A stretch of DNA of 64,000 nucleotides. Source: Chlorokybus atmophyticus (lineage: Eukaryota > Plantae > Mesostigma and Chlorokybus algae). How positions within the stretch are numbered: the stretch's first letter is position 1; every line of letters starts with the position of its first letter. A program made the translations under genes and the position numbers. The stretch spans positions 17,860-81,859 of the forward strand of contig RHPI01000160.1 of assembly GCA_009103225.1 (NCBI GenBank), written 5' to 3'. Below are positions 1-64,000 of this stretch, piece by piece. The notes beneath the pieces were generated by a model. It had not been told where the DNA came from, ran no database searches, and saw only the letters and a list, made by a program, of their open reading frames with translations.

Positions 1-1175
1 GGGGAGAGCTGAAGAGAGTGGCGAGGGGAGCGGCAGCCGCGCAAAGAGGAGCCCTGTGAACTTCCCATTTTCGGTGCAAAGAATGGAGGCCTCCTGATCA
101 GCTTGTGTCCCGGGAACAAGGATGCAAGGGACTAGGTAGATAGAGACAGCATCGGGGGGGGGGAGGGGGAGGGGGCTGTCATCTCTTCATCGCAAAGGCA
201 TTCGCCAAGCCATGCCGACACGTCCTCACGCAAAGGCGCAGAAGGGGCTGAAGCGGAGAGGCTTGAGGACTGAGAGAGAAAAGGATCCTTCTCAACAACT
301 TCATGCCAAGGTTCTGTGAGTGGGTGGGGGCATGAAGTCAGCAAGCGTGCGCTGACCTTGCACAGTTGATGCCTGGGCTGGTGCCTTCCGCTGGCGTGGC
401 TTGCGAGCAGGCGCCGACTGCTGCAAGCGAGAGAATGCAGTCGAAGGCATGTGGAGACTTGCTGGTTGTGCTTCCAGCGAGGAGAGGGATGCAGCCAGCG
501 GGGAGGAGGGGTCGGACACTTGCAGGGCATGCTCGCCAGCCTGCGCGCCAGCCACATCAATAGCATGTCCTTCCACACGAGCACCCCTGCTCTGTGGCTG
601 GGCAAAAGCAGTCAACCCAAGGGGGGACTGACTGTTCAGGCGTCGACTTCACAGGCTGCACCGTCTCCTGTCCAGCAGCTGCAAGGGGGCAACGCATCCA
701 GCTGCATCAAGGTGGAGGAGGTGGGTATACCAGCGGGTGACAACTCAGGCGGAGGTGATGAGGAGGCGCGATGAGGAGGTGGGGAAACAGGAGCAGACAG
801 CCCGGGGGGAGCTGATTGCTCAGATGTCGCAAACGAGGGGTGTACCAGCTGTTGTCCAGCAGCTGCAGGGGAAAACGTTCTCAGCTGCATCGGGGAGGAG
901 GAGCTGTGCACAACTGTAGGTGATGGCGCATTTGCAAGCGAAGAGGAGATGCGGAGGCGCGCAGGCATGGCAGGCAAGGCAGGCCTGTTAATGGCAGTGT
1001 TGTTGTTGACGTTGAAGTTGTTGATGTTGGTGCTGGCGTTGTTGATGTTATTCTTGGCCAGGGGCCGCGCCGACCGCACTGCGAGCACACACGCAAGGAC
1101 GGGGCGACCACCACCTCAACCGAGGAGAGCACCTGTCCGTCCTTGTGCACTAAGAAACAGATGCGCGAGGGGGGN

Positions 1176-1508
1176 AAACAGTAACGGCAGCGGCGCTTTC
1201 AGGGGGAGCATGATATGCAAAAATTGGCGACCGCGGCGGCGCCCTGCCCTTGGCAGGCTTGCAGCCTGGTGCGGCCGCGGCCCACGCGGCTTCGCTCACT
1301 CAGCAGGCCACGCGGCTTCGCTCACTCAGCAGGCCACACCTACAGTCATTGCGGCCGGCATCAGGGCACATTAGGCCTTCGTTAGTTTCTATGTTATGTT
1401 ATTTTTTCTGATCTCCAACTTGACCCCCCCTTCCTGGCGATAACCATGTGGCGAGGCCTAGGGCTCTGCCCCCCGGCAGTGAACTTAGGCCTAACACCCG
1501 ACCACAGC
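1176..1508. repeat. 333-bp dispersed repeat, copy 1 (matches 12243-12575)
   Basis: Sequence AAACAGTAACGGCAGC...CCCGACCACAGC recurs at 12243-12575 with no difference I could find, and the ORF-track translations are identical. It has an internal 26-bp tandem duplication (CGGCTTCGCTCACTCAGCAGGCCAC-). An N at 1175 abuts the left edge. Confidence 0.9.
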
Positions 1509-3099
1509 GGGGGCACACCTGGGCGGGGGAAGAAGCGGTGGCGCGCTTTTGATATGGGATGCATAAATTGGAGGGGCTTTAGACAGGGGGGAGGGGCAAG
1601 CCCATGACGCCGTAGGGAGCAAGAGCTGAGTGAAGAGATGTGTGGAAAGATGGAGAGGAGTTGGGGAAGGAAATCCATGACTTGGACTCCAACGGATCCT
1701 CGCACCGTCGAACACAAACGGGTTGACCGGAGCAGGGGGGAAGAGCGCCCGCTGAGTGGTGAGAATGCACATGGGACGCACCCTCTGCTGATAGAAAAAC
1801 AACATGTATCTCTCCTCCAGGGAGACAATGCACGGATGCATACAACGGCGTGCCCACGCCGTCTGAGCACGCCGACTCTATCCAAGCCAGTCTGCGTGCG
1901 CGAATGCTATCCATAGGACTGCTAGCAACATAAGCTGGAGCTAGCTGAACGAAGGGAATGTAAAGACTAGAGTGTCTAATGCAAAAGCGGACTGCATAGA
2001 TGCATGCACGCTAGCATTAACTGTAACTTCAGCGACAGAGTCAGCCATCTCCTATGCATGGCATCAGGGAGAAGAGAAGGGGTGGATAGCAACTTAGCTG
2101 TGGGGAAGGGCCCCTTGTTAGCAGCCCCAGCAGTGACGGTGCGGGTGTCAGGTAGGCCGCGGTCAAAGAGAGGATGGAGAGCGTCTTCCCCCATCGCCGC
2201 TGCAGTCCACGCAGAGGTGCGGAGACAACGGAATGGCAAGGGGGGAGTGGGAGGTGGGGAGTGTCCCTCAGCCATTGGGGATGCCTCCATGGCAATTCGC
2301 CGGTGTTGAAGCACGTGGAGGCAACGTCCAGCAGCGCTGGACCGTGTTTAACTAACACGCTACGTGTAACAAGTGCACCCTAAGGGATGCACCGGAAGCC
2401 CTCTAACGCCGCAAGGTGTTTAAAAGGCCCCGTGGGGTGGGGACTAGCCACGCCCCGCGAGGTTTCTGCCACCGCCACCGCCGCCGCCAAGTAGGTGGGA
2501 GTCGTCACCGACATGGCCGCCGCAGTCCCTCACATGTACTTTCTCCTCAAGTCCGCAGCGCAATCCTAAGACCCTAGCAAATGGACAAGGGACCATGCAA
2601 CCTAGTGCCTGCTACTCGTTTAGCATTGGCGCACGTGACCTTGGGAGCAAATGACCAGATGACATGTGTCGTCGTGACCAGGCAAGACACCAAATAATCT
2701 GGTCCAGGTAGCTGCTAAGTACCGCTCCAACCCAGGTGCGTAACATTCATGAGCCAGTGCTTGACAGTTGTTCATTGCTGATCCGAGACCATGCATGGTC
2801 TATAAGGGCCACTTGCGACCGTACCAGTGCAGCATGGTCCTGCTTGTGAGAACTATGATTGATCCATACACCCGTGCTGCCCAAGCTCATAGGCCGCAGG
2901 GCATGCGACCAGCCCTTGTCTTACTGCTTAGGTTGCGTGCTGACCAGTGCTGTATCCGTCTACAGGCCGCGGGGCAGGCAACAAGCCATAGTCCAGTTAG
3001 TGGGACCACGCCGTCCGGCTTCGGGGCGGGACCACTAGTGGTTCGGTCACACCGGACCAGTCGCGGCACTGGTATGCTATAGCGTACCAGACGTGGACC

Positions 3100-6000
3100 G
3101 CGGGCTGCGTGCAAAACCCCCTATGATGGTGTTATGCGTGACAATGCGGTGGGTACAACGCGGTGTTGCCTTCCTTGAGGTGTCATCGCAGCGGTATGTG
3201 TCGACAATTAGTCACTTGCATATCGTGGCAGAGTCAAGACCTGAAGCGGGCGCGAATGCGACTTCAGTCACCCGAGTCAAAGTAAGCCTCCATGGTGATT
3301 GCTCTGTGTTTTCGTATGTGCTTTGTGCGATTTTGTGTCATGATCAAATCACTCCCTTCTCGTGCAATGTTGATAGCTGCTTCAGTACATGTCAGCTCGA
3401 CTTGCCGGCTCTCCGATACATATGCTGCGACAGTGCCCTCACTAGTTACTGACAGTCGTTGCCTTACGTGCTGTTGCCCCCTCCCTCCTGTTTGCTCCAA
3501 GACATAAGTGACCGAGATGACCGGCTCTGCCTGATAGTCACATCAGAGGTGCGCAACGCACGCCCGGGCCTTCCGCTAGACATGCAAGTCAAATCTTTAC
3601 ATCCGTGTTGCAGCAGAAACAGGTTACTTGGTCATCACTGCTTATGGCCAAATTCTGTACATGTGTAGTGGTGCAGGGGGCTCTGTCTATCACGGAGCCC
3701 TAATAAGGGTAATCCCACTTAATCGTGTATCAAAGACACATGAGTTGGCTGCACACGTTGAAGAATCTGTCTGTTTGCGTCTCACGAACAAGGCGATTGC
3801 CTTTAAATCTGCAACGAAACATTTGCAAAGCTGTTGCTTAATTGTTGCAAACCAGCCTTTCAAGTGCGAGATGCGATTGATGATGTTATGGCTGTAATAA
3901 ACACATTGACCTCTCTTTATGTAACGAGTGGTGTGATATTGTGGAAAATTAAGCTAATTAGCAAACACTTGTTGATTATAAGTGCTCGTGTTTCATTTCT
4001 TTTTTGCAAGTTGTGGCATGTGCTGGCTATGCGTTGTGGTTGGAAACATCCTGTTCACACCAATGTCTCAACAAGTGGGTCTAGCAGTATCAAGCGTAGT
4101 GACATTAATGCAGATAGCGCGTCGGGTATGATTTGACAAGCCATCAATGCATGCCTGGTGCAAGCTTATTTAGAAGTGCATCTGCGCACGCCACCCACTC
4201 TTAATTGAGCAATGAGAAGAGAAGAAACGGCGCGCACATGCAAAATACAAATTGCTTCTTGACACAAAGGTCAGGCCATTTGCATCAAAGGCACCAATGC
4301 TGTGTCGGTGGCTAGCAGGAAACGCAGCAGCGGTAGCAGCAGCAGCAGCAGCAGCAGCAGTGACAATGCATGTTGTGCTGGTCACTGAATCTCAATCCGC
4401 TTTTGGTGTGTTCGTTATGTTGCTGTTGGCTTACTGTTCTTTGTCTCACAGGTGCTACAACACTTGCTGCGACGAATCATTACGATGTTATCTTAATTGA
4501 CGTATATATCTCCATCTAAACAAGGGTTGTTGCCATCACAGGACTCAGTAGGCAAATCTGTTGAAGACCGCCTACGTGCCGCAATGTTTGCAAGATATGT
4601 TTGCACGCACACTTGAATAACCATGCCTTGGCATAGGTGGCAAGACCGCGGCATTGAAGGCGATTGGTCTCGCTCTTCTTATGGCCAAAGCAGGTCTGAC
4701 ATGAGGTTGTTTTTCGCAACGTATTATTATGACCTCATGCTAATCATTGTGTGGCAGGGCTTTTCGCAGCCCGCAGCCATCCTGCCATGGTTGGATGCGG
4801 TGTATGCAAATATTGGCGATGGGCAGTTTCTCACTGAGAACCTGTCTATCTTCTCGGGTGAGGACTCACATTGTTGTGTATGGTGAGTACTGCGAACTGT
4901 TGCTGACCAACATTGTGCATCGATTTGGGCCATTCGCATCGCATACAATGCATCAAGTCAGCAGCCACGCGCCAGTCACTCGTCTTCCTTGATGAAGTAA
5001 GCGGTGCGCTTAGTGACACGCGTGACAGCATTGTTGTTGTTTAGCTTACTCCTCAGCATCGCTACTTGGTGCTAATGCAGGTAAGGGCACATATCCAGTT
5101 GAGGGTGCGGACTTGGGTGCAACCGTCCCGCTCGCTTTTGCACAAGGCGGAGCCCGCCTCACGCTTGCGAGCACACACCATGGCGAACTCAAAGCCCTCA
5201 AGTACAATGACGAGCGCTTTGAAGTGCGACTGTAGAGTTTGACAAAGCGAGTATTTTAAAAAGTATCTTGAGGAGACGCAAAGTGTTGCGCTTGTCAATA
5301 ACACAGCTCGCTGATTCTATGCTTTTGCTTTTTCTAAGGGAAGTTGGCTCCTACGTACATGTTAATGTGCCCCCCACAGTTTCGGAGATTCCAGGGCAGT
5401 CTAACGCTCTAACATTGCTTTCAGGTTTGGTTTGAGCGAAGGCATCATTGCTGATGCTCGGGAGCCGTACATGCAGGCTCGTATTGAAGTGAATGAGCAG
5501 GTGTTATGCTTGGATTACTTCGGTTAAGACTGCACACATGTTTGCCTTGGATGGTTGTGTGTGCTTGTCACCAATGCTATTTCGGGTACAGATGAATGCA
5601 GACATTGAGAACCATCGCCGGCAGTATGAGCAATACACTGCAGAGACGTCCACAACGCAGCGAGAGTCTTCCCGCATGCAACAGGTGCCAGAGTTGTTTC
5701 AGCTTCCCGATTGCACACATTGAACATCACCATCAACACACCAGCCGTACCTAAAACTCTCTCATCTGCAGGAGTTGGCGGCCAGCCGACGACGACTGAA
5801 AGAGCACGCTGCGGTTGTGCGACGTTAACCAAAGGAGGCTATTATCGCGCTTGCAGCTGAGGCCAGGGCGGCATTGGTTGCAGAGACGAGGAGAGAGAGC
5901 GTAGTTCATTGGCTGCATGCGGAAGCAGCAGCAGAGTAATGAGCAAGAAGGTTGGTGTCGCTGAGCGTTTGTCTTGAGTTGACATGAACTGAGGCAAGGG

Positions 6001-6480
6001 CAAGTCCAACATTGTGGTGATTACAGAGGCTGTAAAAGAGGTGGATGTGAAAGCGGAAAGTAATATAGGGAAGCAACAACAGATGGATGGCACCAATCTG
6101 AAGGCGTGTGTGCCAAAAAGTTGTCGACATTGTGCAGGTGGGAATTATGGGGGTCTCTCTCGTCTTGCAAGTTGCGCAGCGTGTGCCACTAGCGTGCTTC
6201 ACTCAACTGTGTGCTGAACTGCAGGTGTTACAAACGACAGGGAAGGTTGTCTCTGTCATGGCTCAGAAACAGGAGGTTGTGGTGCAAACGGGTCTGATGC
6301 AGCTGAAGGTTGTTTTCAGGGATTTGGCGCCTCCAGGCTCCAGCAGCAAGGCTCCATTGTTAGCAACAGCAGTAATAAGAGCATCAATAAGCGACCTTCT
6401 AGTGGCCGCATGCAAATGCTGGAACAGCAAAAGCAGACACACGCGAAGGGTGGCAAGTGACAGTAAGCTTCACAGATTGA
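3100..6480 (+). pseudogene. mutS2: MutS2-family (plant plastid-type) pseudogene with retained introns
   Basis: MutS2 motifs occur in order across exons: DGVMRDNA|SQDLKRARMR (~3125-3280), RHPLLIEQ* (~4185-4215), IDVYISI*TRVVAITG (TAA at 4517-4519), GKTAALKAIGLALLMAKAG (4637-4693), LPWLDAVYANIGDGQFLTENLSIFSG (~4780-4860), SLVFLDE Walker B (~4975-4996), GKGTYPVEGADLG...STHHGELKALKY (~5080-5205), IPGQSNAL/IAFRFGL (~5388-5430), and a KOW-like GKVVSV...EVVVQTGLMQLKV (~6240-6320). It has premature stops and 1-nt frameshifts at ~5223 and ~5410. The 5' boundary is uncertain. Confidence 0.85.
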
Positions 6481-7290
6481 TGTAACCCAGTCTCCGCTGT
6501 GTTAATTTACAGCAGGCAGAACGTTTGTAAGGGTTATTGCGAGTATGTGCAATTGCTCACAATTTGAACAATCTAGTTCGTGCACTGTGTGAATTACTCA
6601 GTTCGAGATAGCAATAGATATCGTTCACTGTTGGTAGGTGTAATTGGTTATGGTTGCTGTGTTGGATACCGTATAGGACGGCCAGCCCTTATGAATGACA
6701 CCGTCACCGCTTGTGTCAGCACTGTGTTGTGAATGCTTTTGTCGGTGCTGCTTATGCCCGCGTGTTACAGCACCACATGAACGCTGTACTTTTCATGACA
6801 CCTTCCTGTGTGCTGGGGATACTACTCGTCTACTATGGCTTGGTTAAGGTGTAGATTTTGTATGCAGTTGTTGGGTACACAACCTGAGTTGCCACATGAA
6901 TCTCAAGCATTGCTATTAAGAAGTGTACACAGGTTGATCGCTACATCATCTGCTAGTTGCCATCATATGGATGCAATCCAGTCACACCCAACAAAAGCAT
7001 CAAAGCAAACGCGACTCGTCCTGCTTTGGATGGTGCAAACATGCATAAGGTACGTGCAGCTATTGGTGTCCAAAACATACCAGAACCAGACTTGAACAAG
7101 ATCTAACACGGAGCTATGAGTGACTGCGCAATGTGTGGCAACTTGCTTATTCAACACCAAGCGTGCAGTCGCCTGCCTAGCTGTACACACAAACAGCTGC
7201 TATCACACAAACCAGGATAATTACTGGCTAGCTCAATACTAATCGAGCACATACGCCACGGCCCATATGCCCTTCTTGTTACTGTTGCTA

Positions 7291-10219
<2,929 letters not shown>

Positions 10220-10466
10220 GCTGCCGGCAACAGTGTGCGTGGAAGGTGAGCTGCATTTCAGTGCAAAGCACACAGCTGTGTTTGCATTGACGTGGAGGCT
10301 TACTGCGAGACCTGGCCGAATAAGCCACGGTAGCAAAAGACGCTGTGCTTTGCCCGATAACCGCTGATTAACCCCTTCTTAGCTTACTCAGCATCAACAC
10401 CACATCCAACCCGACTTTAACCGCCATCTATCTACCGCACAACACTTGGTGCTTCTAAACCGGTAG

Positions 10467-10538
10467 GGCTGGCTCGCGTTCGAACGTAACCAGCCTTCAC
10501 CGGTCACGCCGCGGAGCGTTCCGCGGCGCGTGACCGGT
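10467..10538. other. Two adjacent GC-rich hairpins upstream of ALDH3
   Basis: GGCTGG..CGTTCGAACG..CCAGCC (10467-10495) and ACCGGTCACGC-CGCGGA-GCGT-TCCGCG-GC-GCGTGACCGGT (10499-10538; 17-bp stem with a 2-nt bulge). Confidence 0.8.
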
Positions 10539-11320
10539 ACAGTAGTATAGCAATACTGCGCGCCGTTTCAATTAGTTGTGAACTTACTTCTACAGATGTG
10601 GAGCATTCCGTAAGGTTTGACCAAACCCCAGCTGGTAAAATATTGCAAAAGTTACCGTCAAACTAGGCGTTGTGGAAATTAGGGTTACAACTGATAAATG
10701 GTAATATATGCCGTAGTGCTGCACACTAATTCTATACTCTATAAATGTGCAAGGGCACACAAAAACTCTTGCTCGGCGACAGCAATCACGCATTCTTTTA
10801 CAGATGCATTGCAATAAATAACTTCGCGGGAAAACACAAACTATGAATGTGTCGCGGTTGTCACCAATGATTCAACGTACAACATAATTGATAGTATGGT
10901 ATTAGCGCAGTACATGGTCGTTCAAGCCGGTTTTTAATATGCTAAATAACACTTAATGAGCTGTATCATCTTCATAGCGTTACCTGCGCCGTCCAGCTCA
11001 CCTCAAGTGTCATTTACAATATTTGGATCAACTCCAACATGAAATCAATTCACCCTAGTCCTACAGCATGACCTCTCTACTAGAAATCTCCCATTAGGAG
11101 ATGTCGCCTTGTATGAGACATATTGTCAAGAACGGATTTTCCAAGCATGCCATAATGGACGGAACCTTACATGATGTTAGAATTTTTATGAAATTCAATC
11201 ATTATTAATTCGTTGAGTTCATCTAACCAACTAATCGCCTTGGTAATCAATGTGATGCGGGTAATCACCACGTCACACGAGCGTGACGTTCGCAATCATA
11301 TTATATATATATATACATAT

Positions 11321-11492
11321 ACATATACATATATATACATGTATATGCAAATGTTATAATGCTATAGTATTTACACGCATATATATACATATGTATATAT
11401 ACATATACATATATATACATGTATATGCAAATGTTATAATGCTATAGTATTTACACGCATATATATACATATGTATATATACATATACATAT
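11321..11492. repeat. 80-bp tandem duplication inside a TA-rich microsatellite tract
   Basis: GTATATGCAAATGTTATAATGCTATAGTATTTACACGC occurs at 11341 and 11421, a period of 80 bp. Confidence 0.9.
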
Positions 11493-12242
11493 AATAAATT
11501 TATTTACGTCCACTTATACATACAAATACATAGATATACATATATACATACATATATATAATATTAATATATATATTAAATTTATCATGGCTTTAGTTGC
11601 ATGCTTTATATAGCTGATATATAATAAGTATTATATTACCGGTATGCGTGTTATTTACAATAATGTATGCAACTTTCATGCGCAATGAGTATATCATTAT
11701 GAGTATATACATATGATAGTATACATATCCACATGTATAGATATGTGTATGTGTATATATATATATGTGTGTTATGATATACACATATATGTATGCACAT
11801 ACTTGACTGTGTGGTTGTTAATCTACGTTTCGTGAACGATGGTTACGCAAAAGTGGATACAACACGGACGCCACAGAATTAGGCACGGCTGATGCCCGGC
11901 TGTGGCACGGCCGTTCTTGGTAAGGCCATAGCCGGCGCTATACTGCTTCAAACGCACAATACGGAAAGTCGCGGCGCATCATGTAGATAGTTTTCGGCCT
12001 TGACGGCACGCTGAGTGGTTCCGTACCGTTCAGTTGAACTTTGTTGGCAATAGGTGTCCGAAGAATGATACACTTACCTATTAGGCAAAGCACAAGCCGC
12101 CTCTCTACGTAGCGTGTTTTGCCACCGAGGCTTAGTCCGCCAAGCCAGGTCCACGAGGCCCACGAGGAGCCCAAGGGGCGAAAGGGCGTGTCATGATACT
12201 GGCGTCTGCGACAAACTGCGTGGTGCTTACTCAGCCTACTGG

Positions 12243-12575
12243 AAACAGTAACGGCAGCGGCGCTTTCAGGGGGAGCATGATATGCAAAAATTGGCGACCG
12301 CGGCGGCGCCCTGCCCTTGGCAGGCTTGCAGCCTGGTGCGGCCGCGGCCCACGCGGCTTCGCTCACTCAGCAGGCCACGCGGCTTCGCTCACTCAGCAGG
12401 CCACACCTACAGTCATTGCGGCCGGCATCAGGGCACATTAGGCCTTCGTTAGTTTCTATGTTATGTTATTTTTTCTGATCTCCAACTTGACCCCCCCTTC
12501 CTGGCGATAACCATGTGGCGAGGCCTAGGGCTCTGCCCCCCGGCAGTGAACTTAGGCCTAACACCCGACCACAGC
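12243..12575. repeat. 333-bp dispersed repeat, copy 2
   Basis: Matches 1176-1508 and ends about 200 bp upstream of the inferred SDR start codon. Confidence 0.9.
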
Positions 12576-12773
12576 AGTGGCGCGGGCCTGCGCTGCGGCC
12601 CCTTCGTCCGGCGGCCGGTCGGTCGGCAGAGGTCGGCAGCGGCAGGTAAACCGGTCTTATGGCTGCCACACATGCGCCGCCACACATTACATGTTGTAGG
12701 CCTGCATTGCTAACAACGTGTCTTGCTTGTGACTGACTGACGGACTCGTCTGGGTGGGTGGGTACCCACGAGC

Positions 12774-15357
12774 ATGACGCCGCCATTGCTGCAGCAGCGA
12801 ACGGCGGCCCGGATCACGACGGAGGCGCCGAGGAGGAGGCGCCCACACACGTCAGCGAGCTGGGCGCGACGACAGCCTGCAGCTCACCCAGCAAGCAACA
12901 GGAGGTCAGAAGCAATCTCTCTCTCTAAGCTGCGACATGAGCACACACGCATCACATGTATCCGCCAAGACGACTGCTCTGATGTCGGTCTCCTGCCACG
13001 TGGCTGTCAGGCGGAGAGTCTCGGCCGCCTGCGGTGGCGGGACGGAGGGTGGTGTGAGGGTGGTTGAAGATGCGAGGTGGGGGTGGCGAGGGACGGGTGG
13101 TGGAGACGCGGTGAGGGAGGCGGCGGGGTCGGCTTACCTCACCACGCTGGTGCGCCTAAGTAACGTTGGCGTGATACAGTGGTTGGGTGGTGTAGTGTGT
13201 GAAGTGTATGCAGACAGTCTTTGGGGTTATTGATGGACTGTGATTGTTGCTGTGTGAAGGGTGGGCTGGAGATCATGGAGAATGTTGCGTACCACGCCAC
13301 GCGTGCACTCGTCCCCCCTCGCAAGGTGCAGTGTGGTACATGCCACACATAAATGTTAAGTGTGGCATGCACGACTTATGACACGAACCTCTTGACAACC
13401 ACACATACGCGTACGTGCACAGAGACAAACATATGCAAATGTGGTAACAACCGCTCAATGGGACACATGAAATGCAACGTGCAGGTGGATGCAGCTCAGC
13501 AGCCACTGCCTGGAAGAGTATGCGTCGTCACAGGCAAGAGAAAGAAATACAGCTATGAAATGCGCCTAAACAACATGATCCCAACAACATGCCCCCCCCC
13601 CCCCNACACGCACATGCACACACCAAAGCTGTTCAGGTGGCAATGCTGGCGTGGGATTCGCCACCTGCCAGGCCCTCTACGCCCGAGGCGCCCACGTGAT
13701 CCTTGCCTGCAGGTGCACCTGCTGTGCTGACAAAACATATATACATACGCATACACCCAGACATGCACAGAAACGAATGTGTACGTTGTATGTGCACACA
13801 TGTTGCTCTACGTCGTACGCGTACACGCTGTCACACAAACACACAAAGAAGTAGCATCTGTTGTTTCATTGCTAATGTGCAGTTCTATGTCCTTCTTCTC
13901 TTGTACATAGGTCGAAGGAGAGGGGAGAGGCGGCAGCAGCGGCGCTACTGAGAAGTGGCAACAGTGGTAACAACGATTGCAATACACAACTCAAGGGCCA
14001 AGTTGAGACGATGCCGCTGGACCTGGCGTCCCTCGCAAGCGTGCGCGGGTTTGCACGCGCCATCGCCACAAAAGGCCTGCACGTGGACGGTGCGCGTGTT
14101 GTGATGGGTGTCGTCGTTGTTGTTGTTGTCACCTTTTAAAAGCGTGTCCATAACATAGCAATTGGTTAATCTCGGTGCAGTGTTGGTGAACAATGCGGGC
14201 ATCATGGCGCCGCTGCAGAGAGAGGAGACTGCTGATGGCTTCGAGGCTCAGTTTCAGGTGTCTCTACTTGTGCCTATGTGTTCATGTGTTCATACGCGCC
14301 ATTGATGACTTGTGTGTTGGGTTCTACTTGTACATGTCACCGACACACGTACCAACAACAACAGGTGAACTACTTGAGCCACTTCCTGCTAACCAACTTG
14401 CTCACCAGCGCAAGAATGAAAGTGCGCCCGCAGAGTGGTGAGTTGTCATCATTGCTCTCTGCATGCATATACCAGCGGTGGAAAGTACATATATACGTAT
14501 GCATACATAGCTTTGTACAAGCATGCACGCATCAACCCTCATGCGTGTTTGCGCGTGCATGTGAGTGTGTGTGCGCGGACAATACCATGTGCGCACACCC
14601 ACCCACCCACCCACAGGCCCCATGCGCGTGGTGACGCTGACATCCATGACCCACGTCGGCGGCGCCATCGACTTCGCGGACATCCACAGCCGGCGCAGGT
14701 ATCTCCCCTTTGGAGCATACGCGCAGTCGAAGCTCGCGAACGTGCTGGCCGCGAGGGAGCTGCAGCGGCGGCACCCGGTGGAAGAAGTTGTGTCGGTGAG
14801 TGGTTGGAGAGAGGGGGTTGAGGGTGATGATGGTGGTGGGGGTGGTGATGGTGATGGTGGTGGTGGTGGGTTGCAGGTTGCGGTGCATCCGGGGCTGGTG
14901 GATACGACGCTTGCGAGGTGCGCATGTGTGTGTGATTGTAGACATGCGTGTCTTGTTGCATACGTGCTTGCAAGTGCGCGCAGAATGTCCATTGGATCTG
15001 TGTCACCTCAACAACAACAACAGGAACTACTTCCTTGACCGCACACCGAGACCGCTCCAACCCCTCCTCCAGTGCTGCTTCCGGTTCCTCCTCCGTACCC
15101 CACAAGATGTAAGTGTTGTCAACCTCAACACAGCTTCAACACACACACACACACACACACAGTATCTGCATCACCCACCCTTCTTTCCCCAGGCCGCCGC
15201 GTCTGTCCTGTTCGCCCTCACGTCCCCTCCCCCCGTCGTCGCCGGTGCCTACGTGGCGGGCGGTCGCGTGGTCCCCGGGTCCAGGAGCTCGCACGACGCG
15301 GAGCTGGCGGGGAGGCTGTGGCGGGCGAGTCGGGACATGGCGGGAGTGAGTGAGTGA
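12774..15357 (+). CDS. Classical short-chain dehydrogenase/reductase, RDH12/TIC32-like, 12 exons, about 419 aa, probable transit peptide
   Basis: Exons 12774-12904, 13011-13149, 13260-13325, 13485-13533, 13637-13712, 13911-14089, 14181-14257, 14365-14437, 14617-14795, 14877-14917, 15024-15108, 15193-15357 give one open frame. Motifs: VVTGGNAGVG (TGxxxGxG), LDLASLASVRGF, VLVNNAGIM, VNYLSHFLLT, YAQSKLAN (YxxxK), VHPGLVDT. The first three exons are less certain than the catalytic core. Confidence 0.9.
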
Positions 15358-16226
15358 GTGAGGGAGGGAGTAGTACCCAAGTGTGTGCTTTACCTCGTCG
15401 AGTTTGGTCGGGAAACATTGGGATGGACGTGTGTAAACATCTGCTGTGAAACGTGTTGGTACGAGTCCACTGAACGAATGATATGACTATTGTGGAGGAC
15501 TGGTTCGTCCGGTATGTACGTGCGCCCATTTGTGCACACCCGTGTACATGTGCACACACGTTGTGTTCGTGCACATATATGCCTGCGCACACGCGCGAAC
15601 GCGCACATGCACTCGCGTGTGCGCACAAAACCATATGCTCGCATGCGCACACACGCGCTGCGGCCCCCGTGCTTCCGCTCGCCCACGCCACCGCCGCCCC
15701 TATCCATGTCCTTGCGGCTGCCATCCAAACAAGCCCACATCATATAGCACAACACCACGTGAGTGTTGATCATCAATGTTGTCTCGTGTGAACTTCACTG
15801 ACAGTACGCATGACCTACTCCAACAGCAATGATGACCATTGAATGCCCACAGACTAGCGCACCGACAGACAGCAATCCATCTTGTTTAGCCTTTTGAAGA
15901 GGCTCACATCAGCACCAGGAGTGTAAAGTACCACAACTCGGTAACAATATCTGCACGCCTGCTGCTACGTACAAGTCTACCCTACGTGTGAGTCTATCAG
16001 ACCACACTCTTCAAGAGTGACCAGTGACCAGTGGTCAAGCACTACATCCAAGTCAGCATGGTAGGTGTTGTTGGTTGTGCACAAACCGTCGGACACTTGC
16101 AATCAACAGTGCAACTACGCACGCCCAACATTGGTTGGCCAGTGGTACACCAGCAAAGCAACCTTGTGCTCACCCTGCACAAGGCGTGGGACACGGTGGC
16201 TGGATATCAATGGGGGCAGATTGCTG

Positions 16227-16261
<35 letters not shown>

Positions 16262-18473
16262 CGTACCATAGCACAACACACTCACGCGTGTTAGGTGGGC
16301 ATTGGATGTGGGGTGTGGGGTGCAAGCTCGTGGTGATACTGTGGCAGTCTGTGTGCTTGCTTAGGGGCTTGGTTACTGACTGACTATCTGTACATATATA
16401 TTCGCAAACGACCTACTCTACTGTGTGTTATTATACCAGAGCTTACTAAGCACTGGGACTACGGCAATCCTCCACCGGGTGACAGGTTCTACATGTTGAT
16501 GATGATGATATTAGTTGCTCATGACGGCTCTACTCTGGCTGAATGGAGCTGGCTGAGCAAGGGGTGCCATCACTTGATACAGCTGTGCGCGAGGCGCGTG
16601 GCGATCGAATGGTTCGAGCAAGTTGCCTTCCGTCCATGACAATACCATGAAGTTGGAGACGGCATCAAGTTAAGAATTGGTTACCTAGTCAAGGGCAAGC
16701 AAGTCTACTTGTAAAAACCACAACACAGCATTACAGTCTCAGCACAGGTAGCAACTGTTGACATGCAAGAGGGCAGCATGTTGGGCGAGACATGACGCAA
16801 GGCACAACCGCTGTGAGTATGCGGTGTGCCCACCCATTGCACACGCAACTCAAGCTCGGCACAATCTAACACGTGCAAGCACGCTGTGGGTGCAGCTTGT
16901 GAAAGTCCAATTGTGGATGGTATTGGCCCTCCTATACGCGTCTTGTTGTAATGAGCGCACGCACATGCAAGCATATCTGTAGGCGTTCTTCCTTCCTCAG
17001 CCCCTTGTTGTTGCGTCACCAGCGCATGCTTGCCTCTCGCTGTGTATGTGTGCATGCATGTGCTGAGTGTTAGCATGCCGAACGCACAGTGATGTCCAAA
17101 TGTTTTCATACGCACGAATGCGTGCATGCATTCGTGCGTGTGAAAGTAGCGACCAAGAGAGTGCTTATGCACGCGGGCGCTGTTTGGTAGATGAACCCAA
17201 AAGTTAGCTTATAACCCCTGCTCTCACCTCTTCCCCCGCCGCCCACGCCCAGTGCGTAGATGCCTAAACACTGCGAAAATGTCCATTAAGGAGCCTAGCC
17301 CTCATGATCATTAACTGCCTGGTTAAGACCAAAGGGACGCAAAAAGTGGCCTTTCAACGGAAAAATTTGATATTTTAGGTTATTGTTAGTATACATTATT
17401 GACGGTGGCAGTTGTGGACGTGATACACGACTTGGTATAAGTTAAGTGTCAATGCCGTATTCAGGTGCGACCGGCAATGAAGTTTGATTATCCAGTTCTT
17501 GGCCGACCGTGCCTACGGCGAGCGGTCAATCTATCCGAAACTTAGACGGGTTGTAGGACTTTAAGAATGTACTTGCTTCAAGTTACTCTGCGAGGTTCAG
17601 AGGTTACAATTGACTGCATCTTTCCTAATAATTACTCTCACTTCAAATAAATAGTTTTTAATCTCAATACATAATTTTGTTATGATGTTATTACCAATGC
17701 CTACCAAACGTGTCCACGAAGCACCGTTTCCAAATAAGACCCTTCTCCCGATTGTCGCGATATGACAGGCAAGAAAAAGGCTGATTCCAAATAAACAATG
17801 CGCACGATTTATAAAATTTAGCAATAAGTGCCTACTTATATTTTACGTATACCGAAATCTCAGTTTGTTAATATGTGTTTATATGGGAACATGTATACTG
17901 TAACGTGTTTGTGCGCGTGGACTCCACTCGGAGTGCAATTTAAAATAATTAATTACGTCATGTACGCATAATGACCTTGTAATCCTTCTCTTGTTTGCTT
18001 ATTTGGCTCTTATTGCGTATATTTAGCATACTATAATTGTCATGCTCGAGAACAACATTGTGTGTTGTACAAGATATGTGCAAGGCTGCATCCAATGAAT
18101 ATCAAATCAAGACTTTTAAGTAAAGCAGATACGGCTATGCACGATCAAATGATGTGGACTATTAGTTAGGGTCTCTGGTCTTAACATCATCCACAATTAA
18201 ACATAATTCCTATATCATTATGTTATGAGAGTGAAGCGCAAGCTTTTACACGTTGTCCATACCCAAGTTTATCAACTTTGCCATTCACAAAGGCTGCTCT
18301 GCTTATAAAATCTATACATTTAATTAGAGCATGTTTTAAAACTGAAAACAATAAATGAAGTTAATGCAGATATAACTGCATTAACTTTATTATAATTATG
18401 TGAATATTATTGTACGCTATAGTGTTTGACACATAAGCGTTGATAAACAATAAGACTTAGCAGTTACGTTTGA

Positions 18474-19050
18474 TTTTAATACGCGCGAAGCGCGCAAGCT
18501 TTGCACATACACCTCGAGCTCACATTTATGGATCATTTCTTACTTTGTTCTTTTCGTGTTTCGATTTTACATTTACATTTGATAGACGCATGGACTTTAT
18601 ACTTAATGGCTCCAAATATATATAAATATACATATACAATACTTAAATCTGAGGCTTTTGTTATATTTATTATTGAAGTAAAATGTACGTGTCTTTACAA
18701 CAACACATTATTAATGAGCATGCTTGCCAAGTGGAGCAGCCAATGCCACAACTTAATGCACTTTGGTTGTATAATGTGCAAAGTTTGCGCGCTTCCTGCA
18801 CACATTATTGGTTCAATTATACATGACAATCTCGATAAATTGTGTTATTTTATCGTAAAAGCATGTTGATTGAAATATGGTATGCATAAGTAAACGACAT
18901 ATGTTACAAGTAAGCCACAGTTACATTTGTCGATAGCTGTATACATTTATTGCATCAACACATTGCTTGCAATATATGATGGTTATTAACAAATAAAACA
19001 ATGTGACATGTGCGAAAGCTTGCGCGCTTCGCGCTTTCGCAAAGCACGCA
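18474..19050. mobile_element. Non-autonomous AT-rich element with subterminal inverted repeats (MITE or Helentron/HINE-like)
   Basis: GCGCGAAGCGCGCAAGCTTTGCACAT (18483-18508) is the reverse complement of 19008-19034 apart from a 1-nt insertion. A third partial copy sits at 18774-18795. A T-run precedes the left repeat and a small hairpin GCTTT-CGC-AAAGC (19033-19045) follows the right repeat. Confidence 0.6.
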
Positions 19051-20103
19051 TTCAAGAGAATATGTTTGTTGGCATTTATATGAAAAAAGAGTAAATATTA
19101 AGCAGCTAATGTAAGAGACAGATCTTTCACATGCATGTGCATGTGAAGTGTATGTGGCGCTACTGGAATGCAATTTGTTATGCAACTTGACCGCGACTTG
19201 CTGCTGTAGAAGTGACTGTCATCACTGTTATCACTTGCGTGTGTTAAAACGTGACATCCATTGGCCGTTGAACGCTTGTTGTCAAAGCGGTTCAGTCATC
19301 AGCCGGACACTTTGAACATTTAGTCCCCCCCCCCCCTACCCCTCACCCTTCCAATCGGTGACCCAAAGGTTTTGGGCAAAAATGCACTCGAATACTTACG
19401 AGCTTCCTTGCATAATTCTCCTCGGAACTTTGGGGCCTGACTCTATATTTACTGGAAATCTGGCCCGAATCACTACACTAATCGGAAAAAACCCTTTCGT
19501 AGTTGCCGCGGCCTGACGCGGGACGAGGCGGCTTGGGGAGGACTTACGAGTGCGATTTCCCTGTTAGCGATTTTGAAGAAGACCGCGGCCCCTTACAACC
19601 CCGGTCTGCGATACATGTGGCGAACTTCAACCGACGAAACGCGGTCAGACGTTGTGTCACCGCTAAAACTTGAATGCGTTTGCGATCGCGTCACGTCCTA
19701 CTAATCGTAACGTGAGGTCAAAACGTAACACCCGAGATTTGATGTATCTTCGCGACAATGGAACGCTAACGTGAACGTCACGCATTGTGGTGTGACCCGA
19801 AGTCACGTGTTCCGTCGCAATTGGCAGGTTTTCTAAACCGCGCTACGTCGCGGTTAACGTGTGTGTGACCGAGGCTTATAAGTCCCGTGCGTATGCCTTT
19901 TTCAGGCAATCGGGCCGCGGGGGCCTTACAGTGGTCGCTCCAAGTGTGTCGCACTGCGTACCTTAGAGCCTTAGCAAGCTCCGCGCTCTCGTGTTGCTGC
20001 TGCGGCGTGTGGCCTGGTCCGGCCTGAGCTCTTTCGGCGGCGTGCTTGTGGTGGAGTCCGGAGGCTGCGCCATTTCCCATTGTCGGCGTCGTTGTTGCTG
20101 CTG

Positions 20104-22017
20104 ATGTCGACGTTGGCCTCGCCAGGCGCCGGCGTGGTGCAGGCAGCCTTGCTGCTGGAAGCTGATTTGGCCTGCTTGACGAAACAGCGCCATGATCTTC
20201 AAGCGAACATCAGGTAGTTGCATGTGGTAGTAGTACGCGTGTTGGTCTGCCATGGCTGCTATATAACACACAGTGGCGGTGGTCAGGAGAGCGGCTCCCG
20301 ATTCTGCCAGCGACGTGTGGAAGCCTGGCAAATACGCCGTGGTGCGGACCGAACTGAAAGCAGCCTCCGCCTGCACAACGCAGAGACACACACAACCATC
20401 ACCGTCGTCAACGTTGCCTCAGCCTCAGAGGTGCAGTGGGCGCAAAGGAACATGTGCTTGCTGTGGTTGTCCCCAACCCTCCCACCTCCACCGTCCATGC
20501 ATGTGCGAGAGAGTCCATCACAATTGTTCTGATTGCTTAGGTGTTCTGACACAAAACACTCACACACATACCCAGACACGCACCGACGCAGGCGCAGTTA
20601 TGCACACAGACGTATGCAGGCACACGTGCACACACCTATACACAACACGAGCACGCACGCACGCACGCAGAGCGCAGCCGACGCTTGTTCGGTGTTGGCA
20701 TGCGCGTCTGCTTTAGCTGTGTGCAATTCACTGCACTGTTTTCGTCCTGCTCTGTGTACTGGTGGACACGCAAGAACTTGCATGCACAAGTCTTGATAGT
20801 CCCTTACACGTGCAGCAGCAGAGCAGCGGAGAAAAGCGCCGTGCTGCCACGGAAGCCGCTGCTGATTGCGAGTCCAATTAGCTCGCAACCACACGGCGTG
20901 GTGCTGTTTGCGCACGGCTTCATGATGCTCAACTCCTACTACTCCACACTCATCGAACACATCGCCTCACACGGATACATCGTCATCGCCCCACAGGTGG
21001 GTGGAATGGGGTGGTGGACACGCGTCCCCCACTCGTGTATGCGTATGCGTATGCATGTGTTTATGCGTGCATGCTTGCGCGTGCTTGTATGCGTGCGTGT
21101 GTGTGCGTTCCTTTGAGCGTACAAGTAGGGGTGCATTGGTTGATTCAGATGGTTGTGGTTATGTGACAAGAACTATACCCGCAGAGTAATCACACATTGT
21201 CGAGTGCGGATTGTTCAGAGGAGCTGGAGGGGTTGTCGCGTGTGCTCGACTGGCTGCCCGGCAACTTGGCGGCATCTGTCCAGTCATGCACACCTGATTT
21301 GAGGAAGTTGGTGCTTGTGGGCCACAGCCGCGGGGGGAAAGTAGCTTACGCCCTCTCGCTCGGCCTCAAATGCACCTTCCAACTCAAAGTCAGCGACCTG
21401 ATAGGTTGGTGCCAGGTTTGTGCGTGCGTGCGTGCGCGTGTGTGCAAAGAGACAACAGTTTTGAGGACTTGCCTATGCAGCTTTTGATCCTGTGGACGGT
21501 GACAAGAACAGCATCCCCCGCGTGACAAAAGCCAGCTTTGGGTTCCCCTTCCCAACACTGCTCATCGCTTGGTGCGACACATTATTTCTGTGAGCGAAGA
21601 GCATGTGAGCTGCATGCCGAACCAGAATTGTGTTGGCTCATGCGTGCATATGTGCATGTGTACAGCGGCTTGGGAGACAAGTGCGTGGTGCAGTGCGCGC
21701 CGGCGGAGATGAGTCACAATGCCTTCTTCAGTGCATGCGCGAGCCAGGTATACCATTTCATTGGCCAGGATGCGGGCCACATGGACTTCCTCAACGACAA
21801 GATCCTGGATGGCTCGCCTATGCACCGTCTTGCCACGCATGTGTGCCCGCCTTATGGCCGTAAACATAAACGCGCGCCCATGCGTGCGTTCGCTGCGGGC
21901 GTGTCTGTAGCATACTTGCGCTCGCTTTTTGATAGCCGCAGCACTGTCTTTAAGGATATTGTCGCTGAGCCCGAAAGCGTCCCGGATATTATAGTCATTG
22001 TCCAAGTCAAGAATTGA
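20104..22017 (+). CDS. CLH: Chlorophyllase (alpha/beta hydrolase), 6 exons, about 365 aa, start codon uncertain
   Basis: Exons 20104-20213, 20287-20430, 20816-20996, 21185-21404, 21481-21571, 21666-22017. Motifs: DVWKPGKY, PRKPLLI, VVLFAHGF...YSTLIEHIASHGYIVIAPQ, nucleophile GHSRGGK, DPVDG, CAPAEMSH, GHMDFLND. The Ser-Asp-His triad is intact. Confidence 0.9.
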
Positions 22018-23340
22018 TTACCCACACAACTCCATAGTTGTGGTTTGGTACATGTATATAGTGTTTACAACCTGGTGTATTAGAGAGTCGTCTAGCGCAT
22101 AGCTGCAACTGATAGGAGCACGTGTACGTTTCAACCCAACAAAAGAGTTATTAGGTGTCGACGAACAGTTTAGCCACAGTGAGTGCAGTATGTGCTTGCG
22201 GACGTATTGCTTGGTATGGGGCGCACCAGGTTTATGTTATCATTAAGTTTGCAACAAGTCCCATGCTGAACAGCATTACGCAAACCTCACACATGAAAGA
22301 ACAACTTTTATTCAATATCTTGCATTATCAAAAGAAGAAAAGGCCTAGCTGACGTGGATACGAGTATTGTAATAAATGCTTACTACAACTATCCCTAGCT
22401 ACTGATTAATGCGAATTGCTACGCGATTTTAGCCAAAAGTGTGTGCTTGTGAGCTGCACCACAGCAAGCTTTCCCGTTATGGCATCGACGCTCTTGGTTT
22501 GTGCCTTTCGCGGCCGCCCTTTGTTGCGCAAACTTCCATCAACATTTGGCGCACATGAAAACACGTTAAACTGTATGGTCAGTGTACCGCGCGCCAAGGT
22601 GCGACTGTTGCACACCATTCATGGCCAAGGGCTTGGGGAAAGCAACATTGAATATGGTTTATGTGGCATGCACAAACCATGGTGGGCGCCACTACCGTGA
22701 CGCCAAAGGGCTGCTATCATAGCATGTTCCCTTCAGACAATACTGGCATTGAAATTGGGAAGGTTGCGCCAAATCTGGTGCGTACAGTTGGTTGCCAGTT
22801 ATAGCGTGAAAATGCCAAAACCACCATTAACAATCGAGTAAGCATGAGCCATGATTGGTTATTGCGGTTTGACGTCTGGTTGTTACCCTGGTTCGCAGCT
22901 TCCACCATCCGCAATTGCCTCCGTGTCATGTATAGTGCGAACATGGGAACGTCCGCACCACACATGCATATATACGATTTTTCGCAGTGTTATTGGTTTG
23001 TTATAAGCGGCATGTGTAGGTAATAATATATTGCGTTTATATAATTCCTATTGTGTACGTGTATATATATATACACCGAACAAACGGAAGCTAAGACCGA
23101 ACAACTTACAACAAGCGCTGGTGGTAGTATTATAAATGTATAAATGTATTGTAATAAAATCACATGACAAATGCAACCGACGATAGTAGAGACACAAGAA
23201 ATCGTGCGTATTGTTACACGTACACACACATACTATGTAATTAGTACATATATATACACACATGTATATATATATACATATGTACATATATGTACACATA
23301 TACATACATATATACACATACTTAACAAAAAGTATGTTAA

Positions 23341-23519
23341 CCTGTGGGTCGCCGTAAGATACGAAGATTTCGCGACACTACACGGTATATACATATATAT
23401 ATATGGTATATATAGGGTATAAATATGGTATATATATGGTATAAATATAAATAAATATATATATATATGTATATACCGTGTAGTGTCGCGCAATCTTCGT
23501 ATCTTACGGCGACCCAAAG
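23341..23519. mobile_element. 179-bp MITE-like foldback element flanked by TTAA on both sides
   Basis: Arms 23345-~23400 and ~23461-23516 are about 56 bp with 1 mismatch (TGGGTCGCCGTAAGATACGAAGATT[T/G]CGCGACACTACACGGTATATAC...) around a TA-rich spacer. TTAA at 23337-23340 and 23520-23523. Confidence 0.75.
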
Positions 23520-23779
23520 TTAATATACTCTCTCTCTCTCTCTCTTTGTGGATTCACACATACATACCAGCTTGGCGCTACTTTAAGTGCCAAAAATAGA
23601 ACACCACAATAGGAACTTGCGTACGAACATTGACTCTTATAAGGCACGCATTGAGCGCCGCAATGCCACTACACGTGTACGACGTCGACGGCGTCGGCGC
23701 GCGATTCCGGACGCCGTTGATGTCGATGCTTCCAACTGCGACGAGCCGCGTGGCGCTACGTACCAGGTAACTTTCATTT

Positions 23780-24051
23780 TCAGCAGCGGCGCTTTCAGGG
23801 GCAGCCCCTGCCTAGTGCGCATGATGCATTTGCAGGTTTGGCGACGGCGGGAGCCTGCCATTGGCTTGCAGCCTGGTGCGGCCGCGGCCCACTCCCAGTA
23901 CAGCTGGTCGTGCTGTGCTGACTGGACGGCTAGCAGCGGGCGATAGGATGGAAGCGTGGTCTGCACCGCGGCCGCGTGGTAGCCCGTGGCTTGGCTTAGT
24001 GTGCCTAGGCGGCCTAGCACACTAAGCCAAGCCGCGGCCTGCCACGCGGCC
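23780..24051. repeat. Diverged partial copy of the 333-bp repeat family followed by an 82-bp hairpin
   Basis: CAGCGGCGCTTTCAGGGG and GGCTTGCAGCCTGGTGCGGCCGCGGCCCAC are shared with 1176-1508. Imperfect inverted repeat 23970-24009 versus 24013-24051. Confidence 0.75.
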
Positions 24052-24237
24052 TACCACACTTGGTTCAGAGAGTGCAAATCTAGGGCATGGGGCCTGTCGG
24101 TAGTGATAAAGGGGTCGTCTTTGTCCTCCTCGCCCTGGCGCAGCGGGGCAACGGCGGGGCAAGGGTTCTGCTTGGGGGGTTCGGGGGAGAAGTGCTTGCG
24201 TGCCTGCGTGCGTGCGTGAGGCGCAGCAGCCGTGGCC

Positions 24238-27200
24238 ATGACAGGAGGGCAGGCCGACGTCATGGCCACAGCAGTCGGGCTGGTGGTGCAGAGGGCCAGC
24301 TCCGAGTGGGCTGCTGCAAAAGAGCAGGAGCCGTCCAACTTCGTGTAAGTGTGGTGTTGGTGGTTATGGGTCGAGAGTCTTGGTTGAATCCATCCATCCT
24401 ATGCATGGCCTCTTCTTCTGCTTTGCTGATCCCTGACTGTGCTTTGCTTCAATAACCCCAGGTTGGCATCGCCTGAGAAGCTGAAGGAGAGGGAGCGCGA
24501 GCAGCTCGTGGCCGGCGTCCTCCAGGACGCCGACGCCAGCAATGAAGCATTCACCCGCCGGGTCCGCGAGCGCATGGACAGGTTCGCTCACTCAGCATGT
24601 TAAATCAACATGTGCGCTTGTGAAGCATCCAGCCGCAAAGCATCTCCCCCCCCCCCCCAAAAGCGCAGTCGTGATAGGTTGTGCTACTGCTCAGGCGCGA
24701 ACTCACGCACTGCATAGCATGCAACCAGCTGTGTGCTCTATATATCGGGCCAACAATGAGGCTCATGTTTGTGTGTGTTTTGGACAGAGCTGGAATTGAG
24801 ATTCCAAAGGTGGAAGTGCGAGTCAAGGACCTGGAGATTGCGGCGGACGTGTATGTGGGGGACCGTGCGCACCGGACACTGCTGAACGCTGTGAGGAACA
24901 TCGTCGACCAGTACCTCCTCTTCTGGATAGCTGGCAAGAACAAGCGCGAGTTTAGCATCCTCCACAAGATGAGCTCCATTATTAAGCCCGGGCGCTATAC
25001 CCTACTGCTGGGTCCCCCCGGTGCAGGCAAAACCACCCTCTTGAAAGCGCTTGCCGGGAAGCTGGGCAATCAGGTACGTGTCCATGTATATCTGATCGTT
25101 GGCCATGCATGTTGAGCGATATTAGATAGTTGATAGCTGTTGTGTGTGCTGTGTATGAGGCTATGTGTGCATGTGCGCTTGTGTGTATGGACGCATGCGC
25201 ACACGTGCGTGCATTGCACCTGTGTGTCACGGTGCTTGTGTGTGGCGTTTTGCGCCCACGCACACTCGTACGCCTTCGTGTGCGCGCGCGCGTATGTGTG
25301 TATGTCTGTATGGACGTGCGCGCACACGCATGGGTGTGCACATGTGTTCCTGAGTGGTTGTGTGTGCGCCTGTGCACATGCGTGTCTGCGTGCACACGTG
25401 CCCACATGCAATATGTGTCTCGCAGACAAATCATAGTCACACCCTCTGTTGTTGACAATTGTCGTCATAGGAGCTGAGAATCAATGGCGAGATCACTTAC
25501 AACGGTGAGACGCTTGACAAGTTCGTAGTGCCTCGCACGTCCGCCTACATCGAGCAAACCGACTCTCACTTGGGAGAGCTGACTGTGCGCGAAACTCTCG
25601 ACTTTTCTGCTCGCATTCAGGGTGCTGGACAACGTGCAAGTAAGGACTTCGTCATGCTATGATATAGCCGAGCATGTTGCATGTCATTGCAGCAGTGCTT
25701 GCATGCATGTGCATGGGAACCACCTATCAGAAGCCGATGCAATGGTGGTATGTTTTGCAGGTGTGCTAGAGGAGCTGGTAAAGAAGGAAGGAGAGATGGG
25801 CATCTTGCCTGATCCGGAGCTCGATGCCTTCATGCGCGCAGCAGCTGTTGAGGGCGAGCGCCACTCGGTCATGACGGACTACATCATGAAAATCTTTGGC
25901 ATCGACTTCGTTGCTGATACTCCTGTGGGCAACGAGGTGATCCGCGGAATATCTGGTGGGCAAAAGCGTCGCGTCACAACCGGTAGGTGGTCTGCCATTG
26001 CCCATGGCATGATGCAGTTGCACTCGATAGCTTGTGGCTTTCAGCTGCGTTGTATTTGTGTGGTTTTTATTTATTCCTTGATTTGATTCAACTGCTTGCA
26101 CCTGCAGCTGAGATGCTTGTGGGACCCAAAACGACTCTTTTCATGGTGAGCAGCCTCGAGATCTTCAGCTTGTCGTTGCAACGCTGTGCATGCACTCAGC
26201 AACGCGAATCCGTGCATTGCCTGTCCCAGGACGAAATCAGCACAGGCCTGGATGCTTCCACAGCCTGGAGCATTGTGAAGGCTGCCCAGAACTTCACACA
26301 CGCGCAGGATGCCACCATTGTGATGGCTCTGCTGCAGCCACCGCCAGAAATCTACGACCTATTTGACGACATATTCCTCTTGTCGGAGGGCCACGTTGTG
26401 TTTCATGGGCCACGCGAACAGGTGTGCGAGCACCTGCCTTGAAGCTCTTCACGTTTTCTTTTGTGCGTGTGTGCCAGAGAGTGCAATACGCTGGTATAGC
26501 CCGCTGCTTTAGGTGGCAACATCTGCGCATCGTCTTGCACAGGTGTTGCCTTTCTTTGAGGAGTTGGGATTCAAGTGCCCCGTTCGCAAGGGCACTGCAG
26601 ACTTCTTGCAGGAGGTGACATCAAGGAAGGACCAACAGCAGTATTGGTGCAAAACCAACAAGCCCTGGCATTACATATCCGTGCCAGAGATGTCGGCTTA
26701 CTTTTATGAGAAACCCATGGGCAAGCAGATACTGCAGGAGCTTGAAGAGCCTATCCCACCTAACAAGTTCCGCCCAGATGTACGTGGTGGTGTGATGTGC
26801 TCAGTCTATCCCTTGCCCACTGTGTTCAATTCAACTGTTGCTCCGAGCCTCCCTCGTCCTTGTTTGTCAGCACACCTGCTTGGCTGTGTTCGCCCTTCAG
26901 TGCAAGTGCATTTAATGATCAACCACAACTTCTTTCCGTTGCAGGCACTTGTCAGAACCCAGTTTGCCCTCAATGGGCTGCAAATGTTCAAGGCATGCTT
27001 GAACAGAGAGCTTATCCTCATGAAGCGCAACAAATTTATCTATCAGTTCCGCACGGTGCAGGTAAGTAGGATGTGCACTGTCTTGGCCGTTCTCGGGTTT
27101 TCATGCAAATTACAGGTTACGCGCACAACGCTTGCAGCATGTTTGTGACAGTTATTCTACGTGATGCAGCTCACTGTGCTGGCTTTGGTGACATCAACAC

Positions 27201-30200
27201 TGTTCTTCCGCACACGTCTCTCTGCTCACTCCATTCGCGATGGTAGCCTGTACCTCGGCGTGCTCTTCTACTCAACCCTTGTCTTCCTTTTCAACGGCTT
27301 CTCAGGTAGGACAGCATGTTTACTGCTAAGCTCAAGTCAACTCTCTATGGCCTCAGTTGCGACGCTCATAGGGCTCTACTGCTTGATTGCAGAGATGGCT
27401 CTGAGCATGCAAAACCTGCAGCAGTTCTATAAGCAGCGCGACAATTCCTTTTATCCGGCTTATGCATACAGTCTACCAGTGACTATACTGCGTATACCAT
27501 TTTCAATTGTCGGGTCGGTTGTCTGGTCGTGTATTGTGTACTGGGTGGCTGGCCTTACCCCTGATGCTGGTCGCTTCTTTCTCTTCATGGCGCTCGGTTT
27601 CCTTCTCCACCAGATGGCTATCGGTCTCTTCCGTTTCATCGGTGCTGTCGCCCGAACTCTCGTCGTTGCCAGCACACTTGGCTCCGTTGCGCTCCTTGGT
27701 GTAGTTGTGCTCGGTGGTTTCATCCTCGCCAAACGTGAGTCCCCGCCGCCCCCTCCTCCTGTGGCCCCAGCGCCACCGTACATGTCAATGGCATTGACAC
27801 CTTGTTGTGCTTCACAGCTGACATTCCCCCGTGGTGGATATGGGCCTACTACTTGTCTCCACTGTCATACGCGCAAAAGGCCCTTGCGTTGATTGAGTTC
27901 AGCGCTCCTCGCTGGCAGAACGAGATCTATGAGTGAGTAGGCTTGAGCATTTGTCCGCGCATTTGACGTTTCTGCCCTCCATTTCTCTCCTTTGCTGCTA
28001 ACTCTCCATGTCTCCATCAGTGCGGCAACCGGAGAGACTCTGGGCAACGCCATTCTACGCGCACGCGGCCTCGCTACAAACCGTGCCTGGGAGTGGACTT
28101 CTTTTGGTGCATTGGCGGGCTTCTATGTGCTTTTCAACACTCTGGTCATCATCGCTCTTCACTATGGCAAAGGTGGGTGAGTGCATTTGTTCTCCCCTTA
28201 ACCATATATGTGCGCATGTGCTAAGCATGCTGCTTTGTCGTTGCTGCAGCACCGGACAGTACAAGTGTTGCCGTGCCGGAAGAAACCTTGAAGCAGCGCA
28301 ATCTTGGCCGTGATGCAGTTGCCAAGAGCATATGCATAAAGCCACGCCGTTCATCATCCTCTCGTGTAGGTTAACAACAATGCGAGATAGGCGTAAAAAA
28401 ACTCCTAGTCTGCAGGCACAGAGTTTTCTTATATACCGCTTGTTTATTGCAGGAACGGGAGGGCCCGGCTGACGATCAGCATGCCATTCACATGGCCAAT
28501 GGCACAGTGCAGACAGCAGTGTTGCCAGAGGAAGGAGCGGATATTGAAGCTGGAGAATCCAATCTCGGCACTGTGCGCCGGTTCTCTTTTTCGGGCCGTC
28601 AACTTGAACCCTCTGCAACACTGCGCTCCCCGTTTGTCCGCAGCTTCAGCCCCAACAGCGCCACCGCCAGGAGACGACACGACACGTCCACCTGTCCACG
28701 CGGTATGATCCTGCCCTTCATCCCGGCTAACTACGCCTTCCACAACATCTGCTACACCGTTCAGGTCCATGTCCTAGCACAACAAGCTTGTGCTTCTCAC
28801 TGCACACTGTGCATCCCCATAAACAGATCTGGACTGCACGCTGACAGCCTCGCTCCCCTCTCGTCCCGTCCTGCAGGCTGACGGCAAGGACTTGCGCCTG
28901 TTACACAATGTCAGTGGCTTCTTCCGCCCCAGGGTGCTGACCGCTCTTGTCGGTGTGTCTGGAGCTGGCAAGACCACCCTCATGGATGTGCTCGCTGGCC
29001 GCAAGACGATAGGGCGCATCGAGGGTAAGTGGTCCATCGCACTACTATAGCATGCGAACACAACCTTTTTTCATAGTAGGTGTGGTTTCCGTATGTCTGT
29101 CGTTGCTTGCTAGTTGTGTGTTTGAGCTGCATGTCCTGCCATTTCTCCTAGAGGCTCTTCACATAAGCTATGGCGCTGCAGTTGCACCTAGCGGTCGACA
29201 ACCCCCATATATCATCGTCTGTATTGCAGGAGACATGCTGATTAACGGGCATCCCAAGGAGCAGGCCACATTCGCACGGATCTCGGGTTACTGTGAGCAG
29301 ACAGATACACACTCCCCTGCTACCACAGTTGAGGAAGCTATATTATTCTCTGCAAGGCTGCGCCTAGAGTCGTCAGTGGACCGCAACACAATGGGCACAT
29401 TTGTCGAGGAGGTGATGGGCCTTGTGGAGCTTGAAGACCTTCGCGATGCCACTGTTGGTCTCCCTGGCCGCGATGGTCTTTCTGTGGAGCAGCGTAAACG
29501 CCTGACCATTGCTGTCGAGCTCGTTGCAAATCCAAGCATCATCTTTATGGACGAGGTAGGCTCCTTCCATCTGGCAGTGTACATGCAGGACCAGAAACAG
29601 GAGTGCTTTGCTCGCGTGCCTGTTGCATCATGTGTACAGATGCGTGCAACCGCACTTGTGCACACGATCAGCGTTGCCTTCACATGCACAAGCTGAGACC
29701 AAAATGCACGTTATGTGTGCTGAGCAGCCAACCTCTGGACTTGATGCACGCGCTGCAGCCATCGTTATGAGAGCGGTGCGCAACACGGTGGATACGGGCC
29801 GAACAGTTGTGTGCACCATCCATCAGCCATCGATTGACATCTTTGAGTCGTTCGACGAGTTGCTGCTGCTCAAACGCGGGGGTGAAGTGATCTATTTTGG
29901 TGGCCTTGGCCATGAGTCTTGTGAGCTCGTCGCATTCTTTCAGAAGATCCCGACAGTGCCCCGCATTCAGGAGGGTCAGAACCCCGCCACCTGGATGCTC
30001 GAGTGCTCCACCCCCGCCGTTGAGAAGTCCACTGGGGTTGACTTTGGTAACTACTACCGTGACTCTTATCTCCTCGAGTAAGCACAACATAGAGCTTCAT
30101 GCTGCGCGCGCTTTTTCTGTTGCCCTTGTTGTATGCATGCTGTGAGTACAACATGGCATTGGTCCTGCGCACCCGAACTTTGCAGAGGCGGCTGCCCGTT

Positions 30201-31334
30201 TATCGCTTCTTGCACAGGCGAAATGAGAGTATGATTGAAGAGTTGTCGAAACCACAGCCCGGGCTGGAGTTTGTGAAGTTTGACAAGATGTTCGCCAGGC
30301 CATTCTCAGAACAGCTGCTGGCGAACTTGTGGAAGCAGCACATAACGTACTGGCGCTCACCGGAGTACAATGCCGTGCGGCTGGGCATGACCGTCCTCAT
30401 CGGGCTCTTCTTTGGCACAACCTTTTGGAAGAAGGGCAACGATCGGAGCACCCAACAGGATGTCATGAACATTGCTGGCGGTGTGTATCTTGTCGTGCTG
30501 TGCCTCGGAATCCAGAATGCCTCGATTGTACAGCCCGTTGTGGCAGTGGAGAGAGGAGTGTTCTACCGCGAGCGCGCTGCGGGTTACTACTCAGCTGTGC
30601 CTTATGCTCTCGGTCAACTGTTGATTGAAATCCCCTACATTCTGGTTCAGACTGCCACCTACGCTGTCATCACGTATGCCATGGTCCAGTTCTCATGGGA
30701 TGCAGCCGTGTTCCTTTGGTAAGCGTCGGTGACAAATGTGATCATGATTCCTGCATGAAGTCACCCTGCAAGCATTCGAAGCTGACAACTCGATGGTTGC
30801 TTATATGGCAGGTACTTCTTCTTCATGTTTCTGACGCTTTCCTGCTTTACATACTATGGCATGTCTTGCGCGGTGCTTACTCCTAGCGTGCAGCTGGCAG
30901 CCGTTGTTTCTACCTTCTTTTACTCCTTCTGGTGCGTGTGCAACCTGGTAGCCATAGGTCTTGGGTCTCTTGGGCCTTGCTTACCAACTAATGTTTCCAC
31001 ATGTTGTTGACCGCTGTGTGGCATGAACAGGAATCTATTCGCTGGCTTTGTTGTCTCTCGCAATAACATGCCTGGGTGGTGGAAATGGTACTCCTATTGC
31101 AATCCTTTGGCATGGACGCTTGATGGGTTGATCAGCAGCCAACTGGGGAATGACAACACCATGATCAGCCTGGCTGACGCGGGTGAAGAGCCTATCAGCA
31201 AGTACATCAACGATTATTTCGGGTTCAGCTACTCCTTCCTCGGCCAAACGGCAGCGATTCTCATTGGGTTTGTTGTTGTCTTTGCCATGGTTGTTGTACT
31301 TGGCATCAAGTTTCTGAACTACCAGAGGCGTTAG
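24238..31334 (+). CDS. ABCG: Full-size ABCG (pleiotropic drug resistance, PDR-type) transporter, about 21 exons
   Basis: NBD-TMD-NBD-TMD order. IEIPKVEVR; Walker A GPPGAGKT (~25011); [11 protein letters not shown] (~25950); DEISTGLD; [23 protein letters not shown]; GMILPF; Walker A GVSGAGKT (~28952); [41 protein letters not shown]; NPATWMLE; YWRSPEYN; VFYRERAAG; C-terminus KFLNYQRR* as in plant PDRs. I saw no stops in the exons read. The first exon (ATG 24238) is tentative. Confidence 0.95.
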
Positions 31335-31969
31335 TTTCTGCCCGCAACTCCTCTCCCTTCATGTGATGCGCCAGCGTGTTCGCTCTTCTGCTGCGACATG
31401 CTGTGTGGAACGCCAGGGTGTGAGGTTGGACATTCTTGTTGACTTTAAGTAGCTATATTGAATCAGCGAATTGCTGACCAGATTAGTTATATACTTGCTG
31501 TGCAATGTGACTTTCAGAGCAGGTCCGTTGTGCTACTGCATGCGAAATGCTGCATGTTGTATGCACTGTACACTATGTGGCATACATCGCTGGATGTTGC
31601 CCATCTGCGTCCATAAGGAGTAGACCCTTGCTCCCTTGCATACTCCTTGCGTACTCCTTGCTTGCGGTTTGTGTTGGTGCGGCTACTTTATATATGTGAT
31701 GCATAGGACATGTGAAATGCTGTTGTACGCATGCCAATGCGCATTCCCTTTGCATGCAGTGCAAAATAAGCAAGCACGGCTATAACAAACATTCCACCAT
31801 GAAGCGTCGACCAGTAGGCTAGCACTACTAATTTCTGGTTAGATACTTCACTACCAACCCCGCTAGACATGCATCATGCTTGTATCAAACATGTTACTGT
31901 GTGAGTGAGATTATGATGTCCGGTCAAGTCACGTGTTGATGCATTCATGTCCACACGAAGTAAGCAAGT

Positions 31970-34040
31970 TAACTGCACAACAGCCGTATGAGCTCAGCGC
32001 TTGCAAGCAGCCTTGATGACAAGAAAGAGCAATCGGAGTACAGCAAACACAAGACGTGGACGTGCCCGCGCTCTAGGGAGGGAGGCCTCCCGTCTCCCCT
32101 TATCCCTCCTCTCTCCTCCCTTCTCTCTCCTGCCTCCTCAGTGGTTGTAGCGTAGGTTTGGCGTGCTGCGTCAGCGTCAGGGTCCTTGTCCCGCGCGTAA
32201 GGGCTGGCCCGCATGCAGGCTGGGGGCTGTGCAGCCAGATGTTGGCCAAGAACTATCACCTCGGAAGAGAACCCTCCCAAGGGACGTGCGCTAGGGCGGT
32301 AACGGCAGCACGCACAGCTGCACAGATGCACGTGTTGAGCACCCTCCCCTGCAGATGCTCACGCGGTGTCACTGTCTCAAGAATGCACCACTGCACATGG
32401 TACACAAGGTACAGTTGCGGGTTCGCATGAAGGCTGCGCATGCGCGCGGCTAATGTCGACACGAACAAGCGGCGTGTTGTCTCCGTAGGGCTTCTTGCAA
32501 AAACGGCAGCGGCACTTTGTTGCGCCCTCGCAGAAAGACGCTAGCGGCATGTAGCCACCATAAGCTGTCCCTCTGGTGGCAACACCCTTGGCCTGGATGT
32601 CAGCGTCGCCCGGATGCCGGTCTTGATGATGAAAGTGACACAGCACGCACGTGTTCGCAGTACCCTGCAAGAAGCGAGAGGGCACGATTAGCAGGTCTGC
32701 TAATCGTGCCCTCTCGCTTCTTGCAGGGTACTGAGTGTTGTTGGCGCCGGCGTCGCTGATGGCAATGAGTTGTGCAGCTTCCAGTAATGCTGCGTAATGC
32801 ATGTTTGTGCCGCTGGTGGAGCCTGCCCCGTGCCAGCTCAGCAGCGGTGATGACATCCTGCGCTCTCCACCATGCAGAATGCTGGCTGGCTGTTGGTGGC
32901 GTTGTGGATGACAACGAGTTTTGCAGCGCTAAGCTGCACAGTGCATGTGTGTGCCAGGTCGTCAGTGGCAGTGATATCCTGCCCTCCCCGCGTGCAGGGT
33001 GTTGGCTGTCGTTGGCGCTGTGGACGGTGATGAGTGCGCAGCTATGAGCTGCACGCTTTATGCCGTGCTCCAGCGGTGGTCGTGCGCGGTGCGTACAGCT
33101 GCATTCAGTTAGGGTGGGTGTGGGGTGCGCGCTCCTGGGCAAGCGTGCATGGATAGCCGCTGCGCATGCAACGCGACACAGCCCATGCGACAACGTGGTT
33201 GGCATGCACGTGACCTCCACGCATGTGCACGCATTTTCAGACATGATACAACAAAAGAGACTGGACCAAAGAACACTTGGCTTGAATGCTATGCCATCAC
33301 AGCATCGCTTGCTGAGCTGAGCCTGGGCTACAGCCAAGCGACAGGCGGTGTGGAAGAGGTGGCTGCCCTGCCTCTGAGCGTAGAGGGCCCTGCAGGCTCG
33401 CCTTTGTGTGCACGTATGTGTTGTTGGTGCATTGGACAAGTGCGGACTGGGTGACCAGCCGCTGAGCAGTGCCGTCGAGGTAGAGGCTGGTAATTTTGGT
33501 GGCATCCGTGGAACAGCTGCAGCGGACGGGAAAACCAGCAGCACTAAGCCGGCGGAGCAGTGCCGCTGAGAGAGAGATTGTCGACCATGGCAAAAGCCAC
33601 CCTGCAATAGTTCAGCAGCAAGCATGACTGACCGGCAACCATCACACAACAAAAAAAACAATCAATCAACAACCAACTAGCAATAACACCCATAACAAGC
33701 AACATCAACGTGACTGATGGCAAACGCATGCAGCGAGATTAAGCAACCACAACCACGGTTAAGCACCACATCTACTTTAACAACATCCTCAACAATAACA
33801 AAACCACAACTTGCAATGACCACAATCTGCCAACAACCACAACCCATCAACAACAACAACAAGCAGCGACAAACCCAATGTAACGACACAATGGCTACTA
33901 CACCCAACGCAACTAGCATGCAGGCACCTGCAGGCACAACAGCAAACACCACAAAGCGGTCTGTCATGATGTAAACACGATGTACATACCACAGTTGCAC
34001 ATCCCCGCGTCGTGCGCCGCGGATCATATGGTCTTAACAA
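31970..34040 (-). other. Possible uncharacterised multi-exon gene or gene relic
   Basis: Splice-bounded segments translate as WLLPWSTISLSAALLRRLSAAGFPVRCSCSTDATKITSLYLDG (~33400-33600) and Cys-rich TCVLCHFHHQD...CEGATKCRCRFCKKPYGD (~32420-32670). I recognise no family and did not resolve the exon chain. Confidence 0.3.
32658..32733. repeat. Perfect 76-bp palindrome (37-bp arms, 2-nt loop)
   Basis: CAGTACCCTGCAAGAAGCGAGAGGGCACGATTAGCAG-GT-CTGCTAATCGTGCCCTCTCGCTTCTTGCAGGGTACTG. Confidence 0.95.
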
Positions 34041-34583
34041 GATTAAGTGCGGCGCCGGCCGGTTTAGGGCTTCGTAAACACCTTAATCATCAAGGCCGAA
34101 ACTATAACCGTACAAACACGTATTGACGCGCATTGATTACCGCACACGACCGATACCGGTATTATTCCATGTGTGACTTGCGTCCCAGACGTATCGTGCT
34201 ACTACTATGGCGTGCGTTCCACGCAATGCGATGTGTCTCATCCGGATCAAGCTAATGGAGAAACTCTTTATCGTAGGTCTTTAGAAGTATACGGATGTCA
34301 GTCACAAGTACCTTGCGTACCCAAACAGGCAGCTCATCTGCGAATGTTATGCAGAGTGAGACAACAAACTACGTTGAACAACAGCAATGTTGAAGGCTTA
34401 CCATCGTTAAATACAGTGTCATGCACTCTGCGCACATGATCATCCCCCTCGAGCACCATCTTCACCTCCACAGTGCCTTCCGCTACAGGAACTTTTGGAG
34501 TTCCACAGCAAGACTGCATCATCGCCTTTGAACTCTTGGAACTTGAAGTTTTAAAGGGCTTGGACTTCGCCCTAAAGTGAGGG

Positions 34584-34658
34584 TGTCACAGCCCACTCGA
34601 CCACAAAAGACTTGTTTGCTTTTATGGTCGATTTGTGGTTATTTGCCTTCGCGTTACA
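34584..34658. mobile_element. 75-bp TG...CA insertion with 5-bp TSD (miniature or internally deleted solo LTR)
   Basis: TGTCAC...GTTACA flanked by GAGGG at 34579-34583 and 34659-34663. Confidence 0.65.
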
Positions 34659-35871
34659 GAGGGGCTCTCTTCGTTGAGAGCCACAAGTTGCTGAGAGTCT
34701 CAGCCTAAGACGCCTGTGCATAGTCATACATGTTGTAATGTGGTTATGCAGGAGTTGATAGATGTGCTCTTACCTTCTTGCGTGCTTAACGTGCCGAAGC
34801 ATGTGTATGAGACATCGCCAAGGTTTGACGTTGTTCATCAGCAGCACATCGTGCAGCATATTAACAGCAATATTCTCTACTAGCTCCTTAGCTGCATTTG
34901 CTTTCGTGGCTTTGGCAGCCCGTTTCTTGGTCCCTTACTCCTTGGCCGCCTTGTCATTGGCGGCCTTGTCCTTGTCGTCCTCATCGCCATCAGCATTCTC
35001 CTCATCCTCCTTATTCTTCTCATCAGCGCTTCGTAACTTAAGTTTGTCATGCCTGTCGCCCGGGCATGCCAGTCGTCATCGGGCATGCCTACAGCGAGAC
35101 CCTCGCCCGGCTTACCAGCATGGCGACCCGCGCGTGTCTCTGACCAGTAGCTAGGTCATGTCTCTAGAGTAGCTCATGACTATAGCCTACATAGGCACCG
35201 CGCGTAGGTGTTCAATTGTGTGTTCAGTTATAAGTCGGGTTCTATATCGAGTGGGGATTTCCTATGGAAATAGCCTCGATATGACCATTAGCTTATGTTC
35301 TGGACAGTCATGAGTTGACTTGTATAAGTAGGCACAGTGTTCACCGGATCAGCTGGAAACACTGGAAGTGAGAAAGCTAAGAGCTTGTGAAGCGACTTGA
35401 ACTACGAAACACGCCGTCCCGGTTCCCAAGAATCCCCTCATCGTGTGAGAGCCTGTGCATGTTCTTGTGCAGCCTGTGCTTGTCTTTGCTGTGAGCTTTG
35501 TGTACTTGGTCGCGGTGTGCTTGTTGGCATCAGTCAGGGCATAGCATCCACGTGTTGCTTGCTCATTCACCTCACTTAACAGTGCAATTTCTCTTCCACT
35601 CATGCAAAGAACTGTGTAAACAGCACTACCTACAGTAGTGGCTCGTTGACTTACAGTGTCACCCTCTTTGCTCAAGTGAGTGTAGTTGCAGGCTGCACAT
35701 CAGCAGCGCAATCTGTAGTTGTACACATCGCAGTGCATCATTGTCACCGTCATTGCATAGCGCGCACAAGTGCTAGTGTGTTGGGTGATAGCAGCATTGG
35801 AGATCCCTTGTAGAGCATTGTAGAGCACAAAGACTCTACCTTTCATCCACTTTCACCATCGCATCAGCTGT

Positions 35872-37605
35872 ATGAGCAGGCCCACCCCTTTCTCGCCAAT
35901 AGAAGAAGGGAACCTCAACAGCTGGAGCCCGGCCTCCAACCTTACCTACGAGTGCGCAAGTGAAAGGAGCGGTTACCGTAGCAGCAGAGGCTCACGCCCG
36001 TCTCCGGCTTGACCTCCTCTCACTCCACTCCTCGACAACGAGCATCTCCACCACCGTCGGACAGCGACGACGAGGAGATGAAGCCTTCCAGCTCAACCAA
36101 CTCCCTACGCTTCTCCGGACGCCCTGGCACCACCTCACTTGACGAGTTCAACATCAATTTCCACTCCAAGATGCGGCAGCAAGCCCTCAAGAGCCTGGAC
36201 AAATGAGGTATCGTTTCATGTGTCCGCTCAATACCTTGATCACGAAGCACATGATGTGTGGAAGTCCGTCGCTGAGTTGCACAAAATTGATGGCTATAGC
36301 GAGTTGGCCAGCACAATAGCCTCCACGTCACTGCGTAGCCCATCGGTTACTGTCCCTATAGCAGCGGCCCCGCCAGCCTCAGTCACGGGTCTCACTCTAG
36401 CTGCAGCTATGGAGAAGGCAGAGAATGAAGAAGTTGAGGTGGTAGTGGCCTCATTGACTCCTGCAGAGATCGAAAGCAAGAAGGCCGAGCGCCGGATCAG
36501 GATACTCAACTGCATCGCTGCCATCATCAGGGAGCAACAAGAGGAGCAGCAAGCTGCAGCGTTGGAGGTGGGTACGCCCCTGCTACCAACACCGAACTCG
36601 CGTGCTCCAGCGGGAGGCAGTGTTTTCACCCTCGGCTCAGTGGCATTGCGTGCACCCGCGCTTACGGTGGGCGCGGCCATATTGGACTCCCCGTTGAAGG
36701 ACCTCTACGCCGCACTCCGGCGCACCTTCCCACCTCAAACCAACAGCAAGGTGGAGGAGTTGAGGCGTTTTCGACGGAAGCCCAACGAGGACCCTCTCCG
36801 ACTGTATTCACGGTTGGAAGGGGTGCTTAAAGACACTGACTACAAGATCGTTAGTGAGGAGGCGGCAGCAGTGGTGTATGTGGCCGAGATGAATCCCACC
36901 CTGAGTGAGTCAACGCGCCTGACGCTGAACTACAGCAGGCCCCTCGGCTACACCCTCAAGGAAGCTTTCGAGACTGCACAAGCCATCCACAAGCGCGCAG
37001 TGTATGAGAAGGCGATGCTGGACACCAACCGTAGTGCCTCGCGGCCTATGGCAGGCACAAGTGCAAAGCCTCTTCGGCGGGACCGCGGCCGAGAGCCGCA
37101 AGGTATCCACAACATGGATAAACGGTCAGCTCATGCTGCCCTTGTGGCCCCAGTGCTGTGCCACCGGTGTGGTCGACATGGCCATTACCAAAAGGAGTGC
37201 ACCGAAGATTACGGCAACCTTGGGTGCGACTATTGCCACAAAACGGGACACTTGGAGACAGTTTGCTGGCTCAAGTTCCCTGAGCTGCGGCCTTCTATTG
37301 GCTACAACAATAGCAACAACGCTGTTGGCTACCGCGGCAACAACAACAACAACAACAACAACGGGGGCTACAACAACAGCAACCACGCTAGCGGCTACCA
37401 CAACAGCAACATCGCTGGTGGTCGCAACAATGGCAACAACGCTGGTGGCCACAACCCCAACAACAACAACAACGCTGGGGCCCGCAAGGAAGAAGCTGGC
37501 TATAGAGGGAAAAACCGCCCTCCACAGCACAAAAGACCTGAGGGACGTCCTCGCGCTGGAGCTGCTGCTGTAAAGACACCAGCCAATCCACCAACTATTG
37601 ACTGA
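35872..37605 (+). pseudogene. gag: Gypsy gag with two CCHC zinc knuckles and an Asn/Gly-rich tail
   Basis: CHRCGRHGHYQKEC and CDYCHKTGHLETVC; gag-like LRRFRRKPNEDPLRLYSRLEGVL. Early stop and frameshift near 36200; candidate ATG at 35872. Confidence 0.85.
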
Positions 37606-39989
37606 GTGGCAGCCCTGATGGCGCGCGTGGCACAGCTGGAGGAGAACAAGGAGCAGGATTATCAAGCCTACTACGCTGCTAGGTGGGCACTGATGGCACC
37701 AAAACGGGATAGGGACACTCCCATGCCGTTACGCGTGCAACCATCAAGACGTGCGCGCAGAGAAGCTGGCGCGTCGTCAACAGCGGCATCGTCGGACGCC
37801 ACAAGTGGTCCTCGGCAGCCACAACCACTGCTGGGACGACGCCGTCGACGACACCGTCGGCGTCCAATTCCGACCGCGACAGCAGGTGTCAGCACTCTGG
37901 GCACCACGCTGTCCCTGGTGATGGAAAGCACCCACGCCGCAACAACCATGGTCGTTGGGTTCGAGGGTGGTGAATCCACCACTCCTGCCTCCATCGAAGC
38001 GACCACATCGGCCGCAACTGCTGCCACCCTCACAGCCGCCACCTCAGTAACGACGACTGCTGCAGGTGCCACCACCATCGCCTCCAGTAGTGCTGCCGCA
38101 CCCACTGCACCACTCCCTGAGATTCGAACGGCACCGCCACCAGCACTTGACGTCACACAGCAAGTGCCACGCGGACCACAAGCAGAACGCGCCTGGGCGT
38201 CGGTGGTTCTACGCAACGTGGAGCCCACCACCATTGCGTACGGACCAGGGGGGCGACGCACCACGTGCGTGGCACGCGATGATCGCATCTTGCCCCTTCC
38301 ACCTCCAGAGTACCACACGCTGCCGGAACCCACACAACAGCAGCTGGAGGATGAAATCCTCGCCGGCACTGCACCAGATGAGGGATCGTCTCTTCGGGGT
38401 CACCTACCGGCGACCTGCCGCGTTGGAGCTGGCCATTCAGTTGTTCTTGGCATTACACGCACGATTGCAGGGCGCACCCAGTCAAACGCGGCAACCCATG
38501 CCCGCTCAACAAATCGACTTCGAGCCCTCGCCACTGGACCCACTCGGACTCCAGCGCCACAAAATACAAGACCTCGTGGTCACCATGTCAAACATCGCGC
38601 TGGGCGCTGATCTCGCTCTCCGGGGGCTCACTCCAGGCAGTCGTCAAGAGCGTTTCTCTGCCCTCGAACAGGCACAAGGTTATTAGGTGGACCAAGCTGT
38701 CCAAGTGGACGCACGCCAACAGGCATACGAAGCAGCACACGCCATTATTGTCCCAACCGTAGCTCCGGTAAATGTTGCCAGCGCCTCCACGGCGCTGACC
38801 ACAGGGTACTCCACGGCAGTCGCCATCGAACAGGCAGGACAAGCAACTGTTGCAGACCAAGCGAGGGCGTTGGCACAACAATTGAGGGGGGTAATCGCCC
38901 CGCTGCTGCCTCCTTTGGTCGAAGACATGCCCGAGGATCAATGCGATGCAGGGCGAGGGTACCTCACCCCGCAAGGGGACACCACACAACGAGGAGGAGC
39001 TGGTGTGGTGGGGGAGCAACAACTCCGTACCGCACTCATCCGGCAAGCAGTCATGTTGCACAGGTCTGAGGGCAACACATTAAGACAGATTATGGGGATG
39101 CAAGAGGGCAGCGCCGCTCGAGCCCGTCTCGTGACATGGCTCGTTGCCAATCACCCTGCTGTCCCCCTGTTTGCCTTTGACAACCGAGCATCATGGTTGG
39201 GGGCATTCGTTCGCTCGCTGCGACAAGCATACGACGAGGCTGCCACCACAGCCCCGGACACGCTGGAGGGAGTGCAAGAGGCAATGCTGCGGCTGCCAGG
39301 GGTGGAAGCCGCACGACAATGGCGGCGCATCGCCATTGCTCATGAGCTACACGCACAGCAGACTGACCTCCAGCGCACCCTACGCGCGCGCGCCATGACC
39401 GTGCTCGACGTGGGAGTGGTACAAGGAAGGTGGGATGCCCGCATGGCAGGGATCTTGCGCGTCCCCACCATCACCCACGACATGCGGCGACAGCTACCAC
39501 GCGCCGTATACCTGCAGCCCATGCCTCAATATCATCATTGGACCGACACGGACACCGAGCCCACGGCCACGCGGGAAGGGACGTTGGTCAGAGAAGCGGC
39601 TCATGCTGTCCGATGGACGTACGCCGCGGAACAAGCTGAACGTGAGGCAGGCCCACAAACACCGGGTCCGCCGGGGTTTCTACCACAGCCATTGGGTACA
39701 CCCGCGGGCATGATTCCATCTTCGCAGAGGCGGCATCCACCGGCGCCGCCACCACAACCGGCGCCGGAACCTCCAGCACCGAGCCCCCCCCGTGTTTACC
39801 AACCACCACGACAAGGTCGATTCGGCAGAGGGAGAGGGCAAGGAGGGGGTTCTTCGGACTCAGCAGGCAGAGGAGCTCTGGCTGCCATGCGCTCAGCACC
39901 CCCAGCTGAGAGAACTGAGGCGAAGGCGCAGACAGCTCGTATGAAGAGGCTGCGTATCGACGCCAATGCTGCCATAGTGGCAAACCAAG

Positions 39990-40380
39990 GCAAGCACGTT
40001 ACCATCAACGGCCTGGCACCCAAGCGAGTAATGTTGGACACCGGAGCACAGCCTGTCATCATCGGGCGCTTCCTCGCGCGGTCCCTCGGCATAACCAGCT
40101 CCAACTTGGTGCCTTGCCCATACGTGTTGGACACTGCCACAGGTAGCCGAGATAAGGTGATGGGAGTCACCAGGGAGGCCTTTTGCATTCGGTTGACAGG
40201 GCTGGACCCAACCCACACAACCGAGATCGTCTAGCAATGTGTGGTCACCAATGCCGGCTCCTTCGACTTTCTGCTTGGGCAGGACTTCAACTTCCCTGTG
40301 GGCATGGGCCTCGACTGCTGGACAGATCGAGCGTGGTTTCGGCCACATTGGGATGAGGATAACGGAGAGGTGCAGGTTTT
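39990..40380 (+). pseudogene. Gypsy aspartic protease (in-frame TAG at 40232-40234)
   Basis: VMLDTGAQPVIIG catalytic motif, then FDFLLGQDF in the same frame after the stop. Confidence 0.85.
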
Positions 40381-40701
40381 CTGCCTCTCGAGTAAGTCTC
40401 GCGCACGCGCGCCCAACGCAAAGTGGCTGCCGTGGCTACACGCAGCCACGCCCGCACACGGGAGGCTGCAACGGCCACATACGATGGCGCTCGGACGCAA
40501 GTCGCTGCGGGTGCCACGGCCCCGTGTCGAACCGTCGACTCCTCTCCCACCCCGTACAACGAGGAGCAGGAGGATGCCACCGTGGAAGTAGCATTACAAG
40601 ACCCAGCTGAACGACGCTGGCGCGCACAGGTGGATGCACACGTCTTGCTCAGCCATCCACTGATCACCACGCGCTTCCCCAACTACTGAAGCCACGACAA
40701 G

Positions 40702-42003
40702 GTGCAGGACCACCATATGGTGGCCACCGGCGTGGTGGAGTTCCACACATTTCGCAGACAACAGGGCATCACAGTGTTGGAGCTATTCGGAGGCATTGGC
40801 AGCGGTCTTGCCGCGGTCCTCAACACGGGTGTGAAGGTGGTCAAATACTATTACTGTGACCCAGACCCACACGCGCAAACGGTCCTCAAGCACCACCTAC
40901 GCCAATTGCACGAAAGGTATTCACATCAACTACCCCTGTCGGCGTTACAAGGTAGCCTCAAAGCCTTGCCACAAGACATCCGGCTGATCATTAAAGATCA
41001 CCTACTGTCCCTCGGCAACGTCGACCTATTGATAGCTGGATGGGAATGCCAAGGGCTCTCCAGGGTAGGCAAGGGGCAAGACCTCGAAAACTCTCGCTCC
41101 GGGTTGTTCTGGGAGCTGATGAGAATCATCCACCTCCTTCAACACCACCAGATCTCCAGACCCCTGGGGTATGTTATCGAAAATGTGCATTCAGAGGACG
41201 ACAAGCGTCCGCACGTGGCCTCCAGCTACCGACAAGTTTGCTCCATTCTGCGGCACCCACTCAAGGTGAACGCGGCACGACATGGCTCGCGCGCACATCG
41301 TGTACGTGCCAAGTGGACAAACTTGGCCACCGTGAAAGAGCTCATGACCGCAGAATACACGCGCAGCGCTCGGCCACGCAACCTGTTGGTCGATGACATC
41401 CTTGACCCCGGCCGCACAGCACAACCTGTCCTGCGTCATGACCACCACCACTTCTACCCGTGCAATCAGCCCGGGCAGCCCCGTCGCGCACTCCCCACAT
41501 TGGTGTCCTACTCGGGCTCCTACGCATTTCGGAACGGTGGTGACGGGATGGTGTTCGATGCGACCACCAACAGGCTGGAAGAACCCAACGCACGCGAACG
41601 TGAACGCGGCATGGGATTCTTCCCCAACATCATCACGGGTTCATCGCTGACAGATAGTCAGCAATGCCAGATGCTTGGTCGCGCCATGGACCAGAATAGC
41701 ATGGTATGGCTGCTGGAGCTGAGCTTCGCATTGCAGGACCGCCACGTGTCCTTCGAGGATCTCGAACACTTGGCTGGGGGGTGGGCTGATCGCGTAGCCG
41801 ACACCAAGGCAGCTCACACAGCCCTCGAGGTGGTCCACATGGAGGAGCAAGCAGCAGTGACAGTGGAGGACATTCCCGTGGTTGCCAATGCAACCTCCTG
41901 GGACCATGCCATTGGCCCGTTGGCCACAGAAGACACTCGAGAGAAGCTGGAGGCTTCCCTCAACAAATGGAGGAGCCAATTCAGCTTCAGTATGAAGGAA
42001 TAG
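40702..42003 (+). CDS. Retrotransposon-encoded C5-cytosine DNA methyltransferase domain (open frame, GTG-start call in ORF track; part of the pol polyprotein)
   Basis: Motif I VLELFGGIGSG, motif IV DLLIAGWECQGLS (catalytic Cys, with EC instead of the usual PC), motif VI YVIENV, motif VIII HRVRAKWTN, motif IX EPNARERERGMGF, motif X LGRAMD, in canonical order. It runs directly into the RT N-terminus. Confidence 0.9.
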   Translation: MQDHHMVATGVVEFHTFRRQQGITVLELFGGIGSGLAAVLNTGVKVVKYYYCDPDPHAQTVLKHHLRQLHERYSHQLPLSALQGSLKALPQDIRLIIKDHLLSLGNVDLLIAGWECQGLSRVGKGQDLENSRSGLFWELMRIIHLLQHHQISRPLGYVIENVHSEDDKRPHVASSYRQVCSILRHPLKVNAARHGSRAHRVRAKWTNLATVKELMTAEYTRSARPRNLLVDDILDPGRTAQPVLRHDHHHFYPCNQPGQPRRALPTLVSYSGSYAFRNGGDGMVFDATTNRLEEPNARERERGMGFFPNIITGSSLTDSQQCQMLGRAMDQNSMVWLLELSFALQDRHVSFEDLEHLAGGWADRVADTKAAHTALEVVHMEEQAAVTVEDIPVVANATSWDHAIGPLATEDTREKLEASLNKWRSQFSFSMKE

Positions 42004-42268
42004 GGTACATGCTCAGTGTACCAGATGGACATCGAACTGGTGGACACTGAGCCGGTGTTTCGACGGCAATACAGGCTCTCTAAGTTGGAAGAGGACTTGG
42101 TGGAACAAAGATGTAAGGCGCTGCTTGATGCAGGCCTTATCGAAGAGTCCACATCGGACTTCGCAGCAGCAACCGTCATGCCACAAGAAGGATTCAGCAG
42201 GCAATTGGAAAGAACGACGCATGTGTGGCGACTATCGCCCCCTCAACAACAAGACCAAGCAAGACAGG

Positions 42269-42692
42269 TGTTGAGAGAATTCGTACATACGATCAGCATC
42301 GACCCTCCACACAGGAGTAGAAGGTCGTAAGGACGAGCACTAGGTCCGGACTTAGCAAGATGGCATCGTCGGACCAGACTCCGGACTCCAGACTGGCGCC
42401 TTACTAACTGCTTTGTATCTCCGCGTATACTTACTCATATTGGGCGTGTAAGAGCTTGTTGGAAAGCTCTGGTTGTAAGGAAGACAACAAAGCTTAGAGC
42501 GCGTCAAAAGGCTGGGTATAGCTTACGCAGTGCTTGCAAACGTAGACGTGTGTGTAACCGGCTGGTATAAGAACCAGCGGACAACTTGTAATAGATGAAT
42601 GTGATGTGACTTGTGTATGCTCTGGTGGCGGTAGCTCTGTCCGTGTGTATCCATGCTTGCCTCAGCTACATGTGCATGCTAGTCCTTCAACA
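42269..42692 (+). repeat. Copia 5' LTR (424 bp)
   Basis: TGTTGAGAG...CTTCAACA. I found only 2 differences from the 3' LTR. Confidence 0.97.
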
Positions 42693-42704
42693 GGTTATGG
42701 GCCC
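42693..42704 (+). promoter_or_regulatory. Copia primer-binding site GGTTATGGGCCC
   Basis: Immediately follows the 5' LTR and matches the PBS type of Drosophila copia, which primes with an internal fragment of initiator tRNA-Met (from recall). Confidence 0.8.
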
Positions 42705-42819
42705 ACACTACGCTTGAGGAGTGTGAGACTAGCTTGTGTGCATAGTAGTTCTACACTACGGTAGCTTGTTGGTAGCAGAGCCTTGGGTGTCAACTGCAAG
42801 AAAGGCAGGCTCGACAGAA

Positions 42820-45800
42820 ATGGAGGCGACCTACGACAAGGGGCAGATTGCAAAGCTGGACACCGACAACTACAACACATGGTGCGTGGAGATGAAGGCC
42901 TTGCTCATCCACAAGAAGGTGTGGAAGTACGTTGATCCGAAGGCACCACCACCAACACCAGGAGCGAACACTGTGTGGTCAGAGCATTCAGCAGAAGCAC
43001 ACTCTTTGCTTGTGTTGAACAGCAAACCGCATCACTTTCCCATGCTCACTGCATGTGAAGATGGTAGACAAGCTTGGGAAAAGCTATCAGCCGTTTTCAG
43101 AGCCAAGAACAATGCCAGAAAGTTGCATCTACGCAAGCAGCTCAGCGCACTCAGGAAGGAGGCAGCAGAACCCATCACAAAGTATGTTGCGCGCGCGAGA
43201 GAGCTGTGGGCGGACCTCATCAACGTCGGCCACAACATGGGGGAGACGGAGGTAGTGCTGGCCATTGTTGCAGGGCTACCAGCAGAGTACGAGGTCGTCG
43301 CAACCCTGCTGGAGACGTCATCATCGGAGTTGACGTTGGACGATGTGCTACCGAAGCTGCTCACCGTGGAGCAGAGGGTTGTGAAGAAGGACGAGCAAGC
43401 GGATGCCGTCGCCTTCTACACCGGCAAGCACGCAAAGAAGAGCAACCATGAAGAGAAGTACAAGGGCAACAAGCCAGGCAATCCTCGTCACAAAGACCTC
43501 ACATGCCACTGGTGTGGTTGGAAGGGGCACATTGTGAAGGACTGTAGGAAGAAACAACAGGGGCAACCTAGAGCAAGCACCAGCAACAGCGGCAACGAGC
43601 ACCAACACAAGGAGAAACATGTCGCCTTCACTGCATCCAGTTCGAGGGCGGGCACAGCTTTCTGGGTGGTGGACTCTGGCTGCGATCGTCATCTCACACC
43701 AAACAAGGAGGTGATGGAGGGCTACAGGAAGCTGACGTCCACAATCAAGGTGGCGGGCTTCGGTGGCGAAGTACTGGTGGCTGAGGGAGTTGGCAACGTA
43801 CGACTCCAGTGCAAGGTTGGTAACACACTACGCGAGGTGTTGTTACGCAACGTCCTGCATGTTCCTAAGGCTATTGCGAGTCTATTCTCTGTGAGGGTTG
43901 CGGAGCGCTTAGGCGCGGAGATCCTATTTCGGAAGGGTGGCTGCTCAGTCATCCTTGATGGGGTCGTGCACATGGTTGGAATCGCTGATCCGGGAGGGCT
44001 CTACCACGTGGAGCAGCCTCAAGACAGAGACATTCAAGCCATGGTGGTGAAGGACAAGGAGTCGCCAACATTGTGGCATCGAAGGTTCGGGCATCTCAGC
44101 TACGTCAACCTCACTCGCCTTGTCGCTGAGAAGATGGTCAAGGGCATCCATCTCAGCACAGAAGAACTCAAGACAGCATCAGGTGCACTTTGTGAACCAT
44201 GCCTGGTTGCAAAGCAGCATGCTATGCCATTCCCATCATCCTCTTCTAGCAGTCAGCATCCTTGCGAGCTTGTGCACATGGATGTCTGTGGCCCTATGCG
44301 CATTGTGGCGAAGGGAGGGGCCAGGTACTTTGCTACGTTCCTCGACGACTACAGCAAGCTGTCCATCATCTTTCCATTGACGCTCAAGTCAGAAGTTGCT
44401 GGAGCTGTGCGCACAGTCGTGGCCTTGTTGGAGACGCAGTCTGGCAACAAGATGAAGGCAATGAGGAGTGATCGAGGAGGGGAGTACATCAACAAGGAGT
44501 TGAAGGAGTTCTTCGCCAGCAAGGGCATACGCCACGAGACAACGGCACCCTACACCCCGCAGCAGAATGGAGCAGCTGAACGCCTCAACAGGACACTCTT
44601 GGAGCGTGTTCGAGCCATGCTCAACGACACAAAGATGGAAGACAGTTTGTGGAAGGAGGCGGTACTCACTGCCAACTACATCCGCAACAGGTCTCCGGTG
44701 AGCTCAGAGCAGAAGACTCCGTGGGAGCACTTCTATGGAGCCACACCAGATGTGAGTGGTATGCGTGTGTTTGGATGCACGGCATATGCACTAGTGCCTA
44801 AACAGCTCAGGCACAAGCTGGAGCCGGTCAGCAAGAAGGGCATCTTCGTTGGCTATGAACCGGGTTCCAAGGCTTACAGGATCTTGCTCGAGGACACTCA
44901 AAAGATCATTGTGAGCAGAGAGGTGGTTTTCCACGAGGGATTATCACAACCAGAAGCAGACTTCTTTCCTAAAGATGAAGCACAGCCGGAGCATCCTGAA
45001 ACAGTGGAGGCTACAGGCAAGGCCATCATCGATGATAAGGGTGAGCAGGACTCTACTGTAGCAGACAAACAGTCGCACCTGCAGCAGGAGCACGCAGCTC
45101 GGAGATACCCAGTGAGGGAGAGAAAGGCACCTGACTTCTTACACAAGGCACACGTCGCCAGTGTGCAGAATGAGGAGCCAAGCACCTACGAGGAGGCATT
45201 GTTAGCACCAGATGCGGAGCAATGGCAGCGTGCTATGGACGAGGAGATTGCGTCACTCCATGCCAAGAACACTTGGTCACTGGAGCAGTTACCGCAAGGA
45301 GTGAAGACCATTCCAGTGAAATGGGTCTTCAAGGTGAAGCGTGATGGTCAGGGCAACATTGAGCGCTACAAGGCAAGACTGGTGGCAAAGGGCTTCTTGC
45401 AGCAGGAAGGTGTGGACTTCAACGAAGTGTTTGCACCTGCAAGTAAGCATACCACCTTCCGTGCACTGCTAGCTGTGGTTGCTGCTGAGGACCTCAAGCT
45501 GCATCACCTGGATGTGAAGACTGCCTTCCTCTACGGAGAGCTGGAGGAGGAGATCTTCATCGAGCAACCACCTGGATATGAAGAAGGGGAGAGAGGCACA
45601 GCGTGCAAGCTGATCAATGCACTGTACGGGCTGCGACAGGCACCGCGTATGTGGCATATCAAGCTCACCAAGGAGCTGGAGGCACTTGGCTTCATCGCAT
45701 CCTCTGCAGACCCTGGGCTCTTCATCCATGCAGACAACAAGGTCTGGCTGCTCGTGTATGTGGATGATATAATCATCACCGCCAGGCAGGTGCACCACCT

Positions 45801-46707
45801 GCAGGAGACGAAACTTGCTCTACAGCAAGCATTCTCAGTTCGTGATCTTGGAGAGGCCAAGTGGTTCCTTGGCATGGTGATTGAGCGCGACAGGACTGCT
45901 CGCACAATCAAGATCAGTCAGAAGCATATGGTGAGAAGACTCGGCACCAAGTTTGGGCTCACTGAAGCGAAGACCAAGACCACACCGTTGGCACTTGGCA
46001 CTGCCCTCATCAAGGCAAAGGATGAGGAGGTACTCAATAAGGCTTAGTATCCATATGGTGAGCTGGTAGGCAGCATGCTCTATCTGGCAGTGTGCACACG
46101 TCCCGATGTTGCACATGCTGTGGGAGTACTTGCTCGCTACATGTCTGCACCGAGCATGGAGCACTGGAGAGCAGCAAAGGGAGTACTACGCTATGTTGCT
46201 GGGAGCGCAACAGTTGGCATCAAGTTTGGGAGCGGGAGCACTGAGTTGGAGGGCTACTGCGACTCGGACTTTGCTGGTGACCTCAACAGCAGGAGGTCCA
46301 CTACAGGCTACGTCTTCAAGCTGAACGGAGGCGTGGTGAGCTGGAACAGCAGGCTGCAGCCAACAACAGCAGCATCTACATCAGAGGCTGAGTACATGGC
46401 AGCGGCAGCAGCAGTAAAGGAGGCACTCTGGCTTCGCAAGCTCATGGCAGACTTGGAGCACCCCATGGCGTGCATCGTCATCAACTGTGACAACCAAGGA
46501 GCCATCAAGTTGTTGAAGCACCCTATCGCCTCGGCAAGGACGAAGCACATTGATGTCATGCATCACTTTGTGCGTGACAGAGTCACAAGGAAGGAGGTGG
46601 AGTTTCAATACTGCAACACCGAGGGCATGCTGGCGGACTTCATGACAAAGCCATTGTCACCACTCAAGTTCAAGACTTGTTGTGCAGGACTTGGCATCTG
46701 TGTTTGA
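42820..46707 (+). CDS. Copia gag-pol polyprotein with one in-frame TAG (46045-46047)
   Basis: DNYNTW gag start, CHWCGWKGHIVKDC knuckle, WVVDSGC protease, LWHRRFGH..CEPC, integrase HMDVCG / RSDRGGEY / NGAAERLNR, RT YKARLVAKG / LDVKTAFL / YVDDII, RNase H YCDSDFAGD / EAEY / CDNQGAI. ORFs 42736-46047 and 46075-46707 share one frame. Confidence 0.95.
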
Positions 46708-46749
46708 CTACAGGAGCAAGCGTTGGAGGTCAAGCTGCTCCCGTGGGAG

Positions 46750-47173
46750 TGTTGAGAGTATTCGTACATACGATCAGCATCGACCCTCCACACAGGAGTA
46801 GAAGGTCGTAAGGACGAGCACTAGGTCCGGACTTAGCAAGATGGCATCGTCGGACCAGACTCCGGACTCCAGACTGGCGCCTTACTAACTGCTTCGTATC
46901 TCCGCGTATACTTACTCATATTGGGCGTGTAAGAGCTTGTTGGAAAGCTCTGGTTGTAAGGAAGACAACAAAGCTTAGAGCGCGTCAAAAGGCTGGGTAT
47001 AGCTTACGCAGTGCTTGCAAACGTAGACGTGTGTGTAACCGGCTGGTATAAGAACCAGCGGACAACTTGTAATAGATGAATGTGATGTGACTTGTGTATG
47101 CTCTGGTGGCGGTAGCTCTGTCCGTGTGTATCCATGCTTGCCTCAGCTACATGTGCATGCTAGTCCTTCAACA
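46750..47173 (+). repeat. Copia 3' LTR (424 bp)
   Basis: Preceded by a short purine tract GTGGGAG; near-identical to the 5' LTR. Confidence 0.97.
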
Positions 47174-47548
47174 ACAGGTACCCCATGCCTACAGCAGAGG
47201 GTATCTTCGATGATGTGGGAGACTGCACCGTCTTCAGCATCTGGACATGCGTCAAGGGTACAACCAAATCGCCATCAAGGACGAGGACAAGCACAAGACC
47301 TCCTTCTGGGGCAACCGACAGTTGTACTAATGGAAGGTAATGCCGTTCGGGCTGAAGAATGCCCCCGCCAAGTTTCAACACGTAATGGACAAGGCCTTGA
47401 AGGGGCTGGACTGCGCGCGGTGCTACATCGATGACATCCTCATCTTCAGCCGCAGCAACGAGGAGCATCTTCAGCACATCGAAGCGGTGCTGGAATGACT
47501 CAAGGGAGTGGGGATGACCGTACACCCCGACAAGTGTACCTTCTTCAC

Positions 47549-47885
47549 CCACAAGGTGCCATACTTAGGGCACATGATTATGCCCCATGGTGTGTATGTG
47601 CAGCAGGCAAAAGTAGAGGCTCTGGCAGCTATCCCTGCCCCGACAGACCTCACACGTCTGCGCGCTTTCTTGGGACTTGCCAACTACTATCGTCGCTTCG
47701 CGAAGTCCTTCACGAACCGGCGATAGTAGTTGGCAAGTCCCAAGAAAGCGCGCAGACGTGTGAGGTCTGTCGGGGCAGGGATAGCTGCCAGAGCCTCTAC
47801 TTTTGCCTGCTGCACATACACACCATGGGGCATAATCATGTGCCCTAAGTATGGCACCTTGTGGTTCGTGAAGGACTTCGCGAAG
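47549..47885. repeat. Foldback inverted duplication inside the Gypsy RT
   Basis: 47549-47692 is the reverse complement of 47721-47864 (144 bp), and 47696-47716 of 47865-47885. The ORF track shows the same peptide HKVPYLGHMIMP...LANYYRRF on both strands. Confidence 0.95.
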
Positions 47886-48271
47886 ATTGCAAGGCCCCTC
47901 AACGAGCTACTGAAGAAGGAGGTGGAGTTCGCGTGGAAGGAGCCGCAACAGCAGGCCTTCGAGGAGCTGAAGAGCAGGCTCACCACCACTCCCATCCTTC
48001 AACGTCCGGACTACGCCAAGCCTTTCATCCTTCACACCGACTGGAGCAAGCTGGGGATGGGAGCGGTGCTGGTGTAGCACGATGAGAACAGGGGGGGGGG
48101 GAGAAGGAGCGGGTGGTGTCNGCCAGCCGAAGCATCAACAGCGCCGAGGCCAACCACAGCAGCTACAAAGGGGAGTGCCTCGCTGCAGTGTGGGCCATCT
48201 CCTTCTTCCGACCTTTCCTCTTTGGTCGACAGTTCCAACTGATCACCGATCATTAGCCCCTCAAGTGGCTG

Positions 48272-50113
48272 ATGACCAACCAACATCTGACAGGGAAACT
48301 TGCTCAATGGGCCCTGCTGTTGCAGGAATACGACCTCGAGATCGACCACCGTGCTGGCCTCACCAACCAAGACGCCGATGGCCTCAGTCGCAACCCTCAC
48401 CTCAGCACCAACGACGCAACTGGAGCGCGGCATGAGCTCGTCCCTGCAGCAACAACCCCCACCATGGCAGCCATCTTTGCTGCTGCCGCGTTGCGCTCAG
48501 GGCGCAAGACCAACACCACGGCCTCAGCAGTGGCAAAGGAGATCCCTGCCCTTGATTCTACCGGCCCTACGGCAACCACACCCTTGGGAGACGCCCACGC
48601 AGCCGACATTGACGTCGATGACACAGAGCTGGCGCCCACAGACACCAGGCAGGACATATGGCAGGACAAGCCATCACTCTCCTTTCTTCAAAGTGGCCAG
48701 CTTCCCTCTGGCATGAGCGCCCGAGAGAAGGACCGAGTCAACCAACGCACCCGTCACTATCGATGGGCAGGTGACAAGCTGTATTGCCGCTTCCACGACG
48801 AAGACAAGGAAGTGCCGACACCGGGCACACGCGAGGGCATCATCACTTCCCTCCACACTGAGCTTGGACACTTCGGTGTCAAGCGTATAGTCAGCCTAGT
48901 GAGGGCACAATATTGGTGGTATGGGTTAACAAAACAGGTGCAGGGGTTCGTCAGCCACCAGCAGTGTGACATGGTGCGCGCCAGCCTCAACACGCATAGC
49001 GCCACCTTGCACCCACTCCCCATCTCCGGTCTCTTTTACCGATGGGGACTCGACATCTTGGGGGACTTGGCACCCTCAGCGCGCGGCAACCGGTACATCC
49101 TGGCCATAATCGAGCACTTCTCCAAATGGGTGGAGCTGGTACCATTACCCGACAAGAGCAGCAGGGGGGTGTCTCAAGCCTTCCTCTCTCACGTTCTCAG
49201 CCGATTTGGCAGCTGCGCCGAGGTCATCACTGACCAAGGTACTGAGTTCAGAGGGGAATTCGACACCCTCTTGGACAAATGTTACATCGACCACCGCCGT
49301 ACCTCGCGTGATCACCCTCAAGCCGACGGCCTCGCCGAGCGTACAGTACAGACCATCAAGAAGGCACTTCGCAAATACGTGCTGGAGTTTGAGAAGAACA
49401 CTTGGGATGACCACCTCCCGTGGGTGGCCCTTGGATATCGACTGTCAAAGCAGGCGGCTCTGCGGGAGTACAGCCCGTACTACCTGGTTTTCGGGCGACC
49501 ACCATTGCTCCCCTTCCGTGCGCAGCAGGAGGTGGATCGCGTCGTGAACAACCTCGACGACCCTGACTGGGTGCACCACGACATCACCACACGCGCCGCG
49601 CTTTTCGAGCGCGCCGTCCCCATGGCCTTCAACAACCTGCGCATCGCGCAGCATCGCGACACGCTGCGCTACGAGCGCGTACGCAGCGGCTTCTACAAGG
49701 AGCGCCAACGACGGTTCCAAGTAGGGGATTTTGCCTATCGCATGGCAGCCACCAAAGACACGCTTGACACCTCCGTAGGCCGCACCGTCTACAAGGTACT
49801 CAAAGTGTACCCCACAGGGGTGCTGGACCTCCTTGGTAAAAACGGAGAGAGGTTGAAGGACAACATGGTGAACTGTGCGCCATGTCACCTTCCTTACGTA
49901 GCCGGCTTCGGGCGTATCCAGCACCCTCTTCCCGCGCGCAGCACACGCTGTGAACGCTGCGGCAGCGCCAGCGACGACGCACTCATGATGCTCTGCAATG
50001 GCTGCAACACGGGCATGCATTGCTACTGCCTGGAGCCACCTTTGGATGCGATACCTATGGAGGAGTATTGGTGCGACGATTGCCGTACCAACGGCCCTCC
50101 TCACTTGCGCTAG
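48272..50113 (+). CDS. Gypsy RNase H end plus integrase with C-terminal PHD finger
   Basis: QEYDLEIDHRAGLTNQDADGLSR; partly degenerate HHCC (LHTELGHFG...HQQC); DDE core WGLDILG / ITDQGTEF / GLAERTVQTIK; C4HC3 PHD CERC...LCNGCNTGMHCYCLEPPL..IP.EEYWCDDC. Confidence 0.92.
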   Translation: MTNQHLTGKLAQWALLLQEYDLEIDHRAGLTNQDADGLSRNPHLSTNDATGARHELVPAATTPTMAAIFAAAALRSGRKTNTTASAVAKEIPALDSTGPTATTPLGDAHAADIDVDDTELAPTDTRQDIWQDKPSLSFLQSGQLPSGMSAREKDRVNQRTRHYRWAGDKLYCRFHDEDKEVPTPGTREGIITSLHTELGHFGVKRIVSLVRAQYWWYGLTKQVQGFVSHQQCDMVRASLNTHSATLHPLPISGLFYRWGLDILGDLAPSARGNRYILAIIEHFSKWVELVPLPDKSSRGVSQAFLSHVLSRFGSCAEVITDQGTEFRGEFDTLLDKCYIDHRRTSRDHPQADGLAERTVQTIKKALRKYVLEFEKNTWDDHLPWVALGYRLSKQAALREYSPYYLVFGRPPLLPFRAQQEVDRVVNNLDDPDWVHHDITTRAALFERAVPMAFNNLRIAQHRDTLRYERVRSGFYKERQRRFQVGDFAYRMAATKDTLDTSVGRTVYKVLKVYPTGVLDLLGKNGERLKDNMVNCAPCHLPYVAGFGRIQHPLPARSTRCERCGSASDDALMMLCNGCNTGMHCYCLEPPLDAIPMEEYWCDDCRTNGPPHLR

Positions 50114-50329
50114 CAGCTGAGCTCTGGAGCTAGAACCTCCCCCAAAACCCAGGGTGGGTGGCTTGTTGACTTTGTGTGCTACAGCACAGCATGTACACTA
50201 GGGAGAACACCGACTCCACCTGCCCGTACTACCCAGCAGCAGCAGACCAGCTGCGCGAAGCACTTGTCACCATAAGAGTGGGGTCATCTTTTGTTTTTGC
50301 TGCGCGTTACACAGGTGGCGCAGCAGCAT

Positions 50330-53300
50330 GTCCAGCACAACATGGCTGTCCATGCAGTTGTCCGAGACAGCGTGACCCTCGACTCCCCTCGACCCGACAA
50401 GTCGTTGATGTGTAATAAGCGATTGGCCGCTACGACTCATGCAGCCATACCTACGGACTGCTACATGTGTTATATGTTGGATGTAGCTGGGTTGAGTCAC
50501 TGCAGATGTTGTTAATGAACCAACATTAACCTTGGCAAGGCAAAGTCACCGCATATGTTGTTAATGACCCTACACCTTGTCTGTAAGGGGGGGAGTGCTA
50601 TCACCCCCTTTAATCCCCTACCCCAACACCACCAACCACAGCCACGTCGCCGCCCCCGCTGGCAGCCAGGGGATCGAAAAGATCCCCTGGCTATGGCGGT
50701 CGCTGCGTTAGCAGCGCCATCCGGCCGATATCGACTTGAGACTCATGTCTAAAGTCGATATTAATGATAAATAACATAACACCTTATTAGGGTCTATAAA
50801 GGCCCTAATACGACTTTAATGGCTGTGTTTATCCCGTTGGGACCCTTATTTCTAATTAAATAAGGGCGGGGAACCGCATAGCGGTAGCGCTCCGTTACAT
50901 TGTCCTTCGCAGCCTGCTTGCTTGCGGCCGCCTTCTCCTTGGCGGCCTTCTCCTTGACAGCCTTCTCTTTGAAAACCTACTCGGCATATACGCAAGTGCA
51001 AGTGTATTGTGATTGACATACATTATACAAAACCTTACATAAGCAATGCGTGCACCCGTTCAATGGAGGCCTCGTCCTCTTGTGTGTCCTCTGCGTCCTC
51101 CTCATTACTCTTGTCATCGGTGGCTTCGTCGCCCTGTTGGGCCTCATCATCTAAAAAGTTTTTGGCTGCAACAGCGCTCTGCGACTAGAAGCGTTGAGGT
51201 TTGATAAGCAATAGACTACTACGGGTTGGGCAGCCATATCTTGAAACGTTATGTAGGTTCTGTTGCCTAGATGCCTAGATAGAGCAAAGTATATATAAAT
51301 TGCATCAATATTAAAATTTGCACAGACAATATAGCTATTTGCGCAAGCATTGCTTTTTTGCCCCTTCCTTGAACGTATCTCCTACTTCTTTGCCCACCTT
51401 TTCCGCAGGCTGGACAATTAGCAATGTGTAATAGCTGAGACTACTGACACAACATGGACAATATACATTGTTCACACAAATACGCTGCACGTAAAATATG
51501 GGCACGCGCATGCGCACAAGTGTCAGATATATAAAGCATTTCAGCTAAGCACATAATTCAATGCATACCTTTCTCTTTTGCTTTCGTCGATCAATCTTCC
51601 CCTCCGCTGCGTTGAGCGCCTTCATCTTTGCGTGTACACACATATTTGGATTGTTAAAAGGCTAATAGTCGCACCACTTGTAGATGCAACTCCATGCTTA
51701 CCCAAATGGCTGATTGCTTGAGCTGTGATAGCTTTCGGCTAGCCTCGTCTCGCAGCTCAAGTATCCATTGCGGGAAGGTTGAGACTCAAGCGCTATTACG
51801 TAAAAAAAGTTGGGCGTTACACGCAAGGACAAGCTGACATTATAAGGAATGTAACATTAATATCGACCGCAGGTAATACAAAACAAAACCAAGCGGCTTA
51901 CCTTTCAGTATGTATTTGATCACCGAGGAAATGTTCAACCATCTCATGTTTATGTTTAAAGATTTGTATTAAAATTGACAAAACGCTTCACTTTGCTTTG
52001 CACAGTAGGTGTAGTCAGTTAGCTTAGGCTTTGTATGCGCAACCACTTCAACATGAAACTCAAGGCGTCATACCCGCACTCCTTTACTGTAGTCCTCATG
52101 ATTGCAGTAAGTGTAAGGCTCGATTACCTTGATATCATTTCTCATCCTCTTCTGCAAATGTCATGAATACCCAGTATTTATAGCTATACAATCAGCCAAA
52201 CAAGCGAAGTTGTGCTCATTGACAAAGTGTACATGTTGTTACTGTGCAAGCTCGTCTTTCTTCTCCTTAAGGGCTTGTGCATCATCGTCGACAGGCCGTT
52301 TTTAACCTACAATCACAAAAAAAACAAGCAATGCCATAGCTGCTTGACTATTGGCATGCACATGAATGCACACGCAACTTGCTGGTTGAGGCTGCCTATT
52401 AACGGCGCTGCTTGTCATAAACCTTAGCAAGTTAGTTGACATGCTTGTCCAAGGTCGTCTTTTCTTGCTCATTGCTTCGACAGTTTGCTCATAGAGATCC
52501 GCGGGCCAATTTGGCCCTATACGTATGATCATCTCCGCCTGCAAAAACAAAGCAATCAATTTGTTAAGAACCTTCGCATTTGTGAGCTTGAAGAAAGACA
52601 CACACAGCTGTTAAACAATGGCTGGAACCCTTGCGTCCAGCATACATGTGCATGCTGTGGTTGTTTGCAACTGCGAATGCTTGATCTAGACGCTACAGAT
52701 GCAAACCCCCTTGCATTTACCATGTGCATGCTGTGTGAATTAGTATACACAAGAAACAACGCAGGTAACACATCCAACCTGAGCCCTAGCCATGGGCATC
52801 GCCTTTTTGCTTATGGCGATAAGCAAAGCACTTCAGCGCTCTGCCGCAGCTCTCTCTCGCGCCACTTTCAGCTCTGCCATTGCTACTCTAACTGCACCTC
52901 CGCAGCGTCAAGCACAATACGTAAGTAGAGTTTGCGACATAAAGCTAACGAATTAAGGTTTCACCTTTCGCAACAAAGATGATTAGGGCAGAACCCTAAT
53001 CATCTTTGTTTATGTGCTGTTCATTAAGGCAGCAGCAGGGTGGAGGCGACATGGCCAGCGCTTGGCGGAAGCAAGGTGGAGTTGCTGCCGAAGGTGGATT
53101 GTTTGGGTCCAACAGCTCAAGTAGCTTGAGCGATATAGAAAACGACCCTCTGATCCCCTCTGAACCCTCTGGCAGCCAATTTGCCAGGTTAGCTCCCGGG
53201 TCGGCAAGCCCAAGCAGCAGGTCAACAAGCTCCATTGATGTATTCAACTTGAGGCGTGTCCAGCATGGAGAGGAAGCCCAAGGATTGCTGCGTCATGACC

Positions 53301-54260
53301 AATAAGACCCCCTTCAAGTTAGAGTGCAACACACACACATGCAATGGCCACCCTTCTGCACTATGCATAAACAGCTTTGCCTCGCATTACCGTCATTTAT
53401 TGTACTTTTTTGTTGTCCATGTAAAGATTGCCAGAATCGGTCGGCACTAAAGCACACAACCAAGCGCACACGCAACCGACATATCCGTGCACGTGGACTG
53501 CACGATCCGTTGGTAAGCAATTGTTTGGTTGGCTGAAGTCCGCTATGCTCTCGCACAATTATTAAGCATTTTTCCAAGTAATTGTTTCAAGCTGTGCAAG
53601 CAAGCACAGACAAGTTGTTACAATTTGCAAGAGGCACGGCAAAACTGAACACTTAAAACACTGCACTTTCAAGTGCTAGCTTGAGCAGCGGTTGAGACCT
53701 CCATGCAACTCAAAAACGTATGTGCCAGATTCACTCTTGCCCTTTTACGATGGTGGTATTCCCATTAACAAACGGTTTCAGTACTACAGCCACTATTATA
53801 TGGTTCGCAGTTCACGTATGGACAAAGCTGGGCTGCATTTGTTTGCCTTGTCAAACATTCTCGGCAACACTTTGGAGATGCCATGTGACAATCCGCGTTA
53901 CAGTCATACGGAGATAGTTGCGGTGTTTGGAAAGAAGTTGGGTTGGTAGGTTCGACTTTTGCTTGAGAGTAAAAGTCGAATTCCACTGCGTGAGCGGGAG
54001 TACATAAATGTTGACGTGCGATTTGGCAACATCGCTGGCTACAGCAATTTGGCTGCGTGTCGTCGGGAGCAATCCGCTGAGTACTATTTCAAAGATCAGC
54101 GCGTGTGAATCCGTAGCCCAAGGATCATTAAGATGCACGAGGAGGTGCTGACTTTGTACAGCTTCTACCCGTCCCCGCCAGGCCTTACATTTGATATGTA
54201 GTGTAGGTGGTATCATAAAACTCTGACTGTACGGCTGTATTGCTGTTGTAAATGTTGACA
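50330..54260 (-). pseudogene. Decayed multi-exon ORF with acidic and KEKAA-repeat segments (possibly the accessory gene of the neighbouring CACTA element)
   Basis: Exon-like fragments with stops, e.g. EMIIRIGPNWPADLYEQTVEAMSKKRRPW (~52430-52530), DDEAQQGDEATDDKSNEEDAED, VFKEKAVKEKAAKEKAAASKQAAKD|K (the solo LTR sits at this last junction). Identity not established. Confidence 0.35.
50582..50899. mobile_element. 318-bp solo LTR with 5-bp TSD
   Basis: TGTAAG...GTTACA flanked by TTGTC at 50577-50581 and 50900-50904. Internal hairpin AGCCAGGGGATC-GAAAA-GATCCCCTGGCT at 50664-50692. Confidence 0.85.
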
Positions 54261-56099
54261 TTGTTGTAATGACGCTAGTTTCAAGTGGTTATGCATTTTT
54301 AATTGGTAACGTAATGGGTTGATTGACGGTGGTAATATTAAGGTGTAGTTGTGAAGATTTACATGCACGTAAAAACGCCAAGTGTTAAGTTAGAAAGGCA
54401 CACGAAAGTGGCTTTTGAAACGTCACGTGAGCGAACTCACGTATGACGGCGGAAGCCGTTTCATGCATAAAGAATTCATACGGCGAGGACAGCCCTGCTA
54501 CCACTACCCCATGATATGATATAAATGTTTAAGCAAACATTGTCGTAAGCGGCCAACAAATTAAGCTTAAATAGTTAGCCGAAAAGAGAAGACGGTTAAA
54601 GCTAAGTACTGAATATTGGATAAGCACTTAGATGGATGACACTTGGTGATCACTTGTAGCAGGTACTGCTGCCGGGATTAACAGTGAGGCTATACTCGGA
54701 CGTGTATCGCTATAAGCATTACGAAGTGTCATGTACCGCGAATAATATGCATTATATCTTGGGTTCATATGAACCTAAGATAGTACTGCGCAATGTTGAA
54801 TATGGCCATGGTTTGATTGTTGCAGTGGGTAGTAACTTGCCCATTATGTCGCGAGAAACAGCAGCTTGCTTTTGCAAACCCATGATCAAAGAATCAACTC
54901 TCGGTTGAGTTATCACTAAGCTTTGACCAGTTCGTGAACTCGCACGGATATAACGAATACTGCGTGAGAAGGTACCTGAGATTGGGTGAGCAAGGACAGG
55001 CTTGTGAAGGACAAAGGTAGAAGTGGAGACCTTCAACGGACGTAGCTAATCCTTACATTGAGAAGAACAAAAACAGTACTTGGCGTGAGTAAATGGTTCT
55101 CGGCATGTGTGGATGCTGTAGCATCGGCACTTTAAGTGCCGAATTGGGAGCACCTTCTGCGTGACAATCATGTCCTTGGAAAGTCAATGCGGTGGGGTAG
55201 GTGCTCCGTCCGTAAAGATACGGCAGATTAAGCTAAGGCCTAAGTTGGGACTCGAACGGTAGTGATAAGAGCAAACGAAATCACTACTTAGGTTTTAGGG
55301 GATTCGAATCCTCTTGTGGTGATGAGAAGCTGCGGTAACAGGTTAAAGTACGACAAATCCATCAAATCAAAACCGAATTGACCCTAGCACATAATCCATT
55401 CGAAGGAGGACACCCGTGAAACTCTAAGCGGGGAGGATTAAGCGAAGTCGCTAATATCCTAAGTTTCCTCGTAAAGCGAATTGTCGTAAAAATCTTTAAG
55501 GCATTGGCTAGCTTTTTAGCGGCGCATACTAGCATTAGTCTAGCTAGCTTCCCATGCCTGCAATATAAATTAGCCATTTGAAAAAGATATGCGGATTTGT
55601 GGAGACGCGAATACATGCCCAGAAGTTAGATTCCACCTAATTGAGTTTGGGGAGACAATTGGAACTTGAGTAGAGTTCTTTATCTCCCTCACTGCCGACA
55701 CTTTTGGAAGGCGAAGCACCTTCCCGCACTTGGGAATTTGAGGGCGTAAGCCCTTCTTAAAGATTCGAGCGATAATTTTTTAAGTGAATTAAGTAAACCA
55801 ACAAGTTGAATCGGTATGTGAAGCATTGGCCGAAGTTGCGAAGTCGCGAATCTCAAGAACCGCTAAGTGTAAATACTTGGCTAGAATTTAGTTGCGCTCA
55901 GTCCGTGTGTAGATAACTAAGGCCACATTCACAGAGTCAAGCACTTTGTGAATACAAAAAACGCCGTTATTACATTGTAGCTTTCTGTGCTATTGTTACC
56001 CGCAGCTCTAACTATAGCACAACATGTGTGAAAATGCGCTCGTGATTGTACTTTTATGGGTGATGCCAACAGAAGCTTGCATTTTCGTCTCATGTGGAT

Positions 56100-59000
56100 C
56101 ATAGCATGGTGATGGAGCATAAAAAGTAAGCGAGGACGATCACCACCCTGCTAACAATATAGCCGCCGAGTTGACGCAGTCACCGCAATCTCCCTCAGGC
56201 TCACCTACTATGGTGCCAACTGCGGCCCAACAGTCATTACAGGAGCTGCTGTCGTCACCTGAGCATGTTGGTCATGTGCGGCTTGATGCAGACATTCAGG
56301 AGGCTCCTTAGTAACAACCGCGGCCCAGCAATCATCATTGAATCTGCTGTTGTCACCTGAGCATGAAGATGTTGGTCATTTGCAGCTTGATGCAGACATT
56401 TAGGAGGCTTAGTGACAGTCGTAATCATAATGCTGATCATCTTTGGGCTTCAGTCACAAAGAGAGTGCTGGCCAGGGAAAAACGAACAAGAAAAAGAAGA
56501 AAAGGAGGCCTCGGAAAGTATTCCGCTACTTTTCGCCAATCCCATGTCTGTAGAGCATGCAAATTTAAGGCTTTTACCTCACACGTGACGTACCACGCGG
56601 AGCACCGCTCACAAGACAAGTGGATGCGCGCAATATATGACTCATCATGCTGGTCGCGCATGGAACAATTCTACATCGACTTTTGCAACCCGCGCCCCTT
56701 GCGATTGGGGTTTGCAACCGATTGCGTCAACCTTCAAAGTTCTCCTCCGCGCAAAGCAACTACAATGTGTGGCCGCTCACCGTCTGCTTCCTAAACCTCC
56801 CGCCCTCTTTGGTGTTAATGTTGATATTGCGTATAATAACAGCGTTTTTGTACTCGTCTGCTTTGCAAGACCCAACAAGCCCAAGCACATTAACACCTAT
56901 AACACCTATATCTAGCCTTTGGTAGACGAATTCAAGCAGTTTTGGAGGGGTGCATCAGCTGTGGACAGCATCCAATGCACACTGGATCTGCCTCCCAAGT
57001 TTCTTCGGAAAGCCATCTTACTTTTTTGCATATAGGACTACCCATTTTTGAAAAATGTGAAACGTCATATGCAAGGGAAGGTTTGCTGTGTTGTTTGCGG
57101 TGATGCTTTCAATGCCGAGCATAGCCCATGGTTGTTAAAGACGGCAATGGTTGGGCACCGTCAATTCTTGCCACTTGATCATTTTTAACGACATCATGAG
57201 AGCTTTGGCCCACTTAAAAAAAAAGGCCGCCACTTGCACCGTTGAGCAAAGACGATGTTTATTTTGGAGGTGAGTTATTGCATTTGCAAGTTCATTGCTC
57301 TTATACTATACATGTGCATGTGTTAGCAAACCCGTAATCATCATCAATGCGTGTTGCGTGCAAGCACTGATGATGTCAATTGCTAGGAACATGTGGAGAG
57401 ATGTGAGCAGGGACATGACCCTGAAAGCGTGGAGGAGTGGAAGAACAAAGGCATAAAAGGCCTCTTTTTGTTTAGGCAGTTGCCATACAAGCATGAAGTC
57501 CTCACACACATCATCAACCATATGCATTGCGTTATCAACACCATACACTGGCTTTTACACCTCCTCACCGGCAAAGCTGGTACGCAAACACAATTAGAGC
57601 ATAATGTTTGTATTGACGAGCACTCATTAACATGTGGGTTGTTGCAGGCGATGGTATTCGAGGAAGGTATAAGTTGATGGACAAGCGTGCTGACTTATGG
57701 CCCGTGCAGAAGGTGAATACGAAAGGTAAAAAGGTGGTAGAGAAGCGGTAGCCCCTTTCTTCACGCGTCAAGAGCTACGCGACATTCAAGCGACTTGGAA
57801 GAATGTAAAGTTTCCTACGAGGTTCAGAAGCTTCTAAGGTCTCTGAACTTAAAAAAACAAAAAAGCAAAAAAAAGTTATTGCTGATGAACAGCCCAGATT
57901 CTCATGACTTGCACAATATAGGTAAGTTGTTGCAATAATATAATTACTATTGCAGCATGTATGCACATACATGCGTATGCAATGCACATATGGCAATGTG
58001 TGATGTAACTGACACTGTTGCTTTATGCAGATAGCATATTGCTACCAGTAATTGTTTCGAATAGGCTTGGATCAGCCCAGAGGCTAACGCTGGCTTGGAT
58101 TTTCAATGCGTTGAGCCAAGTGTGTGCCGCTTGGCTGCTTGAAGATAGGCAGCTCCTACGTGACAATAAAATCGATATGCTAGAGTGCTTGTGTCTGCTA
58201 AAGCGCGATTTTCGGCTATCTTTGTATACCGTTTCGACTTAGATGATTGTATTTACAAACGATGCAACAATTGCGAGAGTGCGGTCCAAGTTGAAGCGTG
58301 TGGATGTTCAGGGCAGAGCGCGAGATGCAGCACATCCGCATCCAACTAGTCAGTCGAAAGGGCTAGAGGCGAGCGTCGCGTCTGATGCAACGAAACGCAT
58401 TTTCAACTTCTCTAAGGCAATGAAGGCGATTATGCCAGAAGCTAGTGTGTCCGTGTCGTCTATTGAAAACACGACCGGTATATTCGCTATTGGGATCAGG
58501 CAATACATGCGTCTTTTATCAAAACGAGCGGCGCGACATCATTTTGTAACTTCGCAACAACAATGCCGAGCTTGCAGACCTTTACAGATACGTTGTGAAT
58601 GTCCAGTACTTTGTTGGTATTAATCTTGACTTTGCAAATATTTGCAACCAACATGTCATGTTTTGTCATGATTGGTTTACACTTTAAAATTGCGTGACTT
58701 CAGACTTTAACATTTGACCGCCAACCATCTTTTACGCTACAGCTAATTATGGATACGCATGTTGTCGCTCAGGCGATATGATTTGTTTTGCAACTGTCTC
58801 AAGCGCAAACGGCGTAAACGTGGACGTAGAAGCGAGGATTTGCACACCATGACGCGTGCGGAATTTATAGAGCGGTGTTTGGATGTGACCAATAACACCA
58901 GTTTTGGACTACGAGAGCTGTTCCTGGGCTGCCTAGCTCAAGCAGAGTGTTTTAAACACATGGAAGTAGAGGGGCGGCATTTTTTAGTTGCGGATTGGGA

Positions 59001-59640
59001 TAAGGGCAAGGTCACGTGTGATGCTGACGTTGAGGCCGCGTTTACATCAGACTTTAGGCGCTGGCAAGTTGATGACAACGCTGCTATATTGAGGCATTTT
59101 TTCCAAGATGTTGAAGATTCGTTTTGTGACGACAACGGTCAGTTTGGTGTGTGTTATGTTTTCAAATCATCGCCGAATGCATCACCGTATTCTGTCGAAG
59201 TGTGTACCGATATCTCATCAAGTTCTTGCAGGTGCATATTTGCAACGTGAAATGGTATAAGAAGCAGTTTGACAAGGAGCAAATACCCGCCACAACAGCA
59301 ACCGGCTGCTTTTGAGTGGAAAAGAACACATTCACAAAGAACGAGTCATTGATTGAGCCCGATCGTATAACCAGGCCAGGTGTTCTTTGTACCGGATTCA
59401 AGTTACCATTACCATCTCATTATGCTGAAGAAGAAGATTGCGAGCATTGCAGCAATGACTGCATCCGTCCGTGCACCCGTACCCGATGGGTTCACGTGAA
59501 AAGAACATGTGAGCTACCCTATGGAGCTGCAGGCGTTGATGCTAGAAGAGGGGCGTGGGTTGTGTTTGATGGGACGTAGTTGAATACCATAGATGATGAC
59601 GATAGTGATGTCGAAAGCGAGGAAGAGGAGTAGGCGTGAA
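56100..59640 (+). mobile_element. Decayed CACTA/En-Spm transposase (tnp2/Transposase_21, DUF4218-like and DUF4216-like segments)
   Basis: VTYHAEHRSQDKWMRAIYDSSCW, PRPLRLGFATD, NVWPLTVCFLNLPP, PNKPKHIN..PLVDEFKQFW, DYP, GHRQFLPLDH, FRQLPYKHEVLTHIINHMHC, SHDLH, LLPVIV...LCLLKRDF, occurring in the order of plant En/Spm TnpD. Many stops and frameshifts; terminal repeats not found. Confidence 0.85.
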
Positions 59641-61568
59641 GAGACTTGAGATATCAGTCCCATGCATATAGAGATATTGTCATTGCTAATACCGACAAAT
59701 GCATTCTAAGCTATACTATAGATATGAACATAGCCTACCTATCCCTTGGCAGCGATGGTAAACCCGTATTTGTCGTAATAATGTCATTGTGAACATAGCT
59801 GCCCTACTTTACATTTACAATATAGATGTTGCTGTAAATTGCCTATCACGTAGCAGCGTTAAAAACCTATATTTGTAATGATAAAATGATAAGATTATGT
59901 TATATAACTACCCTAATTCACATCTATAATATACACACATTTGCATGGGTTTTGAGGTCCAATCTCTGATTGAGTTTGGTCGTGATTCCATGTTTACGCC
60001 TATATTGTAGACAAACATGTTTACATTATAGACACGACCCCTCGAGACATCAATGCAGATACCAAAAGCTATTTTATATTAGCTAACATTGAAACAATTG
60101 GGAGGGGGAATGCGTGCCAACATCTGCCCTTCCACGTTTGTACACAAGGATACACACACATGTGCGCCAGGTTGAGCACACCTACACACGCATGCACCTG
60201 TACTTAAACATAGTCAGGCAAGTGCACTCCTGCACCCGCGCATACCCACGCTGTCACGCCTATAAGGCTGACAAGAGTCATTCTCTGTCCCTTACTTATG
60301 TTTGTATGAAGGGACCAAGTGGGATCTGCCATTCATAAGCAAGTGTAAGTGCTTATGGCGTGTGCTCTCATGCGGTCCGCTCCTAAGCCTATGTGGGCCT
60401 TGAGTGATGATAAACTACACAAAGCATTGATGCTTGGCTAACACGGAGCTGGTTAATGCCTGGCATGTGAGCCTTTGCTATTACATTGTAAGTTGCCACG
60501 GGAAGTGGCAGAAGATGGTGAGCCAAGTTGGCAAACCACAGGATCTGCACTGTGGTAGTGCGATTTGCCACAGCTTTTACAGTCGCATGGCAAGTGGTGC
60601 CTGTGGGCAATCCGCAAGTGCATATATACTAGGAGAGCCTACGGTTATACTTCTAAAGTAGAATTGTTATTCCTATGAGAATGCTAGGTGATTGATACTC
60701 CCGAGGTGGAGTTGGGAGGTTCCAATGTTGGAACAAGGTCAGCGCATAGAGACAAGGCTTGTGGCCTTGAACATCCTGTGTGCCAGATCGGGAGACTCTC
60801 GCGACCTGCTTTATACCACATGCTGCTAAGCATGTGGTATAGATGCTAAGTTGCATCCTTAAATAGGGATCCGATCAGTAGTGATCAAGACATCAGTGCG
60901 TGTTTGCCTTACAAGAGGGCCACTTGTGCGTGGGGTGCCTGGTTGTTGGTTGCTAAGGGGCTCTCCCCTCATCCCTTGTGGGGTGTGGTGTCGTGATGTT
61001 ATGCACGTGGGTGTGTTGGGCGTGTGGGTATGTGTCTGGAGCTGTGTGGAGAGGTTGGCGGTCATCCTCTCCTCCCTTGCTGCTGAGTTGCAACTTCCCC
61101 TGCAACGTGCACCGTGGTGCTGGTGGGACTTCCGCTGTAAGTCTTTGATGCTTGTGCATAAGTTTGCCAAGCCCCGATCAGCAAGTAAGTAGTGGTTACA
61201 CACGCACATTCTCACATGTAGGGCATAAGAGGTCACCTATGAGGTCACCTATGCACGGCATAAGAGGTCACAGAGATTGATCAATTACCAACTTGTTTTT
61301 TGGCGTTAAACATCCGTCGCACACACCAAAATGCAATTGACGGCAACAGCAACAACTATTATGATGGAGCATCACCAGCCACAAGCAATAATGTGTGCAT
61401 AAGCGCAATGATTACCTGCAGGTTCACCTAGATACACTATACACCCAAGTTCTGTACTACAGGCGACATCAACACCTGCTCCTGCGCGCCAACGCAAATT
61501 ACAAATGCGGCAGCTACTGCCAACAAGCATCTAGCACACCTACCTCCTTGCCTTACTATTAGCCCTGT

Positions 61569-61605
<37 letters not shown>

Positions 61606-61690
61606 NNNNNNNNNNNNNNNNNNNNNNNNNNNNNNNNNNNNNNNNNNNNNNNNNNNNNNNNNNNNNNNNNNNNNNNNNNNNNNNNNNNNN
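61606..61690. other. Assembly gap (85 N) inside a (TA)n microsatellite
   Basis: N run flanked by TA repeats on both sides. Confidence 0.99.
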
Positions 61691-62099
61691 ATATATATAT
61701 ATATATAACATATTAGCCTCATCAGTAAGAAACAACGACACTGCTCGGGAGCCTCACCGTGTGAACGAACTACTCGAGCTGTCCGTCACCGTCCACCTAC
61801 TTGAACTATCCCTGGCCACCCGATCAGTCCATGCCGTAAACAACTAACAGACGGTGGACTTGTTATGGGAGCGATCAGTAACACCGTCCTGTTTGAACGT
61901 CGTCGGACATGATTCAAAAAAACGAATAGCCGTTAGGCTGGCGGCAGTGCCGGCGGCGGTGCGGGGAGGTGAACAACATGTGCGCAAATGTGTTTGCTTG
62001 TGTGTAACCTTTATGTTCTCTTCGGTATTGATTGAAACGAACAGTGAACATAGGTGCAACGTATGCACGAACAGCTTGGTGTTTGTCAAGAGATGCCTG

Positions 62100-63810
62100 C
62101 GCCTGCAGGCAGACTTGTGCAACGCTGCGGAAGTATTGCCTTGCCAATGCTATGCTTGCTTGCTGTTTGAGTTCAGTATATGGTGGTGCATACAACGGCA
62201 TGAGTAGTGACGCCAAGCTTGCTTATGTTGCATGGCTGCAGATGTTGTCACCAAGATGTTGGAAGGCCTTGTGGAACGGTACTCCTTGGCCTGCTGCATC
62301 CGCACTCTCCCTCTCCCTGCATGTGCCTCTGCCAACATGCTTCCCTTCATCGCCCTGCATGTACGCAGGCACCTACCAGAACTGCATCCAACCCTGTGCA
62401 CTAAGTTGCAGTATTGGGCCACAACTGTGGCGTACACACGTGCTTGCGTGTGTGTGCACGCCTACGCATATGTGTGCGTGTGCTTGCTGATGTGCACACA
62501 TGTATGGGCGCGCGTGCATAGTTGCTTGGGACATGCGGAGGAACAACGTCAATTTGTCAGGGCAGGTTGTCCCTCGCGCACACTTGGAGCATGGGCAGGC
62601 CGTGCTGGCAACGATGGCCCTCTTCGAGCATGAGGTGAATGACTGATTCTGTATAAGCAACCACTTCAGTGTAGTAACCATGTCTTCTTACACACATATG
62701 CATGCACCCATGTGTGGACTCACAATTGCACATATGCGCACACACATGCATGCACACCGGCGCACGCTCTCTTTTACATTCAGTCACGGTCTTTGCATGC
62801 GTGGTCTCGCTCTCGCTCTCGCTCTCCCTGCGTGTGTCCGTGTCTGTGTCTGAGCCTGCATCTCAGAGGCTCTGTTCCAATCTCTAACTCTCCCGTCATC
62901 TGCCTTCTTCTCTCCTGCCTCTCCACATGGCCACTCCTCTCTCACAATCTGTCACCAAAGTGGCGACGCTGCCGGGGTTGTTGATGGTGCACGATGTCTT
63001 CAAGGGTGTTAGCAATGGCAGAGACAATGTTGTTGCAGGCCATTTGATCTGTTGAGGGACGTGGTGGTGTTCTACAACGCGGACAAGCAACTCCCCTCGT
63101 GGGTATATGATGCGAGGCAGGCGCCCAACCTATGACACCCATTGCTTGGCCCTCAATGGTAGCGCATACAACTTAGAGTTTGGGCTTGTTCAAGTGGCAC
63201 ACCTACGCGCACACGCATGCACAAACAGGAGATTCACGCGCGCACACACACATACGCATGCACGCGCGCACCGGACCACCGACCTGTGTGCTGGTGGGCG
63301 TGTGCATGCGCACATAAAACACGCAGCCCCCACCCGCTGCATGTATACATACGTGCACGCAAACATGCACACTGGTGTACAAGCACGCGCGTGCGCTCTA
63401 ACATACATACATGTACGCCCAGGCGGTGGCGGCGCGAGCACGGTCCAACGCAGCCCTCACACGGCCGTGCCAGGCGTGCCTCTGCCAGCGTGTCTAAAAT
63501 GCTGCTCTGCTCCACCTATGCTAGCCCCCTTCCGTACACGAATCTCCACAGTCTGGACTCGACGCAGTGACACAGTTGGTACAATGCATACTCGCGTGTG
63601 CGGGCCTATGTGCATGCACGTGCGTGCGAGAGGCGGGGGTGGGTGGGGGGGTGGGGAGGGTCCGTGCGCGGACATACTTGTGCATGCGCATGCATAGCTG
63701 CGACTGTCATGACCACACTTTACTGCGCGCAGGTGCAGCCACCGCCAGTGTCCGCCGAAATGTTAGGAATGAAGCACATGAAGATCCACGGGCATTGCAA
63801 GAGCGGCATG
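62100..63810 (+). CDS. Unidentified multi-exon gene, incomplete model, probably continuing beyond the window
   Basis: Short AG/GT-bounded segments between CA/GT-rich introns translate as DVVTKMLEGLVER, HLPELHPTLCTKLQYWATTVA, QVVPRAHLEHGQAVLATMALFEHE, PFDLLRDVVVFYNADKQLPSWVYDA, AYNLEFGLVQ, VQPPPVSAEMLGMKHMKIHGHC. I recognise no family. Confidence 0.5.
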
Positions 63811-64000
63811 TGAAGCGCCCGGGAGGTGTGACAACACGCACACGCAATTGTGCACGCACACGCATGCACACATGCACGTGCACGCACGCCGCATACACAC
63901 GGCCTCCCGCCCGCTCGCCCGCCCGCGTGTGCGTATTAGCGCATGCACGCCGCACATACACAGCCTCATACACTCACGCACGCGCAAGCCACACACACAG

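What the first reader, a model, noticed from the sequence alone, without database searches (positions are those of the whole stretch)
40702..42003. Ty3/Gypsy retrotransposon encoding its own C5 DNA methyltransferase within pol
Seen: all main C5-MTase motifs in one open 433-codon frame between protease and RT, with a WECQ variant of the catalytic PCQ motif; this domain is stop-free while flanking domains are not. Established: DNMT-carrying retrotransposons were reported in charophytes and dinoflagellates (de Mendoza et al. 2018), with de novo CG activity shown for some, so the class is not new. Inference: the enzyme is packaged with RT and could methylate new cDNA or target sites. The EC catalytic loop and the possibly preserved frame deserve study.
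Basis: partly seen in the sequence, partly recalled or inferred. Interest (0 to 1): 0.85.

Follow-up and report, generated by a model that had tools for sequence, protein, structure and literature searches.

The report
Dead Gypsy retrotransposon carrying DNMT3-like methyltransferase
This is a broken copy of a known kind of green-alga jumping gene that carries its own DNA-methylating enzyme, and its odd catalytic motif (Glu-Cys instead of Pro-Cys) is the usual, conserved state of that large enzyme family rather than damage in this copy.

Summary
Positions 40702-42003 (+) are one open 433-codon frame with a C5 cytosine methyltransferase domain (Pfam PF00145, E 2e-9). All motifs are present, and motif IV reads WECQ. 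By sequence and by predicted fold it is DNMT3-like. It lies in frame between the protease and the reverse transcriptase of a Ty3/Gypsy element (gag, PR, DNMT, RT, RNase H, integrase-PHD; about 36.1-50.1 kb).

This copy is dead. It has in-frame stops, frameshifts, an inverted duplication, and a young Copia element inserted in its RT.

The open DNMT frame is not evidence of preservation. It is only the fourth-longest open stretch of the element. The domain also carries 7 substitutions at 51 family-conserved columns, where the median family member has 2.

The class is published as Gypsy-DNMT3 (de Mendoza 2018).

What is new here:
- Among 231 relatives, Glu-Cys is the majority motif (142, against 73 with Pro-Cys), while the other catalytic residues are 98-99% conserved.
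- Four intact elements keep the Glu codon although their synonymous sites are saturated.
- The family also occurs in chlorophytes and a liverwort.
- It has two architectures that match the two main branches of the DNMT tree.

No enzymatic activity has been shown for any Gypsy-borne DNMT. Other notes of this scan cover this same stretch and related copies elsewhere in this genome.

The parts
36082..37602 (+). gag-like open frame with two CCHC zinc knuckles (about 37159-37206); ends at an in-frame stop at 37603
   Evidence: Pfam zf-CCHC hit; translation; weak tblastn match to the gag of L001
37606..39925 (+). about 2.3 kb of Ala/Thr/Pro/Arg-rich coding-like sequence between gag and protease with no family hit; the frame shifts between 38610 and 38687; relatives have only about 0.75 kb here
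   Evidence: spacing in relatives
39926..40405 (+). aspartic protease (LDTGAQ active site), broken by an in-frame stop at 40232
   Evidence: Pfam Asp_protease_2; tblastn with the PR-DNMT protein of L001; stop map
40406..40701 (+). PR-DNMT linker holding a frameshift (frame 2 to frame 1; some other copies differ by one letter at 40374) and an in-frame stop at 40687
40702..42003 (+). the reported 433-codon ORF: a short linker, the DNMT3-like domain (about 40759-41736), then linker and the first residues of the RT region (from about 41872); it ends at an in-frame TAG at 42001-42003
41038..41055 (+). motif IV GWECQG; the Glu codon GAA at 41044-41046 stands where Pro is usual, and the catalytic Cys is at 41047-41049
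   Evidence: family distribution
42004..42268 (+). N-terminal part of the Gypsy RT, with a frameshift at about 42184 (most contigs of other copies carry two more letters there)
42269..47173 (+). nested young Ty1/Copia element: 424-nt LTRs (42269-42692 and 46750-47173; 99.5% identical over the 425-nt match, which includes one flanking base), 5-bp target duplication ACAGG (42264-42268 and 47174-47178), polyprotein open except for one in-frame stop at 46045; not part of the Gypsy element
   Evidence: contigs of other copies run straight across the empty site
47179..48089 (+). rest of the Gypsy RT: frameshift near 47214-47298 and an inverted duplication (arms 47539-47705 and 47708-47874, 96% complementary)
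48065..48430 (+). RNase H domain; frameshift near 48075 and one N at 48121
48272..50113 (+). 613-codon open frame: integrase (H2C2 zinc domain about 48827-48958, DDE core about 49040-49315) with a C-terminal PHD finger (about 49949-50083)
   Evidence: Pfam; 50% identity to the integrase-PHD protein of L001

Best explanation
The stretch is the methyltransferase domain of one decayed copy of a multicopy Ty3/Gypsy retrotransposon of the published Gypsy-DNMT3 kind, sitting in a green-lineage nuclear genome. In working relatives a single gag-pol polyprotein carries, in order, zinc-knuckle gag, aspartic protease, a DNMT3-like cytosine-5 methyltransferase, RT, RNase H and integrase, often ending in a PHD finger. 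The enzyme is therefore made together with the replication machinery.

Inferred mechanism: it is a working SAM-dependent cytosine-5 DNA methyltransferase that travels with RT and integrase and methylates the element's new DNA copy or DNA at the integration site, while the PHD finger reads histone tails. I put enzymatic activity of the family at about 0.6, and the cDNA or target-site idea at about 0.4.

The Glu-Cys motif IV is not a lesion. It is the family's majority state and is kept under purifying selection.

This particular copy does nothing. It is cut by stops, frameshifts, a rearrangement and a Copia insertion. Its DNMT frame is open by chance and already carries missense damage. The confidence given (0.85) is for the identity, the dead state of this copy and the family-level constraint, not for the inferred mechanism.
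For: Identity. Pfam PF00145 hit. The closest solved proteins are DNMT3C/3A/3B (E 7e-9 with the single sequence). With a family profile, DNMT3A scores 7e-25, DRM 5e-12 and HhaI 3e-9. The AlphaFold model has pLDDT 84.9, and its top 50 Foldseek hits are all DNMT3 methyltransferase domains, TM up to 0.81.

Part of the element. The reading path PR to DNMT to RT to RH to INT-PHD matches locus L001. L006-L009 encode the same order, without a PHD hit, as single uninterrupted ORFs of 2188-2374 aa.

Multicopy. 154 and 307 contigs from two sequencing runs lie on 38600-42400 at 85-99% likeness. They cross the Copia site without the insertion.

Dead copy. Stops at 37603, 40232, 40687 and 42001; frameshifts near 38650, 40374, 42184, 47250 and 48075; an inverted duplication; the Copia insertion. 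Seven of 51 conserved columns are mutated against a median of 2 in the family, and six of the seven are C>T or G>A.

Constraint in the family. Of 231 members, 142 have EC and 73 have PC. The Cys is kept in 228/231, the ENV Glu in 231/232, and the two Arg of RxR in 227 and 226 of 230. In the four intact EC elements synonymous sites are saturated (pS 0.73-0.83), while dN is 0.185 for the DNMT, 0.112 for RT and 0.279 for gag. The GAA Glu codon is unchanged although neighbouring codons differ synonymously.
Against: No Gypsy-borne DNMT has been shown to methylate DNA. The Klebsormidium enzyme gave no signal in yeast, which the authors called inconclusive. The Pro of the Pro-Cys motif is nearly universal in characterised C5 methyltransferases, so Glu-Cys enzymes might bind DNA without methylating it or might act on another substrate. 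The catalytic loop is the low-confidence part of the model (residues 105-112). I could not read other copies from this genome as sequences, so the Glu in the active progenitor of this family is inferred from relatives. No terminal repeats or target duplication of the Gypsy element were found, so its ends are only approximate. I found no RNA run, so expression is unknown.
Confidence: 0.85

Rival explanations
1. The DNMT open frame at this locus is kept by selection, either as a domesticated host gene or as a trans-acting supplier of methyltransferase, while the rest of the element decays.
For: It is stop-free for 433 codons inside an element with many lesions. All catalytic motif residues are still readable.
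Against: Three other stretches of the element are open for as long or longer. The frame has no ATG at its start; it opens four codons after a stop and starts with GTG. Seven of 51 family-conserved columns are mutated, worse than 91% of family members. Listed differences from other copies are 4 synonymous to 5 non-synonymous in the DNMT, much as on the protease side. No RNA holder was found.
Confidence: 0.04
2. Across the family the Glu-Cys domain is not a methyltransferase. It would be a catalytically silent, DNMT3L-like DNA- or chromatin-binding module, or an enzyme with another substrate or chemistry.
For: The Pro of motif IV is replaced in 61% of members. The only Gypsy-borne DNMT tested gave no methylation in yeast. 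Pfam recognises only part of the domain in many members.
Against: Every other catalytic residue is kept at 98-99%, including the nucleophilic Cys, the ENV Glu and the RxR arginines. A purely binding module would be expected to lose them, as DNMT3L did (general knowledge). Glu and Pro forms interchange repeatedly on the tree without loss of the other motifs. From memory, not checked here: Pro-to-Ala or Pro-to-Ser mutants of M.EcoRII keep reduced activity.
Confidence: 0.3
3. The methyltransferase is a host DNMT3 exon that merely lies next to retrotransposon fragments, so the element does not encode it.
For: No LTRs or target duplication define the Gypsy element in this window.
Against: The protease, DNMT and RT frames join at the places where other copies differ by indels. 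More than 100 relatives carry the domain inside one pol protein with RT and integrase. Four are single ORFs of about 7 kb. Pfam shows no PWWP or ADD domains of host DNMT3.
Confidence: 0.01

Closest known systems
KnitGypsy-Dnmt3 of Klebsormidium nitens (de Mendoza et al. 2018, Nat Commun 9:1341, PMC5890265); called 'streptophyte Gypsy-DNMT3' in bioRxiv 10.64898/2026.05.21.726589
   Same: An intronless DNMT3-like domain with unrearranged motif order lies inside the pol ORF of a Ty3/Gypsy retrotransposon. The family is multicopy. The DNMT domain is under purifying selection: the paper reports Ka/Ks below 0.2, and here dN is 0.185 against saturated dS in intact relatives.
   Different: I had no Klebsormidium sequence to compare, so direct kinship is untested. 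I did not find three things described in either paper: the Glu-Cys motif IV as the majority state; the presence of the family in chlorophytes (Monoraphidium, Scenedesmus) and in a liverwort assembly (Calypogeia); and two positions of the domain in pol (PR-DNMT-RT versus RT-RH-DNMT-INT). The paper's legend notes DIRS-like split repeats; none could be found around this decayed copy.
Mammalian DNMT3A/3B/3C catalytic domains (for example PDB 6u8p, 6f57, 8tci)
   Same: They are the best sequence and fold matches. Motifs I, IV, VI, VIII, IX and X are in the same order, with the catalytic Cys, ENV, RxR and a GR-type motif X.
   Different: Identity is only 21-23%. There are no PWWP or ADD reader domains. 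Motif IV reads W-E-C-Q where DNMT3A reads S-P-C-N. The region between motifs VIII and IX is about 40 residues longer. The domain is embedded in a retrotransposon polyprotein.
SymbioDIRS-Dnmt3 and SymbioLINE-Dnmt of Symbiodinium (same 2018 paper)
   Same: Both are retrotransposon-borne cytosine methyltransferases. The DIRS-borne enzymes are the only ones with demonstrated de novo CG methylation.
   Different: The retrotransposon classes differ (tyrosine-recombinase DIRS and LINE), the host lineage differs, and the paper describes independent acquisition.

Membership tests
C5 cytosine DNA methyltransferase (Pfam PF00145) | Profile score above the curated cutoff | tested here: met
   37.8 bits against a cutoff of 22, E 2e-9
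C5 cytosine DNA methyltransferase (Pfam PF00145) | Motif I FxGxG (SAM binding), motif VI ENV, motif VIII RxR, and motifs IX and X in canonical order | tested here: met
   LFGGIGSG, IENV, SRAHRVR, RERERGMGF and LGRAMD at the coordinates; aligned to DNMT3
C5 cytosine DNA methyltransferase (Pfam PF00145) | Motif IV Pro-Cys dipeptide with the nucleophilic Cys | tested here: inconclusive
   The Cys is present but the Pro is replaced by Glu (GWECQG). The same replacement occurs in 142 of 231 relatives. The effect on catalysis is unknown.
C5 cytosine DNA methyltransferase (Pfam PF00145) | Methyltransferase fold | tested here: met
   AlphaFold model pLDDT 84.9, pTM 0.87; Foldseek probability 1.00 to DNMT3 catalytic domains, TM up to 0.81 by target length
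C5 cytosine DNA methyltransferase (Pfam PF00145) | Transfers a methyl group to C5 of cytosine in DNA | not testable with these tools
   Needs an enzyme assay. The only related test in the literature was negative and inconclusive.
DNMT3 subfamily | Closer to DNMT3 than to DRM, DNMT1, DNMT2 or bacterial enzymes | tested here: met
   Family profile against PDB sequences: DNMT3A 7e-25, DRM 5e-12, HhaI 3e-9, DNMT2 6e-8. A tree with canonical DNMT3 sequences was not built because none were available by reference.
DNMT3 subfamily | N-terminal PWWP and/or ADD reader domains of host DNMT3 | tested here: not met
   No such Pfam hits in the ORF or in its neighbours. This fits a captured catalytic domain, not a host gene.
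Gypsy-DNMT3 retrotransposons | DNMT3-like domain in frame within the pol of a Ty3/Gypsy element (PR, RT, RNase H, DDE integrase in that order) | tested here: met
   Reading path mapped with L001 proteins. Intact single-ORF relatives L006-L009. In this copy the path is broken by lesions.
Gypsy-DNMT3 retrotransposons | Multicopy, dispersed family | tested here: met
   154 and 307 contigs at 85-99% likeness in two runs; the site is empty of Copia in other copies
Gypsy-DNMT3 retrotransposons | Terminal repeats (LTRs or the split direct repeats noted in 2018) and a target-site duplication | tested here: inconclusive
   No repeat pair brackets 36.1-50.1 kb. The only match beyond shuffles (31 nt at 34944 and 50926) is low-complexity sequence. 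The copy is old, so absence proves little.
Gypsy-DNMT3 retrotransposons | Common descent with the Klebsormidium elements | not testable with these tools
   No Klebsormidium sequence was returned by any search

The most novel reading that the evidence does not exclude
Glu-Cys, not Pro-Cys, is the working catalytic dipeptide of most members of a very large, green-lineage-wide family of retrotransposon-borne DNMT3-like enzymes. These enzymes would be active cytosine methyltransferases, perhaps with altered substrate preference such as nascent cDNA or RNA:DNA hybrids. That would make them the first natural C5 DNA methyltransferases known to dispense with the near-universal motif IV proline, and it would explain why the element keeps the domain next to RT or next to integrase.
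Probability: 0.4. Interest if true: 0.6.

Novelty: new member of a known kind. Interest (0 to 1): 0.4.

Why it matters
The locus itself is an ordinary dead transposon copy. The family behind it matters more. Transposons that bring their own DNA methyltransferase invert the usual picture of methylation as host defence, and so far activity is proven only for dinoflagellate DIRS elements.

The domain occupies two different positions in pol. Most members carry a Glu-Cys catalytic loop that selection preserves.

This gives a direct experiment. Natural Glu-Cys and Pro-Cys sister enzymes can be compared to learn whether the 'invariant' proline is needed, and what these enzymes methylate.

Tried and rejected
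- Terminal repeats of the Gypsy element. I used exact-seed repeat search, blastn with word sizes 11 and 7, and local alignment against shuffles. Only the Copia LTRs and one 31-nt low-complexity match turned up. The split-repeat layout reported by earlier scan notes for other copies could not be confirmed or excluded here.
- Other copies inside the window: none (tblastn).
- Host identification. The Copia polyprotein search gave nothing above 49% identity, and run names are coded. Host exons (ABC-G transporter, chlorophyllase) show only a green-lineage nuclear genome.
- Klebsormidium sequences. Unnamed NCBI hits were looked up and come from other assemblies, so none was found.
- Motif IV state of other copies in this genome. 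The reads table lists only the 40 best-supported of 238 differences. None of those listed falls in 41044-41046, but this is not proof.
- CpG depletion as a sign of methylation: about 0.8 observed/expected everywhere in the window, so uninformative.
- Literature on natural non-proline motif IV variants: nothing relevant found.
- Selective preservation of this copy's DNMT frame: rejected.

Full report
**What is there.** Translating 40702-42003 (+) gives one frame of 433 codons ending in TAG; the frame is open from 40690. Pfam-A reports PF00145 (C-5 cytosine DNA methylase) at 37.8 bits, cutoff 22, E 2e-9. All the diagnostic motifs can be read, with coordinates:
- motif I, LFGGIGSG
- motif IV, GWECQG (Glu codon GAA at 41044-41046)
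- motif VI, IENV
- motif VIII, SRAHRVR
- motif IX, RERERGMGF
- motif X, LGRAMD

**What kind of methyltransferase.** With the single sequence, the best solved relatives are DNMT3C, 3A and 3B (E 7e-9 to 1e-7). DRM and HhaI lie near the threshold. A profile of 13 family members sharpens this: DNMT3A 7e-25, DRM 5e-12, HhaI 3e-9, DNMT2 6e-8. An AlphaFold model built on that alignment has mean pLDDT 84.9 and pTM 0.87. Only the loop just after motif IV is poorly defined. Its 50 best Foldseek matches in the PDB are all DNMT3 catalytic domains, with TM up to 0.81 by target length. The motif order is not rearranged as it is in DRM. No PWWP or ADD domain accompanies it. It is a bare DNMT3-like catalytic domain.

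**The surroundings.** The neighbouring frames carry the following:
- a CCHC zinc-knuckle gag (36082-37602)
- an aspartic protease (Pfam hit within 38687-40234)
- an integrase with an H2C2 zinc domain, a DDE core and a C-terminal PHD finger (48272-50113)

Mapping the proteins of a related metagenomic locus (L001) onto the window gives the reading path PR (39926-40405), DNMT (40762-41949), RT (41872-42268 and 47170-48089), RNase H (48065-48430) and integrase-PHD (48812-50086). This is a Ty3/Gypsy order with the methyltransferase between protease and RT.

Between 42269 and 47173 lies a separate Ty1/Copia element. It has 424-nt LTRs (99.5% identical) and a 5-bp target duplication, ACAGG. Its polyprotein is open except for one stop. 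It sits inside the Gypsy RT, and the RT reading frame resumes exactly after the duplication.

Elsewhere the window holds exons of an ABC-G type transporter and a chlorophyllase. The host is therefore a green-lineage nuclear genome. Its own proteins are not in the protein database used: the best Copia match is 49%.

**This copy is dead.** Along the reading path I find:
- in-frame stops at 37603, 40232, 40687 and 42001
- frame changes near 38650, 40374, 42184, 47250 and 48075
- a 167-nt inverted duplication inside RT
- the Copia insertion

Contigs of two public runs lie on 38600-42400 in large numbers (154 and 307) at 85-99% likeness, so the family is multicopy. Those contigs continue across 42268/42269 into the post-Copia RT sequence, so the Copia insertion is private to this copy. 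Most differ from the window by two letters at 42184, and some by one at 40374, which are the frameshift places. I only describe these differences.

**Is the DNMT frame preserved?** No.
- The DNMT frame (1.3 kb) is shorter than three other open stretches of the same element: 1.84, 1.55 and 1.52 kb.
- With about 11 lesions in the other 7.8 kb, a clean 1.3 kb is expected about one time in six (arithmetic).
- Among the best-supported differences between this copy and the contigs, 4 are synonymous and 5 non-synonymous in the DNMT frame. On the protease side the counts are 13 and 15.
- Against 231 relatives, the window's domain departs from the majority residue at 7 of 51 columns conserved at 85% or more. 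The median member departs at 2, and only 16 of 184 are as deviant.
- Six of those seven are C>T or G>A changes. In run X1 the window has T or A where the contigs have C or G at 83 places, against 53 the other way. This fits decay by deamination.

**The Glu-Cys loop is the family's normal state.** A search of 1.84 billion cluster representatives found 2401 relatives, 234 of them with E below 1e-30. Many are polyproteins of 1000-3400 residues. Together with the hits, 231 members could be aligned at motif IV:
- Glu-Cys in 142
- Pro-Cys in 73
- Ser-Cys in 5, Asp-Cys in 4, a few others

In the same set the Cys is kept in 228 of 231, the ENV Glu in 231 of 232, the two Arg of RxR in 227 and 226 of 230, and the motif IX Glu in 211 of 212.

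On a quick maximum-likelihood tree of 148 domains, built with the motif IV column left out, Glu and Pro are clustered: 17 changes against 41 for shuffled labels. Well-supported branches alone still force at least 6 to 9 changes, so the two states have interchanged repeatedly.

Four intact elements from metagenomes (L006-L009; single ORFs of 2188-2374 residues, all Glu-Cys) give a selection test. Synonymous sites are saturated (pS 0.73-0.83). Non-synonymous divergence by domain:

| Domain | dN |
|---|---|
| integrase | 0.091 |
| protease | 0.093 |
| RT | 0.112 |
| DNMT | 0.185 |
| gag | 0.279 |

All four keep the Glu codon GAA while the adjacent Gly and Cys codons differ synonymously. The domain, with its Glu, is under purifying selection in working elements. 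It is more constrained than gag and less than RT.

**Distribution and architecture.** Named members come from Closterium (zygnematophyte), Calypogeia fissa (liverwort), Monoraphidium neglectum and Scenedesmus (chlorophytes). Most of the rest come from metagenomes.

The DNMT tree splits, with SH-aLRT support 98, into two groups that coincide with two architectures:
- A group of 35, including the window, in which every informative member has PR-DNMT-RT-INT.
- A group of 113 in which every informative member (84) has RT-RNase H-DNMT-INT. Many of the full-length relatives with this order carry a PHD finger after the integrase, and the Monoraphidium protein also has a Tudor-like domain.

Both groups contain Glu-Cys and Pro-Cys forms.

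**What is known.** De Mendoza et al. 2018 (PMC5890265) described DNMT3-derived domains inside the pol of a Gypsy element in Klebsormidium nitens, with conserved key residues and Ka/Ks below 0.2. In their yeast assay only the dinoflagellate DIRS-borne enzymes methylated CG. The Klebsormidium Gypsy enzyme gave nothing, which the authors regarded as inconclusive. A 2026 preprint refers to 'streptophyte Gypsy-DNMT3' as an established class.

In full-text searches and in the 2018 paper's main text and supplement I found no description of a Glu-Cys motif IV, of chlorophyte members, or of the two positions in pol. This is absence in the library searched, not proof of absence.

**How it most likely works.**
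- Shown: the domain is translated as part of the gag-pol polyprotein in intact relatives and is conserved as an enzyme-like module.
- Inferred: it is an active cytosine-5 DNA methyltransferase (about 0.6) that travels with RT and integrase and marks the new DNA copy or its landing site (about 0.4), as the 2018 authors proposed. The PHD finger on the integrase would read histone tails for targeting.
- The Pro of motif IV is thought to shape the catalytic loop rather than take part in chemistry. From memory, not checked here, Pro-to-Ala or Pro-to-Ser mutants of M.EcoRII retain reduced activity. A working Glu-Cys enzyme is therefore plausible but unproven.
- The main rival, a silent DNMT3L-like binding module, is hard to square with 98-99% retention of every other catalytic residue.

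**Verdict.** The locus is a dead new member of a known class, and its open DNMT frame is open by chance. What deserves follow-up is the family-wide, selected Glu-Cys catalytic loop and the breadth and two-fold architecture of the family. Other notes of this scan cover this same stretch and describe related copies with split repeats elsewhere in this genome. I used them only as leads.

Noticed in passing
window 42269-47173: A young nested Ty1/Copia element with 424-nt LTRs (99.5% identical) and the target duplication ACAGG. Its polyprotein (1103 + 210 aa, same frame) is interrupted by a single in-frame stop at 46045-46047. The closest database proteins are only 49% identical.
   Followed up: partly
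window 47539-47874: An inverted duplication inside the Gypsy RT: 167-nt arms, 96% complementary, 2-nt spacer. The same RT peptide can be read on both strands. It is either a real rearrangement or an assembly artefact.
   Followed up: no
window 37606-39925: About 2.3 kb of mostly open, Ala/Thr/Pro/Arg-rich sequence lies between the gag zinc knuckles and the protease, with no Pfam hit. Relatives (L001, L006) have only about 0.75 kb there. It includes a CAACAA-type repeat block around 37305-37473.
   Followed up: no
L002 1-12144: A related Glu-Cys element sits on a 15.9-kb metagenome contig whose name ends in '_c'. The contig holds two head-to-tail copies 7.93-7.94 kb apart (96-100% identical). 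This could be a tandem array or an assembled circular form.
   Followed up: no
L001 7363-8029: Downstream of the integrase-PHD gene of this relative are two 118-nt direct repeats (99% identical) 549 nt apart. This is compatible with the split-repeat (A-B-A) ends that earlier scan notes and the 2018 figure legend describe. The 5' end of the element is off the contig.
   Followed up: no
P0209 (Monoraphidium neglectum MNEG_11595), residues 2260-2407: In this chlorophyte member the order is RT-RNase H-DNMT-integrase, followed by a PHD finger and a PTM/DIR17-like Tudor domain. That puts two histone-reader modules on one retrotransposon polyprotein.
   Followed up: partly
window 21538-22017 and 25622-30722: Host gene exons: a chlorophyllase (PF07224) and an ABC-G/PDR-type transporter (ABC_tran plus two ABC2_membrane hits), upstream of the element.
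   Followed up: no
window 32658-32733: A perfect 37-nt inverted repeat with a 2-nt spacer inside a 353-codon minus-strand ORF (32600-33661) that has no Pfam hit.
   Followed up: no
window 38600-42400 against runs X1 and X2: The window has T or A where contigs of other copies have C or G more often than the reverse (X1: 45 + 38 against 28 + 25). This fits deamination decay of a methylated old copy.
   Followed up: partly
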